A stretch of 46,504 nucleotides of DNA. It comes from Actinomycetota bacterium (lineage in GTDB: Bacteria; Actinomycetota; Thermoleophilia; Gaiellales; Gaiellaceae). Numbering within the stretch: position 1 is the stretch's first letter; each line of letters begins with the position of its first letter. The notes beneath the pieces were generated by a model. The model was not told the DNA's origin. It was given only the letters and a program-made list of their open reading frames with translations, and searched no databases. The DNA lies in the NCBI GenBank assembly GCA_046727515.1, contig JBKPCT010000072.1, forward strand, positions 1 to 46,504, in the 5' to 3' direction. The position numbers and the translations under genes were made by a program. Shown here piece by piece: positions 1 through 46,504 of the stretch.

Positions 1-267
1 CATCCAGGCCGAGATGAAGTGCGTGTTCAGCACGCCCGAGAGCGACATCCAGCCGCGCGACAGCTCCACCTGGATCAGCGCGTAGGTCGTCAGGTCGAGG
101 CCGAGCCCGCCGTATTCCGCCGGGATCGTCACGCCGAAGAGCCCCAGCTCCTTCATCTGCTCGACGAGCGGCTCGGGGAACTCGTCGGCGTGCTCGTACT
201 CCGACGCCACGGGGTAGACCTCCCGCTCCACCCACTCGCGGACGGCCTGGACGATCTCCCGATTCAC
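1..267 (-). CDS. acyl-CoA dehydrogenase, N-terminal fragment (gene continues beyond window start)
   Basis: Not in the ORF track because it is open-ended. Manual minus-strand translation gives VNREIVQAVREWVEREVYPVASEYEHADEFPEPLVEQMKELGLFGVTIPAEYGGLGLDLTTYALIQVELSRGWMSLSGVLNTHFISAWM, a typical ACAD N-terminal domain. GTG 267-265 overlaps the TGA of the upstream PrpD-like gene (GTGA). Confidence 0.8.
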   Translation of the reverse strand, partial: MNREIVQAVREWVEREVYPVASEYEHADEFPEPLVEQMKELGLFGVTIPAEYGGLGLDLTTYALIQVELSRGWMSLSGVLNTHFISAWM

Positions 268-1634
268 GCAGGCACCGGCTGCCGGAGCAGGCCCGTGACG
301 TCGTCGAGCTGGTCGAGCGACAGGATCGAGCTCTCCAGCGCTTCGACCGCCGCCTCGGGGAGCGCCGTCCCGGCGTTCTCGCGGAACTTCGCCCGCACCT
401 CGTCGGCCGAGAGCGGGTTCTCCGGCCCTCCCTGCTGGTGCGGCAACTCGGCCTCGAGCACGCGGCCGTCGCGAAGGGTGATCCGCACGCCGCCGGGGAA
501 CGCCGCCGGGTACGTCGCGTACTCCTTCGTCCCATAGCGCACTCGGCGCGCGAGGTCGAGCACGCGCCGGTCGGCGATGGCCTCGTCGGAGTAGGCAGCG
601 AGCCCGGCCGTGCCGTTGACGAGCATCGCAGCGGTCGAGTACTGGAGGCTGAACTTCGCCTCGTACACGGTGCGCGGAGCGACCTTCTTCTCGGCAGGCT
701 CGAGCACGAGCGACACGCCCGCCTCGGGGATGGTGACGAGGACATCCTCGATCTCGTCCGGGTCGAGCGGGCTCAGGCCCGCGGTGGCGCCGAGCGAGCC
801 GTGGATGAAGTGGCAGGTCGGGTACAGCTTGTACGCGATCCGCGGCGTCTCCCAGCGGGAGCCGAGGTCGGCGAGCTGCTCGTCGATCGGGACCTCGCCC
901 TGCTTCGCGGCGAGGAAGGCGTGGTAGAGCCCGAATCGACCCTCGATCACGCCGGGCGGTCCCTCGCCGCCGAGCGAGGCGAGCCGCGCCGCGAGGATCG
1001 AGCCGTGCGCCGCCCACGCCGGGTGGAAGGGCTTCGTCGCGGTCGCGTCGTCGAGGTAGGCGAAGAGGCCGCCGGCAAATGACCCGGCGATCCCCAGCGC
1101 CGAGGCCGTCGTCGCGGTGTCGGCGCCGAGCAGCCGCGCCGCCGCCGCCGTGCCGCCGAGGATTCCGCAGACAGACGTCGGGTGGAACCCCCGCGCGTGG
1201 AAGAGGCCCGATCCGGCCGTCCCGACGCGCGCGACGATCTCGTTCCCGGCGACGATCGCAGTCAGCAGCTCCGCGCCCGAGGCAGCCTCCGCCTCGGCGG
1301 TCGCGAGGGCAGCAGGGCAGACGACGACGCTCACGTGCGAGACGGAGTCCGAGTGCGTGTCGTCGTAGTCGAGCCCGTGGCAGAGCATCGCGTTCGCGAA
1401 CGCCGCGTTCGGCGCGGGCAGCGCGACGTCGAGGCCGATCACTGACGCCTGCGGATCGCCGCCGAGCTCCGCCATCGCCGTCCGGCCCTCGGTGGCGACC
1501 CTGAGCGCCGACGCGGCGTAGCCGCATCCGATCGCGTCCAGAAGGTGCAGCTTGGCATGCTCGGCAACGTCGTCCGGGATGTCATCCGGGGTCAGGCTCG
1601 TCGTCCAGTCGGCGATCGTCTGCGCGGCCGTCAT
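264..1634 (-). CDS. MmgE/PrpD family protein (2-methylcitrate dehydratase superfamily)
   Basis: ORF 264..2243 trimmed to ATG 1634-1632 (MTAAQTIADWTTSLTPDDIPDDVAEHAKLHLLDAIGCGYAAS...). The discarded 200 aa are R/G/P-rich and overlap the MaoC gene. ATG overlaps the MaoC stop (ATGA). Length 456 aa fits the family. Confidence 0.9.
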   Translation of the reverse strand: MTAAQTIADWTTSLTPDDIPDDVAEHAKLHLLDAIGCGYAASALRVATEGRTAMAELGGDPQASVIGLDVALPAPNAAFANAMLCHGLDYDDTHSDSVSHVSVVVCPAALATAEAEAASGAELLTAIVAGNEIVARVGTAGSGLFHARGFHPTSVCGILGGTAAAARLLGADTATTASALGIAGSFAGGLFAYLDDATATKPFHPAWAAHGSILAARLASLGGEGPPGVIEGRFGLYHAFLAAKQGEVPIDEQLADLGSRWETPRIAYKLYPTCHFIHGSLGATAGLSPLDPDEIEDVLVTIPEAGVSLVLEPAEKKVAPRTVYEAKFSLQYSTAAMLVNGTAGLAAYSDEAIADRRVLDLARRVRYGTKEYATYPAAFPGGVRITLRDGRVLEAELPHQQGGPENPLSADEVRAKFRENAGTALPEAAVEALESSILSLDQLDDVTGLLRQPVPA

Positions 1635-2218
1635 TCGACGCTCCATTCCGCGTCGGTGCCCGGGAACGCCGGCGCGGCCTCGGGCGCGCCGCGCTTGTAG
1701 ACCATGAAGGTGCGCTTGAACTCGATCACGACCTCGCGCCGCTGGTTGATCCCGCGGCAGCGCATCGTCACGATGCCGACGCTCGGGTTCGAGCTCGACT
1801 CGCGCAGCTCGAGGATCTCGCTCTCGGCCCAGAGCGTGTCGCCCGCGAACACGGGCTTCGGCAGCTTGATGTCCGTCCACTGCAGGTTTGCGGCGGCGTT
1901 CTCGCTGGTATCCGGGACGGTCATGCCCGTGATCAGCGCGAGCGTGAACGTGCTGTTCACGAGCGGCTTGCCGAACTGGGTGCGCTCGGCGTACGGCGCG
2001 TTGAAGTGGATCTGGTTCGTGTTCAGGGTCAGGCACGTGAACCAGATGTTGTCCGCCGCGGTGATCGTCCGGCCGAGCCGGCTCCTGAAGACGTCGCCGA
2101 CCGCGAAGTCCTCGTAGAAGCGGCCCCGCCAGTCCTTCGGCGCGTGGCTCCGCTCGGGCGCCGGCGAAGCCGCCTCCGCTCCTGGGTCGCCTCCGTCCAG
2201 CCTGCGGCTCCTCGTCAT
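1631..2218 (-). CDS. MaoC-like (R)-specific enoyl-CoA hydratase/dehydratase, itaconyl-/mesaconyl-CoA hydratase type
   Basis: 195 aa. Segment GRFYEDFAVGDVFRSRLGRTITAADNIWFTCLTLNTNQIHFNAPYAERTQFGKPLVNSTFTLALITGMTV...GDTLWAESEILELRESSSNPSVGIVTM matches the hot-dog MaoC dehydratase pattern. ATGA overlap with the CitE-like stop. Confidence 0.9.
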   Translation of the reverse strand: MTRSRRLDGGDPGAEAASPAPERSHAPKDWRGRFYEDFAVGDVFRSRLGRTITAADNIWFTCLTLNTNQIHFNAPYAERTQFGKPLVNSTFTLALITGMTVPDTSENAAANLQWTDIKLPKPVFAGDTLWAESEILELRESSSNPSVGIVTMRCRGINQRREVVIEFKRTFMVYKRGAPEAAPAFPGTDAEWSVE

Positions 2219-2934
2219 CCGCTGCTCCTTTCCACCTCGTCAAGGACCCGCCGCGCCCGCTCGACGACCGGCAGGTCGATCATCTCGCCGTTCACCGCCA
2301 GGACGCCCTCGCCCCGGTCGACGCTCTCGTCGAAGGCCTCGACCACCCGCCGCGCCCAGGCCACCTCGCGCTCGCTGGGCGCGAACGAGCGGTTGACGAT
2401 CGGCACCTGTCGCGGGTGGATGCAGACCTTGCCGCGGAAGCCGAGCGAGCGGGCGAAGGCGCACTCCGCCTCGAGCCCCGCGTCGTCGCGGACGTCGACG
2501 TGGACGACGTCGAACGGCGGGCGGATTCGCGCCGCGGCCGAGTCGACGACGACGCGCGAGCGCGCGTGGAGGATCTCGAGCCCGTCCGGCCGCGGCTCCA
2601 GCCCGAGCTCCGCGCCGAGGTCGACCGCACCGATGACGAGCGCCGCGACCCGGAGCGAGCAGGCCGTCTCGTAGGCCAGCCGCAGGCCCTGCGCCGTCTC
2701 GACGATCGCGATCACGGGCGGCCCCTCGTCGCCCAGTGCGGCGACGGCCTCGGGCGTCGCCTTCGGCAGCACGATCGCGTCCAGCCCCAGGTCACGGACG
2801 AGCGCCAGGTCGTCCTCGAACCAGCTCGTGTCGGCGCCGTTCACGCGGACGATGCGGGGCGCCAGCCTCGCGACGACCTCGCGGGCGACCCGTTTCTGCA
2901 CGGGTGCGACCGCGTCCTCGAGGTCGGCGACCAC
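2215..2934 (-). CDS. HpcH/HpaI aldolase / CitE-like (citramalyl-/malyl-CoA) lyase; start unresolved, conserved N-terminus continues upstream to ~3042 without a canonical start
   Basis: ADLEDAV...IVLPKA...ETAQGL...GAVDL...CIHPRQV are CitE-family motifs. The same frame stays open upstream and encodes HARSLLFAPGGDERKLAGALASEADA, the conserved beta1 region. There is no ATG/GTG/TTG before the in-frame stop at 3045-3043. An ATG at 3050-3048 lies in another frame. Confidence 0.8.
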   Translation of the reverse strand: MVADLEDAVAPVQKRVAREVVARLAPRIVRVNGADTSWFEDDLALVRDLGLDAIVLPKATPEAVAALGDEGPPVIAIVETAQGLRLAYETACSLRVAALVIGAVDLGAELGLEPRPDGLEILHARSRVVVDSAAARIRPPFDVVHVDVRDDAGLEAECAFARSLGFRGKVCIHPRQVPIVNRSFAPSEREVAWARRVVEAFDESVDRGEGVLAVNGEMIDLPVVERARRVLDEVERSSG

Positions 2935-3036
2935 GGCGTCCGCCTCCGACGCGAGCGCTCCGGCGAGCTTGCGCTCGTCGCCGCCCGGCGCGAAGAGAAG
3001 GGAGCGGGCGTGGGAAAGATCGCGGGCCGTGGCGAC

Positions 3037-3105
3037 TGTATGTCAGACATTCGGCGGCATGTCAATTCGTGGCTGCTTGACAGGGAGCCGAAAGTCAGAC
3101 ATAAA
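3037..3105. promoter_or_regulatory. mirror-symmetric divergent promoter/operator module
   Basis: Plus strand: TTGACA (3077-3082), 17 nt, CATAAA (3100-3105). Minus strand: TTGACA (3065-3060), 17 nt, CATACA (3042-3037). The two arms are imperfect inverted copies (TTGACA-n-GCCGAA-nGTCnGACATAnA). A GTCWGACAT box overlaps each -10. Confidence 0.6.
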
Positions 3106-3137
3106 CGCAACCCTGTCGGCGAACGGGGAGGTCGCAG

Positions 3138-4214
3138 GTGAAGGCGGTCGTGTTCCACGAGTTCGGGGGGCTGGACACGCTCCAGCTCGAGGAGGTTCCC
3201 GACCCGAAGCCCGGCCCGGGCGAGGTGCTGATCGACATCGCCGCCGCCGCGCTCAATCACCTCGACGTCGACGTGCGCGAAGGGGTGTCCCGGTTCCCGG
3301 TCGAACCTCCGTTCATCCTCGGCGTCGAGGTCGTGGGGCGGATCGCCGAGGTCGGCGGGGGCGTCGAGGGGTGGGAGGTCGGCGATCGCGTGATGCCGTA
3401 CCTGATGAACACCTGCGGGCGTTGCCGGTTCTGCCGCACCGGCCGCGAGTCGCTCTGCCTCGAGGCCGGCTTCATCAGCTTCAGCACCTCGGGCGGCTAC
3501 GCCGAGCGTCTCGTCTGCCCGGTCGGCCACCTGATCAGCGTCCCCGAGGGGCTCACGGACGAGGCGGCGGCCGCGCTCCAGGTCGCCTTCGGGACCGCGT
3601 GGCATATGCTCTTCACCCGCGGCCGGCTCGCCCTGGGCGAGACTGTGATGATCAACTCGGTCGGGAGCGGGATCGGCTCCGCCGCTGTCCAGCTCGCCCA
3701 CCAGGCAGGCGCGACCGTGATCGGGAACGCGAGCTCGGACGAGAAGCTCGCTCGCGCTGCCGAGCTCGGCCTGGACCACGGGATCAATCACCAGACCCAG
3801 GACGTCGTCGCGGAGGTGATGCGGCTGACAGACGGCGTCGGCGTCGACCTCGTCTTCGAGCACTGCGGCGGCGACCTCTTCCAGAAGGGCCTCGACTCGC
3901 TGGCGAAGGACGGCCGCCTCGTGCTCTGCGGCGGCCACTCCGGCGAGGTCGTCCCGTTCGACATCATCCCGTTCTTCCGCGCCCAGAAGAGCATCATCGG
4001 CTCGTTCGTCTACACGCGCGCGGAGGTCGAGAGCTGCCTGGAGCTGGCGCGCAAGCGAAAGATCACGCCGCTCGTGTACAAGGTCTTCTCACTCGAGGAG
4101 GCGCGCGAGGCGATGGCGACGATGGAGCGCCGCGAGCACTTCGGGAAGATCGTCCTAGCCATTTCGTCCCCGGCCGAAATGCCTAGCCATTCTCACGAAG
4201 GGAGAATGGCGTGA
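3138..4214 (+). CDS. zinc-binding alcohol dehydrogenase / MDR family oxidoreductase
   Basis: 358 aa. Has a GroES-like N-terminus, the structural-Zn motif CGRCRFCRTGRESLC and a Rossmann SVGSGIGSAAVQLA. SD GGGGAGG lies 8 nt upstream of GTG 3138. GTGA overlap with hyuA. Confidence 0.9.
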   Translation: MKAVVFHEFGGLDTLQLEEVPDPKPGPGEVLIDIAAAALNHLDVDVREGVSRFPVEPPFILGVEVVGRIAEVGGGVEGWEVGDRVMPYLMNTCGRCRFCRTGRESLCLEAGFISFSTSGGYAERLVCPVGHLISVPEGLTDEAAAALQVAFGTAWHMLFTRGRLALGETVMINSVGSGIGSAAVQLAHQAGATVIGNASSDEKLARAAELGLDHGINHQTQDVVAEVMRLTDGVGVDLVFEHCGGDLFQKGLDSLAKDGRLVLCGGHSGEVVPFDIIPFFRAQKSIIGSFVYTRAEVESCLELARKRKITPLVYKVFSLEEAREAMATMERREHFGKIVLAISSPAEMPSHSHEGRMA

Positions 4215-6328
4215 AACGGCTGGGAGTGGACGTCGGCGGCACGTTCACCGACCTGATCTACGTCGACGACGAAGTCGGCCAGATCCTCGTCCACAAGCTC
4301 CCGACGACGCCCGAGGACCCCTCGCAGGGGACGGTGCAGGGGATCCGGGAGCTGACCTCGCTCGCGGGGACGGAGCCCTCGCAGCTCGAGCAGGTCTTCC
4401 ACGGGACGACGATCGCGACCAACCTCGTGATCGAGCACGACGGCGCCCAGGTCGGCCTGATCACGACCGAGGGCTACCGCGACATCCTCCACATCGCCAG
4501 GCACAAGAAGCCGTTGAACTTCTCGAACTACCAGGACCTGCCGTGGCAGCGGTACCCGATCGTCCGGCGTAGGTACCGCCTGACCGTGCCGGAGCGGATC
4601 ACACGGGACGGCTCGGTGCTGGTGCCGCTGGACGAGGAGAAGGCACGCGAGCAGGTGCGTCGGCTGAGGAAGGCCGGGGTCGAGGCGGTCGCGGTCTGCT
4701 TCCTGTTCTCGTTCCTGAACGCGGAGCACGAGGCGCGGGTCGCGGAGATCGTGCGCGACGAGTTCCCCGAGGCATTCCTCTCCGTGTCCTCGGAGGTGCT
4801 GCCGCAGTACCGTGAGTACGAGCGTTTCTCGACCGTCTGCCTGAACGCCTACATCGGGCCGCGTGTGTCGCGCTACGTGCGCCGGCTCGAGGACGAGCTC
4901 GAGGCGATGAACGTGCAGACGGGTCTCCACCTGATGACGTCCGCGAGCGGGGTCGCGACAGCCGAGGGCGCGGTCGCGCGGCCCGTGAACCTGCTGATGT
5001 CCGGCCCGGTCGCCGGAGTCGTCGGCGGCATCTGGGCCGGCCGGCAGGCGGGCTACGACAACGTGATCACCCTCGATGTCGGCGGCACTTCGGCCGACGT
5101 CGGCCTCGCGCAGGAGGGCCGGCTGCGGATGAAGCACCTGCTCGACACGCGCGTCGGGCCCTACCAGGCGATGATCCCGATGGTCGACGTCGACACGATC
5201 GGCGCCGGTGGTGGTTCGATCGCCTACGTCGACTCGGGCGGGATCTTCCGCGTCGGACCGCGGTCTGCGGGCGCGGAGCCCGGCCCCGCGGCATACGGGC
5301 GCGGGGGCACCGAGCCGACGGCGACCGACGCGATGGTCAACCTCGGCTGGCTGCTGCCGGAGACGTTCCTCGGCGGGGGCATGAGCCTCGACGCGGACGC
5401 GGCGCGGCGGGCGTTCGAGGAGGGCCCGGCTGCAGCGCTCGGGATGACGCTCGAGGAGGCGTCGATGGGCGCTGTCCAGATCCTGACGCACTCCATGGTC
5501 CAGTCGATCGACGAGAACTCGGTCCGCAAGGGCTACGACCCGCGCGACTTCGCCCTCGTCGCCGAGGGCGGCGCCGGGCCGCTGTTCGCCGCGCAGATCG
5601 CGCTCGAGGCCGGAACGCCGTGGGTCGTCGTCCCCAACTACCCCGGTGTCACCGCCGCGCTCGGCCTGCTCGCGACGGACATGGTCTACGAGTACGTGGC
5701 GACGGTCTACGAGCGGGTGTCGACGCTCGACGCCCCGGCGCTCCAGCGCGCGTTCGAGGAGCTCGAGGAGCAGGCGCGCGTGCAGCTCGAGCACGACGGC
5801 ATCCCATCCGACCGGATCGTGATCCAGCGCGTGGCCGACTGCCGCTACCTCGGCCAGGGCTATGAGCTCAGAGTCGATGTCGCTTCCGGGGACATCGACT
5901 CGGGCTGGGTGAAGAAGCTCCGCTCGTCATTCCACGACATTCATGAGCGCGAGTACTCCAGAAGGTTCGAGGACTCAGATGTCGAGATCCCGAACGTGCG
6001 TGTGCGCGGGATCGGGCTGATGCCCCCTCTGAAGGTGCCGGAGGTCGAGCACGGCGACGCCTCGCCCGACGGCGCCCTGCGCTACGAGCGGGACGCGTGG
6101 TTCCGTGTCGACGGCGAGCTCCGTCAGGTGCCGACCCGCTTCTACGGCCGCTCCGAGCTCAAGGCGGGGAACCGCCTCGAAGGCCCCGCGATCGTCAATC
6201 AGTACGACTCGACGACGGTCATCCCGCCCGGGCTGACCGCGCGGATCGACCGCTTCGGGAACATCGTGATCGGGACGGGTGTCGCCCCCGAGCCCGAGCC
6301 GGTCGCGACCGCAGGGGCTGCCCTATGA
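4211..6328 (+). CDS. hyuA: hydantoinase/oxoprolinase A subunit (HyuA; N-methylhydantoinase A / acetone-carboxylase-beta family)
   Basis: 705 aa. N-terminus MKRLGVDVGGTFTDLIYVDD is the actin-fold ATPase motif typical of HyuA, followed by a second DVGGTSADV motif. Confidence 0.92.
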   Translation: MKRLGVDVGGTFTDLIYVDDEVGQILVHKLPTTPEDPSQGTVQGIRELTSLAGTEPSQLEQVFHGTTIATNLVIEHDGAQVGLITTEGYRDILHIARHKKPLNFSNYQDLPWQRYPIVRRRYRLTVPERITRDGSVLVPLDEEKAREQVRRLRKAGVEAVAVCFLFSFLNAEHEARVAEIVRDEFPEAFLSVSSEVLPQYREYERFSTVCLNAYIGPRVSRYVRRLEDELEAMNVQTGLHLMTSASGVATAEGAVARPVNLLMSGPVAGVVGGIWAGRQAGYDNVITLDVGGTSADVGLAQEGRLRMKHLLDTRVGPYQAMIPMVDVDTIGAGGGSIAYVDSGGIFRVGPRSAGAEPGPAAYGRGGTEPTATDAMVNLGWLLPETFLGGGMSLDADAARRAFEEGPAAALGMTLEEASMGAVQILTHSMVQSIDENSVRKGYDPRDFALVAEGGAGPLFAAQIALEAGTPWVVVPNYPGVTAALGLLATDMVYEYVATVYERVSTLDAPALQRAFEELEEQARVQLEHDGIPSDRIVIQRVADCRYLGQGYELRVDVASGDIDSGWVKKLRSSFHDIHEREYSRRFEDSDVEIPNVRVRGIGLMPPLKVPEVEHGDASPDGALRYERDAWFRVDGELRQVPTRFYGRSELKAGNRLEGPAIVNQYDSTTVIPPGLTARIDRFGNIVIGTGVAPEPEPVATAGAAL

Positions 6329-8235
6329 GCGTCACCGAGTACCAGGTCGGCCGGCAGCCGGGCCCGCCGACGCGGAAACGCGTCGAGGTCGACCCGATCA
6401 CGCTGCGCGTGCTCGGCGGCGCGTTCCACGCGATCGCGAAGGAGATGGCGGGCGTGCTCTTTCGGATGAGCTATTCGTCGATCATCCGAGAGTCGGAGGA
6501 CCTCGGGGCGGGCATCTTCGACGCGCAGGGTCGCGAGCTCTGCGAGTCCGATTCGACGCCGATGCACATCGGCTCGCTGCCCTGGTACATCCGCGGCTTC
6601 CTCCAGCGGCTCGAGGGCCGGATCGAGGACGGCGACGTGATCGTCCACAACCACCCGTACCTGGGCGCCTCCCACTCGCCGGACGTCGCCGTCGCGGTGC
6701 CGATCTTCCACGAGGGGGAGCTGCTCGGCTTCGCCGCTGTCACGGCGCACGTGCTCGACGTAGGCGGCTCCTTCCCCGGGATCAACGCGGACGCGTTCGA
6801 CGTCTACGCCGAGGCGAAGATGTACAACGCGCTCCGGTGGTACGAGCGCGGCAAGCTGAACGTGGACCTCGACCGGATGATCTTCGACAACGTCCGGACC
6901 GAGACGATGAACCGCGGCGACATGAACGCGATGCTCGCTGCGTGCCAGCTCGGCCGCGAGCGCTTCCTCCGGCTGGCCCACCGCTACGGCGCCGAGGTCG
7001 TGATGAGCGCGGCGTACGACTGGATGGACTACTCCGAGCAGATGCTCCGAGCCGAGATCGCGAAGATCCCCGACGGGACCTACGGGCCCGTCGTCGGCTG
7101 GCTCGACGACGACGCGCGCAACCGCGACCGGCGGCTCCGCGTCGAGACGCGCGTGGTCGTCGAAGGCGATGAGATCACGATCGACCTGACGGGCTCGAAC
7201 CCGGAGGTGCCGACGGGCTACAACGTGCCCTTCGAAGGCTCGCTGCTGGTCAGCTGCTACTACGCCGTTCGCACGATGCTGCTCGACGAGGTCACCTTCC
7301 CCGAGCACGTGCCGCAGAACGACGGCGTGTTCCGGCCGGTGAAGGTGATCGCCCCGAAAGGGACGATCTTCAACCCGAACTTCCCGCGTGCGTGCTTCTC
7401 GCGCTTCTGCCAGACGCAGCGCGTGGTCGACAACGTCAACCTCGCGCTCGCGGAGGCGCTGCCGGAGAAGGTGACAGGGGGGAACTCGGCCGGGATCCAT
7501 TTCTGCGCGTACGCGGGCTTCGACGAGTCGCTCGGCGAGTACTGGCTCTACCTCGAGGTGAACGAGGGCTCGTACGGTGGCCGCTTCGGCAAGGACGCGA
7601 TGGACTCCGTCGACAACCTGATGGCCAACACGCGCAACAACCCGATCGAGGAGCTGGACATGCGCTTCCCGATGCGCTGCGACCAGTACGAGCTGCGCCC
7701 GGAGGCGGCGGCGCCCGGGAAGTGGCGCGGCGGGGTCGGGATCATTCGACGCAACCGCTTCCTCGTCGACGGGACGTACTCGTGCGAGGGCGACCGGCAG
7801 ACGGATCCGCCGAAGGGCGTTTTCGGCGGCTGGGACGGGCTCGTCGCGTCGTGCCGGAAGAACCCCGACACGCCGCGCGAGGAGTTGCTGCCCGCGAAGG
7901 TGACCGGGATCCCGTTCTCGGCCGGCGAGTTCATCGAGTTCCGCGAGCCGAACGCCGCGGGCTACGGCGACCCGCTGGAGCGTCCGGTGGAGGCGGTCCG
8001 CGAGGACGTGCTCGACGACTTCACGACGATCGAGCTCGCGCGCGACGCGTACGGGGTCGTCTTCGCGGACGAGCGGACGCTCGAGATCGACGAGGGGGCG
8101 ACGGAGGCGCTCCGCGGGCACCTGGGCACGAGTGGGAACGGCGGATCGTTGTCGGAATACTTCGCCCAGCGCGCCTTGCCGGCCGTGAGTCCGCCGACGT
8201 CGGTGGCCGGCAACCGCGAGCTGGGCATCGCGTAG
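6325..8235 (+). CDS. hyuB: hydantoinase B/oxoprolinase subunit (HyuB)
   Basis: ORF 6097..8235 trimmed to ATG 6325 (MSVTEYQVGR...DPITLRVLGGAFHAIAKEMAGVLFRMSYSSIIRESEDLGAGIFD), the canonical HyuB N-terminus. ATGA overlap with the hyuA stop. Confidence 0.92.
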   Translation: MSVTEYQVGRQPGPPTRKRVEVDPITLRVLGGAFHAIAKEMAGVLFRMSYSSIIRESEDLGAGIFDAQGRELCESDSTPMHIGSLPWYIRGFLQRLEGRIEDGDVIVHNHPYLGASHSPDVAVAVPIFHEGELLGFAAVTAHVLDVGGSFPGINADAFDVYAEAKMYNALRWYERGKLNVDLDRMIFDNVRTETMNRGDMNAMLAACQLGRERFLRLAHRYGAEVVMSAAYDWMDYSEQMLRAEIAKIPDGTYGPVVGWLDDDARNRDRRLRVETRVVVEGDEITIDLTGSNPEVPTGYNVPFEGSLLVSCYYAVRTMLLDEVTFPEHVPQNDGVFRPVKVIAPKGTIFNPNFPRACFSRFCQTQRVVDNVNLALAEALPEKVTGGNSAGIHFCAYAGFDESLGEYWLYLEVNEGSYGGRFGKDAMDSVDNLMANTRNNPIEELDMRFPMRCDQYELRPEAAAPGKWRGGVGIIRRNRFLVDGTYSCEGDRQTDPPKGVFGGWDGLVASCRKNPDTPREELLPAKVTGIPFSAGEFIEFREPNAAGYGDPLERPVEAVREDVLDDFTTIELARDAYGVVFADERTLEIDEGATEALRGHLGTSGNGGSLSEYFAQRALPAVSPPTSVAGNRELGIA

Positions 8236-8240
8236 CCGCT

Positions 8241-8942
8241 GTGGCCGCCAAGCAGTACGAGCTGGTCGCCGAGCGGCTGCGCGCGCGGGTTGTCCACGGC
8301 GAGCTGCAGCCGGGGGAGCGGCTCCCGAACGAGGCCGCGCTCGCGACCGACTTCGGCGTCAGCCGCGCGACGGTCCGCGAGGCACTGCGCGCGCTCGCGG
8401 CGCAGAGCCTGATCCGCACATCGAAAGGCGCCGGCGGCGGCTCGTACGTGACGCTGCCGAGCGTCGACGGCGTCTCCGACTACGTCCAGTCCAGCATCTC
8501 CATGCTCGCCGATGCCGACGACGTCACCCTGGCAGAGCTGCTCGAGGCCAGAGAGCTGCTCGAGGTGCCGGCCGCCCGCCTGGCTGCGGTGCGGCGGCGC
8601 GAGGCCGAGCTGGAGCGGCTGCGCGACGCGATTCCGGACGAGCCGCTGCGGCTCGGCACGCGGCGGCAGTTCGCCTACAACCAGGACTTCCACCTCGCGG
8701 TGATCGGGGGTTGCCGGAACGCGCTGCTGGCGATCGCGGCCCAGCCGGTCTTCGCGGTTCTCCAGCGGAACCTCGCGCGGTCGAAGCTGGGCGCCCGGTT
8801 CCACCGCGCGATCAACGAGCACCACCGCGCGATCGCGGCCGCGATCGAGGTCGGCGATGCGGACACCGCCGGCGACGAGATGCACGCGCATCTCGAGTTC
8901 CTGCGCCCGTACTACGAGCGCGCCTGGCGCCGCGCGCGGTGA
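8241..8942 (+). CDS. GntR family transcriptional regulator, FadR/FCD subfamily
   Basis: ORF 7392..8942 trimmed to GTG 8241, 5 nt after the hyuB stop. wHTH segment LPNEAALATDFGVSRATVREALRALAAQSLIRTSKGAGGGSYV plus a C-terminal helical FCD-like domain (QDFHLAVIGG...HHRAIAAAIEVGDADTAGDEMHAHL). Confidence 0.88.
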   Translation: MAAKQYELVAERLRARVVHGELQPGERLPNEAALATDFGVSRATVREALRALAAQSLIRTSKGAGGGSYVTLPSVDGVSDYVQSSISMLADADDVTLAELLEARELLEVPAARLAAVRRREAELERLRDAIPDEPLRLGTRRQFAYNQDFHLAVIGGCRNALLAIAAQPVFAVLQRNLARSKLGARFHRAINEHHRAIAAAIEVGDADTAGDEMHAHLEFLRPYYERAWRRAR

Positions 8943-9820
8943 CTCCCGTCGCGTTCGGGATCCAGGGCAGCGGCCAGCTGGTCGGCGGTGCCCCGGATCC
9001 CGCGGTCTTTCGCGAGGTCGCCGTCCGGGCAGAGGAGCTCGGCTACGACTCGATCTGGGCGGGCGACCACATCTCTTACCGCAATCCGATCCTGGACGTC
9101 GTCGTCGCGCTCTCGACGTTCGCCGCAGCGACGAAGCGGATCGCGGTTGGGGCCGGCGTTGTTCTGCTGCCGCTCCGTCACCCGAGTGTGGTCGCGAAGG
9201 AGTTCGCGTCGCTCGACTACGTCTCGGGCGGCCGCGTGATCCTGGGCGTCGGCGTCGGCGGCGAGAGCGGCCCGGATTTCGATGCAGTCGGCGTGTCGCC
9301 GCGCGAGCGCGGGGCGCGGACCGACGAGGCGATGCGCGCGCTGCGGTCGCTGTTCGGCGAGCCGCCGGCCGCCTTCAGCGGGCGGTTCTTCTCGTTCGCA
9401 GGGATCTCGATCGAGCCGCCGCCTGCGCAGGCGGGCGGTCCGCCGCTGTGGGTCGGCGGGCGCTCGAAGGCCGCGATCCGTCGCGCGGCGACGCTCGGCG
9501 ACGGATGGATCCCGATCTGGGTCTCCGCGGAGCGGTTCGCGGAGGGGCTCGCGCAGCTTCCCGCGAGCATCGTCCCCGCCGTCACGCTGCCGGCGCACGT
9601 GGGGCCGAAGCGCCGCCTGTACGAGCACCTGCGCGCCCGCTACGCCGGCGACTTCACCGAGCACGTCGTCGATCGCTACTGCATTGCCGGCGCGCCCGAG
9701 GAGTGCGTCGCGCGCGTGCGCGAGTACCTGGATGCCGGCGCGCGGCACGTCGTCTTCAACATCCTCGAGCTCGACGACGCCGACCGGCTGACGGAGGTGG
9801 CCCGTGCTGCCGCTGGCTGA
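8939..9820 (+). CDS. LLM-class (luciferase-like) flavin/F420-dependent oxidoreductase
   Basis: ORF 8711..9820 trimmed to GTG 8939 (GTGA overlap with the GntR stop). EELGYDSIWAGDHISY...GAGVVLLPLRHPSVVAKEFASLDYVSGGRVILGVGVGG is the LLM TIM-barrel pattern. Confidence 0.8.
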   Translation: MTPVAFGIQGSGQLVGGAPDPAVFREVAVRAEELGYDSIWAGDHISYRNPILDVVVALSTFAAATKRIAVGAGVVLLPLRHPSVVAKEFASLDYVSGGRVILGVGVGGESGPDFDAVGVSPRERGARTDEAMRALRSLFGEPPAAFSGRFFSFAGISIEPPPAQAGGPPLWVGGRSKAAIRRAATLGDGWIPIWVSAERFAEGLAQLPASIVPAVTLPAHVGPKRRLYEHLRARYAGDFTEHVVDRYCIAGAPEECVARVREYLDAGARHVVFNILELDDADRLTEVARAAAG

Positions 9821-10997
9821 CGTCCGCGTGCTCGCGATCGAGCAGTTCGGCGCCGGCCCGTGGGGAACGCTCCAGCTCGCCGACCTCGGCGCGGAGGTGA
9901 TCAAGATCGAGGACCCAGCCACCGGCGGCGATGTGGCGCGATACGTGCCGCCCTTCCAGGAGGGCGAGGCCTCGCTCTTTTTCGAAACCTTCAACCGCAA
10001 CAAGCGGAGCGTCTCGCTCGACCTCCGCCGCCCCGACACGCGCGGCGTCTTCGAGGATCTCGTGCGCGTCTCGGACGTCGTCTACTCGAACCTGCGGGGC
10101 GACCGGCCCGAGCGGCTCGGCCTCACGTATGAGCAGCTGCGGCACGTGAACGAGCGAATCGTCTGCTGCTCGCTCTCCGGCTTCGGCATGACCGGGCCGC
10201 GCGCCGGGGAGGGCGGCTACGACTACATGATGCAAGGCCGGGCCGGGTGGATGAGCCTGACGGGCGGCCCCGACGACCCGCCGACGAAGAGCGGTCTCTC
10301 GCTGGTCGACCTCTCCGGCGGCTACGTGTCGGCGATCGCCGTCCTCGCCGGGCTCTGGCGCGCGCGACGCGACGGGACGGGCTGCAACTGCGACATCTCG
10401 CTGCTCGACACCGCCCTCGCCGAGCTCGTCTACATCGGGACCTGGGCGGCCTCGCAAGGCTACGTGCCACCGCGCCGTGCGAATTCCGCGCACCCGGTGA
10501 TCGTCCCGTTCCAGAACTTCCCGACGGCGGACGGCTGGATCGTCGTCGCCTGCCCGAAGGAGAAGTTCTGGGAGCTGCTGTGCGAGGCGATCGGCCGGCC
10601 CCAGCTCGCGCAGGAGTACCCGAGCTTCGCGGAGCGGGACCGGCGCCGCGACGAGCTGGAACCGATCCTGGATGAGGCGTTCCGGGAGCGGACGAGCGAG
10701 GAGTGGCTCGCGGCGCTCGCCGGGGCCGGCGTGCCGTCGGCGCCCGTGAACGACGCCAGAGCGGCGCTGGAGCAGGCGCGCGTGGTCGAGTACGAGCACG
10801 CACAGCTCGGGAAGGTGCGGCAGGTCGCCTCGCCGCTTCGTCTCTCCGGAGCGGAGCCGCCGCTTCGGCCCGCGCCCGAGCGCGGCGCGGACACGGAGCA
10901 GTTGCTGGTCGAGCTGTGCGGCTACGAGCCTGCGCGCGTGCAGGAGCTTGCCGCGGCGGGAGTGTTCGGACAGGAGAAAGGAGCTGCAAATGGGTAG
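9804..10997 (+). CDS. CaiB/BaiF family III CoA-transferase
   Basis: 397 aa. LADVRVLAIEQFGAGPWGTLQLADLGAEVIKIEDP...NRNKRSVSLDL is the family III CoA-transferase N-terminal signature. 17-nt overlap with the LLM gene. Confidence 0.9.
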   Translation: MLPLADVRVLAIEQFGAGPWGTLQLADLGAEVIKIEDPATGGDVARYVPPFQEGEASLFFETFNRNKRSVSLDLRRPDTRGVFEDLVRVSDVVYSNLRGDRPERLGLTYEQLRHVNERIVCCSLSGFGMTGPRAGEGGYDYMMQGRAGWMSLTGGPDDPPTKSGLSLVDLSGGYVSAIAVLAGLWRARRDGTGCNCDISLLDTALAELVYIGTWAASQGYVPPRRANSAHPVIVPFQNFPTADGWIVVACPKEKFWELLCEAIGRPQLAQEYPSFAERDRRRDELEPILDEAFRERTSEEWLAALAGAGVPSAPVNDARAALEQARVVEYEHAQLGKVRQVASPLRLSGAEPPLRPAPERGADTEQLLVELCGYEPARVQELAAAGVFGQEKGAANG

Positions 10998-11370
10998 AGA
11001 TGCAATCCAACCGGAGGGGCTGACGACCCCGACGCCGCCCTACTCGCCGGTCGTGATCTCGGGCGATGCCGTCTACACGGCGGGGCAGATCGCCAACGAC
11101 GCGGACGGCAACCTCGTCGAGGGCGGGATCGAGGAGCAGACGCGCCAGGCGCTCGCGAACGTGCGCGCGTGCGTCGAGGCCGCCGGATGCACGATGGCCG
11201 ACGTCGTCAAGGTGAACGCGTACCTTGCGGACCTCAACGACTTCGCGGGGTACAACCAGGCCTACGTCGAGTTCTTCGACGCCCCGTACCCGGCGCGGAC
11301 CTCGGTGCAGGCCGGGCTCCCCGCGGATGTGCTCGTCGAGATCGAGGCGGTCGCGCGGCGAGCCCAGTGA
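10990..11370 (+). CDS. ridA: RidA/YjgF/L-PSP family reactive-intermediate deaminase
   Basis: ORF 10948..11370 trimmed to ATG 10990, preceded by GGAGAAAGGAG. PYSPVVISGDAVYTAGQIA...VKVNAYLADLNDFAGYNQAYVEFF...PARTSVQAGLPADVLVEIEAVA is the RidA pattern. Confidence 0.9.
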   Translation: MGRDAIQPEGLTTPTPPYSPVVISGDAVYTAGQIANDADGNLVEGGIEEQTRQALANVRACVEAAGCTMADVVKVNAYLADLNDFAGYNQAYVEFFDAPYPARTSVQAGLPADVLVEIEAVARRAQ

Positions 11371-11480
11371 GACGCCCTGTGTCAACAGGGCGTCTCACGC
11401 GGAAGGGGTGCCGGGGGAACCTTAGGTTCCCCCGTGCGCGGCGTCGCGGCTCCGCCGCGGCGCTGCGGGAGAAGCCGTGA
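11367..11480 (+). repeat. intercistronic three-hairpin repeat element, copy A (between ridA and puuE)
   Basis: Hairpin 1: TGAGACGCCCTG/CAGGGCGTCTCA (11368-11397). Hairpin 2: CGGGGGAACC-TTA-GGTTCCCCCG (11412-11434). Hairpin 3 is an imperfect GC hairpin (~11437-11467). The element ends with an SD-like GGGAGAAG plus GTG. It is bounded by GTGA (11367-11370) and GTGA (11477-11480). Confidence 0.8.
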
Positions 11481-12373
11481 GCGCGCGTGACCTCGTCGGC
11501 TACGGCGCCTCACCGCCGGACCCGCAGTGGCCCGGCGGTGCCCGCCTCGCCCTCAGCTTCGTCCTCAACTACGAGGAGGGCGGCGAGCGGACGCCGCTCG
11601 AGGGCGACCCGGAGGCGGAGTCGTTCCTGCACGAGGTCGTCGGCGCGCCGCCGACGGTGGGCCGCCGCAACCTGAACACCGAATCGATGTTCGAGTTCGG
11701 CAGCCGCGCCGGCTCCTGGCGCGTGCACCGGATCTTCACCTCACACGGTCTGCCGCTGACGGTCTACGCGGTCGGCCAGGCCCTCGAGCGGAACCCGGAA
11801 GCGGCAAAGGCGATGGTCGACGCCGGCTGGGAGGTGGCGAGCCACGGCTGGCGCTGGATCGACTACCTGGAGACGCCGGAGGACGAGGAGCGCGAGCACA
11901 TCCGCCTGGCGATCGAGGCGATCGAGCGGTTGTGCGGCCGGCGGCCCGTCGGCTGGTACACGGGCCGGATCTCCGCGAACACCCGGCGGCTCGTCGTCGA
12001 GCACGGCGACTTCCTCTACGACTCCGACTCATACGCCGACGAGCTCCCGTACTGGCTTGAGATCGACGGCCGGGAGCACCTCGTGATCCCGTACACGCTC
12101 GACGCCAACGACATGAAGTTCCTGAGCCCGAACGGCTTCGTCACGGCCGGCCAGTTCCTCGAGTACCTGGTCGACTCCTTCGAGCAGCTCTATGCGGACG
12201 GCGGACGGATGATGAACGTCGGCCTGCACTGCCGGATCGTCGGCCGTCCCGGCCGTGCCCCGGCGCTCGACCGCTTCCTCGCCCATGTGAAGCAGCGGCC
12301 GGACGTGTGGGTGACGACCCGCGCCGAGATCGCCCGCCACTGGCGCGAGCACCACCCGCCGCGTCCGAGCTGA
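11477..12373 (+). CDS. puuE: PuuE-type allantoinase (polysaccharide deacetylase fold, urate catabolism protein)
   Basis: 298 aa. RDLVGYGASPPDPQWPGGARLALSFVLNYEEGGER...SHGWRWIDY...VGWYTGRISANTRRLV...VIPYTLDANDMKF closely follows the PuuE pattern I recall. Confidence 0.85.
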   Translation: MSARDLVGYGASPPDPQWPGGARLALSFVLNYEEGGERTPLEGDPEAESFLHEVVGAPPTVGRRNLNTESMFEFGSRAGSWRVHRIFTSHGLPLTVYAVGQALERNPEAAKAMVDAGWEVASHGWRWIDYLETPEDEEREHIRLAIEAIERLCGRRPVGWYTGRISANTRRLVVEHGDFLYDSDSYADELPYWLEIDGREHLVIPYTLDANDMKFLSPNGFVTAGQFLEYLVDSFEQLYADGGRMMNVGLHCRIVGRPGRAPALDRFLAHVKQRPDVWVTTRAEIARHWREHHPPRPS

Positions 12374-12391
12374 TCGGGGGCTGCGCCGGCC

Positions 12392-13843
12392 TCAGCGGCG
12401 CGGCCGCGGCTTCACATGCAGGAACACCGAACGATCGACTCTGTTGCCGTGAATGTCGACTGCGCGGATGTTGACGCTGTAGTCCCTTGCGATCGCCTTC
12501 GCCAGCGGGACGCGGAACGAGATCCATCCGTCGTATCCGATCCTCGACAGGGGCTGCGCCGTCCGGACCACCCTGAGCCGCCGGTTCGGAGCCTGGCTGT
12601 AGAGCGTCACCGTGAGGCCGACCTTCGCGCCAGTTCCAGAGCGCGACCAGAGCTCGAGCGCCGCGAAGCGGACGAGCGGATACTGCGCGCCGAAGTCGAG
12701 CGTGATCTGCGGCTCGCGCCCGTCGTAGTCGGCTGCTCGCCTGGTGAACGTCGCGAGGGCGGGCTTCTTCGCGCCGTTGCGGCTGACGAGGCCGCTCTTC
12801 CACGCGCTCGTGGGGTCGTCGCGGAGGATGAACCAGATGAACATGTCCACGTTCGGGTCGCCCGCCGCGACGTCGAGCGCGTGCCGGAGATAGGCGGCCT
12901 GCTGCGCACTCGTCACTCCGCCTGCCCTGGCCGGCCTCGTCTGGTAGCCGTACTCGGTGATCCAGATCGGAACCGATTTCCGCTTGAACCACCCGGCGAG
13001 CCTGTCTTCGAACTTGGCCAGGTGCTTGAGCGTCACGTTTGGCCAGCGCACACGCTGGGTCGGCCTCTGCCTCAGGGTGGTCGGGTACGGGTGGTGCGAC
13101 CAGGCGTCGAACTTCAGCCTCGGCTTCTGCTTAGCGAGGAGCCTTGCGAAGTGGCCCGGCGACTCCGTCTCCTGCACGCCTTTCTCTCCGAGGTAGCGGT
13201 CGCGGCCGCGGGCGGACGTCTCGCCGATGCCGACCAGGGCATGCGGGCTGCCAGCCTTGATGCCGGCGTACGCGGCGCGGTAGATCCCCGCGTAGATCTT
13301 GGGCGCGATCGGCCGGCGCGTCCGCGGGTTGTACTGCGGGGAGAGGAACAGCCCGAGGTTCGACTCGTTCCAGACTGTGTAGTAGCGGACGAAGGGATAC
13401 CCCCGATGTCGGCCGGAGTAGCGGTTTGCGAGGGCGTGCGCGAACTTCCGCAGGTCTGCGAGCTTGGTCGGCGCGTGGTTCTGGCCCCTCCCGTGGTTGG
13501 CCCACTTCGGCGTGCCCCAGATCGTCAGCATCACCTCCATCCCATGGAGGCCGGCGTTGCGGACGAATTCGTCGAGGTCCGAGAACCGGTACGCCTTGTC
13601 GAACGGGTTGGCGGCGTTCCGCGGCTTCGTCTCTGCGATGCGCGACCAGTAGACGGTCGTGCGGACGATCCCGGCATGCGCCCGCTGCGCCAGGCGGAAC
13701 GCCCCGGCGCGGTCGGGGCGCCAGCGAAGGGTCGGGTCGTCCTGGAAGCCGACCAGCATCCTCGGCTTCGCGAAGGCCGAGGACGGCGAGAGAACCGCGG
13801 CGAGCACGATTGGGATCAGGGGAAAGAGGAGGCGAAAGCGCAT
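12392..13843 (-). CDS. secreted clan GH-A (cellulase/GH5-like TIM barrel) glycoside hydrolase with C-terminal beta-sandwich-like domain
   Basis: 483 aa. Signal peptide MRFRLLFPLIPIVLAAVLSPSSAFA. YYTVWNESN looks like the acid/base motif and PIWITEYGY the nucleophile motif. The exact GH family is not determinable by eye. Confidence 0.65.
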   Translation of the reverse strand: MRFRLLFPLIPIVLAAVLSPSSAFAKPRMLVGFQDDPTLRWRPDRAGAFRLAQRAHAGIVRTTVYWSRIAETKPRNAANPFDKAYRFSDLDEFVRNAGLHGMEVMLTIWGTPKWANHGRGQNHAPTKLADLRKFAHALANRYSGRHRGYPFVRYYTVWNESNLGLFLSPQYNPRTRRPIAPKIYAGIYRAAYAGIKAGSPHALVGIGETSARGRDRYLGEKGVQETESPGHFARLLAKQKPRLKFDAWSHHPYPTTLRQRPTQRVRWPNVTLKHLAKFEDRLAGWFKRKSVPIWITEYGYQTRPARAGGVTSAQQAAYLRHALDVAAGDPNVDMFIWFILRDDPTSAWKSGLVSRNGAKKPALATFTRRAADYDGREPQITLDFGAQYPLVRFAALELWSRSGTGAKVGLTVTLYSQAPNRRLRVVRTAQPLSRIGYDGWISFRVPLAKAIARDYSVNIRAVDIHGNRVDRSVFLHVKPRPRR

Positions 13844-13890
13844 TGAGTCGCTGGGCCGCCCGCAAGGTCGCGCGGCCCGCCGTGAGGCTC

Positions 13891-13901
13891 GTCGTCTGAC
13901 G
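13891..13901. promoter_or_regulatory. CGTCTGACG palindrome (GTCWGAC core) in the GH / DUF1348 divergent region
   Basis: TCGTCTGACGG at ~13891-13901. A second dyad, TGTCGGGACA, lies at 13951-13960 and overlaps TAGTGT (13948-13953) and ATG 13960. Confidence 0.35.
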
Positions 13902-13959
13902 GCGCGATTTTCCGGCGCGTCGAATTCTTAAACCTGCGGCCCTCGGCTAGTGTCGGGAC

Positions 13960-14378
13960 ATGCCCGAGGACGCCAGACCGCGTGTTCTCCGTTCAGCGAG
14001 GAGACGGCGCGGCAGAAGGTGCAGGCCGCCGAGGACGCGTGGAACCCGTGCGACCCCGAGCGGGCCGCAAAGGCGTACACCTCGACTCGCAGTTGCGGAA
14101 CCGCGACGAGTTCTTCCAGGGCCGCGAGGCGATCGTCGAGTTCCTCCGGCGGAAGTGGGCGCGCGAGCTCGACTACCGGCTGACGAAGGAGCTCTGGTGC
14201 TTCACCGACAACGGCATTTTCCGTCCGGTTCGAGTACGACTCACGCGATCCCGAGGGCCAGCGGTGGCGGAGTCACGGCAACGAGCGCTGGAGGTTCGAC
14301 AAGCGGGGGTACATGCGCGGCCGCGACGCGAGCATCAACGACTACCGGATCGAGGAGCACGAGCGGCGTATCCCGTAG
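13960..14378 (+). pseudogene. DUF1348 (NTF2-like) family gene disrupted by three single-base indels
   Basis: The conserved protein is readable only by joining three frames. These are [10 protein letters not shown] (frame of 13960), then [31 protein letters not shown], then [44 protein letters not shown], then [52 protein letters not shown]. Shifts lie at ~13989 (C-run), ~14082 (C-run) and ~14217-14220 (T-run). Confidence 0.75.
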
Positions 14379-14399
14379 ACTCGCCCGGAAGTCAGACAT
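14376..14399 (+). promoter_or_regulatory. TAGACT -10-like box followed by a GTCAGACAT motif upstream of the SnoaL-like gene
   Basis: TAGACT 14376-14381. AAGTCAGACAT 14389-14399. SD 14402-14410. GTG 14417. Confidence 0.45.
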
Positions 14400-14416
14400 C
14401 CAAGGAGGAGGGCACC

Positions 14417-14818
14417 GTGGGAACGCAGACGCAGCCGCTGACCCGCGACCGGCTCGCGGCCCTACCGGACAGCTACTTCAAGGCGGTTGACGCCAAGGAC
14501 GTCGATGCGATCCTCTCGCACTTCGCCGACGACGCGACCATCACCGTCCAGACCGATCACGCCGTGTTCTCGGGCGCCAACGAGATCCGCCGCATGTTCA
14601 CCGACTTCTGCGACCACTCCGTGTCGATCTTCCACGAGATCAAGAACATCGTCGTCGAGCCCGTCGCGGGCAAGGTCGCCACCGAGCAGAGCTACGTCGG
14701 CGAGCTCGTCGACGGGACGAAGAACGACATGCACAACTGCAACTTCTTCGACGTCGACGCGGACGGGAAGTTCACCCGCGTGATCATCTGGATGGCGGGG
14801 ACGAACCCGCTGACGTAA
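14417..14818 (+). CDS. SnoaL-like / NTF2-fold protein
   Basis: ORF 13982..14818 trimmed to GTG 14417, preceded by AAGGAGGAG (14402-14410). 133 aa; [23 protein letters not shown]...[16 protein letters not shown] is a SnoaL/NTF2-like pattern. Confidence 0.75.
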
Positions 14819-14827
14819 CGCCGTCGG

Positions 14828-15025
14828 TCAGCACTCGCTCGGCTCCGGCGAGAGCCGTGCGGGACGGAGGAAAGCCAGCAGCCGCCGGCCGCCCCGCGGC
14901 CGGTGTCCGGTTACGCCGGTCTCCGCGGGCGCTCGCTGCGCCCGCGCCTCGCGCTCGCCGTACAGGCCCATCCGGGCTTCGAGCTCCATCTGCCTCGTCT
15001 CGAACTGAACCACGCTCGGGTACAA
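14828..15025 (-). CDS. hypothetical small protein (65 aa)
   Basis: TTG start preceded by GAAGGAG at 7-nt spacing. GC3-rich codons. Lies downstream of the alpha/beta hydrolase on the same strand. No recognisable family. Confidence 0.3.
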   Translation of the reverse strand: MYPSVVQFETRQMELEARMGLYGEREARAQRAPAETGVTGHRPRGGRRLLAFLRPARLSPEPSEC

Positions 15026-15129
15026 GTTGTCGCTCCTTCGTCTCAGTCAGGGGAATCGGGTAGACGTGCCTTTCTACGGTAGAGGGCACACGCTCTCGCC
15101 GCATCGGCGGCCTCGCCGAATCGAACTGC

Positions 15130-15975
15130 CTAAGCCGCGGCAGTGGAGGCCGCGGCGAGGGCGCGCTCGAAGAACTCGCCGACGATCCGCACCGCGTCCT
15201 GCGGGCACTCGACGAGGTCGGCGTGTCCGATGTCCGAGAACTCGACGAGCTCGATGTGCTCGCTCAGCTCCGCCATGCGCCGGGCGCCCAGCCCGCTCGG
15301 GGCGAGGTCTGGAGGGCAGAGGATGTCGTGCGTCCCGTTCGTCATCAGCAACGGCCGCTCGATCTCCGGGACGAGCGGCGAGAGGTCCATGTTCTCCATC
15401 GCCAGGCACGCCTGCCGAACGGTGAACGGATCGTTGAGCGCGACGATGTCGCGGACGAGCGGGAAGATGTCCGCGCCCTCGGGGCTCTCCATGAACATCG
15501 CGCCCACCGCCTGCGTCGTCACGTGGTCGGAGAACTCGTCCCACGGCATCGCTTCCGCCATTCGCCGCCAGACCCGGAACAGGGTCCGCCGGTAGAGGTC
15601 CGGCTTCGCGAAGGCGACGTCGGCGCAGGCGGCGATCGTCTTCTCCGGGTAAGACGCCGTGAAGGCGATCGCGATCATCCCGCCCATCGACGTTCCGTGG
15701 ACCAGAGCCTGCTCCAGCCCGACGGCGTCGAGGAGCGCCGCAGCGTCCGCCGCCCAGCCCTCGATCGTGTACGCCTCGCGCGGGTGGTCGGAGGCGCCGT
15801 AGCCGCGGGCGTCGAAGGAGAGCAGCCGGTACTTCTCTCGGAAGCCGTCGTTGACGAGCCCGAAGTTGTGGCGGCCGAAGAGCCCGCCGCCGAGCTGCAC
15901 GATCACCGGCACATCCTCCGGGCCTCTCAGCTCGTAGTAGAGCCGAACGCCGTCCTCGATCTGCGCGTAGGGCAC
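15130..15975 (-). CDS. alpha/beta-fold hydrolase
   Basis: 281 aa. Nucleophile elbow HGTSMGG, RLLSFDARGYGASD, and a C-terminal His region SDIGHAD. GTG start 1 nt after the FmdB stop. Confidence 0.88.
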   Translation of the reverse strand: MPYAQIEDGVRLYYELRGPEDVPVIVQLGGGLFGRHNFGLVNDGFREKYRLLSFDARGYGASDHPREAYTIEGWAADAAALLDAVGLEQALVHGTSMGGMIAIAFTASYPEKTIAACADVAFAKPDLYRRTLFRVWRRMAEAMPWDEFSDHVTTQAVGAMFMESPEGADIFPLVRDIVALNDPFTVRQACLAMENMDLSPLVPEIERPLLMTNGTHDILCPPDLAPSGLGARRMAELSEHIELVEFSDIGHADLVECPQDAVRIVGEFFERALAAASTAAA

Positions 15976-15976
15976 C

Positions 15977-16168
15977 CTAGTCCCAGCTCCTGCCGACCCG
16001 GTCCCAGGCGACGTCGCTGGGGAGCCACTCGGTGAAGATCGTCGACCAGAGGCGCTCGACGGACTTCGCGCCGCACCTCGGGCACGGCGGGGTCGGCTTC
16101 GTGGAGGTTGAGAGATACTCCTCGAACCGCTCCTCGCATTTCTTGCACCGGTACTCGTAGATCGGCAT
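15977..16168 (-). CDS. FmdB-family zinc-ribbon putative regulatory protein
   Basis: 63 aa. MPIYEYRCKKCEERFE...PPCPRCGAKS is the CxxC...CxxC FmdB/TIGR02605-type N-terminus. Confidence 0.85.
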   Translation of the reverse strand: MPIYEYRCKKCEERFEEYLSTSTKPTPPCPRCGAKSVERLWSTIFTEWLPSDVAWDRVGRSWD

Positions 16169-16331
16169 GGGCTCGGAGTCTAACCTCGTCTCGGCGCTGC
16201 GGGAACTCGCCCGGCAGCAGGGCGTCGAGCCGACTGAAGAGGACCTCGAGGGTGTGCTCGGCTTTCTCGAGCGGATTCTCCCGGAGCTCGCGGAACTCGA
16301 GGCGCTGCTGCCGCGGGACGCCCCGCTGTGA
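16167..16331 (+). CDS. GatC/AtzG-like small subunit candidate (54 aa), coupled to the amidase
   Basis: Absent from the ORF track (<60 aa). Manual translation gives MGSESNLVSALRELARQQGVEPTEEDLEGVLGFLERILPELAELEALLPRDAPL*. Codons are GC3-rich and the protein is helical and acidic like GatC. Its TGA (16329-16331) overlaps the amidase GTG 16328 (GTGA). Confidence 0.55.
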   Translation: MGSESNLVSALRELARQQGVEPTEEDLEGVLGFLERILPELAELEALLPRDAPL

Positions 16332-17635
16332 GCGTCGCGCGTCTTGCGGAACGCCTCCGCGCCGGTCAGCTGTCAGCCCGGGAGGCGGTCGAGTGGTACC
16401 TCGCGAGAATCGAGGAGCATCACGACCTGAACGCGTACATCACGGTGCTTGCGGACGAGGCGCTGGCGGAGGCCGACGCCGGCCCACCCGACGGCCCGCT
16501 CCGGGGCGTGCCGCTGGCCGTCAAGGACGTGATCGACGTGGCCGGGGTGCGCACGACCGCGGCCTCCGAGATCCTGCGCGACCACGTCGCCGAGCGCGAT
16601 GCCGTCGTCGTCGAGCGCCTACGCGCAGCGGGAGCGATCGTGCTCGGAAAGCTCAACCTCCACGAGTTCGCCTACGGCGCGCTGAGCACGAGCCCGCACT
16701 TCGGGCCGGTCAGGAACCCGTGGGCGCGGGAGCGCGTCGCGGGCGGGTCGAGCGGCGGGAGCGGGGCGGCCGCTGGAGCCGAGCTTGCGGCGGGGACGCT
16801 CGGCACCGACACCTCGGGCTCGATCAGGATCCCGGCCGCGTTCTGTGGCGTCACCGGCCACCGCCCGACGACGGGCCTCGTCCCGAACGTGGGCGTCGTG
16901 CCGGTCGCCTGGAGCTTCGACACCGTCGGCCCGATCGCGCGCAGTGCCGAGGACTGCGCTGTCCTCCTGCAGGCGATCGCGCCGGACCTTGCAGCTCCCA
17001 CGGCCGGCGTCCCACGTATCGGGCTCGTCACGTCGCTCGTCGAGCAGGCCGACTCGGACGTGGCGGCAGCGGCGGAGAGGGCCGCGCGCGAGCTCGGCGC
17101 CGAGCCCGTCGACACGCCCGTTCTCCGTCACGCCGGTGTGATCCAGCAGCTGATGATGCTGCCCGAGGCTGCGGCCGCGCACCTGCCGTGGCTGCAGACG
17201 CGGCTCGCGGACTACGGAGCCGACGTCCGGGCGCGCCTCCTCGCGGGGTTGCTGCTGCCGGCAACGGCGTACCCGACAGGGCTCCGCGCGCGCCGCTGGC
17301 TCGAGGGCGCGATGCGTCCGCTGTTCGAGCGCTTCGACGTGCTCGCGGCACCGACGATGCCGATCGTTCCTCCGCTGATCGGCGAGGACCCGGTCGAGCT
17401 CCGCGGCGAGCAGGTCCCCTACCGGCTGACGCTGATCCCGTTCAACTCGCCCTGGAGCCTGCTCGGCCTCCCGGTGACGAGCGTCCCCTGCGGCTTCGTC
17501 GACGGGCTCCCCGTCGGGCTCTCGTTCGCCGGGCGCCGCGGCGAGGACGCCGTGGTGCTCGGAGCGGCGCGGGCCTTCCAGCACGCGACGGACTGGCACG
17601 AACGGCGCCCGGCCGGAGTCTCTGAGCAAATTTGA
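16328..17635 (+). CDS. amidase-signature (AS) family amidase (GatA/AtzE-like)
   Basis: 435 aa. GVPLAVKDVIDVAGVRTTAAS...GGSSGGSGAAAGAELAAGTLGTDTSGSIRIPAAFCG is the AS Ser-cisSer-Lys signature. Confidence 0.92.
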   Translation: MSVARLAERLRAGQLSAREAVEWYLARIEEHHDLNAYITVLADEALAEADAGPPDGPLRGVPLAVKDVIDVAGVRTTAASEILRDHVAERDAVVVERLRAAGAIVLGKLNLHEFAYGALSTSPHFGPVRNPWARERVAGGSSGGSGAAAGAELAAGTLGTDTSGSIRIPAAFCGVTGHRPTTGLVPNVGVVPVAWSFDTVGPIARSAEDCAVLLQAIAPDLAAPTAGVPRIGLVTSLVEQADSDVAAAAERAARELGAEPVDTPVLRHAGVIQQLMMLPEAAAAHLPWLQTRLADYGADVRARLLAGLLLPATAYPTGLRARRWLEGAMRPLFERFDVLAAPTMPIVPPLIGEDPVELRGEQVPYRLTLIPFNSPWSLLGLPVTSVPCGFVDGLPVGLSFAGRRGEDAVVLGAARAFQHATDWHERRPAGVSEQI

Positions 17636-17651
17636 TGCCGGAGCGGGTAGG

Positions 17652-17661
17652 TTGTATACAA
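17652..17661. promoter_or_regulatory. perfect 10-bp palindrome TTGTATACAA (FadR/GntR-type operator candidate overlapping a TATACA -10-like box)
   Basis: Located in the 58-nt gap between the amidase and the hydantoinase. It fits the t-n-GT-nn-AC-n-a pattern. TTTGAT (17631-17636) lies 18 nt upstream of TATACA. Confidence 0.45.
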
Positions 17662-17693
17662 ACGCCCGTACCTCCGACGAGAGGGGTTCACCC

Positions 17694-19109
17694 ATGTCCG
17701 TTCTGATCAAGGGTGGGCGGATCGTGACGGCCGCCGACGACTACATCGGCGACGTCTACGTCGACAACGGCACGATCAGCCTGATCGGCGAGTCGCTCGA
17801 CCAGCCCGCCGACAAGGTGATCGACGCGGCCGGCAAGTACGTCATCCCAGGTGGGATCGATCCGCACACGCACATCGAGATGTTCTTCGGCGGCACGACC
17901 ACCTGCGACGACTTCACGTCCGGGACCGTCTCTGCCGCGTTCGGTGGGACGACGACGCTGATCGACTTCTGCATGCAGACGCCGGGAACGTCGTTCGCGC
18001 AGGCGCTCGAGAACTACCACGAGAAGGTCGACCGCTGCAAACCGGTGATCGACGTCGGCTTCCACATCGGCGTCACCGACCTCCGCGAGGGCGGGACACT
18101 CGAGGACCTGGCGAAGCTCCCGGACGAGGGCGTCACCTCTTACAAGCTGTTCATGGCCTACAAGGGCGCCGTCATGGTCGACGACGAGACGCTCTTCAGG
18201 ACGATGGAGACGGCGGCCGAGACCGGCGCGCTCGTGATGGTGCACGCCGAGAACGGCGATGCGATCGACGTCATCGTCAAGGAGGCGGTCGCAGAGGGGA
18301 AGAAGGAACCGATCTGGCACGCGCGAACGCGTCCGATGGAGACGGAGGCCGAGGCGACGAACCGCGCCGCGCAGCTCGCACGCGTTGCCGGCTGCCCGCT
18401 GTACGTCGTCCACGTATCGTGCCGGCCGGCGGTCGAGCCGATCGCGCTCGCGCGTGAGAAGGGCTGGAACGTCTGGGGCGAGACTTGCACCCAGTACCTC
18501 TTCATCGACGAGACGGCGCTCGCCGAGCCCGGCTTCGAGGGCGCGAAGTACATCTACACCCCGCCCCCGCGGCCGAAGGAGCAGCAGGAGCATCTCTGGA
18601 AGGCTCTTCAGGCGGACGTGCTCTCGGTCGTCTCGACGGACCACTGTCCGTTCAAGTGGCCCGAGCAGAAGGCGATCAACGGCGAGGCGTTCCAGGTCGT
18701 GCCGAACGGCGGGCCGGGGATCGAGAACCGGCTGCACATGCTGCACGAGTTCGGCGTGCGCACCGGGCGGATCACGCTCAACCGCTTCGTCGAGCTCACC
18801 TCGACCAACGTCGCGAAGCTCTTCGGCCTCTACCCGCGGAAAGGGACGATCGCGGTCGGGAGCGACGCGGACATCGTCGTCTGGGATCCCGAGAAGGCGC
18901 TGACCATCTCCGCCGACTCGCACCACTCGAACGTCGACTACAACCTCTTCGAGGGGACGAAGGTCACCGGTGCGCCGCAGGTCGTGATGGTGCGCGGCCA
19001 AGTGATCGTCGACCACGACGAGCTCGTCGGCGCGCCCGGTGACGGCCACTTCGTCAAGCGGGCGCGGTTCGGCGAGCGGCTGCCCGCAGCGGAGAAGGTG
19101 ACAGTATGA
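17694..19109 (+). CDS. D-hydantoinase / dihydropyrimidinase (cyclic amidohydrolase)
   Basis: ORF trimmed to ATG 17694 (MSVLIKGGRIV...), with GAGAGGGG upstream. PGGIDPHTHIEM metal-binding motif, SYKLFMAYKG (carboxylated-Lys region), MVHAENGD, VVSTDHCPF. Confidence 0.92.
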   Translation: MSVLIKGGRIVTAADDYIGDVYVDNGTISLIGESLDQPADKVIDAAGKYVIPGGIDPHTHIEMFFGGTTTCDDFTSGTVSAAFGGTTTLIDFCMQTPGTSFAQALENYHEKVDRCKPVIDVGFHIGVTDLREGGTLEDLAKLPDEGVTSYKLFMAYKGAVMVDDETLFRTMETAAETGALVMVHAENGDAIDVIVKEAVAEGKKEPIWHARTRPMETEAEATNRAAQLARVAGCPLYVVHVSCRPAVEPIALAREKGWNVWGETCTQYLFIDETALAEPGFEGAKYIYTPPPRPKEQQEHLWKALQADVLSVVSTDHCPFKWPEQKAINGEAFQVVPNGGPGIENRLHMLHEFGVRTGRITLNRFVELTSTNVAKLFGLYPRKGTIAVGSDADIVVWDPEKALTISADSHHSNVDYNLFEGTKVTGAPQVVMVRGQVIVDHDELVGAPGDGHFVKRARFGERLPAAEKVTV

Positions 19110-19273
19110 CCGTCGCTCGCCTACGGCTGACTCCTCCTCGCAGGCTGGGGGAAACCAGGTTTCCCCCACGAGCCCCCTTCTTTCAGAAGCTGAGTTCACA
19201 GGGGAACCTCCCGGTTGTTCCCCTCGGACCCCTCCCCGCTCATCGGACGGAGACCGTCCGATGAGCGGGGAGG
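19110..19273 (+). promoter_or_regulatory. highly structured intercistronic spacer (three hairpins; the last sequesters the start codon)
   Basis: Hairpins: GGGGGAAACC/GGTTTCCCCC (19147-19167), AGGGGAAC/GTTCCCCT (19200-19224), and a perfect 20-bp stem CCTCCCCGCTCATCGGACGG-AGA-CCGTCCGATGAGCGGGGAGG (19231-19273). The last contains ATG 19261 and GGAGG 19269-19273. The spacer is bounded by ATGA (19106-19109) and ATGA (19261-19264). Confidence 0.7.
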
Positions 19274-19914
19274 AAGCACGCGAGGTGTATGCGAAGGCCC
19301 GGCTCGGAGAGAGCGTGACGCTCGGCTCCCGGCCGGCGGTCCTCGTCGTCGACTTCAGCTGCGGCTTCACCGACCCCGAATGCACGCTCGGGTCGGACAT
19401 GACAGATGCCGTCGAGGCGACGAGGCGGGTGCTCGACGCCGCCCGGGAGAGGGGGCTGCCGGTCGTCTTCACGACGATCGGCTACGAGCCGAGCCTGAAG
19501 GACGGCGGCCTCTGGCTCCAGAAGATTCCGAGCCTCGGCGACCTCCAGATCGGCGGTCGCTGGGTCGAGATCGACCCACGGCTCGATCCGCGCGACGACG
19601 AGACGATCGTGCTGAAGAAGGGTGCGTCCGCGTTCTTCGGGACGAATCTCGTCTCCATCCTGGTCACCCAGGGTGTCGACTCCGTCGTGCTGTGCGGGGC
19701 GACGACGAGCGGTTGCATCCGGGCGACCGCGATCGACCTGCTGCAGTACGGCTACCCGACGATCGTGGCCCGCGAGTGCGTCGCCGACCGGGCGCAGGCG
19801 CCGCACGAGGCGAACCTGTTCGACATCGACGCGAAATACGCCGACGTCGTCTCCGTCGATGACGCGCTGGAGTACCTCGAGAGCGTGCCGGGGAAGGTCG
19901 GCGTGGGCCTGTGA
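19261..19914 (+). CDS. isochorismatase-like cysteine hydrolase (N-carbamoylsarcosine amidase / NicF / BiuH-type)
   Basis: 217 aa. D-K-C triad context: AVLVVDF, IVLKKGASAFFGT, LCGATTSGCIRATA. An alternative start is GTG 19285, 8 nt after GGGGAGGAAG. Confidence 0.88.
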   Translation: MSGEEAREVYAKARLGESVTLGSRPAVLVVDFSCGFTDPECTLGSDMTDAVEATRRVLDAARERGLPVVFTTIGYEPSLKDGGLWLQKIPSLGDLQIGGRWVEIDPRLDPRDDETIVLKKGASAFFGTNLVSILVTQGVDSVVLCGATTSGCIRATAIDLLQYGYPTIVARECVADRAQAPHEANLFDIDAKYADVVSVDDALEYLESVPGKVGVGL

Positions 19915-20021
19915 GACGCCCTGTCTCAGGGCGTCTCGCGCGGAGGGGGTGGCGGGGGAACCTTGGGTTCCCCCGTGCTCAGCGGCGCGGCTCTGCCGCG
20001 GCGCTGCGAGAGGATCCGTGA
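19911..20021 (+). repeat. intercistronic three-hairpin repeat element, copy B (between isochorismatase-like and TtuC-like genes)
   Basis: Alignable by eye to copy A over its whole length. GAGACGCCCTG-TCT-CAGGGCGTCTC (19913-19937). CGGGGGAACC-TTG-GGTTCCCCCG (19953-19975). CAGCGGCGCGG...CCGCGGCGCTG, then GAGAGGATCC plus GTG. Bounded by GTGA (19911-19914) and GTGA (20018-20021). Confidence 0.8.
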
Positions 20022-21079
20022 CGTACCGGGTCGCCCTGCTCCCCGGCGACGGGGTCGGCCCGGAGGTGATCGCGGAAGCCCGAAGGGCCCTCGAGGCGCT
20101 CGGACTCCCGCTCGAGTGGACGGAGCTGCCGTGGGGCTCCGCCTACTGGCAGGAGCACGGCCGGATGATGCCCCCGGACGCGCTCGATACCCTCCGCGCA
20201 CACGACGCGGTGCTGATGGGCGCCGTCGGCGATCCGTCGGTACCGGACCACGTCTCGCTGTGGGGCCTCATTCTCGAGCTCCGGCAGCGCCTCGACCTCT
20301 GGGCGAACATCCGCCCGGCCAGGCTGCTCGAGGGCATCCCCTGCCCGCTCGCCGGGCGCGGGCCGGCGGACGTGGACATGCTGTTCGTCCGCGAGAACAC
20401 CGAGGGCGAGTACGCGGGCGTCGGCGGGCGCGCCCACACGGGCCTGGCTTCGGAGGTCGGTCTCGAGACGAGCGTGTTCACGCGCTCGGGAGTCGAGCGG
20501 GTCGTCCGGCACGCGTTCGGGCTCGCGCGGGCGCGGCGCGGCCTCGTCACCAGCGCGACCAAGTCGAACGCCTCGCGGTACGGCTACGTCCTCTGGGACG
20601 AGGTCGCGGAGGAGGTCGCGGCCGCATTCCCGGACGTCCGCTACGAGCGCGTGCTCGTCGACGCGCTTGCCGCGCGGATGGTGCGCGACCCCGCGAGCCT
20701 CGACGTCGTCGTCGGCTCGAACCTCTTCGCCGACATCCTCACCGACCTCGCCGCGGCGATCCAGGGCGGGATGGGGATGGCGGCGAGCGCGAACGTCGCG
20801 CCGGGATCCGACGCTCCGGGGCTGTTCGAGCCGGTGCACGGGTCCGCGCCCGACATCGCCGGCCGCGGAATCGCCAACCCCGCCGGCGCGATCTGGAGCG
20901 CCGTGCTGATGCTCGAGCACCTCGGTGAGGCCGAGGCCGCCGGAGCGCTGATGCGCGCGCTCGAGGACGTCTGCCGCGACGGGCCGAGGACGCGCGACGT
21001 CGGCGGCGAAGCGACCGCGCGCGAGGTCGGGGAGGCGATTGCGGCTCGGGTAGAGGCGTTCAGCGCACGACACCGATGA
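20018..21079 (+). CDS. tartrate dehydrogenase/decarboxylase / 3-isopropylmalate dehydrogenase family (TtuC-like)
   Basis: ORF 19622..21079 trimmed to GTG 20018 (VTYRVALLPGDGVGPEV...). Motifs: MLFVRENTEGEYAG, NLFADILTDLAAAIQGGMGMAASAN, FEPVHGSAPDIAG. Confidence 0.88.
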   Translation: MTYRVALLPGDGVGPEVIAEARRALEALGLPLEWTELPWGSAYWQEHGRMMPPDALDTLRAHDAVLMGAVGDPSVPDHVSLWGLILELRQRLDLWANIRPARLLEGIPCPLAGRGPADVDMLFVRENTEGEYAGVGGRAHTGLASEVGLETSVFTRSGVERVVRHAFGLARARRGLVTSATKSNASRYGYVLWDEVAEEVAAAFPDVRYERVLVDALAARMVRDPASLDVVVGSNLFADILTDLAAAIQGGMGMAASANVAPGSDAPGLFEPVHGSAPDIAGRGIANPAGAIWSAVLMLEHLGEAEAAGALMRALEDVCRDGPRTRDVGGEATAREVGEAIAARVEAFSARHR

Positions 21080-21932
21080 GGGCGCCGCCGGCAACGATCA
21101 GGACGCCGGCGGCGACGAGCCGCATCCCGATCCCTTCCCCGTGGCGGCCGATGAGCAGGAGGGAGAAGACCACCGCCCAGAGCGACTGCGTCGCATTCAA
21201 CGGGGCGACGATCGACACCCGGCCCCTGTCGAACGCCTCCAGCAGACTGTCGTAGGAGAGCCGTAGGAGCACGCCCGCAGCCGCAAATGCGGGCACTGCG
21301 GCACGGAGGTGCCGGCGCGGCGCCTCGCTCTGCGCCACGAGCGTGTACGCGAAGACGACCGCGAAGGCGCCGAGCAGCGCGAGCGCCGAGGCGACGAGCG
21401 GCGGCGGATGCGCGTCGCGGGCGGCCCACCGGGCGACGTTGTCGCGAACGGCAAAGAGTCCAGCGCAGGCGAGCGCGAAGAAGGCGCCGAGGGCGCGGAA
21501 ATGCTCGGGCCGCGACCGCTCCCGGGCCAGGGCGACTCCGCCTGCGACGACGAGTCCGGTCCCGAGCACCAGCAGCGGCTGGAACGGCTCGCCGAGGACC
21601 GCAAGCGCGATTGCCACGGACATCAGCGGCGCGGTGCCGATCAGGATCGACGTCCGCGAGGGACCGACGTCGCGGACCGCGAAGATGAAGAGGATCTGGG
21701 TCGCGCCCGGCACCAGCGCGCCGATCAGCAGGAAGGGCCACAGGTCGGCCGGCCGGACGTCGTCGACGACGATCGACGGGATCGCGACCAGGGCAGCCAC
21801 CACGAATCCGAGGCCGGCAATGACGACGGCGCCCACCTCCGGCTCGCCTCCGCGCTGCAGGCCGCGGCGGACGAGGACGGCGAGCAGGCCGAACAGGACA
21901 CCCGCGACGGCTGCGAAGACGACCGAGGCCAA
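21060..21932 (-). CDS. DMT superfamily (EamA-like) transporter
   Basis: 290 aa with about 10 hydrophobic segments in two EamA-like halves. TTG start. The 3' end overlaps the TtuC-like gene by 20 nt (convergent). Confidence 0.85.
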   Translation of the reverse strand: MASVVFAAVAGVLFGLLAVLVRRGLQRGGEPEVGAVVIAGLGFVVAALVAIPSIVVDDVRPADLWPFLLIGALVPGATQILFIFAVRDVGPSRTSILIGTAPLMSVAIALAVLGEPFQPLLVLGTGLVVAGGVALARERSRPEHFRALGAFFALACAGLFAVRDNVARWAARDAHPPPLVASALALLGAFAVVFAYTLVAQSEAPRRHLRAAVPAFAAAGVLLRLSYDSLLEAFDRGRVSIVAPLNATQSLWAVVFSLLLIGRHGEGIGMRLVAAGVLIVAGGALIGVVR

Positions 21933-21948
21933 GGACTAGGCTCTCGCC

Positions 21949-23853
21949 GTGGCCGGACCGAGGACCCTCACGGAGAAGATCATCGCTGAGCACCTCACAG
22001 ACAGCTCGGCCGAGGAGATCGAGCTTCGCGTCGATCAGATCCTGCTCGAGGACGCCACCGGGACGATGGCGTGCCTCCAGTTCGAGCAGCTCGGGCTCGA
22101 CCGCGTCGCGCTTCCAGCGGTGTCGTACGTCGACCACAACGTTCTCCAGTTCGACAACAAGAATCCGGAGGATCACGCGTACTTGCGCAGCTGGGCCGCG
22201 CGGTACGGCGCCCTCTACTCCCGCCCCGGGAACGGGATCTCGCACTATCTCCACCTCGAGCGGTTCGGCCGGCCCGGGCACGTGCTGCTCGGCGCGGACA
22301 GCCACACGACGATGGCGGGCGCGCTCGGGATGCTCGCGATCGGCGCCGGGGCGACCGAGGTCGCGGTGGCGATGGCAGGGCGGCCCTACCCGGTCGAGCG
22401 GCCGCTCGTCGTCGGCGTCGAGCTCCGGGGGCAACTCCGGCACTGGGTGCAGTCGAAAGACGTCGTGCTCGAGCTGCTGCGCCGCCGCGGCGTTCGGGGC
22501 GGGCGCGGACGGATCTTCGAGTTCCACGGCGACGGCGTCACCACGCTCAGCGCCACCGACCGGGGGACGATCTGCAACATGGTCATGGAGACCGGCGCGA
22601 CGACCGGGATCTTCCCGAGCGACGAGCAGACAGGCGCCTGGCTCTCGGCGCAGGGGCGCGAGGACCAGTTCGTCGCGCTCGCCGCCGACGCCGACGCCGA
22701 GTACGACGAGACCGAGCAGATCGACCTCGGCGAGCTGGAGCCGCTGATCGCGCTGCCGTCCTCGCCAGGGAACGTCGTGCCTGTGCGCGAGGCGGCGGGG
22801 ACGGCGACGCGGCAGGTCTGCGTCGGCAGCTCGGTCAACTCGTCCTACGGGGACCTGGCGCTCGTCGCGGCCGTGCTCCGGGGCCGGTCGCTGCCCGCCG
22901 AGCTCGACCTGACCGTCACGCCCGGCTCGCGGCAGATCCTCGACATGATCGTCCGCAGCGGCGTGTACACGGACCTGCTGGCCGCCGGCGCGCGCATCCT
23001 GGAGCCCGCGTGCGGGCCGTGCATCGGGATGGGCCAGGCGCCGGCGGTCGGCGCGGTCTCCGTCCGCACGTTCAACCGCAACTTCCCGGGCCGCAGCGGA
23101 ACGCCCGGCGACCGGGTGTACCTGTGCTCGCCCGCGACTGCGGCGGCCACGGCTCTACGGGGCGAGATCGCCGACCCGCGCGAGCTCGGCGAGGTACCCG
23201 AGCTGACCCCGCCGCCGCCGAACGCAGAGGTGGACGACGGCCAGATCGTCGCGCCGCCCGACGACGGCCGCGGGATCGAGCTCGAGAAGGGGCGCAACAT
23301 CGTTCCGCCGCCGCCCGTGCCGCCGCTCGCGGAGAAGGTCACCGGGCGCGTATTGATCAAGGTGCCGGACGACGTATCCACCGGCGACATGGCGCCGGAC
23401 GGCGCGCTCGGGCTCGCGATCTGGTCGAACATCCCCGCCTGCGCGCGCTACATGTTCCGCCGCTTCGACCCCGATTTCCCCGCGCGGGCTGAGCAGTGGG
23501 GCGGCGGGATCCTCGTCGGCGGCCACAACTACGGCCAGGGGTCGAGCCGCGAGCAGGCGGCCTTCGCGGCGCTGCACCTCGGCGTCCGCGCAGTCGTCGC
23601 GAAGAGCTTCGCCCGCATCCACCGCGCGAACCTGATCGCGCAGGGGATCGTCCCGCTGACGTTCGCGGACGAGTCCGACTACGACCGCGTCGAGCAGGGA
23701 GACGAGTGGGCGGTCCGCCGCGTGCGCTCGACGGTCGAGTCGGGCGGCACGACCCTGGAGGGGACAGTGCCGCTCGAGGCGCGGCTGACCCGCCGGGAGC
23801 GGGAGATCCTGCTCGCCGGCGGTCTCCTCGCCTACGCGCGCGCGAGCGACTGA
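21949..23853 (+). CDS. aconitase-family hydratase (fused catalytic + swivel domains, ~630-aa bacterial type)
   Basis: 634 aa. GADSHTTMAGALG, ICNMVMETGA and PACGPCIGMG (Fe-S cysteine ligands), then a C-terminal swivel with GGHNYGQGSSREQAA. Confidence 0.88.
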   Translation: MAGPRTLTEKIIAEHLTDSSAEEIELRVDQILLEDATGTMACLQFEQLGLDRVALPAVSYVDHNVLQFDNKNPEDHAYLRSWAARYGALYSRPGNGISHYLHLERFGRPGHVLLGADSHTTMAGALGMLAIGAGATEVAVAMAGRPYPVERPLVVGVELRGQLRHWVQSKDVVLELLRRRGVRGGRGRIFEFHGDGVTTLSATDRGTICNMVMETGATTGIFPSDEQTGAWLSAQGREDQFVALAADADAEYDETEQIDLGELEPLIALPSSPGNVVPVREAAGTATRQVCVGSSVNSSYGDLALVAAVLRGRSLPAELDLTVTPGSRQILDMIVRSGVYTDLLAAGARILEPACGPCIGMGQAPAVGAVSVRTFNRNFPGRSGTPGDRVYLCSPATAAATALRGEIADPRELGEVPELTPPPPNAEVDDGQIVAPPDDGRGIELEKGRNIVPPPPVPPLAEKVTGRVLIKVPDDVSTGDMAPDGALGLAIWSNIPACARYMFRRFDPDFPARAEQWGGGILVGGHNYGQGSSREQAAFAALHLGVRAVVAKSFARIHRANLIAQGIVPLTFADESDYDRVEQGDEWAVRRVRSTVESGGTTLEGTVPLEARLTRREREILLAGGLLAYARASD

Positions 23854-25070
23854 ATCGCGCTCAGGATGATCTCCGCAGCGAGCGCGGCGTCCGCCGGGCT
23901 CGCGTCCTCGGCCGGGTGGTGGCTGATCCCGTCCTTGCAGGGGACGAAGACCATCGCGGTCCGGACGCGACCGGCGACGCACATCGTGTCGTGCGCGGCG
24001 CCCGAGTGCATGCGCATGTACGGCTCGCCCGTCCCCTGTGCCGCGACCTCGAGCGCTGCGACGATCCGCTCGTCCATCGGCGTCGCCGGTAGCGTCTGGC
24101 GTTCCCGGTACTCGGCTGTCATGCCCCGCGCCTCCGCGGCCCTCTGCGCGAACGCGGCAATGTCCCGTGCCACGCCGCGGTAGGCGTCGTCCACCGGCCC
24201 GCGGACGTCGAGCGAGAAGCGGACGCGCGCGGCGATCGCGTTGACGATCCCGGGGTCGACCTCGATCTCTCCGACCGTGCCGACGGTGCCCTGACCGGCC
24301 TCGCGGGCGAGCCGCTCGAGCTCGACGACCGTCTCGGCGAGCGGCAGCGTCGGGTCGAGACGGAAGTCCATCGGCGTGGCGCCGGCATGGTCGCCGCGGC
24401 CGTGGACGGTCACGTCCGCGTGCACGTAGCCGGCGATCGCGGTCACGAGGCCGATCCGGTTGCCGGTGTCCTGGAGCACGCGCGCCTGCTCGATGTGCAT
24501 CTCGATCCAGCCGGAGAGGTCGTCGAGGACGTGCGCGCAATCGCGCCAGCGCTCCGGCGAGTAGCCCGCGTCCGCCGCGCACTCCCAGAAGCTGCGTCCG
24601 TCGTCGAGCGAGCGGAACCGCTCGCGCAGGTCCTCCTCGGACACCTGCTGCGCGATGATCCGGCTCCCGAGCAGCATCTGACCGAAGCCGGAGCCCTCCT
24701 CCTCGAGGAACGAGATCAGTTGCAGCGGCAGGTCGAGTCCCTGCTCCGCGTTCAGCCGGCAGACCTCGAGCGCCGTGGCGACGCCCATCGTCCCGTCGTA
24801 TTTCCCACCGTTCCGGTTGGAATCGCAGTGCGAGCCGACACCGAACACCGGCTCGCCCTTCGGCCGGTTCCGGGCGACGAGCGTCCCGACGGCGTCCTCC
24901 TCGACCTCGAAGCCGAGCGCCTCCAGCTCGCGGACGAAGTAGTCGAGCGTGCGCCGGTAGACGTCGGTGTAGGCGTAGCGGCGGATCGCCTCGTCGGAGA
25001 GCGTGTACTCGCGCCCTGCGAGCGTCTCGATGTCGCGGTCGATCCGCTCTGCGCTCGCCTCCCGGTCCAT
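23832..25070 (-). CDS. M20-family Zn amidohydrolase (allantoate amidohydrolase / N-carbamoyl-L-amino-acid hydrolase, HyuC/AllC-like)
   Basis: ORF 23832..25745 trimmed to ATG 25070 (MDREASAERIDRDIETLAG...). A TAGAGT box lies 7 nt upstream. The alternative start ATG 25100 would overlap the divergent DUF309-like ORF. GSHCDSNRNGGKYDGTMGV, FLEEEGSGFG, MHSGAAHD. Confidence 0.88.
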   Translation of the reverse strand: MDREASAERIDRDIETLAGREYTLSDEAIRRYAYTDVYRRTLDYFVRELEALGFEVEEDAVGTLVARNRPKGEPVFGVGSHCDSNRNGGKYDGTMGVATALEVCRLNAEQGLDLPLQLISFLEEEGSGFGQMLLGSRIIAQQVSEEDLRERFRSLDDGRSFWECAADAGYSPERWRDCAHVLDDLSGWIEMHIEQARVLQDTGNRIGLVTAIAGYVHADVTVHGRGDHAGATPMDFRLDPTLPLAETVVELERLAREAGQGTVGTVGEIEVDPGIVNAIAARVRFSLDVRGPVDDAYRGVARDIAAFAQRAAEARGMTAEYRERQTLPATPMDERIVAALEVAAQGTGEPYMRMHSGAAHDTMCVAGRVRTAMVFVPCKDGISHHPAEDASPADAALAAEIILSAIQSLARA

Positions 25071-25088
25071 CGGCGAGACTCTAGACCG

Positions 25089-25388
25089 ATGGACGAGCAT
25101 GCCGAGTGGCCTCCGAGGGAGGCGCGCGTGCGGGCCGCGGTGTGGCGTGCCGAGGGCCACATCGAGCGTGCGGAGTACGCACAGGCGGCCGCCGCGCTGG
25201 AGGGCGCGTTCGGGCTCGGAGGGGACGAGACGCTCCTCCACGGCCTGCACCACCTGGCCGCGGCGGGCTGGCGCCACCAGCAGAGCGAGCCCGAGCGGGC
25301 GCGCCGCCAGCTCGAGCGCGCGCGGCGACGCCTCGGCCGACGGCAGCGGCGGCTCGTCGCGCTTGTCGAGAGCGACCTCGCCTCGTAG
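25089..25388 (+). CDS. DUF309-like small helical protein (candidate)
   Basis: Tail of ORF 24387..25388 from ATG 25089: MDEHAEWPPREARVRAAVWRAEGHIERAEYAQAAAALEGAFGLGGDETLLHGLHHLAAAGWRHQQSEPERARRQLERARRRLG. Codons are GC3-rich. The pattern resembles DUF309 by eye only. Confidence 0.45.
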   Translation: MDEHAEWPPREARVRAAVWRAEGHIERAEYAQAAAALEGAFGLGGDETLLHGLHHLAAAGWRHQQSEPERARRQLERARRRLGRRQRRLVALVESDLAS

Positions 25389-25400
25389 AGTCGCTCGCGG

Positions 25401-26414
25401 ATGGCGGAGAGCTGGCGGAACCGGAAGACCCTGATCCTCAGCTGGTCGGACATGGTCGGCCTGCTGACGCCGGCCGAGTACGTCGACCGCGTCGAGCACG
25501 CGTTCCGGATGCACGGACTCGGGCGCGTCTACATGGAGCCGAAGGGCCACATCGTGCTCGACCGCTACAGGGGCGAGTGGGAGGTCATGCCCTCCTACAT
25601 CGAGGAGCCCGAGGCGGCAGCGTGCAAGTGGGTCTCGATCCGGGAGGACAACCCTCAGTACGAGCTGCCCGCCGTCTTCTCGATCCTGATCTACACCCAC
25701 CCGGAGACGGGCTTCCCGCTCGCGATCTGCGACGGCTCCTACCACACGCTGATGCGCACCGGCGCCTCCGCGGCCGTGTCCGCGAAGTGGCTGGCGCGCG
25801 AGGACTCGAAGGTGCTAGCGATCCTCGGCAGCGGCCTCGTCGGCCGCGGGACGCTCGCCACGTGCGACACCGTGTTCGAGTGGAAGGACGTGCGGGTCTG
25901 GAGCCGGACTCAGGAGTCCGTCGACCGCTACCTCCAGGAGGAGGCGCCGAAGTACCCGCACCTGGCGATCACCGCCACGACCGATGTCGAGGAGGCTGTC
26001 ACGGGCGCGGACGTGATCGTCACCGGCACGCACGCGCGCAATTGGCTCGTCGACGACGCCTGGGTGAAGCCAGGGGCCCACATCGCCGCCCTCGGTGCCG
26101 ACCTCGAGGGCGAGCAGGAGCTCGACCCGCGGATCCTCCAGCGTGGCCGTGTCTTCGTCGACGACATCCGCCAGTGCCGCGCGGACGGCGAGATCAACGT
26201 CCCGCTCTCGGAGGGCCTGATCACCGAGGACGACGTCGCGGGCGAGATCGGCAAGGTGGTCTGCGGCGAGCTCGAAGGCCGGCAGTCCGACGACCAGGTC
26301 ACCATCTTCGACTCGACTGGGATCGCGCTCCAGGACTCGGCGACCGTGCCGCTCGAGTACGAGCGGGCGGTCGCGGCGGGTGTCGGGGTCGAGAAGAAGA
26401 TGATCTCGACCTGA
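25401..26414 (+). CDS. ornithine cyclodeaminase / mu-crystallin family protein
   Basis: 337 aa. LMRTGASAAVSAKWLA, LAILGSGLVGRG (Rossmann), GAHIAALGAD, TIFDSTGIALQD. Confidence 0.9.
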   Translation: MAESWRNRKTLILSWSDMVGLLTPAEYVDRVEHAFRMHGLGRVYMEPKGHIVLDRYRGEWEVMPSYIEEPEAAACKWVSIREDNPQYELPAVFSILIYTHPETGFPLAICDGSYHTLMRTGASAAVSAKWLAREDSKVLAILGSGLVGRGTLATCDTVFEWKDVRVWSRTQESVDRYLQEEAPKYPHLAITATTDVEEAVTGADVIVTGTHARNWLVDDAWVKPGAHIAALGADLEGEQELDPRILQRGRVFVDDIRQCRADGEINVPLSEGLITEDDVAGEIGKVVCGELEGRQSDDQVTIFDSTGIALQDSATVPLEYERAVAAGVGVEKKMIST

Positions 26415-26536
26415 TGGTTGCCGCCGTCTTCGAAGCCCGGATGAGCCGCGAGCAGGCGGAGCGGCTGGCCGAGCTGATGCGGAAGGTCGGCGCAGAGCCC
26501 GAGCTGCGGGTCGTCGACGTGCTCGAGCCGGGCTAG
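26414..26536 (+). CDS. possible 40-aa ORF coupled to the OCD gene (weak)
   Basis: ATG 26414 shares its A with the OCD TGA (TGATG). Translation: MVAAVFEARMSREQAERLAELMRKVGAEPELRVVDVLEPG*. No family recognised, so this could be chance. Confidence 0.2.
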   Translation: MVAAVFEARMSREQAERLAELMRKVGAEPELRVVDVLEPG

Positions 26537-26562
26537 AGGGGCGCGGTCGGGGCGGCGGATCG

Positions 26563-28128
26563 ATGGAATTCCGGATCCTCGGGCCGCTCGAGGTTCTCGA
26601 CGAGGGCACGCCGGTTCCGCTCGGCCGCGGCCGGGAACGGGCGCTGCTCGCCCTCCTGCTCACCCACCCGAACGAGGTCGTCTCGATCGACCGCCTGATC
26701 GACGAGCTCTGGGGGCCCGAGCCGCCGAAGGCGGCCGTCAACACGGTGCAGTACTACGTCTCCCGCCTGAGGAAGATTCTCGGTGCCGACCGCATCGTCA
26801 CCCGGCCGCCGGGCTACGCGATCCGCGTCGAACCGGGAGAGCTGGACCTGGAACGGTTCGAGCGGCTGCTCGCCGACGGCAGCGGCGAGGCCGTGCGTGA
26901 GGCCATTGCACTCTGGCGCGGCGCGGCGCTCGCCGACTTCGCGTTCGAGTCGTTCGCTCAGCCGACGATCGGTCGGCTCGAGGAGCTCCGGCTCGTGGCG
27001 CTCGAGCTGCGGGTGGAGGCCGATCTCGCCGCAGGACGGCACGCCGAGGTCGTCGCCGAGCTGGAGCCGCTCGTCGAGGCGCACCCACTGCGGGAGCGCC
27101 TCCGAGCTCAGCTAATGCTGGCGCTCTATCGCGCCGGCCGGCAGGCGGAGGCGCTCGAGGCCTACCACGCCGCGCGGCGAGTACTCGTCGACGAGCTCGG
27201 CCTCGAGCCCGGCCCCGCCCTCCAGGAGCTGGAGCGGGCGATCCTGCGTCAGGACCCGTCGCTCGCCCTCCCGACACAGGAGACTCCCCCCGAGCGGTCG
27301 ATCGTCGTCGCCGTCCGCGAGGAGCACGACCTGGACGCTCTGGTCGCATTAGCCCACCCGCTGGCCGCGCGCCCTCCCCGAGAGCTGATCCTGATCGGGC
27401 TCGTGGGCAGCGACGCTCAGCTGTCGGAGGCGAGCGGCCGGCTGAACGAGCGGCGCGCGGCGCTCGCCAGCCATGGTCTTGCGGCTCGTTCTGCCGCGTT
27501 CACGACCGACGACGCTGCGGCCGATCTCCTCCGGCTCGTCGCCGAGCAGGCGGTCGACCTCGTTCTGCTCGATGCGTCGCCGGCCGTTGCCGAGGGCGGT
27601 GCGCTGCCACCCGAGGTCGAACGGCTTCTGGCCGAGGCGCCCTGCGACGTGGCGCTGGCAGTCCGGTCGCGCCGGTACGACAGCGGCGGGCCGGTGCTTG
27701 TCCCGTTCGGCGGTGCGGAGCACGACTGGGCGGCGGTGGAATTGGGAGCGTGGGCGGCCGCGGCGACCTCGGTGTCGCTGCGACTCCTCGGGACCACGGG
27801 CGGTGAGGGCCGCCGCGATGCGAGCCGGCTGCTCGCCAGCGCGTCGCTACTCGTCCAGCGCGCGGTCGGCGTCTCGACGGAGCCGGTGCTGGTCGCGCGC
27901 GAGCCGGCGGCGATCGTGGCGGCGGCAGCGGAATGCGCCCTCGTGGTCGCCGGGCTCTCCGAACGCTGGCGTACGGAAGGCCTCGGCGAGACCCGCCTGA
28001 CGCTGGCGCGCGACGCGGAGCCGCCTGCCCTTCTCGTCAAGCGCGGCCTGCGTCCGAGCGGCGTCGCCCCGGAGGGGACGATGACCCGGTTCACCTGGTC
28101 GCTCGCGGAGGCGCGGCGGACGCCGTGA
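26563..28128 (+). CDS. SARP (AfsR/DnrI-type) transcriptional regulator: OmpR-like wHTH + BTAD + C-terminal tandem USP-like domains
   Basis: 521 aa. N-terminus MEFRILGPLEVLDEGTPVPLGRGRERALLALLL...NTVQYYVSRLRKIL (wHTH). BTAD region LDLERFERLL...ALWRGAALADF...YRAGRQAEALEAYHAARRVLVDELGLEPGPALQELERAIL. The C-terminal ~270 aa has two repeats of the IVVAV...DLVLL...APCDVALAV type. Confidence 0.85.
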   Translation: MEFRILGPLEVLDEGTPVPLGRGRERALLALLLTHPNEVVSIDRLIDELWGPEPPKAAVNTVQYYVSRLRKILGADRIVTRPPGYAIRVEPGELDLERFERLLADGSGEAVREAIALWRGAALADFAFESFAQPTIGRLEELRLVALELRVEADLAAGRHAEVVAELEPLVEAHPLRERLRAQLMLALYRAGRQAEALEAYHAARRVLVDELGLEPGPALQELERAILRQDPSLALPTQETPPERSIVVAVREEHDLDALVALAHPLAARPPRELILIGLVGSDAQLSEASGRLNERRAALASHGLAARSAAFTTDDAAADLLRLVAEQAVDLVLLDASPAVAEGGALPPEVERLLAEAPCDVALAVRSRRYDSGGPVLVPFGGAEHDWAAVELGAWAAAATSVSLRLLGTTGGEGRRDASRLLASASLLVQRAVGVSTEPVLVAREPAAIVAAAAECALVVAGLSERWRTEGLGETRLTLARDAEPPALLVKRGLRPSGVAPEGTMTRFTWSLAEARRTP

Positions 28129-29475
28129 CTACGCCTTCTGGAAGTCGTGCCAGCGGCGCTCCTGGTACTTGTGCTCCCGGAAGACCCCGTTCCAGCACGC
28201 GTACCGGCAGACGCGGCGTCGGAACGAGCCGCCGTCGCGGACCTGCCCCTTGCGGATCGTGACGTCGCCGAAGGGGCCCGGAAGGTTCTCGGCCGCCGGC
28301 CTCCCGCCGATCCAGTAGTCCCACTCGGCCGCCGAGACGAGGGGGCGGGTCGTCGCCTGGACGGCGTTGTAGTAGCCGTACCGCATCGTCAGCGCTCCCG
28401 GCGGGCCGGAGTGCCACCAGTTGACGTAGTCGTAGGCGGCCTGCAGCCGGGCGGGATCCTTGACCGCGCTCGAGATCCCGAAGCCGCCCGCCCAGCCGCG
28501 ATAGCCCTCAGGCGGCGCTGCGTACCGGACGGGGAATCCCTTCGCCTGCAGCTCCGCGACCTGAAACGCCCACATCGACTCGACGACGACCTGCCTGGAG
28601 AGCATGAACTCGACCGCCCGGTCCGCCGCGCGCTCGTCCCACAGCCCGTAGAAGTGCCCGCTCTTCTTCAGCCGGACGAGGATCTTGACCAGGCGGTCGA
28701 TCTCGGCACGGCTCATGTCGCCCTTGTCGCGGAACCGCATCAGGCCGGCTGCCTCCGCGGCGTTCCCTGCGTCGACGAGGCCGACCTGCGCGCCGCCGAA
28801 CAGCGCAACGCGCCCTTTCCAGCGCGAGTTCAGGAGCTCCGCCCACGAGACGCGCTCCGGAGGGCGGTCGATGACCCGCGAGTTGTAGCCGATCGAGTCC
28901 ATGTTGAAGTAGTTCGGGACGGCGAGCACGTGCCGCGGCTCCGGCAGGCCGCGATAGGGCTTCCCGGTTCGTTCGTCGATCCACTGCGCCATGCCTCTCA
29001 CGCGAGGAAGCAGGCCCTGCGGTACCGGGTAGGCGCCCGAGTCGTCGACGTACATCCTGCGGAAGGGCGCGTCGCCCTGGCCGTACGTGCAGCGCGGGTC
29101 GCCGGGCCGGACCTTGCCGTACTTGAAGAGCTTGTTGACCAGTGGCCAGCGCGTGAGCTTCCGGGTGTCGATTCGTTGCAGCGCGCCGTAGCGCCAGATC
29201 AGGTCATAGGTGTAGTAGTAGTGCGCGAGGACGTCGAACGACGCAGGTCTCGTGATCGCCCGCTGCACGAGCGCGTCGCCGCCCGTGATGTCGAAGGCGA
29301 CATCGAAGCCGAGGTCCCGCTTGGCCAGCCGGGCGATCTCGTCGAACTCGCCCGCGCCGATGCTGAGCACGTGCAGCGTGCCCGGGAAACTGTCGCGGGA
29401 CCGGTTCCCGGCAAGACCGGCGACCGCGGCGGCGCCGCCCGCGAGGAACTCTCCGCGGGTGAGCTCTGGCGTCAT
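28129..29475 (-). CDS. orphan extracellular solute-binding protein (PotD/family-1 SBP-like) with N-terminal export signal
   Basis: ORF 28129..29616 trimmed to ATG 29475 (MTPELTRGEFLAGGAAAVAGLAG...). The ATG overlaps the kinase TGA (ATGA). SBP-like body. No permease or ATPase is adjacent. Confidence 0.8.
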   Translation of the reverse strand: MTPELTRGEFLAGGAAAVAGLAGNRSRDSFPGTLHVLSIGAGEFDEIARLAKRDLGFDVAFDITGGDALVQRAITRPASFDVLAHYYYTYDLIWRYGALQRIDTRKLTRWPLVNKLFKYGKVRPGDPRCTYGQGDAPFRRMYVDDSGAYPVPQGLLPRVRGMAQWIDERTGKPYRGLPEPRHVLAVPNYFNMDSIGYNSRVIDRPPERVSWAELLNSRWKGRVALFGGAQVGLVDAGNAAEAAGLMRFRDKGDMSRAEIDRLVKILVRLKKSGHFYGLWDERAADRAVEFMLSRQVVVESMWAFQVAELQAKGFPVRYAAPPEGYRGWAGGFGISSAVKDPARLQAAYDYVNWWHSGPPGALTMRYGYYNAVQATTRPLVSAAEWDYWIGGRPAAENLPGPFGDVTIRKGQVRDGGSFRRRVCRYACWNGVFREHKYQERRWHDFQKA

Positions 29476-31307
29476 CGGACGTGTACCGTCGTCCAGACGC
29501 CCCGCTCGTCGGCGGCGACCTGATCCGGATTCGGGCCGACACGGATCGTGGCGACCACGTGCCCCAGCCTCGGATCGATGTGCGAAATGGTGCCGTCCTT
29601 GTAGTTCGCGACCCACACCCCGCCTCCGCCCGCAGCGACCGCGACCGGGTCGCGGCCGACCCGGATCCTGCGGACGAGCCTGCTCGTGCGCGGGTCGACC
29701 TGTGAGACAGTGTTGCCGAGACTGTTCGCGACCCAGACGTAGCCTTGGCCTGCACTGACGCCTTCCGCCCCGAGCCGCAGCGGCGTGCGCGCGACCACGC
29801 GGTTGTCCAAGGGGTCGATCCGCAGGAGCGCGTAATCGTCGGCGAGGAGGTCGCTGCTCGAGGCCCAGACGGAGCCCTCGCCCGCGGCGATCCCCTTCAG
29901 CGCCCCCTTCAGCGCATCGGTGGAGATCGTCGAGACGAACGAGGAGCTACGTGGGTTGACGTGCGACACGACCCCGGTCACCGGCGCGGCCAGCCACACG
30001 CCGGCGGCGCCGGACGCCGCGAGCTCCGCAGCCCGCGCTTCGTCCGGTACCACGAGCTGGTGGAGGTTCGCCCCTGTTCGCTCATCGAGCTGCGCCACGA
30101 GGCCGTCGGCGGTGATAACCCAGACCGAGCCCTCACCGGCCGTGATCGCGAGCGGCCCCGGCGCCGAGCCCGTCGCGGCGACGCGGTTCGTGCGTGGGTC
30201 GATCCTCGTGATCCGATTCTCGTCGTGCTCTGCGACCCAGACGCTTCCTCGGTCCACGGCCACGCCCGTCGGGTCGGAGCCGAGGTCGAACGTGGCCACG
30301 AGCCGGTTCTTCTTCGGATCGATGCGCTGGAGCGAGTCGACGGTCGGGGAGGCCGTCGGCGCGGTGCTCGGCCGCGGCGGGCCGTTGCCGCGGGAGAGGA
30401 GCAGCGCGGCGACCGTCGCGGCTAGGGCCACGAGCAACCCGGCCGCGATCACGAGCAGGAACTTGCGGTCGCGGACCACGACCTCCCGGAGACCGAGCGC
30501 CTCACGAGCGTCCGCGACCAGCTCGGCGCAGGTCTGGTAGCGGTCATCAGGCTCCTTTGCCAGCGCCCTCGCGACCACGGGCTCGAGTGCGGGGTGGGAG
30601 GGCGTTGCCGGCGCCGGATCGTGCAGGTGTGCCCAGAGCACGGCCAGCTCGGACGTCCGTGGATACGGCACCTCTCCCGTCAGGCACTCGTGGAGGACGC
30701 AGCCGAGCGCGTAGACGTCGGACCGCCCGTCGACGTCTCCGCCTGCCACCTGCTCGGGCGAGGCGTAGGCCGGCGTCCCGAGCGACGGCTCCCCGACGAC
30801 GGAGGGAACCGCCTCGCCGAGGCGGCGCGCGAGCCCGAAGTCGCTCAGGTACACATGGTCGTTGCCGTCGAGCAGGACGTTGGAGGGCTTCACGTCGCGG
30901 TGGACGAGGCCGCGGGCGTCGGCGGCGTCGAGCGCGGCTGCGATCTGTGCGCAGATCGCAACGACCCGCGCCGGCTCGAGGCGCCGTTCCCTGCGAAGCA
31001 GCGCTTTCAGGTCGGAGCCGTCCACATAGCGCATGACCAGATAGAGCTGCCCCTCGAACTCGCCTGCATAGTGGATCGGCACCACGTTCGAGTGCTCGAG
31101 CGCCGCCGCCGCCTCCGTCTCCGCCAGGAAGCGAGACCGGAAGCGTTCGTCCTCCGAGAGCTCCGGGACGACCAGCTTCAGGGCGACAGAGCGCTTCAGG
31201 CGGCTGTCGTAGGCGCGGTAGACCACGCCCATTCCGCCTCGACCGACCAGCTCCTCGAGCCGGTAGTCGAGGAGCTCGCCGCCGATCCGCAAACCCGGGG
31301 CGGTCAT
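29472..31307 (-). CDS. Ser/Thr protein kinase with single TM helix and extracellular beta-propeller (PknD-like architecture)
   Basis: ORF trimmed to ATG 31307 (MTAPGLRIGGELLDYRLEELVGRGGMGVVYRA...). Kinase motifs: VALK, HRDVKPSNVLL, DFGLAR, GTPAYASPE. TM helix FLLVIAAGLLVALAATVAALLL. After that come about six repeats of the G.VWV...N.V..IDPRT..V type. Confidence 0.92.
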   Translation of the reverse strand: MTAPGLRIGGELLDYRLEELVGRGGMGVVYRAYDSRLKRSVALKLVVPELSEDERFRSRFLAETEAAAALEHSNVVPIHYAGEFEGQLYLVMRYVDGSDLKALLRRERRLEPARVVAICAQIAAALDAADARGLVHRDVKPSNVLLDGNDHVYLSDFGLARRLGEAVPSVVGEPSLGTPAYASPEQVAGGDVDGRSDVYALGCVLHECLTGEVPYPRTSELAVLWAHLHDPAPATPSHPALEPVVARALAKEPDDRYQTCAELVADAREALGLREVVVRDRKFLLVIAAGLLVALAATVAALLLSRGNGPPRPSTAPTASPTVDSLQRIDPKKNRLVATFDLGSDPTGVAVDRGSVWVAEHDENRITRIDPRTNRVAATGSAPGPLAITAGEGSVWVITADGLVAQLDERTGANLHQLVVPDEARAAELAASGAAGVWLAAPVTGVVSHVNPRSSSFVSTISTDALKGALKGIAAGEGSVWASSSDLLADDYALLRIDPLDNRVVARTPLRLGAEGVSAGQGYVWVANSLGNTVSQVDPRTSRLVRRIRVGRDPVAVAAGGGGVWVANYKDGTISHIDPRLGHVVATIRVGPNPDQVAADERGVWTTVHVR

Positions 31308-31352
31308 TGAACAACTATACGGAGGTTTCGTCGCAGAAACTACGTGAAGCGA

Positions 31353-31380
31353 GCGAGACGGGCTCATGGGCCCGTCTCGC
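31353..31380 (-). terminator. candidate stem-loop terminator/attenuator between the repeat-protein gene and the kinase gene
   Basis: Perfect 11-bp stem GCGAGACGGGC / GCCCGTCTCGC with a 6-nt loop. The downstream tract on the minus strand is only moderately U-rich (UCGCUUCACGUAGUUUCU). Confidence 0.35.
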
Positions 31381-31412
31381 AGTCGCCCCTGCGGTTGCGG
31401 GATCACGCGGGA

Positions 31413-31919
31413 TCACGCATGGACGGGCTGCCGCCGCCGCCGGAGCGCGAGCGCGACGCCCAGGACGACGACGCCCAGGCCCGCCACGAAGCCTGCGCCG
31501 ACGCCCGCCGAGGCCCAGTCGAACGAGCTGTCACCGGACCCACCCGAAGACGGTGTGACGACCACGGTCGGGAGCGAGCTCGTGCCAGGGTACTGAATGC
31601 GCGCGAGCCACTCTGGGATCGCGATCTGGCCGTACTGGCTCGTCTTCTCGGCCGCAGCGCCCGTACGCGGCGTGCTCAGGTAGACGGTCGGCCGTGAGCT
31701 CGTGCCCGGGTACTGGGTGCGCGTCAGCCGCTCTGGAATCGCGATCGGGCCGGCCATGTACACCGTCGGCCGTGAGCTCGTGCCCGGGTACTGGATGCGG
31801 GCCAGCGAGTCGGGAACGGTGACGGTCGCCGGCGGAGCAGCTGTCGCGGGTGCCGCGGCCAGCAGCGCGAGGCCGAGCGCCAGTCCGATCAGGTTCCTGC
31901 TGTAGAGCTTGCGGAACAT
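31413..31919 (-). CDS. exported repeat protein with C-terminal TM anchor (three QYPGTSS(R/L)PTV repeats)
   Basis: 168 aa. Signal peptide MFRKLYSRNLIGLALGLALLAAAPATA. Repeats IAIPE(R/W)L(T/A)R(T/I)QYPGTSS(R/L)PTV. C-terminus GAGFVAGLGVVVLGVALALRRRRQ. The repeats are also visible at the DNA level. Confidence 0.7.
   Translation of the reverse strand: MFRKLYSRNLIGLALGLALLAAAPATAAPPATVTVPDSLARIQYPGTSSRPTVYMAGPIAIPERLTRTQYPGTSSRPTVYLSTPRTGAAAEKTSQYGQIAIPEWLARIQYPGTSSLPTVVVTPSSGGSGDSSFDWASAGVGAGFVAGLGVVVLGVALALRRRRQPVHA
31564..31816 (-). repeat. three ~60-68-nt direct repeats inside the surface-protein gene
   Basis: Units start at ~31564, ~31684 and ~31762 and share ACGGTCGG(C/G)..GAGCTCGTGCC(A/C)GGGTACTG..TGCG. 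The spacing is unequal (120 and 78 nt). They encode the QYPGTSS(R/L)PTV repeats. Confidence 0.8.
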
Positions 31920-32078
31920 CTCGTCCTCCTTCGTCCCGTGGTCCGGATTGACCTGTCGCGGCCAACGCTGCCGCGGCGCGCTGAGGGTTCGCTGAGCGAT
32001 CGCTTGGACCCCGGTCGAGCTGCGCGTCCGAGCAACGGGCAGACGGCGTCGTCGTGGAGCCGGACCCTGGCCAGGCGA

Positions 32079-32096
32079 ATGTCAGACGATTAGACT
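32079..32096 (+). promoter_or_regulatory. ATGTCAGAC motif followed by a TAGACT -10-like box upstream of the nitrilase-family gene
   Basis: AATGTCAGACGAT 32078-32090. TAGACT 32091-32096. ATG 32108. Confidence 0.45.
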
Positions 32097-32107
32097 CGTC
32101 CCCCGAG

Positions 32108-32940
32108 ATGCGGGTCGCGGTGGCCCAGATCGAGCCGAAGCTCGCCGAGAAAGAGCGTAATCTCGAGACCTGCTTCGCGCGGCTGGAGGAGGCGGCGGCC
32201 GCGGGTGCGGAGTTGCTCGTGCTGCCGGAGTGCGCGATCCCGGGCTACATGTTCGACAGCGCCGAGGAGGCGCTCCCCTACGCGGAGGAGATTCCCGGCG
32301 CGTCGGCGGAGGCGTTCGAGCGCGAGTGCGGCCGGCTCGGCATCCATGCGATCTGCGGGCTCCTGGAGCGGGACGGGGACACGCTCCACAACTCCGCAAT
32401 CCTCGTCGGGCCGGACGGCCTGATCGGCTCCTATCGCAAGACGCACCTGCCCTTCCTCGGCGTGGACCGTTTCGTCGTACCGGGCGACGAGCTGAAGGTC
32501 TTCGACACTGCGCTCGGCCGGATCGGACTGATCATCTGCTACGACCTCCGGTTCCCCGAGGTCACGCGCACGCTCGCGCTGCGCGGCGCGGACCTGGTGG
32601 CGCTGCCGACGAACTTCCCGATGGCGGCGAGGGTGCAGACGGAGCTGATCACGGTCGCGCGGGCCGCGGAGAACCTGTCTACCTGCTGTGCGCGAACCGG
32701 GTCGGCAAGGAGCGCTGGGGCGAGTTCTGCGGCTGGAGCCAGATCGTCGACCCGTACGGAACGCGTCTGGCCGAGGCGGGCGACACCGAGGAAGCCCTGC
32801 TCGTCGCCGAGGTCGACGTCGAGAAGGCGAGGGACAAGGACTACATCGTTCCCGGTGAGTACGAGCTCTACCTCTTCGGCCACCGCCGCCGCGAGCTGTA
32901 CGGGGCGCTGGTCGAGGAGCAGAGCCCGGTCGAAGCCTGA
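32108..32940 (+). pseudogene. carbon-nitrogen hydrolase (nitrilase superfamily) gene with a single-base frameshift
   Basis: Frame 1 from ATG 32108: MRVAVAQIEP...LVLPECAIPGY...YRKTHLP...LIICYDLRFPE...ITVARAAEN. The conserved continuation VYLLCANRVGKERWGEFCGWSQIVDPYG...ALLVAEVDV is in the -1 frame and ends at 32940. The shift lies at AACC-TGTC ~32674, where a C-run is one base short. The E-K-C triad motifs are all present. Confidence 0.8.
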
Positions 32941-32960
32941 GCACAAGAGAGGAGCGAGCG

Positions 32961-33926
32961 ATGGCCAAGGTCGAGGAGACCTTCACGTGGGAGGCGCTGC
33001 ACGAGCAGGACGGGCTCAAGGTGTCGAAGAGCCCATGGGGTCCGGACGACGAGATCGGCCGGCTGAACTGGATCACCCCCGAGACGAACCAGGCGATCCT
33101 CGAGCACCTCGACGGCGCGCACCTGTTCGACCTGAACGTCGAGTATTTCATCGGCATGCCCTCGTGGTCCGCGGCCGGCGATCCGCCGTACGGGATCTGG
33201 ATGACGCACACACCCCAGGGCTCGATCAACGACAACCTCACCGGGCTCGGAGCCGCGACCCATGAGAGGTACTCGTACTGCGGCGACTCGATCCACCTGT
33301 ACACGCATTGCGGGACCCATGTCGACACGCTCAACCACCTCGGCCACGACGGGATGTTCTGGAACGGCTGGACGGCGGACAGGGACCTCGGTAGCAGGAT
33401 GTGGAACAAGGGCGGCCTCGAGAAGTACCCGCCGATCGTTGCCCGTGGAGTCCTCCTCGACGTCGCGGGGATGCACGGCGTCGACCAACTCGAGGCCGGC
33501 TACCAGATCACGCCGCAGGATCTCCAGGACACGATCGCGAAGCAGGGAGTCGAGCTGCGCAAGATGGACGTCGTTCTCGTGCGAACGGGCCGGATGCAGG
33601 CCTGGCCGGACTTCGACGGATATCTCCAGCGCTCACCGGGAATCAACCTGGCCTCGGCGCAGTGGCTCTGCGAGGAGGCCGGCGCGATGTGCATCGCCGG
33701 CGACACGATCGGACTCGAGGTGATGCCGTGGGACGAGCCCGACGCGTTCCTACCCGTGCATTGCTACATGTTCGCGGCCGCGGGCGCCCAGATCATCGAG
33801 GTCGTCGACATGGAGGAGATCGCGGCCGAGAAACAGTACGAGTTCGCGTTCCTCGGCTTCCCGATGAAGCTCCGCGGCGCGACCGGCGCTCCGATGCCCT
33901 CCTACGCGGTGCCGCTCAGGAGCTGA
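32961..33926 (+). CDS. putative cyclase family protein (kynurenine formamidase-like metal amidohydrolase)
   Basis: 321 aa. HCGTHVDTLNH fits the HxGTHxDxxxH motif of the cyclase/KynB family. SD GAGAGGAG upstream. Confidence 0.88.
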   Translation: MAKVEETFTWEALHEQDGLKVSKSPWGPDDEIGRLNWITPETNQAILEHLDGAHLFDLNVEYFIGMPSWSAAGDPPYGIWMTHTPQGSINDNLTGLGAATHERYSYCGDSIHLYTHCGTHVDTLNHLGHDGMFWNGWTADRDLGSRMWNKGGLEKYPPIVARGVLLDVAGMHGVDQLEAGYQITPQDLQDTIAKQGVELRKMDVVLVRTGRMQAWPDFDGYLQRSPGINLASAQWLCEEAGAMCIAGDTIGLEVMPWDEPDAFLPVHCYMFAAAGAQIIEVVDMEEIAAEKQYEFAFLGFPMKLRGATGAPMPSYAVPLRS

Positions 33927-34917
33927 AGACGTCGAGCCGTAGCAGCGCCGAGACCACCGGGTAGGGCACGTCCACGACCTCCGAGATCCGGAGGTCGACG
34001 GCGACGCTGCACAGCGCATACGCGGCGGGTCGCTCGAAGCCGTAGCGCTGCTCGAGGTGCTCGATCATCCCGAGCAGCGCCGCGCGCGCGGCCGCATTCA
34101 GGTCCATGCCGGCGTCGACCGGGATGCCCGTGGTCGCGAAGGAGGGGCGCCCGGGGCGCGGCGGGGTCTCGTAGCGCGGCGTCGCCGGCGCGGGGCCGTC
34201 GTGCAACCTGAACCGGACGGTGACCGCGCCTGCGACCTCGATCGCCGTCCCGCAGACCTCGCCGTCGCCCTGGGCGAAGTGGAGGTCGCCGACCGAGACG
34301 AGGGCACCGGGGACGTCGACGGGCAGCCACAGCCGGCTGCCGGCGACGAGCTGCCGGACGTCCATGTTCCCGCCCGTCTCGCGCGGGGGGATCGTTCGCA
34401 GCCCGTCTGCGGCCTCGGGCGGGACGGCCGACTCCGGCATCGGGTCGGCGACGAGCCGGCCGCGGGCGCGGAGCTCCTCCTCCCGCCGCCGGAACGCCTC
34501 GAGCCGCTCGCGCGACGGCGCGACCCCGATCACCCCGGCGAACAGCTCCTCCGGTACGACAACTCCCGGCAGCTCGTGTGAGCGGGCCACACCGTCGGCG
34601 ATCTCCCACTTGACGAGGTAGGGGTCCGGGAACAGATCGGCGAGGAATCCGAAGCCGGGGATGACGGCGGTGCTGCCGAAGTCGTCGGACTCGTAGGCCA
34701 GGAGCTCGACCTCGAGCACCTGGCCGGGGTCCGCGCCTTTCACGTACACCGGGCCCGTGAGCGGGTGGCCGAGTCCCAGGTTGGCGCGCCCGACGTCGGC
34801 GTGGGTGCTCTCGCGTGTGAACTGTCCGCCGAGCCCCTCATCGGTCTCGAGCCTGATCTCATCGACGGGCGCGACTTCGGCGATCGGGGGTACGTCGGGG
34901 TGCCAGCGGTTGTGCAT
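33916..34917 (-). CDS. acetamidase/formamidase family protein (FmdA/AmdA)
   Basis: ORF trimmed to ATG 34917 (MHNRWHPDVPP...), coupled to the GAF gene stop (TGATG). TGPVYVKGADPGQVLEVE, GGNMDVRQL, VGDLHFAQGDGEV are FmdA-family motifs. The 3' end overlaps the cyclase gene by 11 nt. Confidence 0.88.
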   Translation of the reverse strand: MHNRWHPDVPPIAEVAPVDEIRLETDEGLGGQFTRESTHADVGRANLGLGHPLTGPVYVKGADPGQVLEVELLAYESDDFGSTAVIPGFGFLADLFPDPYLVKWEIADGVARSHELPGVVVPEELFAGVIGVAPSRERLEAFRRREEELRARGRLVADPMPESAVPPEAADGLRTIPPRETGGNMDVRQLVAGSRLWLPVDVPGALVSVGDLHFAQGDGEVCGTAIEVAGAVTVRFRLHDGPAPATPRYETPPRPGRPSFATTGIPVDAGMDLNAAARAALLGMIEHLEQRYGFERPAAYALCSVAVDLRISEVVDVPYPVVSALLRLDVFSS

Positions 34918-35354
34918 CAGATCAGCTCCGCCGCCCGGGCCGCGGTTGCGCGGCACGCCTCGATCTCTGCCTCCGTCCAGTGCCTGGGCGACCCGAGCTG
35001 GTGGAGCGAGATGATGCCCTTGACCCCGCCTTCCGTCAGGACGGGCGTGACGATCTGCGCGGCGAGCCCGCCGTAGGTCTCGCGCATCCGGTGGAAGGCC
35101 GGGTCGTCGTACGCCGCCGGGCAGTCGTTCTGCACGACCTGGCGGCCGGCCGCGACCTCCAGCGCGACCGGCTGGTTCCTCAGGTCGACGGTCCGCTCGT
35201 GCCTCAGCGAGGCGACGCCCGGGGCGAGCGCCTCGTGCGTGACCGGGAACGCGTAGTCGCCGGGAAGATCCTGCCGCAGGGTGACGCGGCTCGCGCCGGT
35301 GTGTGTGAGCAGAGCCTGGAGGAGATCGTCGATCTCGGCACGGGAGGCGACCAT
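34917..35354 (-). CDS. stand-alone GAF-domain protein
   Basis: ORF trimmed to ATG 35354 (MVASRAEIDDLLQALLTHTGASRVTLRQD...GIISLHQLGSPRHWTEAEIEACRATAARAAELI). This is a GAF-like pattern with no output domain. Confidence 0.7.
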   Translation of the reverse strand: MVASRAEIDDLLQALLTHTGASRVTLRQDLPGDYAFPVTHEALAPGVASLRHERTVDLRNQPVALEVAAGRQVVQNDCPAAYDDPAFHRMRETYGGLAAQIVTPVLTEGGVKGIISLHQLGSPRHWTEAEIEACRATAARAAELI

Positions 35355-35511
35355 CCTACGTCGAGCCGTCCGGGACGCTGCTGGGCCCGTGCCGCACGAC
35401 CAGCATCCCATGGGCTGCTTGAAGGAACAACCGAGGCAATCTACATAGCGGCGTCTCCTGCCACGCCGGCGCCCGCGCCGGGTGCCGAAACGGGGTTAGG
35501 CTACGGAGGCC

Positions 35512-36210
35512 GTGGCCGACGACATCACCGGCGCGCTGGAGACGGTCTTCTCGGCCGACTCCGAGCTTTACCGAGGCCGAGGGTTCATGCGGCGCGTCGG
35601 CTTCGGCAGGCGTCCGGCGCTGATCAACATCGACCTCGCGAACGCCTGGACCCGTCCCGGCAACCCGTTCACGTGCGACGGCATGGACGTGATCTTGCCC
35701 GGAGTCCAGCGCCTGCTGGCGGCCGGGAGGGCGAAGGGCATACCGATCGTCTTCACGACGACCGCCTACGCGGTCAGCGAGGGGCCGAACACGGACATGG
35801 GCCTCTGGCACCACAAGATCCCGGTCGAGGTGCTCCGGCTCGGGACGGACGCGGTCGCCATCGACGAGCGGATCGCCCCGGAGCCCGGCGAGCACGTGAT
35901 CGTCAAGAAGTTCGCGAGCGCGTTCCACGGCACGTACCTCGCCGGGTTCCTGCGCGCCGCCGGCGTCGACACGGTGATCGTCACGGGCGTGACGATGGCG
36001 GGCTGCGTCCGGCACACGGTCGAGGACGCGCTCGGGTTGGGCTTCCGACCGATCGTCGTCCGGGAGTGCGTCGGCGATCGAGTCGCCGGCGCCGTCGAGT
36101 GGAACCTCTTCGACATCGACGCGAAGTTCGGTGACGTCGAGCCACTCGAGACCGTGCTCGAGCACCTCGCGAACGTCACTCTCGAAGCGCCGCTGCTTCC
36201 AGCCCCTTGA
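35512..36210 (+). CDS. isochorismatase-like cysteine hydrolase, paralogue of 19261..19914
   Basis: 232 aa. ALINIDL, VIVKKFASAFHGT, VTGVTMAGCVRHT, NLFDIDAKFGDV parallel the first copy (NLFDIDAKYADV). GGAGG lies upstream of GTG 35512. Confidence 0.88.
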   Translation: MADDITGALETVFSADSELYRGRGFMRRVGFGRRPALINIDLANAWTRPGNPFTCDGMDVILPGVQRLLAAGRAKGIPIVFTTTAYAVSEGPNTDMGLWHHKIPVEVLRLGTDAVAIDERIAPEPGEHVIVKKFASAFHGTYLAGFLRAAGVDTVIVTGVTMAGCVRHTVEDALGLGFRPIVVRECVGDRVAGAVEWNLFDIDAKFGDVEPLETVLEHLANVTLEAPLLPAP

Positions 36211-37102
36211 CGAGGGCCGTAATCGTCTGATTCACCGGTGTCTCGACGCCGATCGCGCGCCCGACACGTGGGATCGCGCCGTTGATGAAGTCGATCTCCA
36301 GGCGGCGCCCAGCCTCCAGGTCGAGCAGCATCGACGGCCTCGCGTCGGGAATCTTCAGCGCGAACTGACGGACATACGCGATCGGATCGTCGAAGTCGAA
36401 CCGGACGTCCGCCGCGCGGCCGACCTCGAACGCCTCCGCCGCGCAGCCGGCGGCGACACTCCATGCGTTCGCGTCGTCGATCACCTCGCCGATCGTCCGC
36501 CCGAGAACGGTGCAGGTCCCGCTGAACGCGACGTTGCAGACGAGCTTCTCCCAGACGAGCCGCTGTACGTCGTCGAACGTCCGGACGGTGAAGCCGGCGC
36601 CGCGCCAGACCTCGGCCACCTCCTCGATCCGCGGCGACACCGGGCCGTCGCGCTCACCGAGCCGGATCAGCTCCAGCCGGTGGTGATGGACATGCCCCGG
36701 CTCCACGACCGACGCGCCGAAGCCGCCGGCGACCCCGACCGCGACCCGGTCGTCTCCGAGCACTCCCGCGACGATGTCCGGGCCGCCGAGGCCGTTCTGG
36801 ATCGAGAGCACGAGCGTCCCGCTCCCGAGGAGCGGGCGCGCAGCCTCGGCTGCAGCCTCGACGTCCATCGCCTTGGTCGCGAGGATGACCAGGTCGGCCG
36901 CGCCCGCCTCGGCCGGATCCGTGGTCGCACGGATCGGGACGACGCGGTCACCGCTCGCGCCCTCGACGCGTAGGCCGTGGTCGCGGATGGCATCGACGTG
37001 CTCGCGCCAGCGGTCGATCGCCCACACCTCGTGGCCGGCGCCGGCGAGCAGGCCCGCGTAGACGGAGCCCATTGCGCCTGCGCCGACCACTGCGATCTTC
37101 AT
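36176..37102 (-). CDS. 2-dehydropantoate 2-reductase family (ApbA/PanE) oxidoreductase
   Basis: 308 aa. MKIAVVGAGAMGSVYAGLLAGAGHEV Rossmann, ILATKA, SIQNG, WEKLVCN, SMLLDLEAGRRLEIDFINGA. The 3' end overlaps 35512..36210 by 35 nt. Confidence 0.88.
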   Translation of the reverse strand: MKIAVVGAGAMGSVYAGLLAGAGHEVWAIDRWREHVDAIRDHGLRVEGASGDRVVPIRATTDPAEAGAADLVILATKAMDVEAAAEAARPLLGSGTLVLSIQNGLGGPDIVAGVLGDDRVAVGVAGGFGASVVEPGHVHHHRLELIRLGERDGPVSPRIEEVAEVWRGAGFTVRTFDDVQRLVWEKLVCNVAFSGTCTVLGRTIGEVIDDANAWSVAAGCAAEAFEVGRAADVRFDFDDPIAYVRQFALKIPDARPSMLLDLEAGRRLEIDFINGAIPRVGRAIGVETPVNQTITALVKGLEAAALRE

Positions 37103-37126
37103 TGCATGGAGTACGCTGTCACAACG

Positions 37127-37303
37127 ATGGTCGTCGCGTTCCTCGGGCCGTGGGACTTCCTGATCATCCTGGCCGTGATCGTGTTCGTGTTCGGGACCGC
37201 CCGGCTCGGGCGCACGCTCCGCGCGTTGAAGACCGGCGGACGGGAGTTCAAGCGCGGTATCCGCGGCAAGGACGAGCTCCCGCCGCCGACCTCCAACAGC
37301 TAG
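37127..37303 (+). CDS. tatA: Sec-independent translocase protein TatA/E
   Basis: MVVAFLGPWDFLIILAVIVFVFGTARLGRTLRALKTGGREFKRGIRGKDE fits TatA (TM helix, FG hinge, amphipathic helix). An alternative ATG at 37106 lies only 3 nt from the divergent PanE-like start. Confidence 0.8.
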   Translation: MVVAFLGPWDFLIILAVIVFVFGTARLGRTLRALKTGGREFKRGIRGKDELPPPTSNS

Positions 37304-37310
37304 AGAGCAC

Positions 37311-38462
37311 CTAGAACCGCGCCGGGTCGAACGGCGTGAGGTCGATCTCGGGCTGCTCGCCCGCGACGAGCTGCGCCACGAGCCGGCCCGTGATCGGGGC
37401 GAGCGCGACGCCTTTCATCGCGTGACCCGTCGCGACCATGACTCGGCCGAGCCGGCCGATCGCGGGGAGACCGTCCGGCAGGCACGGTCGTAGGCCTGCC
37501 CAGGTCTCGAGCACCGGGCGGGCGGCGAGGCCGCGGAACCAGCGCTCGCCGCCTCGCCGGATCGCCTCCACACGGCGCTGCGAGATCGAGAGGTCCAGCC
37601 CGGCGAGCTCGAGCGTCCCGGAGAGGCGGAGCCGACCCGGCAACGGTGTCGCGACCGTCAACGTCTCCTGCACCCAGGCCGGGATCTTCGGGTCGCCCGC
37701 GGCGACCTCGTAGTCGACGTGGTAGCCCTTGCCGCCCTCGAGCGGGAGGTCGACGAGCGTTCGACTCCAGGCGCCGGCGGCGACGACGACCGTCTCCGTG
37801 CGAAGCCCGTCGAGCGAGCGCACCTCCGTGCCGGTGCGGATGTCGACGCCGGCGTCCCCGGCCGCCCGGCCCACGGCCTCGACGAACCGCTTCGGGTCGA
37901 CCCGTCCCTCGTCGGGATAGTGGACTCCGCCGGCGACCGGCCCGGCGAGCGACGGCTCGAGCTCGCGCGTCTGCCCCGCGTCGAGCACCGAGAAGCGCAG
38001 GCCGGAGCGCTCGCCCTCTCGTACTCCGTCCTCGAGGCCATCCGTGGTCGCGTACACGTTGAGCGTCCCGGTGCGCTCGAAGCTCGTGCCGAGCTCCTCG
38101 CCCAGCTGCGCGTGGAGCTCGAGGCCCGGCATAGAGAGCGCCCGGATCGCCTCGGTGCCCGCTGACCACCGCGACGCCGCGCGGGCGAAGTGGGCAAGCC
38201 AGGGCAGCACCGCCGGGCGCGGCCGCAGGTAGAACGGGCTGTCGCGCCTCCACATCCAGCGCAGACCGTTGCGGAGCGAGGCCGGGTTTGCGATCGGGGT
38301 CGAGTGGCTCGGGCAGACGAGGCCGGCATTTCCGGCCGAGCAGCCGGCTGCGAGCTCAGCACCGCGTTCGAGCAGTGTCACGCGCGCGCCACGTCGCGCG
38401 AGCTCGAGTGCGCAGCAGACGCCGACCGCGCCGCCGCCGACGACGACAACGTCGGACTTCAT
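37311..38462 (-). CDS. FAD-dependent oxidoreductase, DAO family (D-amino-acid dehydrogenase / sarcosine- or glycine-oxidase-like)
   Basis: 383 aa. DVVVVGGGAVGVCCALELARRG dinucleotide fold, then a C-terminal GLRPCLPDGLPAIG...ATGHAMKGVALAP. Confidence 0.9.
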   Translation of the reverse strand: MKSDVVVVGGGAVGVCCALELARRGARVTLLERGAELAAGCSAGNAGLVCPSHSTPIANPASLRNGLRWMWRRDSPFYLRPRPAVLPWLAHFARAASRWSAGTEAIRALSMPGLELHAQLGEELGTSFERTGTLNVYATTDGLEDGVREGERSGLRFSVLDAGQTRELEPSLAGPVAGGVHYPDEGRVDPKRFVEAVGRAAGDAGVDIRTGTEVRSLDGLRTETVVVAAGAWSRTLVDLPLEGGKGYHVDYEVAAGDPKIPAWVQETLTVATPLPGRLRLSGTLELAGLDLSISQRRVEAIRRGGERWFRGLAARPVLETWAGLRPCLPDGLPAIGRLGRVMVATGHAMKGVALAPITGRLVAQLVAGEQPEIDLTPFDPARF

Positions 38463-38560
38463 CGCCCCGTGAGAATCGCAGGTCTGATGAGCATCCGGCC
38501 TCGGCCATGAAGCAATCGGAGCGCGTCGAGCCCGGCGAGCACGCGACGGGGTCGCGCCCG

Positions 38561-39046
38561 TCAGCCTCTCGAGCAGACCTTCGGGAACCCGATCGTCGCG
38601 CCGACACGCCCGGCCTGCTTCGTCAGGTCCAGGAAGCGCAGCCAGTCCGGGCCCATCTGCCTGATGTCCGGAAGGAGGGCTGCTCGGAGCGTTCGGCGCA
38701 TCATCTCGACCGCCCGATCTCTGAGGCTCACCCAGTGCTCGACCCGCTCGGCCAGCTCCGTCGGCGGCCGAAGCGCGCGGACCTCGCGGAGCTCGGCGAC
38801 GACGAGCGGCAACGCCAGCGTGATCGGGGCGGCGACCTCGGCCGGAGTGGCGATGTCGCCGGGCGGGTCGACCTTGTCGAGCTGCGGTCCGTAGGCGCGG
38901 CAGATCGCGGCGACGCGGGCGAAGTACTCCTTCTTCGTCGGCGCCGCCTGCGAGTTCCCGCTGAGCGCGAGGACGATCCCGCCGGCGCAGAGGCCCGCCA
39001 CGAGCAGGAGGGCGGCGGTCATCAGGATGCGTCTCCGTCCGTACAT
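38561..39046 (-). CDS. hypothetical membrane-anchored/exported protein
   Basis: ORF trimmed to ATG 39046 (MYGRRRILMTAALLLVAGLCAGGIVLALSGNSQ...). One N-terminal TM/signal segment. No family recognised. Confidence 0.5.
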   Translation of the reverse strand: MYGRRRILMTAALLLVAGLCAGGIVLALSGNSQAAPTKKEYFARVAAICRAYGPQLDKVDPPGDIATPAEVAAPITLALPLVVAELREVRALRPPTELAERVEHWVSLRDRAVEMMRRTLRAALLPDIRQMGPDWLRFLDLTKQAGRVGATIGFPKVCSRG

Positions 39047-39069
39047 CGCTCCGGTACTAGTCTTCGCGC

Positions 39070-40305
39070 GTGCCGCTCGAACCGGAACGCACAGTCGCAG
39101 AATTATCCGAGCTTCGCCAGCTGACCGGCGACGAGAACGGCGCCCAGCGCGTCGCCTGGACCGAGACGTGGGAGCAGGCACGCGAGTGGCTGCGGGGCAA
39201 GCTCGGCTTCGCAGAGTACGCCGTCGACGAGGCCGGGAACGAATGGTTCACGCTGCGCGGCGCGTCCGACCGCGCGCTCCTGATCGGGGGGCACATCGAC
39301 TCCGTGCCGAACGGCGGTTGGCTGGACGGCTGCCTGAACGTGATGGCCGGCGTCGAAGTGCTGCGCCGCCTGGACGAGGAGGGCACGCCGTCGCTGACGG
39401 TGCGGCTCGTCAACTGGGCGGACGAGGAGGGAGCGCGCTTCGGCCGCTCGCTGTTCGGCTCGAGCGCAGCGGCCGGCTCGATGGCCGACCAGGACGAGCT
39501 GCGCGACCGCACTGACGCGGAGGGCATCCGCCTCGAGGACGCCGTCCGCGCCCACGGCGTCGACCTCGACCGCGCGACCGACGCGCGGCGGCAGCTCGAG
39601 AACGCAGCCGCCTACCTCGAGCTGCACATCGAGCAGGGCCCGGTCCTCGAGTCCCTGGACCTCCCGCTCGGCGTCGTGCTCGGCACCTTCGGCGTCGAGC
39701 GGCACCTGGTCACCTGGACCGGCCAGGCGGCCCATGCCGGCTCGACCCCGATGGACCGTCGCCGCGACGCGCTCGCCGGCGCCGCCAGGCTCGCGCTCGA
39801 CATCCGCCGGATCGCGGCCGAGGCCGGGGACGGCGCCGTCTGCACGAGCGGCGGCGTCGTCTGCAAGCCGGGGATCGTCACCTCGGTCGTCGAGACGGCC
39901 GAGCAGCTGCTCGACCAGCGCCACCTCGACGCGGGCAAGCTCGCGGGGATGCTGGCCGAGGCGAGGCGCGCGGCCGATCAGTTCGCCGCCGAGGAGAACA
40001 TCGAGGTGGCGTGGTCGAGGATCTGGTCGATCGAGCCGATCCACTTCGACGAGACGCTGATCGGCCTCGCCGACGAGGCGATCACCGAGGTCGCAGGGAG
40101 TTCACACCGCCTGCCGAGCGGCCCGCTGCACGACGCGGCCGAGGTCTCCCGCGCCGGGATCCCGACGGTGATGGTGTTCGTCCAGAGCCTGCGCGGCCTC
40201 TCGCACACGAAGCTCGAGGACACGAAGCCCGAGCATCTCGAGCTCTCCGTCCGGGCGCTCGACCGGCTGACGACGAAGACGATGGCAGCGCTGCAGACGG
40301 TTTAA
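39070..40305 (+). CDS. M20-family Zn amidohydrolase (allantoate amidohydrolase / N-carbamoyl-L-amino-acid hydrolase), second copy
   Basis: 411 aa. GGHIDSVPNGGWLDGCLNV, NWADEEGARFG, GQAAHAGSTPM, LPSGPLHDA. A TAGTCT box lies 6 nt upstream of GTG 39070. Confidence 0.88.
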   Translation: MPLEPERTVAELSELRQLTGDENGAQRVAWTETWEQAREWLRGKLGFAEYAVDEAGNEWFTLRGASDRALLIGGHIDSVPNGGWLDGCLNVMAGVEVLRRLDEEGTPSLTVRLVNWADEEGARFGRSLFGSSAAAGSMADQDELRDRTDAEGIRLEDAVRAHGVDLDRATDARRQLENAAAYLELHIEQGPVLESLDLPLGVVLGTFGVERHLVTWTGQAAHAGSTPMDRRRDALAGAARLALDIRRIAAEAGDGAVCTSGGVVCKPGIVTSVVETAEQLLDQRHLDAGKLAGMLAEARRAADQFAAEENIEVAWSRIWSIEPIHFDETLIGLADEAITEVAGSSHRLPSGPLHDAAEVSRAGIPTVMVFVQSLRGLSHTKLEDTKPEHLELSVRALDRLTTKTMAALQTV

Positions 40306-40390
40306 CGCAACGCGAACAGCCTTCTCAGGTCGCTTTCAGGTTCCTTAGGCACCGTAGAGCCTGCACAGCCCCTCTCTCCCTCCTCAGTCC

Positions 40391-40451
40391 CCGGCCGTCG
40401 CGGCGCCGCTCCCGTCAACAGAGGCACAACCGCGGCGGCCGGCTTTATTTG
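40391..40451 (+). terminator. candidate intrinsic terminator after the second M20 hydrolase gene
   Basis: 13-bp GC-rich stem CCGGCCGTCGCGG / CCGCGGCGGCCGG (one G-U pair) with a 26-nt loop, followed directly by CTTTATTTG. Confidence 0.5.
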
Positions 40452-40474
40452 CAGCGGGTTATGCTCTTCAACCC

Positions 40475-41500
40475 GTGCTGAGCTTCGGCGTCACCATCCT
40501 CCCCGACCCACCGTGGCAGCGGCTTGTCGAGCTGATGCAGCTCGCGGAGCAGAACGGCTTCGACTACGGCTGGACCTACGACTCGCACGTGCTCTGGCAG
40601 GAGCCGTACCCGCTGCTCACGCTCGCCGCGATGAACACCGAGCGGCTGAAGCTCGGGCTGAACGTCACGAATCCCGGCACCCGCGAGCCGACAGTGACCG
40701 CGAGCGCGTTCGCGACGCTCCAGGACGTCTCGAACGGGCGGATGATCGTCGGTATCGGCCGCGGCGACTCCGCGCGCCGTGTGATCGGCCAGCAGCCGGT
40801 GCGGGTGGCCGACTTCGAGAACGCCTGCCGGATGATGCGCGACCTGATGAACGGCCGCCCGGTCGACTGGAACGGCACCGAGATCGAGCTGAAGTGGGCA
40901 AAAGGCCGCCCGCAGATCCCGCTCTTCATCGCCGGCTACGGGCCGAAGGTGCTCGCGATCGCTGGTCGGATCGGCGACGGCGTGATCATCCAGCTCGCCG
41001 ATCCGGAGATCGTCGAGTGGATCGTCGGCCAGGTGCGGCGCGCGGCGGAAGAGGCCGGGCGCGCCCCCGCCGACGTGAAGGTGGTCGCCTGCGCGCCTGC
41101 GCACGTGTCCGAGGACCTCGCCGCGAGCTGCGAGCAGGTCCGCTGGTTCCCGGCAATGGTCTCGAACCATGTCTTCGACGTCCTCTCCAAGCACGACCCG
41201 GCCGACCTGCCGCCTGCCCTGACGGAGTACGTCTCCCGGATGAAGCGGGACGCCTACGACTACGCGGAGCACAGCCGCGTCGGCGCCAAGCACGGTGAGC
41301 AGATCAGTGACGAGATCTGCGAGCGCTTCTGCATCCTCGGCCCCCCGCAGGCCCACGTCGAGAAGCTGCGCCGCCTGGAGGCGGCGGGCGTCGACCAGTG
41401 GAACATCTATCTGATGACCCACGGCCAGGAGGAGGCGCTCGCCGTTTACGGCGGGCAGATCATTCCGGCGCTCCGGGCTCCGGAGCCGTCGAGCGCCTAA
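40475..41500 (+). CDS. LLM-class F420-dependent oxidoreductase (Mer-like)
   Basis: 341 aa. FDYGWTYDSHVLWQEPYPLLTLAAMNTERLKLGLNVTNPGTREPTVTASAFATLQDVSNGRMIVGIGRGDSA is the LLM/F420 pattern. Confidence 0.85.
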   Translation: MLSFGVTILPDPPWQRLVELMQLAEQNGFDYGWTYDSHVLWQEPYPLLTLAAMNTERLKLGLNVTNPGTREPTVTASAFATLQDVSNGRMIVGIGRGDSARRVIGQQPVRVADFENACRMMRDLMNGRPVDWNGTEIELKWAKGRPQIPLFIAGYGPKVLAIAGRIGDGVIIQLADPEIVEWIVGQVRRAAEEAGRAPADVKVVACAPAHVSEDLAASCEQVRWFPAMVSNHVFDVLSKHDPADLPPALTEYVSRMKRDAYDYAEHSRVGAKHGEQISDEICERFCILGPPQAHVEKLRRLEAAGVDQWNIYLMTHGQEEALAVYGGQIIPALRAPEPSSA

Positions 41501-41557
41501 ACCGAGCCGCATCGCGCTGCTCGAAGCCTTCTACCGGCGGTCGAGTACGGTAGCGCC

Positions 41558-42637
41558 GTGCTCCGCCGGCTCGCCCTCGTCGCGCTCGTGCTCGCACTGG
41601 TGGCGACGGCCGCCGCCTCGGCGCACAAGAACGAGCGGCGGCTGGACCTCGTTGCCTTTCCGGGCTACGCGGAGGCGGGCGGAGACGACCCGCGCGTGAA
41701 CTGGGTGACCCCGTTCGTGCAGCGGACGGGTTGCAAGGTTCACGTGCGAACGGTGCGCAGCTCGACCGAGCTCCTCGAGGCCGTCTCGACCCGTCGCTAC
41801 GACGGCGTCGCCGCGCTCGGAGACGTGATCCAGGTGCTGACGGGCGGCCACCAGGTCGAGTCGATCGACGTCTCACGGATCCCCCACTACCGCGACGTCT
41901 TCCCGGCGCTGAAGCGTCTGCCGCAGAACTTCGACAGCGGACGCGTCGTCGGGATCCCGCACGGACGGGGGCCGAACCTTCTGCTCTGGCGGACCGACCT
42001 CGTCCGGCGGGCGCCGACGAGCTGGGCGGCGCTCTACGACCACCGCTTCGCCGGCCGGGTCGGTCTCTACGACGCCGCCGTCTCGCTCGCCGCCGCCGCC
42101 ATCCACCTCGGCTACCGCAGCCCGTACGAGCTGGACCGCGGCCAGTTCCGCGCGGTCGTCCTCACGGCGGCCGAGCAGTCCGCCGACGCCGGGTTCTACT
42201 GGCAGGACCTGACGAACGCGCTCGCCAACTACACCGGCGGGACCGCGATCGTCGGCGATGCGAGCTCGAGGCTCGTCACGCTCCTGAGGGCGGACCAGGT
42301 CCCGGTCGCGACGTCGCTGCCGCCGGGCTCCACCGCCCACTCGGCCTCGTGGATGCTGCTCGCCGGCGCGCACCACCCGAACTGCATGTACCGGTGGCTC
42401 GACTACATCCTCTCGCCGAAGGCGAACGCGGCATCGGCCCGGTACCTCGCGGAGGCACCGGCGACCCGCGCTGCCTGCGCGAACATGAACTGCCGCGCCG
42501 TCCACGCCGCCGACGAGGCCTACTGGCGGCGTCTCTCGTTCTGGCGCACGCCCCAGCACGACTGCCACGACCGTCGCGGGGCTGCCTGCGCCGACTGGTT
42601 GGACTGGTCGGACGCGTGGGCGCGAATCAGAGGATAA
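41558..42637 (+). CDS. ABC transporter substrate-binding protein (PotD/PotF-like), divergent paralogue 1
   Basis: 359 aa. Signal peptide MLRRLALVALVLALVATAAASA. Shares blocks with 43678..44805 (VTPFVQRTGCKV / VKPFVKQTGCKV; HPNCMYRWLDYILSPK / HPNCAYAWYAYISSPK; FWRTP..DC / FWKTP..DC). Confidence 0.8.
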   Translation: MLRRLALVALVLALVATAAASAHKNERRLDLVAFPGYAEAGGDDPRVNWVTPFVQRTGCKVHVRTVRSSTELLEAVSTRRYDGVAALGDVIQVLTGGHQVESIDVSRIPHYRDVFPALKRLPQNFDSGRVVGIPHGRGPNLLLWRTDLVRRAPTSWAALYDHRFAGRVGLYDAAVSLAAAAIHLGYRSPYELDRGQFRAVVLTAAEQSADAGFYWQDLTNALANYTGGTAIVGDASSRLVTLLRADQVPVATSLPPGSTAHSASWMLLAGAHHPNCMYRWLDYILSPKANAASARYLAEAPATRAACANMNCRAVHAADEAYWRRLSFWRTPQHDCHDRRGAACADWLDWSDAWARIRG

Positions 42638-42652
42638 TTCGGCCGCCCTTCG

Positions 42653-43681
42653 ATGGAGGCCGCCGCCCAGACAGCACTACCGCCGGAGACGGCCGACGTC
42701 CGCCTGGCCGGGATCCGCAAGACCTACGGTGACGTCGTCGCGGTCGACTCGGTCGACCTCGAGATCGCGCAGGGCGAGTTCTTCACCATGCTCGGCCCCT
42801 CGGGCTCCGGCAAGACCACGACGCTGCGGATCATCGCCGGCTTCGAGCAGCCGGATGCGGGGCGGGTGGTGCTCGGCGGGCAGGACGTGACGCGGCAGCC
42901 GCCGTACGCGCGGGACGTCAACACCGTCTTTCAGGACTACGCGCTCTTTCCGCATATGACGGTGGGCGAGAACGTCGAGTACGGCCTCCGCGTGAAGGGC
43001 GTGAAGCGCCAGGAGCGAAGGCGCCGCGCGGGCGAGGCGCTATCGCTCGTCCGGCTCGAGGGGTTCGGGGTGCGCAAGCCCGTGCAGCTCTCCGGCGGGC
43101 AGCGCCAGCGCGTCGCGCTGGCCCGGGCAATCGTCAACCACCCGCGCGTGCTGCTCCTCGACGAGCCCCTCGGCGCGCTCGACCTCAAGCTCCGGCAGGA
43201 GATGCAGACCGAGTTGAAGCGCATCCAGGCGGAGGTCGGGATCACGTTCGTGTACGTCACGCACGACCAGGAAGAGGCGCTGACGATGAGCGACCGGATC
43301 GCCGTCTTCAGCCAGGGGCGAATCGAGCAGATCGGTTCGCCGACGGACGTCTACGAGCGGCCCGCGAACGAGTTCGTCGCCGACTTCGTCGGGATCTCGA
43401 ACGTGCTCGACCGTGACGGACGGCGTTTCACGATCCGGCCTGAGCGGATTCAGTTCTCGTCCGACGGCGCCGGCGAGCCGGGGACGGTTCGGCGCGTCGT
43501 CTACGTCGGCTCCGTCACGCGCTACCTGGTCGAGCTCGAGCGGGGTGGAGAGATCACCGTGGTGCGCCAGAACGACTCTGCGCCACGTCAGGAGGTCACA
43601 GACGGACAGACTGTCACGGTCGCGTGGCGACCGGAGGACACCTTTGCAATCCAAGGCAGGGGGGAGGAGGACGAGGTATGA
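42653..43681 (+). CDS. ABC transporter ATP-binding protein (PotA-like)
   Basis: 342 aa. Walker A GPSGSGKTT, Q-loop, signature LSGGQRQRVALARA, Walker B LLLDEPLGALD, H-loop VTHDQ, and a C-terminal TOBE-like domain. Confidence 0.93.
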   Translation: MEAAAQTALPPETADVRLAGIRKTYGDVVAVDSVDLEIAQGEFFTMLGPSGSGKTTTLRIIAGFEQPDAGRVVLGGQDVTRQPPYARDVNTVFQDYALFPHMTVGENVEYGLRVKGVKRQERRRRAGEALSLVRLEGFGVRKPVQLSGGQRQRVALARAIVNHPRVLLLDEPLGALDLKLRQEMQTELKRIQAEVGITFVYVTHDQEEALTMSDRIAVFSQGRIEQIGSPTDVYERPANEFVADFVGISNVLDRDGRRFTIRPERIQFSSDGAGEPGTVRRVVYVGSVTRYLVELERGGEITVVRQNDSAPRQEVTDGQTVTVAWRPEDTFAIQGRGEEDEV

Positions 43682-44805
43682 GGAGAATCAAGCCGCGCCA
43701 CGTTGCACTTGCTCTGGTGGCGGTGGCGCTCGGGGCACCCGCGGCCGGCACTACGAAGGCGACCGCGAACGAAGGGACGCTGAACATGATCGCGTGGGAG
43801 GGCTACCTCGACGCGAAGTGGGTGAAGCCGTTCGTGAAGCAGACCGGCTGCAAGGTCAACGCCAAGTACGCCGGCTCGTCCGATGAGATGGTCACGCTGA
43901 TGCGCTCGGGCGGGGGCGGCCAGTACGACATGGTCTCGGCCTCGGGCGACGCGAGCCTGAGGCTGATCTACGGCGGCGACGTCGCGGCCGTCGACGTCAG
44001 CAAGGTGCCGGGTTGGAAGCAGTTCTTCAAGGGCTTCCAGTCGCCTCCGAACAACACGGTGAAGGGAACGCACTACGGGATCTCGCTCCAGTGGGGCCCC
44101 AACACGCTGCTCTGGAACACCGCGAAGGTGAAGCCGGCCCCGACCAGCGCGTCCGCGCTCTACAGCCCGAGGTTCAAGGGCAAGATCACCGTGCCGAACA
44201 ACCCGATCCAGATCGCCGACGCGGCGCTCTACCTGTCGAAGACGCGACCGTCGCTCGGGATCAGGGACCCGTACGAGCTGACGAAGCCCCAGTTCGACGC
44301 CACGATCGCGCTGCTGAAGAAGCAGCGGCCGCTCGTCAAGAAGTACTGGGGCCTCGCCTCCGACGAGGTGAGTCTGTTCAAGAACGGCGACGCGACGATC
44401 GGCGCCTCGTGGCCGTACACGACGGGCGTGCTCAAAGCGGCGAAGGTACCGGTCAGGGAGGTGATCCCGAAGGAGGGCGCGACGGGTTGGCTCGACACGT
44501 GGATGCTCTCGAAGAAGGCCAAGCATCCGAACTGCGCGTACGCCTGGTACGCGTACATCTCCAGCCCGAAGGTGCAGGCGCTACAGGCCGTGACCTGGGG
44601 TGAGACCCCGGTCAACAGGCTCGCCTGCGGCTACATGAACAGGCTGTCCAAGGGCTCGTGCGCGGCGTACCACGCCAACGAGCCCGAAGCGTACTACGCG
44701 TCGATCAAGTTCTGGAAGACGCCGCTCGCCGACTGCGGCAACGGCACGAAGAACTGCACGGACTACTCGCAGTGGGTAAAAGCCTGGAACGAGGTGATCT
44801 CGTAG
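43678..44805 (+). CDS. ABC transporter substrate-binding protein (PotD/PotF-like), paralogue 2
   Basis: ORF trimmed to ATG 43678 (MRRIKPRHVALALVAVALGAPAAG...). ATGA overlap with the ATPase stop. SBP body with a Cys-rich C-terminus. Confidence 0.88.
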   Translation: MRRIKPRHVALALVAVALGAPAAGTTKATANEGTLNMIAWEGYLDAKWVKPFVKQTGCKVNAKYAGSSDEMVTLMRSGGGGQYDMVSASGDASLRLIYGGDVAAVDVSKVPGWKQFFKGFQSPPNNTVKGTHYGISLQWGPNTLLWNTAKVKPAPTSASALYSPRFKGKITVPNNPIQIADAALYLSKTRPSLGIRDPYELTKPQFDATIALLKKQRPLVKKYWGLASDEVSLFKNGDATIGASWPYTTGVLKAAKVPVREVIPKEGATGWLDTWMLSKKAKHPNCAYAWYAYISSPKVQALQAVTWGETPVNRLACGYMNRLSKGSCAAYHANEPEAYYASIKFWKTPLADCGNGTKNCTDYSQWVKAWNEVIS

Positions 44806-45719
44806 CGAGTAGGACCGCCGGCGGCGGGCTTTCCCTCGCGAGAGCCCGCCGCCGCCTCTCGACGCCCTTCTGGCGACACCGCTGGCTGCGCACGCTCGCC
44901 CAGCTCGTGCCGCCGGTGGGTTGGATGACGCTGATCTACCTCGCGGCGCTGGCCGCGCTCTTCGTCTACGCGTTCTGGACCGTGGACGCGTTCACCGGCA
45001 AGGTCGTCCACACGTGGAGCTTCGACAACTTCCGCGAGATCTTCCAGAGCGGCCCGTTCCGGGGCGTGATCTGGCGGACGGTATGGATCTCGGCGGCGGT
45101 GACGGCGACATGCGCCCTGCTCGCGTTTCCGTTCGCCTACTTCATGGCCAGGCTGGCGTCCCCGCGAGTTCGGGCGATGCTCTTCGTGCTCGTCCTGCTG
45201 CCGCTCTGGTCAAGCTACCTCGTCCGCGTGTATGCGTGGAAGGTGATCCTTGCCAACGACGGGATCCTCAACTGGTCACTCGAGAAGATCGGGCTGCCGG
45301 GCGCCAACATCGGCTACTCGAACACGGCGATGTGGCTCGTGTTCACCTACATCTGGCTGCCCTTCATGATCCTGCCGGTCTACGCGGCGCTCGAGCGCAT
45401 CCCGCACTCCTACATCGAGGCGTCGCGCGACCTCGGCGCCTCCGGGTTCACGACGTTGCGGCGCGTGATCCTGCCGCTGGCGCTGCCGGGCATCGTCGCC
45501 GGCTCGATCTTCACCTTCTCGCTGACGCTCGGCGACTACATCACACCCACGCTCGTCGGCGGCGCCGGGTCGACCTTCATCGGCAACGTCGTCTACACGA
45601 CCGGCCTCGGCGTGTCCGGCGACCTGCCGTTCGCGGCGGCGTTCGCAGCGATCCCGCTCGTCGTGATGGGCATCTACCTGACGCTCGCGAAGCGGACCGG
45701 GGCCTTCGAGGCGCTGTAA
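44772..45719 (+). CDS. ABC transporter permease (PotB-like)
   Basis: ORF 44658..45719. GTG 44772 is chosen as the first in-frame start near the SBP stop, and this choice is uncertain. Six TM segments. EAA loop YIEASRDLGASGFTTLRRVILP. Confidence 0.82.
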   Translation: MGKSLERGDLVASRTAGGGLSLARARRRLSTPFWRHRWLRTLAQLVPPVGWMTLIYLAALAALFVYAFWTVDAFTGKVVHTWSFDNFREIFQSGPFRGVIWRTVWISAAVTATCALLAFPFAYFMARLASPRVRAMLFVLVLLPLWSSYLVRVYAWKVILANDGILNWSLEKIGLPGANIGYSNTAMWLVFTYIWLPFMILPVYAALERIPHSYIEASRDLGASGFTTLRRVILPLALPGIVAGSIFTFSLTLGDYITPTLVGGAGSTFIGNVVYTTGLGVSGDLPFAAAFAAIPLVVMGIYLTLAKRTGAFEAL

Positions 45720-46504
45720 TGGAGACGCGCGCCACCCGGATCGGGCTGTGGGTGTGGACGGTCGGCGTCGTCCTGTTCCTGCACATTCCGATCGTGATCA
45801 TCATCCTGTACGCCTTCAACGCGTCGGTCGTCCAGGGCTGGCCGATCACCGAGTGGACGACGAAGTGGTTCGGCCCCGCAATCCACGACGGCGAGATGCA
45901 GCAGGCGCTGATCCTGTCGCTGAAGGCGGCGGCGATCGCGACGGGGATCGCGATGGTGCTCGGCACGCTCGCCGCGTTCGCGTTGTACCGAGCATCGTTC
46001 TTCGGGCGGACGATGATCTCGTTCGTCTTCGTCCTGCCGATCGCGCTCCCGGGGATCATCACCGGGATGGCGCTGAACTCGTACTTCACGTACTGGGGCC
46101 AGGCCTTCGGGCTCTGGACGATCGTCGTCGGGCACGCGACCTTCTGCATCGTGATCGTCTTCAACAACGTCGTCGCGCGGCTGCGCCGTGTGCCCGGATC
46201 GCTGACGGAAGCGTCCATGGACCTCGGCGCCGACGGGATCCAGACGTTCGCGTACGTCACGCTGCCGGCGATCTCGACCGCGCTGATCTCGGGTGCGCTG
46301 CTCGCCTTCGCGCTCTCGTTCGACGAGGTGATCGTGACCACGTTCACGGCGGGCGTGCAGAATACGCTCCCGATCTGGATCTTCGGGAACATCCGCCTCG
46401 GCCAGAAGCTGCCCGAGGTCAACGTCGTCGTCTTCCTGATCCTGCTGGCGACGATCATTCCCGTCGTGCTCGCGCAGCGGCTGACCCGCGAGTCTGGGAT
46501 TCTT
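45719..46504 (+). CDS. ABC transporter permease (PotC-like), 3'-truncated by window end
   Basis: Not in the ORF track because it is open-ended. Manual translation from ATG 45719 (TAATG overlap): METRATRIGLWVWTVGVVLFLHIPIVIIILYAFNAS...LTEASMDLGADGIQTFAYVTLPAI...IWIFGNIRLGQKLPEVNVV. The listed minus-strand ORF 45577..46458 is its shadow. Confidence 0.85.
   Translation, partial: METRATRIGLWVWTVGVVLFLHIPIVIIILYAFNASVVQGWPITEWTTKWFGPAIHDGEMQQALILSLKAAAIATGIAMVLGTLAAFALYRASFFGRTMISFVFVLPIALPGIITGMALNSYFTYWGQAFGLWTIVVGHATFCIVIVFNNVVARLRRVPGSLTEASMDLGADGIQTFAYVTLPAISTALISGALLAFALSFDEVIVTTFTAGVQNTLPIWIFGNIRLGQKLPEVNVVVFLILLATIIPVVLAQRLTRESGIL

Follow-up and report, generated by a model that had tools for sequence, protein, structure and literature searches.

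A three-hairpin element at stop/start overlaps in Gaiellaceae operons is probably an insertion with a MIRU-type layout

Two segments between genes in the window (the whole stretch of 46,504 nucleotides analysed here) hold copies of one three-hairpin element. The explanation that we favour, and consider likely, is that this is a small non-autonomous insertion element that enters operons at NTGA stop/start overlaps and survives there as a translated relay mini-frame, on the design of MIRUs. The element would be a composite of palindromic repeat modules scattered through Gaiellales genomes. It would enter operons exactly at the overlaps, leaving the tetranucleotide on both sides, and the surviving copies would be those whose frame stays open between the left GTG and the right TGA. 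The two copies, their parts and the neighbouring genes are located as follows.

10990-11370, plus strand: ridA-like gene (L-PSP), upstream of copy A, with its TGA stop in the left GTGA
11367-11480, plus strand: copy A of the three-hairpin element, both GTGA counted (model R1, 135.6 bits)
11367-11398, plus strand: hairpin 1 of copy A, 14 bp with loop GTCA; the 5' arm holds the left GTGA (ridA stop and mini-frame start)
11399-11434, plus strand: purine-rich spacer GCGGAAGGGGTGC, then hairpin 2, CGGGGGAACC TTA GGTTCCCCCG, of copy A
11440-11464, plus strand: hairpin 3 of copy A, imperfect, 11 bp with G.U pairs included
11465-11480, plus strand: tail GCGGGAGAAGCC of copy A with Shine-Dalgarno-like GGGAG, then the right GTGA (mini-frame stop and puuE start)
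11477-12373, plus strand: PuuE-type allantoinase gene (Polysacc_deac_1, polysaccharide-deacetylase fold), downstream of copy A, with its GTG start in the right GTGA
12392-13843, minus strand: gene
19261-19914, plus strand: isochorismatase-family gene, upstream of copy B
19911-20021, plus strand: copy B of the three-hairpin element (model R1, 119.4 bits)
19911-19939, 19953-19975 and 19981-20005, plus strand: the hairpins of copy B
20018-21079, plus strand: Iso_dh / tartrate dehydrogenase-like gene, downstream of copy B

A preliminary description of this DNA, made from its letters, had aligned the two segments from end to end, and the alignment holds, with 12 substitutions in 111 shared positions (89.2% identity). 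The two small indels that it reported reduce to one, of 3 nt, in the loop of hairpin 1. A third copy (copy C) occupies the isochorismatase|Iso_dh site of a relative, L244. All three are 111-114 nt long and carry GTGA on both sides, and each filled site holds a single unit, with no tandem array at any of the three. Similarity had also been said to stop exactly at a GTGA on each side. This is correct for the right edge, while the left edge lies at GTGA or at most 3-4 nt before it, CCA or CCT standing ahead of GTGA in all filled sites. The flanks of sites A and B are unrelated to each other and similarity is confined to the element. Segmental duplication, of which similarity running into the flanking coding sequences would have been the mark, was therefore rejected.

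The reading of the junctions given in the preliminary description also stands. The left GTGA supplies the stop of the upstream gene (ridA; isochorismatase) and the right GTGA the start of the downstream gene (puuE; Iso_dh/tartrate dehydrogenase), the puuE start being placed here by alignment with empty-site relatives. The Shine-Dalgarno-like purine tract that it ascribed to the element (GGGAGAAG, GAGAGGA or GGGAAAA) lies 3-5 nt ahead of the downstream GTG. Other gene pairs in the window are joined by single NTGA overlaps, at 4211, 6325, 8939 and 16328 and, on the minus strand, at 264, 1631 and 2215, which include GTGA/ATGA overlaps that it had listed (264, 4211, 8939 and 16328).

In relatives with 85-98% identity in the flanking genes, the same gene pairs meet at one ATGA, GTGA or TTGA. 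Empty sites with a single NTGA overlap were found in five contigs for ridA|puuE (L119, L120, L245, L246 and the P0003 contig) and in seven for isochorismatase|Iso_dh (L241, L242, L243, L245, L246, L247 and the P0126 contig), and synteny with the relatives is interrupted exactly at the element. The nearest relative of the window, L241 (97.7% nucleotide identity in Iso_dh), is empty, as is L245, the nearest relative of L244 (93-96%), and the filled state is scattered across lineages. Because of these empty sites, and because the copy in L244 has an empty closest relative, we read the element as an insertion whose presence varies from lineage to lineage. The preliminary description had proposed that it landed in a 4-nt stop/start overlap, to be checked by looking for empty sites in relatives, and the comparison supports this: one NTGA joins the genes in relatives and the tetranucleotide stands on both sides when the site is filled. 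Site A has one extra codon (CAG) ahead of the left GTGA compared with empty-site relatives, and its left boundary is ambiguous by 3-4 nt, so that the paired GTGA is only a candidate for a clean 4-nt target duplication.

Each copy contains three consecutive hairpins, as first described. Hairpin 1 has 14 bp in copy A and 13 bp in copy B, with the left GTGA inside the stem; the stem of hairpin 2 (CGGGGGAACC/GGTTCCCCCG) has 10 bp, and hairpin 3 is an imperfect stem of 11 bp. The hairpin heads are GTGA (hairpin 1), CGGG or CGTG (hairpin 2) and GGCG (hairpin 3). The chance expectation of the hairpin-1 and hairpin-2 patterns in the window is 0.00. The complement of the junction tetranucleotide (TCAC/TCAT) occurs within the element. 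Scored against dinucleotide shuffles, the sense-strand RNA of copy A folds at -84.2 kcal/mol (z = -7.9) and that of copy B at -75.4 kcal/mol (z = -4.9).

The modules differ in how widely they occur. A repeat with a common consensus, of which hairpin 2 and its GGAGGGGG leader are part, is present in at least 118 contigs, nearly all of Gaiellales. These loci come from a scan of a genome collection with hairpin 2 alone, and the matches listed represent this abundant repeat, not three-hairpin copies. The abundant repeat usually adjoins stop codons. A count of bridging frames over all its copies, made with a home-made gene caller, was too crude to use, as 39 of 129 copies had no called neighbours. 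A metagenome scan with hairpin 1 alone matched at least 120 contigs of 38-73% G+C, and since none of those among the matches listed has the rest of the element, hairpin 1 alone is a common, non-diagnostic palindrome. A search of 0.79 Mb from other Gaiellales genomes with model R1 found no further three-hairpin copies.

A second, unrelated-looking hairpin element lies at the junction upstream of the isochorismatase gene.

17652-19109, plus strand: amidohydrolase gene, with its TGA stop in the left ATGA of the second element
19106-19264, plus strand: second hairpin element, ATGA...ATGA, with a 52-codon bridging frame

This element contains GGGGGAAACC/GGTTTCCCCC followed by CCCCCTTCTT and two more hairpins, the last of which (19237-19267) takes in the isochorismatase start codon and bases of the downstream gene. 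The junction is a 4-nt overlap in eight relatives, and its tetranucleotide is GTGA in all relatives read, compared with ATGA on both sides in the window. Two full-length relatives of the element were identified, in L052 and L099, so that three in all stand at three different operon junctions. Each of the three is flanked by NTGA...NTGA, its two tetranucleotides beginning with one and the same base, and holds a bridging frame. A first NTGA...NTGA pattern scan was noisy, with many pairs within genes.

These distributions bear on whether the three-hairpin element is mobile at all. Local duplication, gene conversion or templated palindrome formation at NTGA junctions could have produced it, with presence and absence reflecting recombination and slippage deletions. 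Consistent with this, the three known copies (two in the 46.5 kb window, one in L244) all come from closely related genomes, in which they share a single gene neighbourhood. Terminal inverted repeats are absent, the only inverted repeats common to all three copies being the three internal hairpins, and a Pfam scan found no transposase or RAYT gene among the 28 ORFs of the window. The identity between the window and L241 rises from 92.8% in the isochorismatase gene to 97.7% in Iso_dh across site B, which suggests recombination there, and one terminal hairpin always takes in the junction tetranucleotide, with downstream-gene bases as well at 19237-19267. However, sites A and B have no flanking similarity able to drive conversion, elements of the 19106 type stand at three operon junctions that are unrelated and belong to three different genomes, and the hairpin-2 module is dispersed through more than 100 genomes. 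We therefore regard a non-mobile origin as quite unlikely.

Each copy of the three-hairpin element is also an open reading frame, which the preliminary description had not noted. It begins with GTG in the left GTGA and closes with TGA in the right GTGA, giving 37 (A), 36 (B) and 37 (L244) codons before the stop; in copy A it extends from GTG (11367) to TGA (11478-11480). None of copies A, B and C has an in-frame stop inside this mini-frame, and all junctions have a spacing of 2 mod 3, across two element types. By our estimate, the chance per insertion is 1/3 for frame times 0.35-0.60 for openness, or about 0.004 for the three window insertions jointly. An open 37-codon frame at 70% G+C has a probability of 0.55-0.60 and alone would not be rare. 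Because the element is itself an open frame and the sole indel is of 3 nt, the chain of stop/start overlaps is kept, and because these overlaps exist at both ends of the element, the ridA-puuE and isochorismatase-Iso_dh pairs are probably still translationally coupled across it. The proposal in the preliminary description that the genes were left intact but uncoupled finds no support, since all three copies read as a bridging open frame.

We infer the following relay from the arrangement of the frame. A ribosome ending the upstream gene at UGA would already have opened hairpin 1, and could restart at the overlapping GUG and translate across the three hairpins. It would then stop at the UGA overlapping the downstream GUG and restart there, assisted by the Shine-Dalgarno-like tract of the element. 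Such a relay through the mini-frame would mean that the insertion costs the operon little. Since the mini-frame opens with a GTG that is paired in the 14-bp stem, its translation could fail.

The mini-frame might instead be a genuine gene, coupled translationally into both operons, whose product is an arginine-rich peptide of 36-37 residues. Its frame is intact in three of three copies and its start and stop overlaps are those of coupled genes. Against this, the variable columns are distributed 5/5/8 over the three codon positions, with no third-position excess, non-synonymous codon changes equal or outnumber synonymous ones, and GC3 is 0.70-0.76 compared with 0.85-0.95 in the window genes. 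The sequence is dictated by the palindromes, and the frame is absent from most relatives. The peptides of copies A and B had no homologue among 5.8 billion proteins at E up to 10. The sole match in an exhaustive search of 1.84 billion representatives was a 795-aa repetitive protein, which we judged spurious as its score sums seven repeats. Collectively, these results make a peptide gene highly improbable. Variable columns are found at 5 of 70 positions in stems compared with 13 of 44 outside (Fisher p = 0.003), and since the variation avoids the stems without codon-position bias, constraint, as judged from the aligned copies, acts on structure and frame and not on a peptide.

The conserved stems and variable loops and spacers would be expected if the hairpins had been selected as a cis-acting RNA structure, giving the upstream and downstream genes different levels by acting as a processing site or a 3'-exonuclease barrier. 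The repeat would then be retained for its usefulness, and the open frame would be incidental. REP hairpins set differential levels in this way in malE-malF. The sense-strand folds are very stable, and all five stem transitions preserve sense-strand pairing, either by forming G.U pairs or by compensation (GU, AU or GC at pair 74:98), a pattern tolerated only in sense-strand RNA. However, the element is dispensable, as most close relatives have these operons with no copy of it. A search against Rfam at gathering score, covering the window together with 15 related loci, returned tRNAs alone, and loosening the threshold to E up to 10 near copy A gave just noise. Neither the frame-keeping 3-nt indel nor the 2 mod 3 spacing at every junction is explained by an RNA structure. 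As the primary explanation we find this unlikely; as a secondary effect, a cis-acting RNA role is compatible with an insertion that survives as a relay frame. The mRNA-stabiliser role suggested in the preliminary description gains neither support nor refutation here.

Strong G+C-rich hairpins directly after a stop codon might also suggest an intrinsic transcription terminator or attenuator inside the operons, and the related Gaiellales repeat, too, usually abuts stop codons. There is, however, no T-run after any hairpin, and an intrinsic terminator was rejected for this reason. The terminator scan was empty at either element, the downstream genes begin 0 nt after the element and the operons are contiguous in relatives. 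A role of this kind is very unlikely.

Further searches with the element gave no match by BLAST to plasmids and phages or, using two patterns, in a viral collection. As the preliminary description had supposed, the three-hairpin sequence family therefore appears to be undescribed, with no Rfam, plasmid, phage or protein match. Its further statement that no described family has this junction specificity was overstated, as the layout of MIRUs matches. In the accounts of MIRUs in PMC3184786 and PMC12548453 (the latter citing Supply et al. 1997), these are short repeats between cistrons, each with an ORF inside it that overlaps the adjacent gene at either end, with tetranucleotide direct repeats and with empty sites in relatives. 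The three-hairpin element likewise is a short repeat inside operons, between co-directional genes, in an actinobacterial host. Its internal ORF reads in the gene direction and overlaps the adjacent stop codon at one end and the adjacent start codon at the other (-4 spacing). Filled sites show tetranucleotide direct repeats, related genomes have empty sites, and the element contains G+C-rich inverted repeats. It differs from MIRUs in its host class (Thermoleophilia; Gaiellaceae, as judged from named homologues and from where the repeat occurs), in having single units where MIRUs are often in tandem arrays, in its slightly greater length (111-114 nt) and in the predominance of three long perfect hairpins. 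MIRUs are dispersed in tens of copies per genome; for the three-hairpin element the counts are 2 in the 46.5 kb window, 1 in L244 and 0 in 0.79 Mb of other Gaiellales DNA. In addition, one hairpin contains the junction tetranucleotide, and the middle module is common to a far larger, order-wide repeat family. Our verdict, by likeness to the described layout and not by sequence, is that the element may be classed as a new sequence family with a MIRU-type layout.

Other known repeats share some of these features. Like REPs and BIMEs, which RAYT transposases (of the Y1 type) mobilise, the element is a mosaic of short G+C-rich palindromes in intergenic DNA whose copies differ mainly in loops, and its hairpin-2 module, though only this module, is high-copy and usually placed right after stop codons, where a role in mRNA stability is possible. 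Most REPs have a conserved GTAG/CGTC head tetranucleotide (PMC3733652), which is absent from all three hairpins; no RAYT gene lies among the 28 window ORFs, and the element sits within an open frame between coupled genes, whereas REPs occupy untranslated spacers. Neisseria REP2 brings a ribosome-binding site and ATG, and Rickettsia palindromic elements (RPE) are tolerated by staying in frame (PMC3184786). REP2 is found at 5' gene ends and RPE within coding sequences, and neither of them spans the junction of two coupled genes. Certain MITEs provide open frames that fuse with adjoining genes (PMC3184786). Like MITEs (Correia/NEMIS, RUP, Nezha), the element is non-autonomous and ~100 nt long, forms stable stem-loops as RNA, has short direct repeats where a site is filled and has empty counterpart sites in relatives. 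A classical MITE was rejected, however, because terminal inverted repeats are absent, and no partner insertion sequence is known. Elements of the IS200/IS605 type, with their non-autonomous derivatives, transpose as single strands, have hairpins near both ends, are not known to carry terminal inverted repeats, and insert beside a fixed tetranucleotide. The three-hairpin element resembles them in lacking terminal inverted repeats, in its tetranucleotide-adjacent position, in hairpins near both ends and in its internal TCAC/TCAT complement. IS200/IS605 elements are not known to duplicate their target, however, and no TnpA was found among the window ORFs, so the resemblance is only a lead.

A more specific reading, which we put forward tentatively and hold to be possible rather than probable, is that Gaiellales hairpin elements home specifically to NTGA overlaps and persist only as translated bridges, in at least two unrelated-looking families. 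The target would be recognised by pairing with the internal TCAC/TCAT arm, so that a terminal hairpin would always include the junction; insertion would occur in either orientation, and one junction would be hit repeatedly in separate lineages. If this were true, translational coupling itself would be the niche that these mobile elements occupy.

If the favoured explanation is true, the MIRU design arose or was retained in a deeply separate, uncultured actinobacterial order, in which at least two element types use it, and a selfish repeat would persist in an operon by giving ribosomes a relay frame from gene to gene. For annotation, gaps of 100-160 nt inside operons of these soil genomes may be recent insertions instead of spacers with a regulatory role. 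Near-identical lineages that differ in having filled or empty alleles offer a natural experiment, which could show how far a structured insert with a relay ORF alters the expression of coupled genes.

The two copies of the three-hairpin element in the window, copies A and B, aligned from end to end as proposed in the preliminary description, with 12 substitutions over 111 shared positions (89.2% identity). Only one indel separated them, of 3 nt and located in the hairpin 1 loop, not the two small indels described there. The sequence outside the copies was unrelated, and the similarity did not run into the flanking coding sequences. A third copy, copy C, was found in the related contig L244 and was 91% identical to A and 87% identical to B, bringing the number of copies so far to three.

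Window 11367-11480, 114 nt: three-hairpin element, copy A, at the ridA-puuE junction (site A)
Window 19911-20021, 111 nt: three-hairpin element, copy B, at the isochorismatase-Iso_dh junction (site B)
L244:5623-5736, 114 nt: three-hairpin element, copy C, at site B

Three consecutive hairpins were seen in both window copies, as described earlier: hairpin 1, GTGAGACGCCCTG(T)/(A)CAGGGCGTCTC(A/G)C, of 13-14 bp; hairpin 2, CGGGGGAACC/GGTTCCCCCG, of 10 bp; and an imperfect hairpin 3 of 11 bp. For the sense-strand RNA of these copies the fold energies were -84.2 and -75.4 kcal/mol, with z-scores of -7.9 and -4.9 relative to dinucleotide shuffles, and no chance occurrence of the hairpin 1 or hairpin 2 patterns is expected in the window. 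The gene roles first assigned to the bounding tetranucleotides were correct. The left GTGA carries the TGA stop of the L-PSP/RidA gene (A) or the isochorismatase gene (B), and the right GTGA carries the GTG start of the PuuE-type deacetylase-fold gene (A) or the Iso_dh/tartrate dehydrogenase gene (B). The SD-like tract borne by the element was likewise recovered as GGGAG, GAGAGG or GGGAA, 3-5 nt 5' of the downstream GUG, and several other gene pairs of the window are indeed joined by a single 4-nt stop/start overlap (NTGA). A search model of the element (model R1) scored the true copies at 119-139 bits, and no match in 0.79 Mb of DNA from other Gaiellales exceeded 41 bits. No transposase was found among the 28 window ORFs, and a terminator scan gave no match at the elements, whose hairpins have no T-run. 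The hairpin 1 sequence, AGACGCCCTG-N(2-10)-CAGGGCGTCT, was present in at least 120 unrelated metagenome contigs (L121-L240; 38-73% G+C) that lack the rest of the element, and is thus a recurrent generic palindrome that is not diagnostic of the family.

Contigs that carry the closest homologues of PuuE and Iso_dh had the same gene order, lacked the element and showed a 4-base overlap of the two genes. BLAST synteny between the window and L119 or L120 broke exactly at the element.

Window, site A: filled, ...GGCGAGCCCA GTGA (element) GTGA GCGCGC...
L119, site A: empty, ...CAGGTC ATGA GCGAGC...
L120, site A: empty, ...GGCGAGC GTGA GCGGCC...
L245 and L246, site A: empty
P0003 contig, site A: empty, judged by gene coordinates
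L241, L242, L243, L245, L246 and L247, site B: empty, one GTGA or TTGA each
P0126 contig, site B: empty, judged by coordinates
L244, site B: filled by copy C

Relatives with empty NTGA sites therefore exist for both orthologous junctions, which, together with the synteny break, bears out the original proposal of insertion into a 4-nt overlap. The three-hairpin element is a real insertion element, polymorphic and of an apparently undescribed sequence family. The filled state did not match relatedness: L241 is the window's nearest relative, yet it is empty at site B, and L245 is the nearest relative of L244 (93-96%), yet it is empty. This scatter fits three histories: separate insertion events at the same junction, precise loss of the element, or recombination that exchanged alleles. 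Nucleotide identity between the window and L241 rises from 92.8% in the isochorismatase gene to 97.7% in the adjacent Iso_dh gene (window 19261-21079), and this jump suggests that a recombination breakpoint may lie at or near site B.

Comparison with L241 also exposed another insertion in the window, which contains one copy of a hairpin repeat abundant in Gaiellales and two further hairpins. It splits the amidohydrolase and isochorismatase genes, which share a GTGA overlap in eight relatives; six of these were read as sequence, and L247 and the P0126 contig were judged by gene coordinates. A profile of this 19106-type element recovered only two other full-length copies, both bounded by NTGA...NTGA with an identical first base on the two sides and both with a bridging frame.

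Window 19106-19264: 19106-type element, ATGA...ATGA, open 52-codon frame, between the amidohydrolase and isochorismatase genes
L052: 19106-type element between transporter-like and TetR-like genes (names read from translations, no database match)
L099: 19106-type element between TldD-like and PmbA-like genes (names read from translations, no database match)

The last hairpin of these copies (window 19237-19267; L052 about 5318-5351; L099 minus strand about 1583-1612) is unrelated in sequence from copy to copy, and the right NTGA always lies inside it. The opposite arm co-varies with this NTGA (TCAT with ATGA, TCAC with GTGA), and in the window the stem reaches into the downstream gene (ATGAGC/GCTCAT). 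The hairpin buries the downstream start codon, so that downstream translation would depend on a ribosome reading the bridge.

The first base of the tetranucleotide was the same on both sides in all six copies of the two elements, and a clean 4-nt target duplication, as first suggested, fits most of the data. Three details blur it. Site A has an additional CAG codon ahead of the left GTGA, all filled sites have CCA or CCT directly before theirs, and the filled 19106 allele has ATGA where the relatives read have GTGA. These are not decisive, since empty alleles also vary in their C-terminal codons and in the first base of the tetranucleotide.

Each three-hairpin copy is an open frame from the GTG of the left GTGA to the TGA of the right GTGA, with 37 (A), 36 (B) and 37 (C) codons. 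Because the frame is open in every copy and the sole indel is of 3 bases, the stop/start overlap has been duplicated and not destroyed, giving the order upstream gene, mini-frame, downstream gene. The supposed uncoupling of the genes does not hold; they are probably still coupled, for the mini-frame overlaps the upstream stop and the downstream start in all copies. The spacings in the six copies of both elements (110, 107, 110, 155, 137 and 176 nt) are all 2 mod 3. A chance of ~0.004 was estimated for the three insertions in the window alone, none of which was found by a frame search (1/3 for frame; 0.55, 0.60 and 0.35 for the frame being open, given the base composition). All three copies have AGA as second codon of the mini-frame (window 11370-11372 and 19914-19916; L244:5626-5628), and each has one to three AGG codons more. 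Both are arginine codons that genomes of 70% G+C as a rule seldom use; in the element the hairpin sequences dictate them.

Across the three copies compared, 5 of 70 stem columns were variable versus 13 of 44 non-stem columns (Fisher p = 0.003). The five stem changes that are transitions all still pair on the sense strand via G.U, or through GU/AU/GC alternation at pair 74:98; on the antisense strand they would yield A.C mismatches. Based on three sequences only, the pattern hints at a role for the structure of the sense RNA. Variable columns fell 5/5/8 on codon positions 1/2/3, non-synonymous codon differences equalled or exceeded synonymous ones, GC3 of the mini-frames was 0.70-0.76 versus 0.85-0.95 in window genes, and two very large protein searches found no homologues of the mini-frame peptides. 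With the stems conserved and no sign of peptide selection, the constraint appears to be on the stems and the open frame rather than on the frame's content.

The window has a G+C content of 70.4%, and its proteins are nearest (84-98%) to soil-metagenome proteins and MAG proteins labelled Gaiellaceae. A scan for hairpin 2, with one genome per species, matched at least 118 loci (L001-L118), nearly all in Gaiellales, Gaiellaceae or Thermoleophilia MAGs. There it forms part of the abundant two-hairpin repeat, with consensus CGtGGGGGAACCCATGGTTCCCCCaCGaGCCCCCTCCTTc, about 25 nt and a second GC hairpin (GGCCGGCnnAGCCGGCC-like); in detail, CGTGGGGGAACCCATGGTTCCCCCACG, AGCCCCCTCCTTC, about 25 nt and a GGCCGGC..GCCGGCC hairpin. 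AGCCCCCTCCTTC resembles the anti-Shine-Dalgarno sequence, or AAGGAGGGGG on the other strand. Examples are L020:3152, L093:7265, L067:7296 and 7419, and window 19135-19192, and some copies are in tandem. The three-hairpin element has only the GGAGGGGG-N5-hairpin-2 module in common with this repeat, in inverted orientation. No Rfam family matched either of them, and a literature search for repeats of Gaiellales found no describing paper. Among the matches listed, a coding frame stops 1-38 nt ahead of the GGGGG run in 46 of 108 repeat copies, 42 of these at 1-9 nt. The stops (TAG 23, TAA 12, TGA 11) look TAG/TAA-rich for genomes of about 70% G+C. L014 has a copy of the abundant hairpin between its GAPDH and PGK genes, at about 1600-1760 (minus strand 6308-6406). 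Some 55 nt from the 3' end of GAPDH are repeated directly, in diverged form, around this hairpin, so that the last 15-17 codons (NEWGFSCRMVDLVQRLL*) are present twice; this may point to some other or further mechanism of insertion.

Other features of the window were also noted.

Window 12392-13843, minus strand: 483-aa glycosyl-hydrolase-like gene (weak Cellulase/GH5 match) just past puuE on the opposite strand; missing in L120, L245 and L246, where other genes directly follow puuE
Window 21060-21932, minus strand: 290-aa gene between Iso_dh and the aconitase-family gene (L247 counterpart annotated EamA); L241 and L247 are arranged as the window, and the two flanking genes overlap by 4 nt in L242, L244 and L245
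Window 31564-31830: 69-nt unit in three direct copies (68-84% identical; spacings 120 and 78 nt; repeat family D3)
Window 35512-36210: second isochorismatase gene, with stretches about 74-75% identical to 19261-19914, which accounts for direct repeats D10 and D18

Termination-reinitiation coupling is well established (reviewed in PMC12548453), and from it we infer how the bridge may be read. By the time a ribosome terminates at the UGA of the upstream gene, it would already have unfolded the 5' arm of hairpin 1, where the GUG lies. The same ribosome could restart on that GUG, translate through the hairpins, stop at the UGA overlapping the downstream GUG and restart there, helped by the purine tract 3-5 nt upstream. 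A secondary effect of the element on mRNA stability is possible.

Most REP elements are reported to carry a conserved head tetranucleotide (PMC3733652) that is absent here. MITEs require terminal inverted repeats, and none were found in the three-hairpin element. IS200/IS605-type elements have end hairpins, lack terminal inverted repeats and insert next to a fixed tetranucleotide; the likeness, drawn from these general features, is only a lead. Mycobacterial MIRUs, intercistronic repeats of 40-100 bp, contain G+C-rich inverted repeats and carry an ORF that overlaps the neighbouring gene at each end; tetranucleotide direct repeats mark their filled sites, and empty sites occur in relatives (PMC3184786; PMC12548453, citing Supply et al. 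1997). Compared by design, the Gaiellaceae element has the same layout. It differs in that its host belongs to another class, its units are single and not tandem, it is built of three long hairpins, one holding the junction tetranucleotide, and one of its modules is common to an order-wide repeat family. Of the earlier statement that no described family has this sequence or junction specificity, the part on sequence appears to stand, whereas the junction behaviour has a precedent in MIRUs. The design of the element reproduces the MIRU principle in Gaiellaceae.

Follow-up and report, generated by a model that had tools for sequence, protein, structure and literature searches.

We found that a gene cluster common to many uncultured soil Gaiellales bacteria is composed of two co-oriented modules that are kept across Gaiellales. 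An FmdB zinc ribbon, a mini-ORF and an amidase form the first module; a hydantoinase, a cysteine hydrolase and a TtuC-type dehydrogenase, translationally coupled in relatives, form the second. Both lie within an island rich in ureide hydrolases. The cluster probably serves to release nitrogen from small cyclic ureides or imides, its likely role being to hydrolyze a ring of the hydantoin, allantoin or imide type.

Gene content and synteny of the cluster

Genes in the window (the whole stretch of 46,504 nucleotides) were called by third-position GC analysis and translations, and families were assigned by Pfam and NCBIfam profile searches with model-specific cut-offs; every gene listed in the initial annotation was recovered in its place. 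Synteny was compared among 45 related loci. In module 1, the gene for the CxxC...CxxC zinc ribbon (15,977–16,168, minus strand; 63 aa; Zn_ribbon_8, 1e-15; TIGR02605, 60.7 bits vs. a cut-off of 31.3) is divergent from the mini-ORF (16,167–16,331, plus strand; 54 aa), their start codons being interlocked (CATG), and the amidase gene follows (16,328–17,635, plus strand; 435 aa; Pfam Amidase, 5.8e-96). The zinc-ribbon gene adjoins the amidase gene in 41 of the 45 loci. An alpha/beta hydrolase gene (15,130–15,975, minus strand; 281 aa; Abhydrolase_1, 6.1e-15) begins 1 nt past the zinc-ribbon stop codon on the same strand; the PDB relatives of its product are generic only (e.g., 3-oxoadipate enol-lactonase, 7e-19).

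Module 2 comprises genes for the hydantoinase (17,694–19,109, plus strand; 471 aa), starting at ATG 17,694 (the alternative TTG at 17,652 is less likely), the isochorismatase-fold cysteine hydrolase (19,261–19,914, plus strand; Pfam Isochorismatase, 4.1e-35) and a TtuC-type tartrate/D-malate dehydrogenase (20,018–21,079, plus strand; 353 aa; TIGR02089, 477.4 bits vs. a cut-off of 470.4). In most relatives these genes are joined by 4-nt overlaps or few-nt gaps, the cysteine hydrolase and TtuC genes by a 4-nt overlap.

The linkage of the amidase to a D-hydantoinase and a cysteine hydrolase, which the initial annotation had pointed out, is kept in related loci. The hydantoinase gene is present in 26 of the 45 amidase loci, and 19 have no adjacent hydantoinase; seven loci, which the tree groups in a subclade of their own, have the order OCD, zinc ribbon, mini-ORF, amidase, cyclase and M20. 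The alpha/beta hydrolase and hydantoinase genes flank the amidase module and are gained or lost together (both in 22 loci, neither in 15, discordant in 3), suggesting that the whole block is one unit when present. The amidase–hydantoinase spacer (17,636–17,693, plus strand) contains a Shine-Dalgarno site and a promoter-like motif (TTGAYG, about 17 nt, GTATACA). About 17 of 28 related loci have a spacer of comparable length, most with the core GTATACA or a form differing from it by one base and many with an upstream TTGAC, and in eight loci the gap is just 4–15 nt.

Several neighbors are shared as well. An EamA/DMT transporter gene (21,060–21,932, minus strand; EamA, 7.5e-20), convergent with the TtuC gene, and, upstream, a PuuE-type allantoinase gene (11,477–12,373, plus strand; TIGR03212, 455.8 bits vs. 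a cut-off of 424.6) are kept in relatives. A fused aconitase-family hydratase gene (21,949–23,853, plus strand; NF005558, 814 bits vs. a cut-off of 612) is found in about half of the hydantoinase-type loci, and the gene for an allantoate amidohydrolase-like M20 amidase of the hydantoinase/carbamoylase family (23,832–25,277, minus strand; TIGR01879, 299 bits vs. a cut-off of 204) goes with the amidase in both cluster layouts. Seven relatives hold a hydantoin/allantoin-racemase-like gene (PDB 3qvk, 4.7e-19) inside the cluster, with more distant further copies in 3–4 others. C5-dicarboxyl-CoA genes are also part of the island.

The amidase and its candidate small subunit

The amidase and the mini-ORF hold as an AtzE/AtzG-like two-subunit amidase. 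The amidase shares 36% identity with AtzE, and two quick trees placed its clade as sister to the AtzE references (SH-aLRT 94 and 90), which bears out the AtzE-like assignment made initially. Its best NCBIfam matches were AtzE-family models, none at its cut-off (317 vs. 461 and 305 vs. 426 bits), and the triad K66, S141 and S165 was invariant across homologs (alignment A1). There is next to no chance that the pair is instead the host GatC and GatA of the tRNA-dependent amidotransferase, even though JGI labels homologs of the amidase amidotransferase subunit A and the source MAG yielded no other GatA or GatC match above cut-off, an absence limited by its 73% completeness. The amidase scored 258 bits against the GatA model (cut-off 481), true GatA sequences were placed far from it in the tree, and gatB does not adjoin it. 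Moreover, three related genomes each hold a true GatA (529–553 bits) at a separate site besides an ortholog of the amidase, which refutes the GatA/GatC identity.

The mini-ORF is a real gene, with a third-position GC of ~0.9 and a protein kept in relatives (alignment A2). It overlaps the amidase start by 4 nt (GTGA), it is present in about 40 of the 45 loci, and among 1.84 billion proteins its homologs fall into 93 representative clusters. Co-folded with the amidase, it gave an ipSAE of 0.85 (best control, 0.00), with contact agreement between runs of at least 97% and a partner pLDDT of at least 84; 58 of 80 solved complexes attained the mark applied, as did 2 of 110 mismatched pairs, but structures of AtzEG and GatCAB have been solved, and passing it may reflect likeness to these and is not proof of binding. 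No family was assigned to the mini-ORF in the profile searches. A weak HHalign chain led from the mini-ORF to AtzG-type ORFs, and its family had zero matches to AtzG, DUF4089 or GatC profiles. The initial description of a GatC/AtzG-like partner agrees with its conservation, translational coupling and co-folding: the mini-ORF is a candidate AtzG/GatC-like subunit in position and predicted binding, and an orphan by sequence.

Hydantoinase, cysteine hydrolase and NTF2-fold protein

The ring hydrolase is of the D-hydantoinase/dihydropyrimidinase type, as initially annotated (TIGR02033, 595 bits vs. a cut-off of 393; Amidohydro_1, 6.9e-28). It matched Bacillus D-hydantoinases in the PDB at 2.5e-161, and the metal-ligand motifs HxH, K, H, H and D are seen in its translation. 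The cysteine hydrolase (D31, K120 and C152) had been compared to BiuH, but its sequence places it in the N-carbamoylsarcosine/maleamate amidase subfamily: PDB matches were 26st (1.1e-61), 4l07 (8.5e-54) and 3ot4 (7.1e-41), the latter two of which we take to be maleamate amidases, and 1nba (6.9e-37), against 3.7e-15 for BiuH, whose model it matched with 58 bits (cut-off 370). Identity to N-carbamoylsarcosine and maleamate amidases was about 48–50%, and plasmid homologs at 48–54% identity are annotated as N-carbamoylsarcosine amidohydrolase or NdpG maleamate amidohydrolase.

The NTF2-fold protein (14,417–14,818, plus strand; 133 aa; SnoaL_2, 8.7e-13) was initially regarded as the AtzH-like member of an AtzE/AtzG/AtzH-like trio. 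No alignment with AtzH was obtained, and PF11533 gave zero matches even at E ≤ 10. Its AF2 model (pLDDT 90.8) was ketosteroid-isomerase-like, with KSI, NsrQ and LEH as best folds (TM about 0.8), and it has only five Arg, in contrast to the Arg-rich pocket of AtzH (PMC6219798). The gene does not adjoin the mini-ORF, as two minus-strand genes intervene; it converges on the alpha/beta hydrolase gene in a transcription unit separate from that of the amidase. It is carried by 15 of the 23 hydantoinase-containing loci and by none of the 17 that lack the hydantoinase, in step with the genes for the alpha/beta hydrolase and the hydantoinase and not with that for the amidase. The protein is a facultative accessory of the hydantoinase-containing cluster form, not AtzH.

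Searches of the source MAG and three related genomes yielded neither an AtzH-family match nor an allophanate hydrolase above cut-off; an AtzD-family search of the same four genomes also gave zero matches, with control genomes equally silent. It is very improbable that the trio operates here with the hydantoinase replacing AtzD/barbiturase, through carboxybiuret-, dicarboxyurea- and allophanate-like intermediates. AtzE is indeed the nearest characterized relative of the amidase, a small partner ORF is present and an NTF2-fold gene is close by, but the NTF2-fold protein shares only its fold with AtzH and tracks other genes, the searches for two enzymes of the carboxylated-urea route in the four genomes gave no match (AtzH) or none above cut-off (allophanate hydrolase), and the cysteine hydrolase is unlike BiuH. 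The AtzH part is largely refuted.

Proposed pathway and its alternatives

Hydrolytic mineralization of a ureide or imide ring, the general idea of the initial annotation, is still the best reading, whereas the AtzH trio, BiuH and the carboxylated-urea route were not supported. It is quite possible, if somewhat short of probable, that the modules form one catabolic cluster in which the AtzE/AtzG-like amidase and the hydantoinase chain act on one ureide pool. Gene content, family placements, conservation, coupling and the predicted binding of the subunits are results of the analysis; from these we infer the substrate, the order of steps and the functional link between the modules, each step being read from family membership. 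The binuclear-metal D-hydantoinase would open a five- or six-membered cyclic ureide, most likely a 5-substituted hydantoin or allantoin-like compound, possibly a cyclic imide. The Cys-Asp-Lys hydrolase would then detach the terminal carbamoyl or amide group of the linear carboxylate as NH3 (and CO2), and the TtuC-type dehydrogenase would oxidize the 2-hydroxy acid so produced. Module 1 would supply a heteromeric Ser-cisSer-Lys amidase of the GatA/GatC-derived AtzE/AtzG kind, deamidating another terminal group of the ureido or acyl-urea kind (oxalurate-like) from the same pool; its stop/start-coupled helical protein of 54 aa is predicted to bind the helical region at about residues 268–324 and probably keeps the 435-aa catalytic subunit soluble. 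The NTF2-fold protein is no AtzH equivalent, and the route would bypass dicarboxyurea and allophanate. A ureide substrate is suggested by the racemase-like gene, the PuuE and M20 neighbors, and the HpxXYZ–oxalurate link: HpxXYZ are AtzGEH homologs that, in purine catabolism, have been associated with oxalurate (PMC12625717), and NCBIfam model names likewise tie the two sets together.

Several points count against this scheme. The mini-ORF and amidase fall outside the AtzG and AtzE models, as described above, the TtuC-type enzyme has no evident place in a chain that yields a plain amino acid, and the nearby M20 carbamoylase could already serve the hydantoinase, in which case the cysteine hydrolase would be left to a different task. 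The modules also separate (19 loci without an adjacent hydantoinase, seven with cyclase and M20 downstream), and a promoter-like motif lies between them in about 17 of 28 loci. Two independent pathways may merely lie side by side, which we consider somewhat unlikely: module 1 with M20, the OCD-family dehydrogenase and PuuE as an allantoin branch, its amidase hydrolyzing oxalurate or another acyl-urea in the manner of HpxXY, and module 2 as a distinct unit for hydantoins, pyrimidines or imides, under a promoter of its own. The amidase keeps its zinc ribbon far more often than the hydantoinase (41 vs. 26 loci), the seven OCD-type loci form a subclade, the spacer motif (TTGACG, about 17 nt, GTATACA) is kept, PuuE and M20 exceed their equivalog and family cut-offs, respectively, and HpxY, an AtzE relative, is described as an oxalurate amidohydrolase (PMC12625717). 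However, the 4–15-nt gaps in eight loci, the co-variation of the genes flanking module 1 (22 both, 15 neither) and the lack of an HpxZ/AtzH-like gene in the four genomes count against this reading.

A cyclic imide route appears less likely still. In this route the hydantoinase would be an imidase that opens rings of the succinimide or maleimide type, which may carry alkyl or hydroxy substituents. The resulting half-amide would be deamidated by the cysteine hydrolase and its other regioisomer by the amidase, and the aconitase-type hydratase and TtuC would turn a maleate- or malate-type acid into a 2-oxo acid. A comparable route has been reported for Aspergillus (PMC9304392). It reportedly leads from a hydroxy-imide through a half-amide to a hydroxy-diacid. 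Consistent with a cyclic imide route, the cysteine hydrolase resembles maleamate amidohydrolases (NdpG, about 50%) roughly as much as it does N-carbamoylsarcosine amidases, TtuC, a D-malate/tartrate dehydrogenase equivalog, is coupled to it in relatives, the aconitase-family gene is next in about half of the loci, haloarchaeal operons have isocitrate lyase/PEP mutase after the cysteine hydrolase, and C5-dicarboxyl-CoA genes share the island. Conversely, racemase-like genes in 7–11 relatives and the PuuE and M20 carbamoylase neighbors indicate ureides, many TtuC-keeping loci have no aconitase gene, and the hydantoinase is a typical D-hydantoinase equivalog.

Compared with known systems, the Gaiellales cluster is no copy of the cyanuric-acid AtzE/G/H pathway: the AtzE/AtzG-like pair is common to both, whereas no AtzH equivalent was found in the four genomes searched. 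The closest cultured homologs of the cysteine hydrolase (52–54% identity) are those of haloarchaea, encoded inside HyuA–HyuB–cysteine hydrolase–isocitrate lyase/PEP mutase operons, and in both these operons and the Gaiellales cluster a gene for an enzyme of organic-acid (C–C bond) metabolism lies 3' of the cysteine hydrolase gene.

Gene arrangement and conservation of the cluster

The window has about 70% G+C, a composition that crowds plain ORF lists with false frames, and genes were called by third-position GC; the source MAG, of which the window is one entire contig (C72), measures 3.57 Mb and is 73% complete, and the names carried by close homologs assign it to the Gaiellaceae or Gaiellales (Thermoleophilia, Actinomycetota). 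These calls and the family assignments recovered all genes listed in the initial annotation. The first module comprises an FmdB zinc ribbon (15977-16168, minus strand), a mini-ORF of 54 aa (16167-16331, plus) and an amidase (16328-17635, plus), and the second comprises a D-hydantoinase (17694-19109, plus), an isochorismatase-like cysteine hydrolase (19261-19914, plus) and a TtuC-type dehydrogenase (20018-21079, plus). Upstream lie genes for a PuuE-type allantoinase (11477-12373, plus), a GH5-like protein (12392-13807, minus), an NTF2 protein (14417-14818, plus) and an alpha/beta hydrolase (15130-15975, minus), for which no specific relative (e.g., NicD or RutD) stood out in family and PDB comparisons. 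Downstream are an EamA transporter (21060-21932, minus), a fused aconitase-family protein (21949-23853, plus), an M20 carbamoylase-family amidase (23832-25277, minus) and an OCD-family protein (25401-26414, plus).

All window proteins were mapped onto 83 fetched loci, of which 48 form the Gaiellales-type clade (amidase identity 53-86%) and 45 of these carry enough upstream DNA. The zinc ribbon was found in 41 of the 45 and the mini-ORF, by tblastn, in 39, while the hydantoinase directly follows the amidase in 26. Seven loci instead show the order OCD, zinc ribbon, mini-ORF, amidase, cyclase and M20, with amidases forming their own subclade, and other loci hold the zinc ribbon, mini-ORF and amidase unit alone. 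The alpha/beta hydrolase and the hydantoinase co-vary (both in 22 loci, neither in 15, discordant in 3), and the NTF2 gene was present in 15 of 23 hydantoinase loci and in none of the 17 without hydantoinase.

The genes of the second module are joined by 4-nt overlaps or gaps of a few nt in most relatives. The amidase-hydantoinase junction has a 57-86-nt spacer in about 17 of 28 loci and 4-15 nt in 8 loci; the longer spacer holds a conserved motif (TTGACG, about 17 nt, GTATACA) and a GAAAGGGG ribosome-binding site. From its sequence, the motif looks like an internal promoter with a -10 region doubling as a palindromic operator. In the window, the TTGACG-like/GTATACA motif is located at 17640-17675 and overlaps the amidase stop codon, and it is shared by the same junction in the related loci L001, L004, L007, L008, L012, L016, L017, L019, L023, L031, L041, L045 and L046. 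No plus-strand terminator-like site was found within the operon. We read the cluster as two putative modules, usually in one transcription direction, with the candidate internal promoter/operator in many genomes.

At 16165-16170, the start codons of the FmdB and mini-ORF genes interlock as CATG, and this divergent pairing is kept where other neighbors differ. Since the starts interlock, either each gene contains the promoter of the other or transcription yields leaderless mRNAs.

The whole window (1-46504) forms an island in which C-N hydrolases are unusually frequent, numbering more than 10: HyuA/B, PuuE, the amidase, the hydantoinase, two isochorismatase-like, two M20, formamidase-like and cyclase-family proteins. 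It also carries RidA, F420-type LLM oxidoreductases, CoA-transferase and C5-dicarboxyl-CoA genes, a SARP regulator and an ABC transporter with two binding proteins, and its gene order is reshuffled between Gaiellales genomes. A 95-nt GC-rich repeat occurs twice (11386-11480, between RidA and PuuE, and 19927-20021, between the cysteine hydrolase and TtuC; 88% identity between copies), and each copy ends in GTGA. It resembles an insertion into a stop/start junction, as the hydrolase/TtuC overlap is 4 nt in most relatives. The hydantoinase-cysteine hydrolase spacer (19110-19260) measures 151 nt, compared with -4 to +7 nt in most relatives and 64-156 nt in the related loci L001, L043 and L044, and probably reflects the insertion of a further hairpin element. 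A 311-nt gap (14819-15129; about 30-40 nt in L001 and L002) separates the NTF2 gene from the convergent alpha/beta hydrolase gene, and the low-complexity minus-strand ORF in this gap is probably not a gene.

The amidase and its candidate small subunit

The best-scoring NCBIfam models for the amidase were the two AtzE-family ones, NF006631 (317.4 bits; cut-off, 461) and TIGR02715 (304.9 bits; cut-off, 425.75), although it fell below both cut-offs; the GatA model TIGR00132 gave 258 bits against a cut-off of 481. Among PDB chains, GatA covered the N-terminal half of the amidase (1.9e-66), while AtzE (6c62, deposited as “biuret hydrolase”) aligned over its full length (6.8e-59). The amidase is 36% identical to AtzE, for which atzD-G-E-H-F of plasmid pADP-1 served as the reference, and the Lys/cis-Ser/Ser triad is in register; its residues (K66, S141 and S165) are invariant in 20 homologs. 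In an IQ-TREE analysis of 77 sequences, the 35 Gaiellales-type amidases (support 100) and three AtzE-family references (support 100) formed sister groups with an SH-aLRT of 94, and in a second tree, to which true GatA sequences from three related genomes were added, this relation received an SH-aLRT of 90 and GatA fell elsewhere. In both trees, which were quick searches with other amidase-signature families sparsely sampled, the clade stood beside the AtzE references and was not nested inside them. The initial proposal of an AtzE-like enzyme is thus borne out to the extent of a sister relation.

The amidase could in principle be the housekeeping GatA. In the source MAG, no gatA above the cut-off and no gatC were found, and the best GatA-like match was the window amidase itself; the MAG being 73% complete, these absences most likely reflect an assembly gap. 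Three related genomes each encode a separate GatA (529-553 bits) in addition to an ortholog of the amidase, which rules out the housekeeping role. A Bosea plasmid considered as a second case of amidase-hydantoinase pairing was also rejected, as the gene following its AtzE-family amidase encodes a TRZ/ATZ-type deaminase.

The mini-ORF is tightly packed between its neighbors: its first codon (ATG) is interlocked with that of the zinc-ribbon gene, and its stop codon (TGA) forms the overlap GTGA with the GTG start of the amidase. About 40 of 45 related loci have a corresponding ORF, 54-68 aa long and terminating at the amidase start, and the protein pattern is conserved (mean identity 49% in the alignment of mini-ORF proteins). 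Among 1.84 billion representative proteins, the mini-ORF profile retrieved just 93 clusters, nearly all of 40-70 aa. ORF reading upstream of paralogous amidases gave no small partner ORF. Two apparent natural fusions of mini-ORF and amidase (P0211 and P0222) were rejected because both are frameshifted gene calls.

The mini-ORF and 65 family members had no match to DUF4089, HpxX, GatC or any other Pfam/NCBIfam family, a PDB search with the mini-ORF profile retrieved neither AtzG nor GatC, and BLASTP against AtzG gave nothing significant. This profile silence tells little, since even a genuine AtzG scores no more than 21 bits with the HpxX model (cut-off, 70), and the small ORF adjoining a RefSeq “AtzE family” amidase in Bosea matches nothing. 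Amidases of other phyla with 40-46% identity are also preceded by small ORFs, and these provided intermediate steps in a weak chain of HHalign comparisons: the Gaiellales mini-ORF set matched the small ORFs of other phyla (E 5e-6, probability 86%), and the latter matched the AtzG/DUF4089 set (E 2.5e-4, probability 43%). Compared directly, the Gaiellales and AtzG sets matched weakly, in the same register (E 0.014).

When the amidase and mini-ORF product were co-folded with an own alignment for each, the ipSAE values were 0.85, 0.83 and 0.85, against 0.00 for the best of three controls; the runs shared at least 97% of contacts, the partner pLDDT was at least 84, and the predicted contact surface on the amidase comprised residues 268-324. 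Of 80 solved complexes, 58 reach the mark used, as do 2 of 110 mismatched pairs; these counts apply here only roughly because our own alignments were used. As AtzEG and GatCAB structures exist, passing this mark may show likeness rather than proven binding. Nevertheless, likeness to AtzEG/GatCAB is the very question for the mini-ORF. AtzG, which has no catalytic role, assembles with AtzE into an obligate heterotetramer, and AtzE depends on it for solubility (PMC6219798); by analogy, we infer that the mini-ORF product may play the same non-catalytic, solubility-giving role.

Ring hydrolase, cysteine hydrolase and NTF2 protein

The hydantoinase scored 595.3 bits on TIGR02033 (cut-off, 393.25) and matched Bacillus enzymes in the PDB at 2.5e-161. 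Its translation contains all metal-ligand motifs (HxH, Lys, His, His and Asp), and by these sequence criteria it is a standard D-hydantoinase/dihydropyrimidinase. TtuC passed the tartrate dehydrogenase model TIGR02089 marginally (477.4 bits; cut-off, 470.4).

The best structural match of the cysteine hydrolase was an N-carbamoylsarcosine amidohydrolase (26st, 1.1e-61; about 48% identity by hand count of the alignment). The next were 4l07/4l08 (8.5e-54), 3ot4 (7.1e-41) and the Arthrobacter N-carbamoylsarcosine amidase 1nba (6.9e-37); we take 4l07 and 3ot4 to be maleamate amidases, which their PDB titles do not say. Plasmid homologs with 48-50% identity are annotated as N-carbamoylsarcosine amidohydrolase (in Arthrobacter and relatives) or NdpG maleamate amidohydrolase (in Sphingobium). 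The Cys-Asp-Lys triad and these closest relatives place the enzyme in the N-carbamoylsarcosine/maleamate amidase subfamily. Similarity alone cannot choose between the two substrates because they share the same shape: in both, a carboxylate and a terminal amide or ureide group are three atoms apart. The initial likening to the biuret hydrolase BiuH was not upheld: BiuH structures matched at 3.7e-15, and the BiuH model NF050097 gave 57.6 bits against a cut-off of 370.

The closest cultured homologs of the cysteine hydrolase are haloarchaeal (52-54% identity). On two haloarchaeal plasmids (L090, 3021-8599; L091, 3047-8678), HyuA, HyuB, an isochorismatase-like hydrolase and an isocitrate lyase/PEP mutase-family protein are encoded in that order; these operons, from cultured Natronomonas and Halorientalis, would represent an uncharacterized ring-opening and deamidation pathway. 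They share the logic of our cluster, i.e., a ring opener, a cysteine hydrolase and then an enzyme of organic-acid metabolism.

The NTF2 protein had been read as AtzH-like. It matched Pfam SnoaL_2 (8.7e-13), had no match to PF11533 (the AtzH family, DUF3225) even at E<=10 and gave no BLASTP alignment with AtzH. An AlphaFold2 model built on 16 orthologs (pLDDT 90.8) was nearest to ketosteroid isomerase (KSI), NsrQ, limonene epoxide hydrolase and Trt14 (TM about 0.8), and no AtzH entry was among the best 50 of at least 500 structural matches. AtzH requires Tyr22 and Arg46, and its pocket is lined by five arginines (PMC6219798); the NTF2 protein has five Arg in total, with Asp, Glu, His and Asn making up most of its invariant positions. 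AtzH/HpxZ and the NTF2 protein are thus alike only in superfamily fold and size: an Arg-rich pocket in the former contrasts with a SnoaL_2 protein without sequence similarity, with a KSI-like model and acidic/His-rich invariants. Positions differ as well, as the AtzH gene is immediately downstream of atzE, whereas the NTF2 gene precedes the amidase gene, at 1.3 kb upstream of the mini-ORF. Two minus-strand genes separate it from the mini-ORF, and it converges on the alpha/beta hydrolase gene. PF11533 had no match anywhere in the MAG and three related genomes. With no AtzH among the cluster proteins, the proposed trio of AtzE-, AtzG- and AtzH-like proteins becomes a pair.

In the same four genomes, neither an AtzH-like protein nor an above-cut-off allophanate hydrolase was found, which speaks against the proposed route to CO2 and NH3 through carboxylated ureas. 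The AtzD/TrzD family also had no match in the MAG and its relatives, which is weak evidence because control genomes were silent too. Of the initial interpretation as a whole, the AtzE/AtzG-like pair and its conserved link with a hydantoinase and a cysteine hydrolase stand, while the likenesses to AtzH and BiuH and the carboxylated-urea route are not supported.

Candidate pathway and comparison with known systems

Several observations bear on the substrate. In 7 relatives (L001, 6891-7634; also L008, L015, L017, L029, L034 and L040), a hydantoin/allantoin-racemase-like gene (PDB 3qvk, 4.7e-19; 5lfd, 2.9e-17) separates the alpha/beta hydrolase gene from the zinc ribbon, four further relatives have copies at about 51-59% identity, and none was found in this MAG. 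Among the conserved neighbors are the PuuE allantoinase gene and an M20 gene of the carbamoylase/allantoate-amidohydrolase-like kind, and an ATP-dependent HyuAB pair is located 10 kb away in the same island. [quoted passage not shown] Because of the racemase, PuuE/M20, the island hydrolases and this oxalurate tie, we favor a ureide pool of hydantoins, allantoin derivatives and acyl-ureas. We also retain a cyclic-imide route, with which three features are consistent: TtuC is tightly coupled, an aconitase-family gene is present and the cysteine hydrolase resembles maleamate amidases; the racemase and allantoinase genes point back to ureides.

Gaiellales are abundant, almost uncultured soil Actinomycetota. 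As the cluster and its island hold more than 10 C-N hydrolases and are conserved across dozens of Gaiellales genomes, they probably reflect a main way by which these bacteria gain nitrogen from ureides or imides in soil. Our full reading is tentative and, in its entirety, rather doubtful: an undescribed pathway by which Gaiellales hydrolyze a ring of the hydantoin, allantoin or imide type would combine the D-hydantoinase, an N-carbamoylsarcosine amidase-type cysteine hydrolase, a TtuC-type dehydrogenase and an AtzE-sister amidase needing a sequence-orphan small subunit, with the FmdB zinc ribbon as a possible third component or dedicated regulator, and would make this amidase the first heteromeric enzyme of the AtzEG type outside Proteobacteria, one acting on a new physiological substrate. 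Hundreds of metagenomic proteins carry an automatic “GatA” annotation that the analysis corrects. It also adds a family of small-protein genes that annotation had missed, and it would extend the AtzE/AtzG “vestigial transamidosome” architecture beyond Proteobacteria. As the AtzE/G/H analogy fails, bench work should focus on hydantoins, allantoin derivatives, oxalurate and half-amides, not triazines.

Compared with AtzE-AtzG of Pseudomonas sp. ADP (pADP-1 atzDGEHF) and enterobacterial HpxX-HpxY, the cluster shares a Ser-cisSer-Lys amidase (36% identity, sister clade), a 50-70-aa ORF immediately upstream, a small protein predicted to bind tightly and a setting among genes for catabolism of nitrogen-rich compounds. 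It differs in that the amidase falls below AtzE cut-offs, the small protein is unrecognized by the DUF4089, HpxX and GatC profiles, and no AtzH/HpxZ, AtzD or AtzF was found. The host here belongs to Actinomycetota (Gaiellales), whereas the known pairs occur in Proteobacteria, and the divergent FmdB zinc-ribbon gene (41 of 45 loci) and the downstream D-hydantoinase set the cluster apart.

The cysteine hydrolase has the isochorismatase fold and Cys-Asp-Lys triad of N-carbamoylsarcosine amidohydrolase (creatinine pathway) and NicF/Ami/NdpG (pyridine-ring pathways); unlike in those systems, its partner is a metal-dependent hydantoinase, and the cluster has no creatinine deaminase or 2,5-dihydroxypyridine dioxygenase. 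With the hydantoinase process (racemase, D-hydantoinase and carbamoylase) and PydB/PydC, the cluster shares the D-hydantoinase/dihydropyrimidinase equivalog and a nearby M20 carbamoylase-family gene. As in the hydantoinase process, several relatives have a racemase-like gene, and the downstream enzyme would be able to hydrolyze N-carbamoyl acids. No dihydropyrimidine dehydrogenase was seen in the window, and our literature search returned no paper on the combination of hydantoinase, isochorismatase and tartrate dehydrogenase. The hydantoinase process and PydC use a nitrilase-type or M20 carbamoylase, whereas here the hydantoinase is coupled to an isochorismatase-fold cysteine hydrolase and, unlike in the hydantoinase process and reductive pyrimidine catabolism, to a TtuC dehydrogenase. 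Judged from sequence, the cluster appears to be a new combination of known enzyme kinds.
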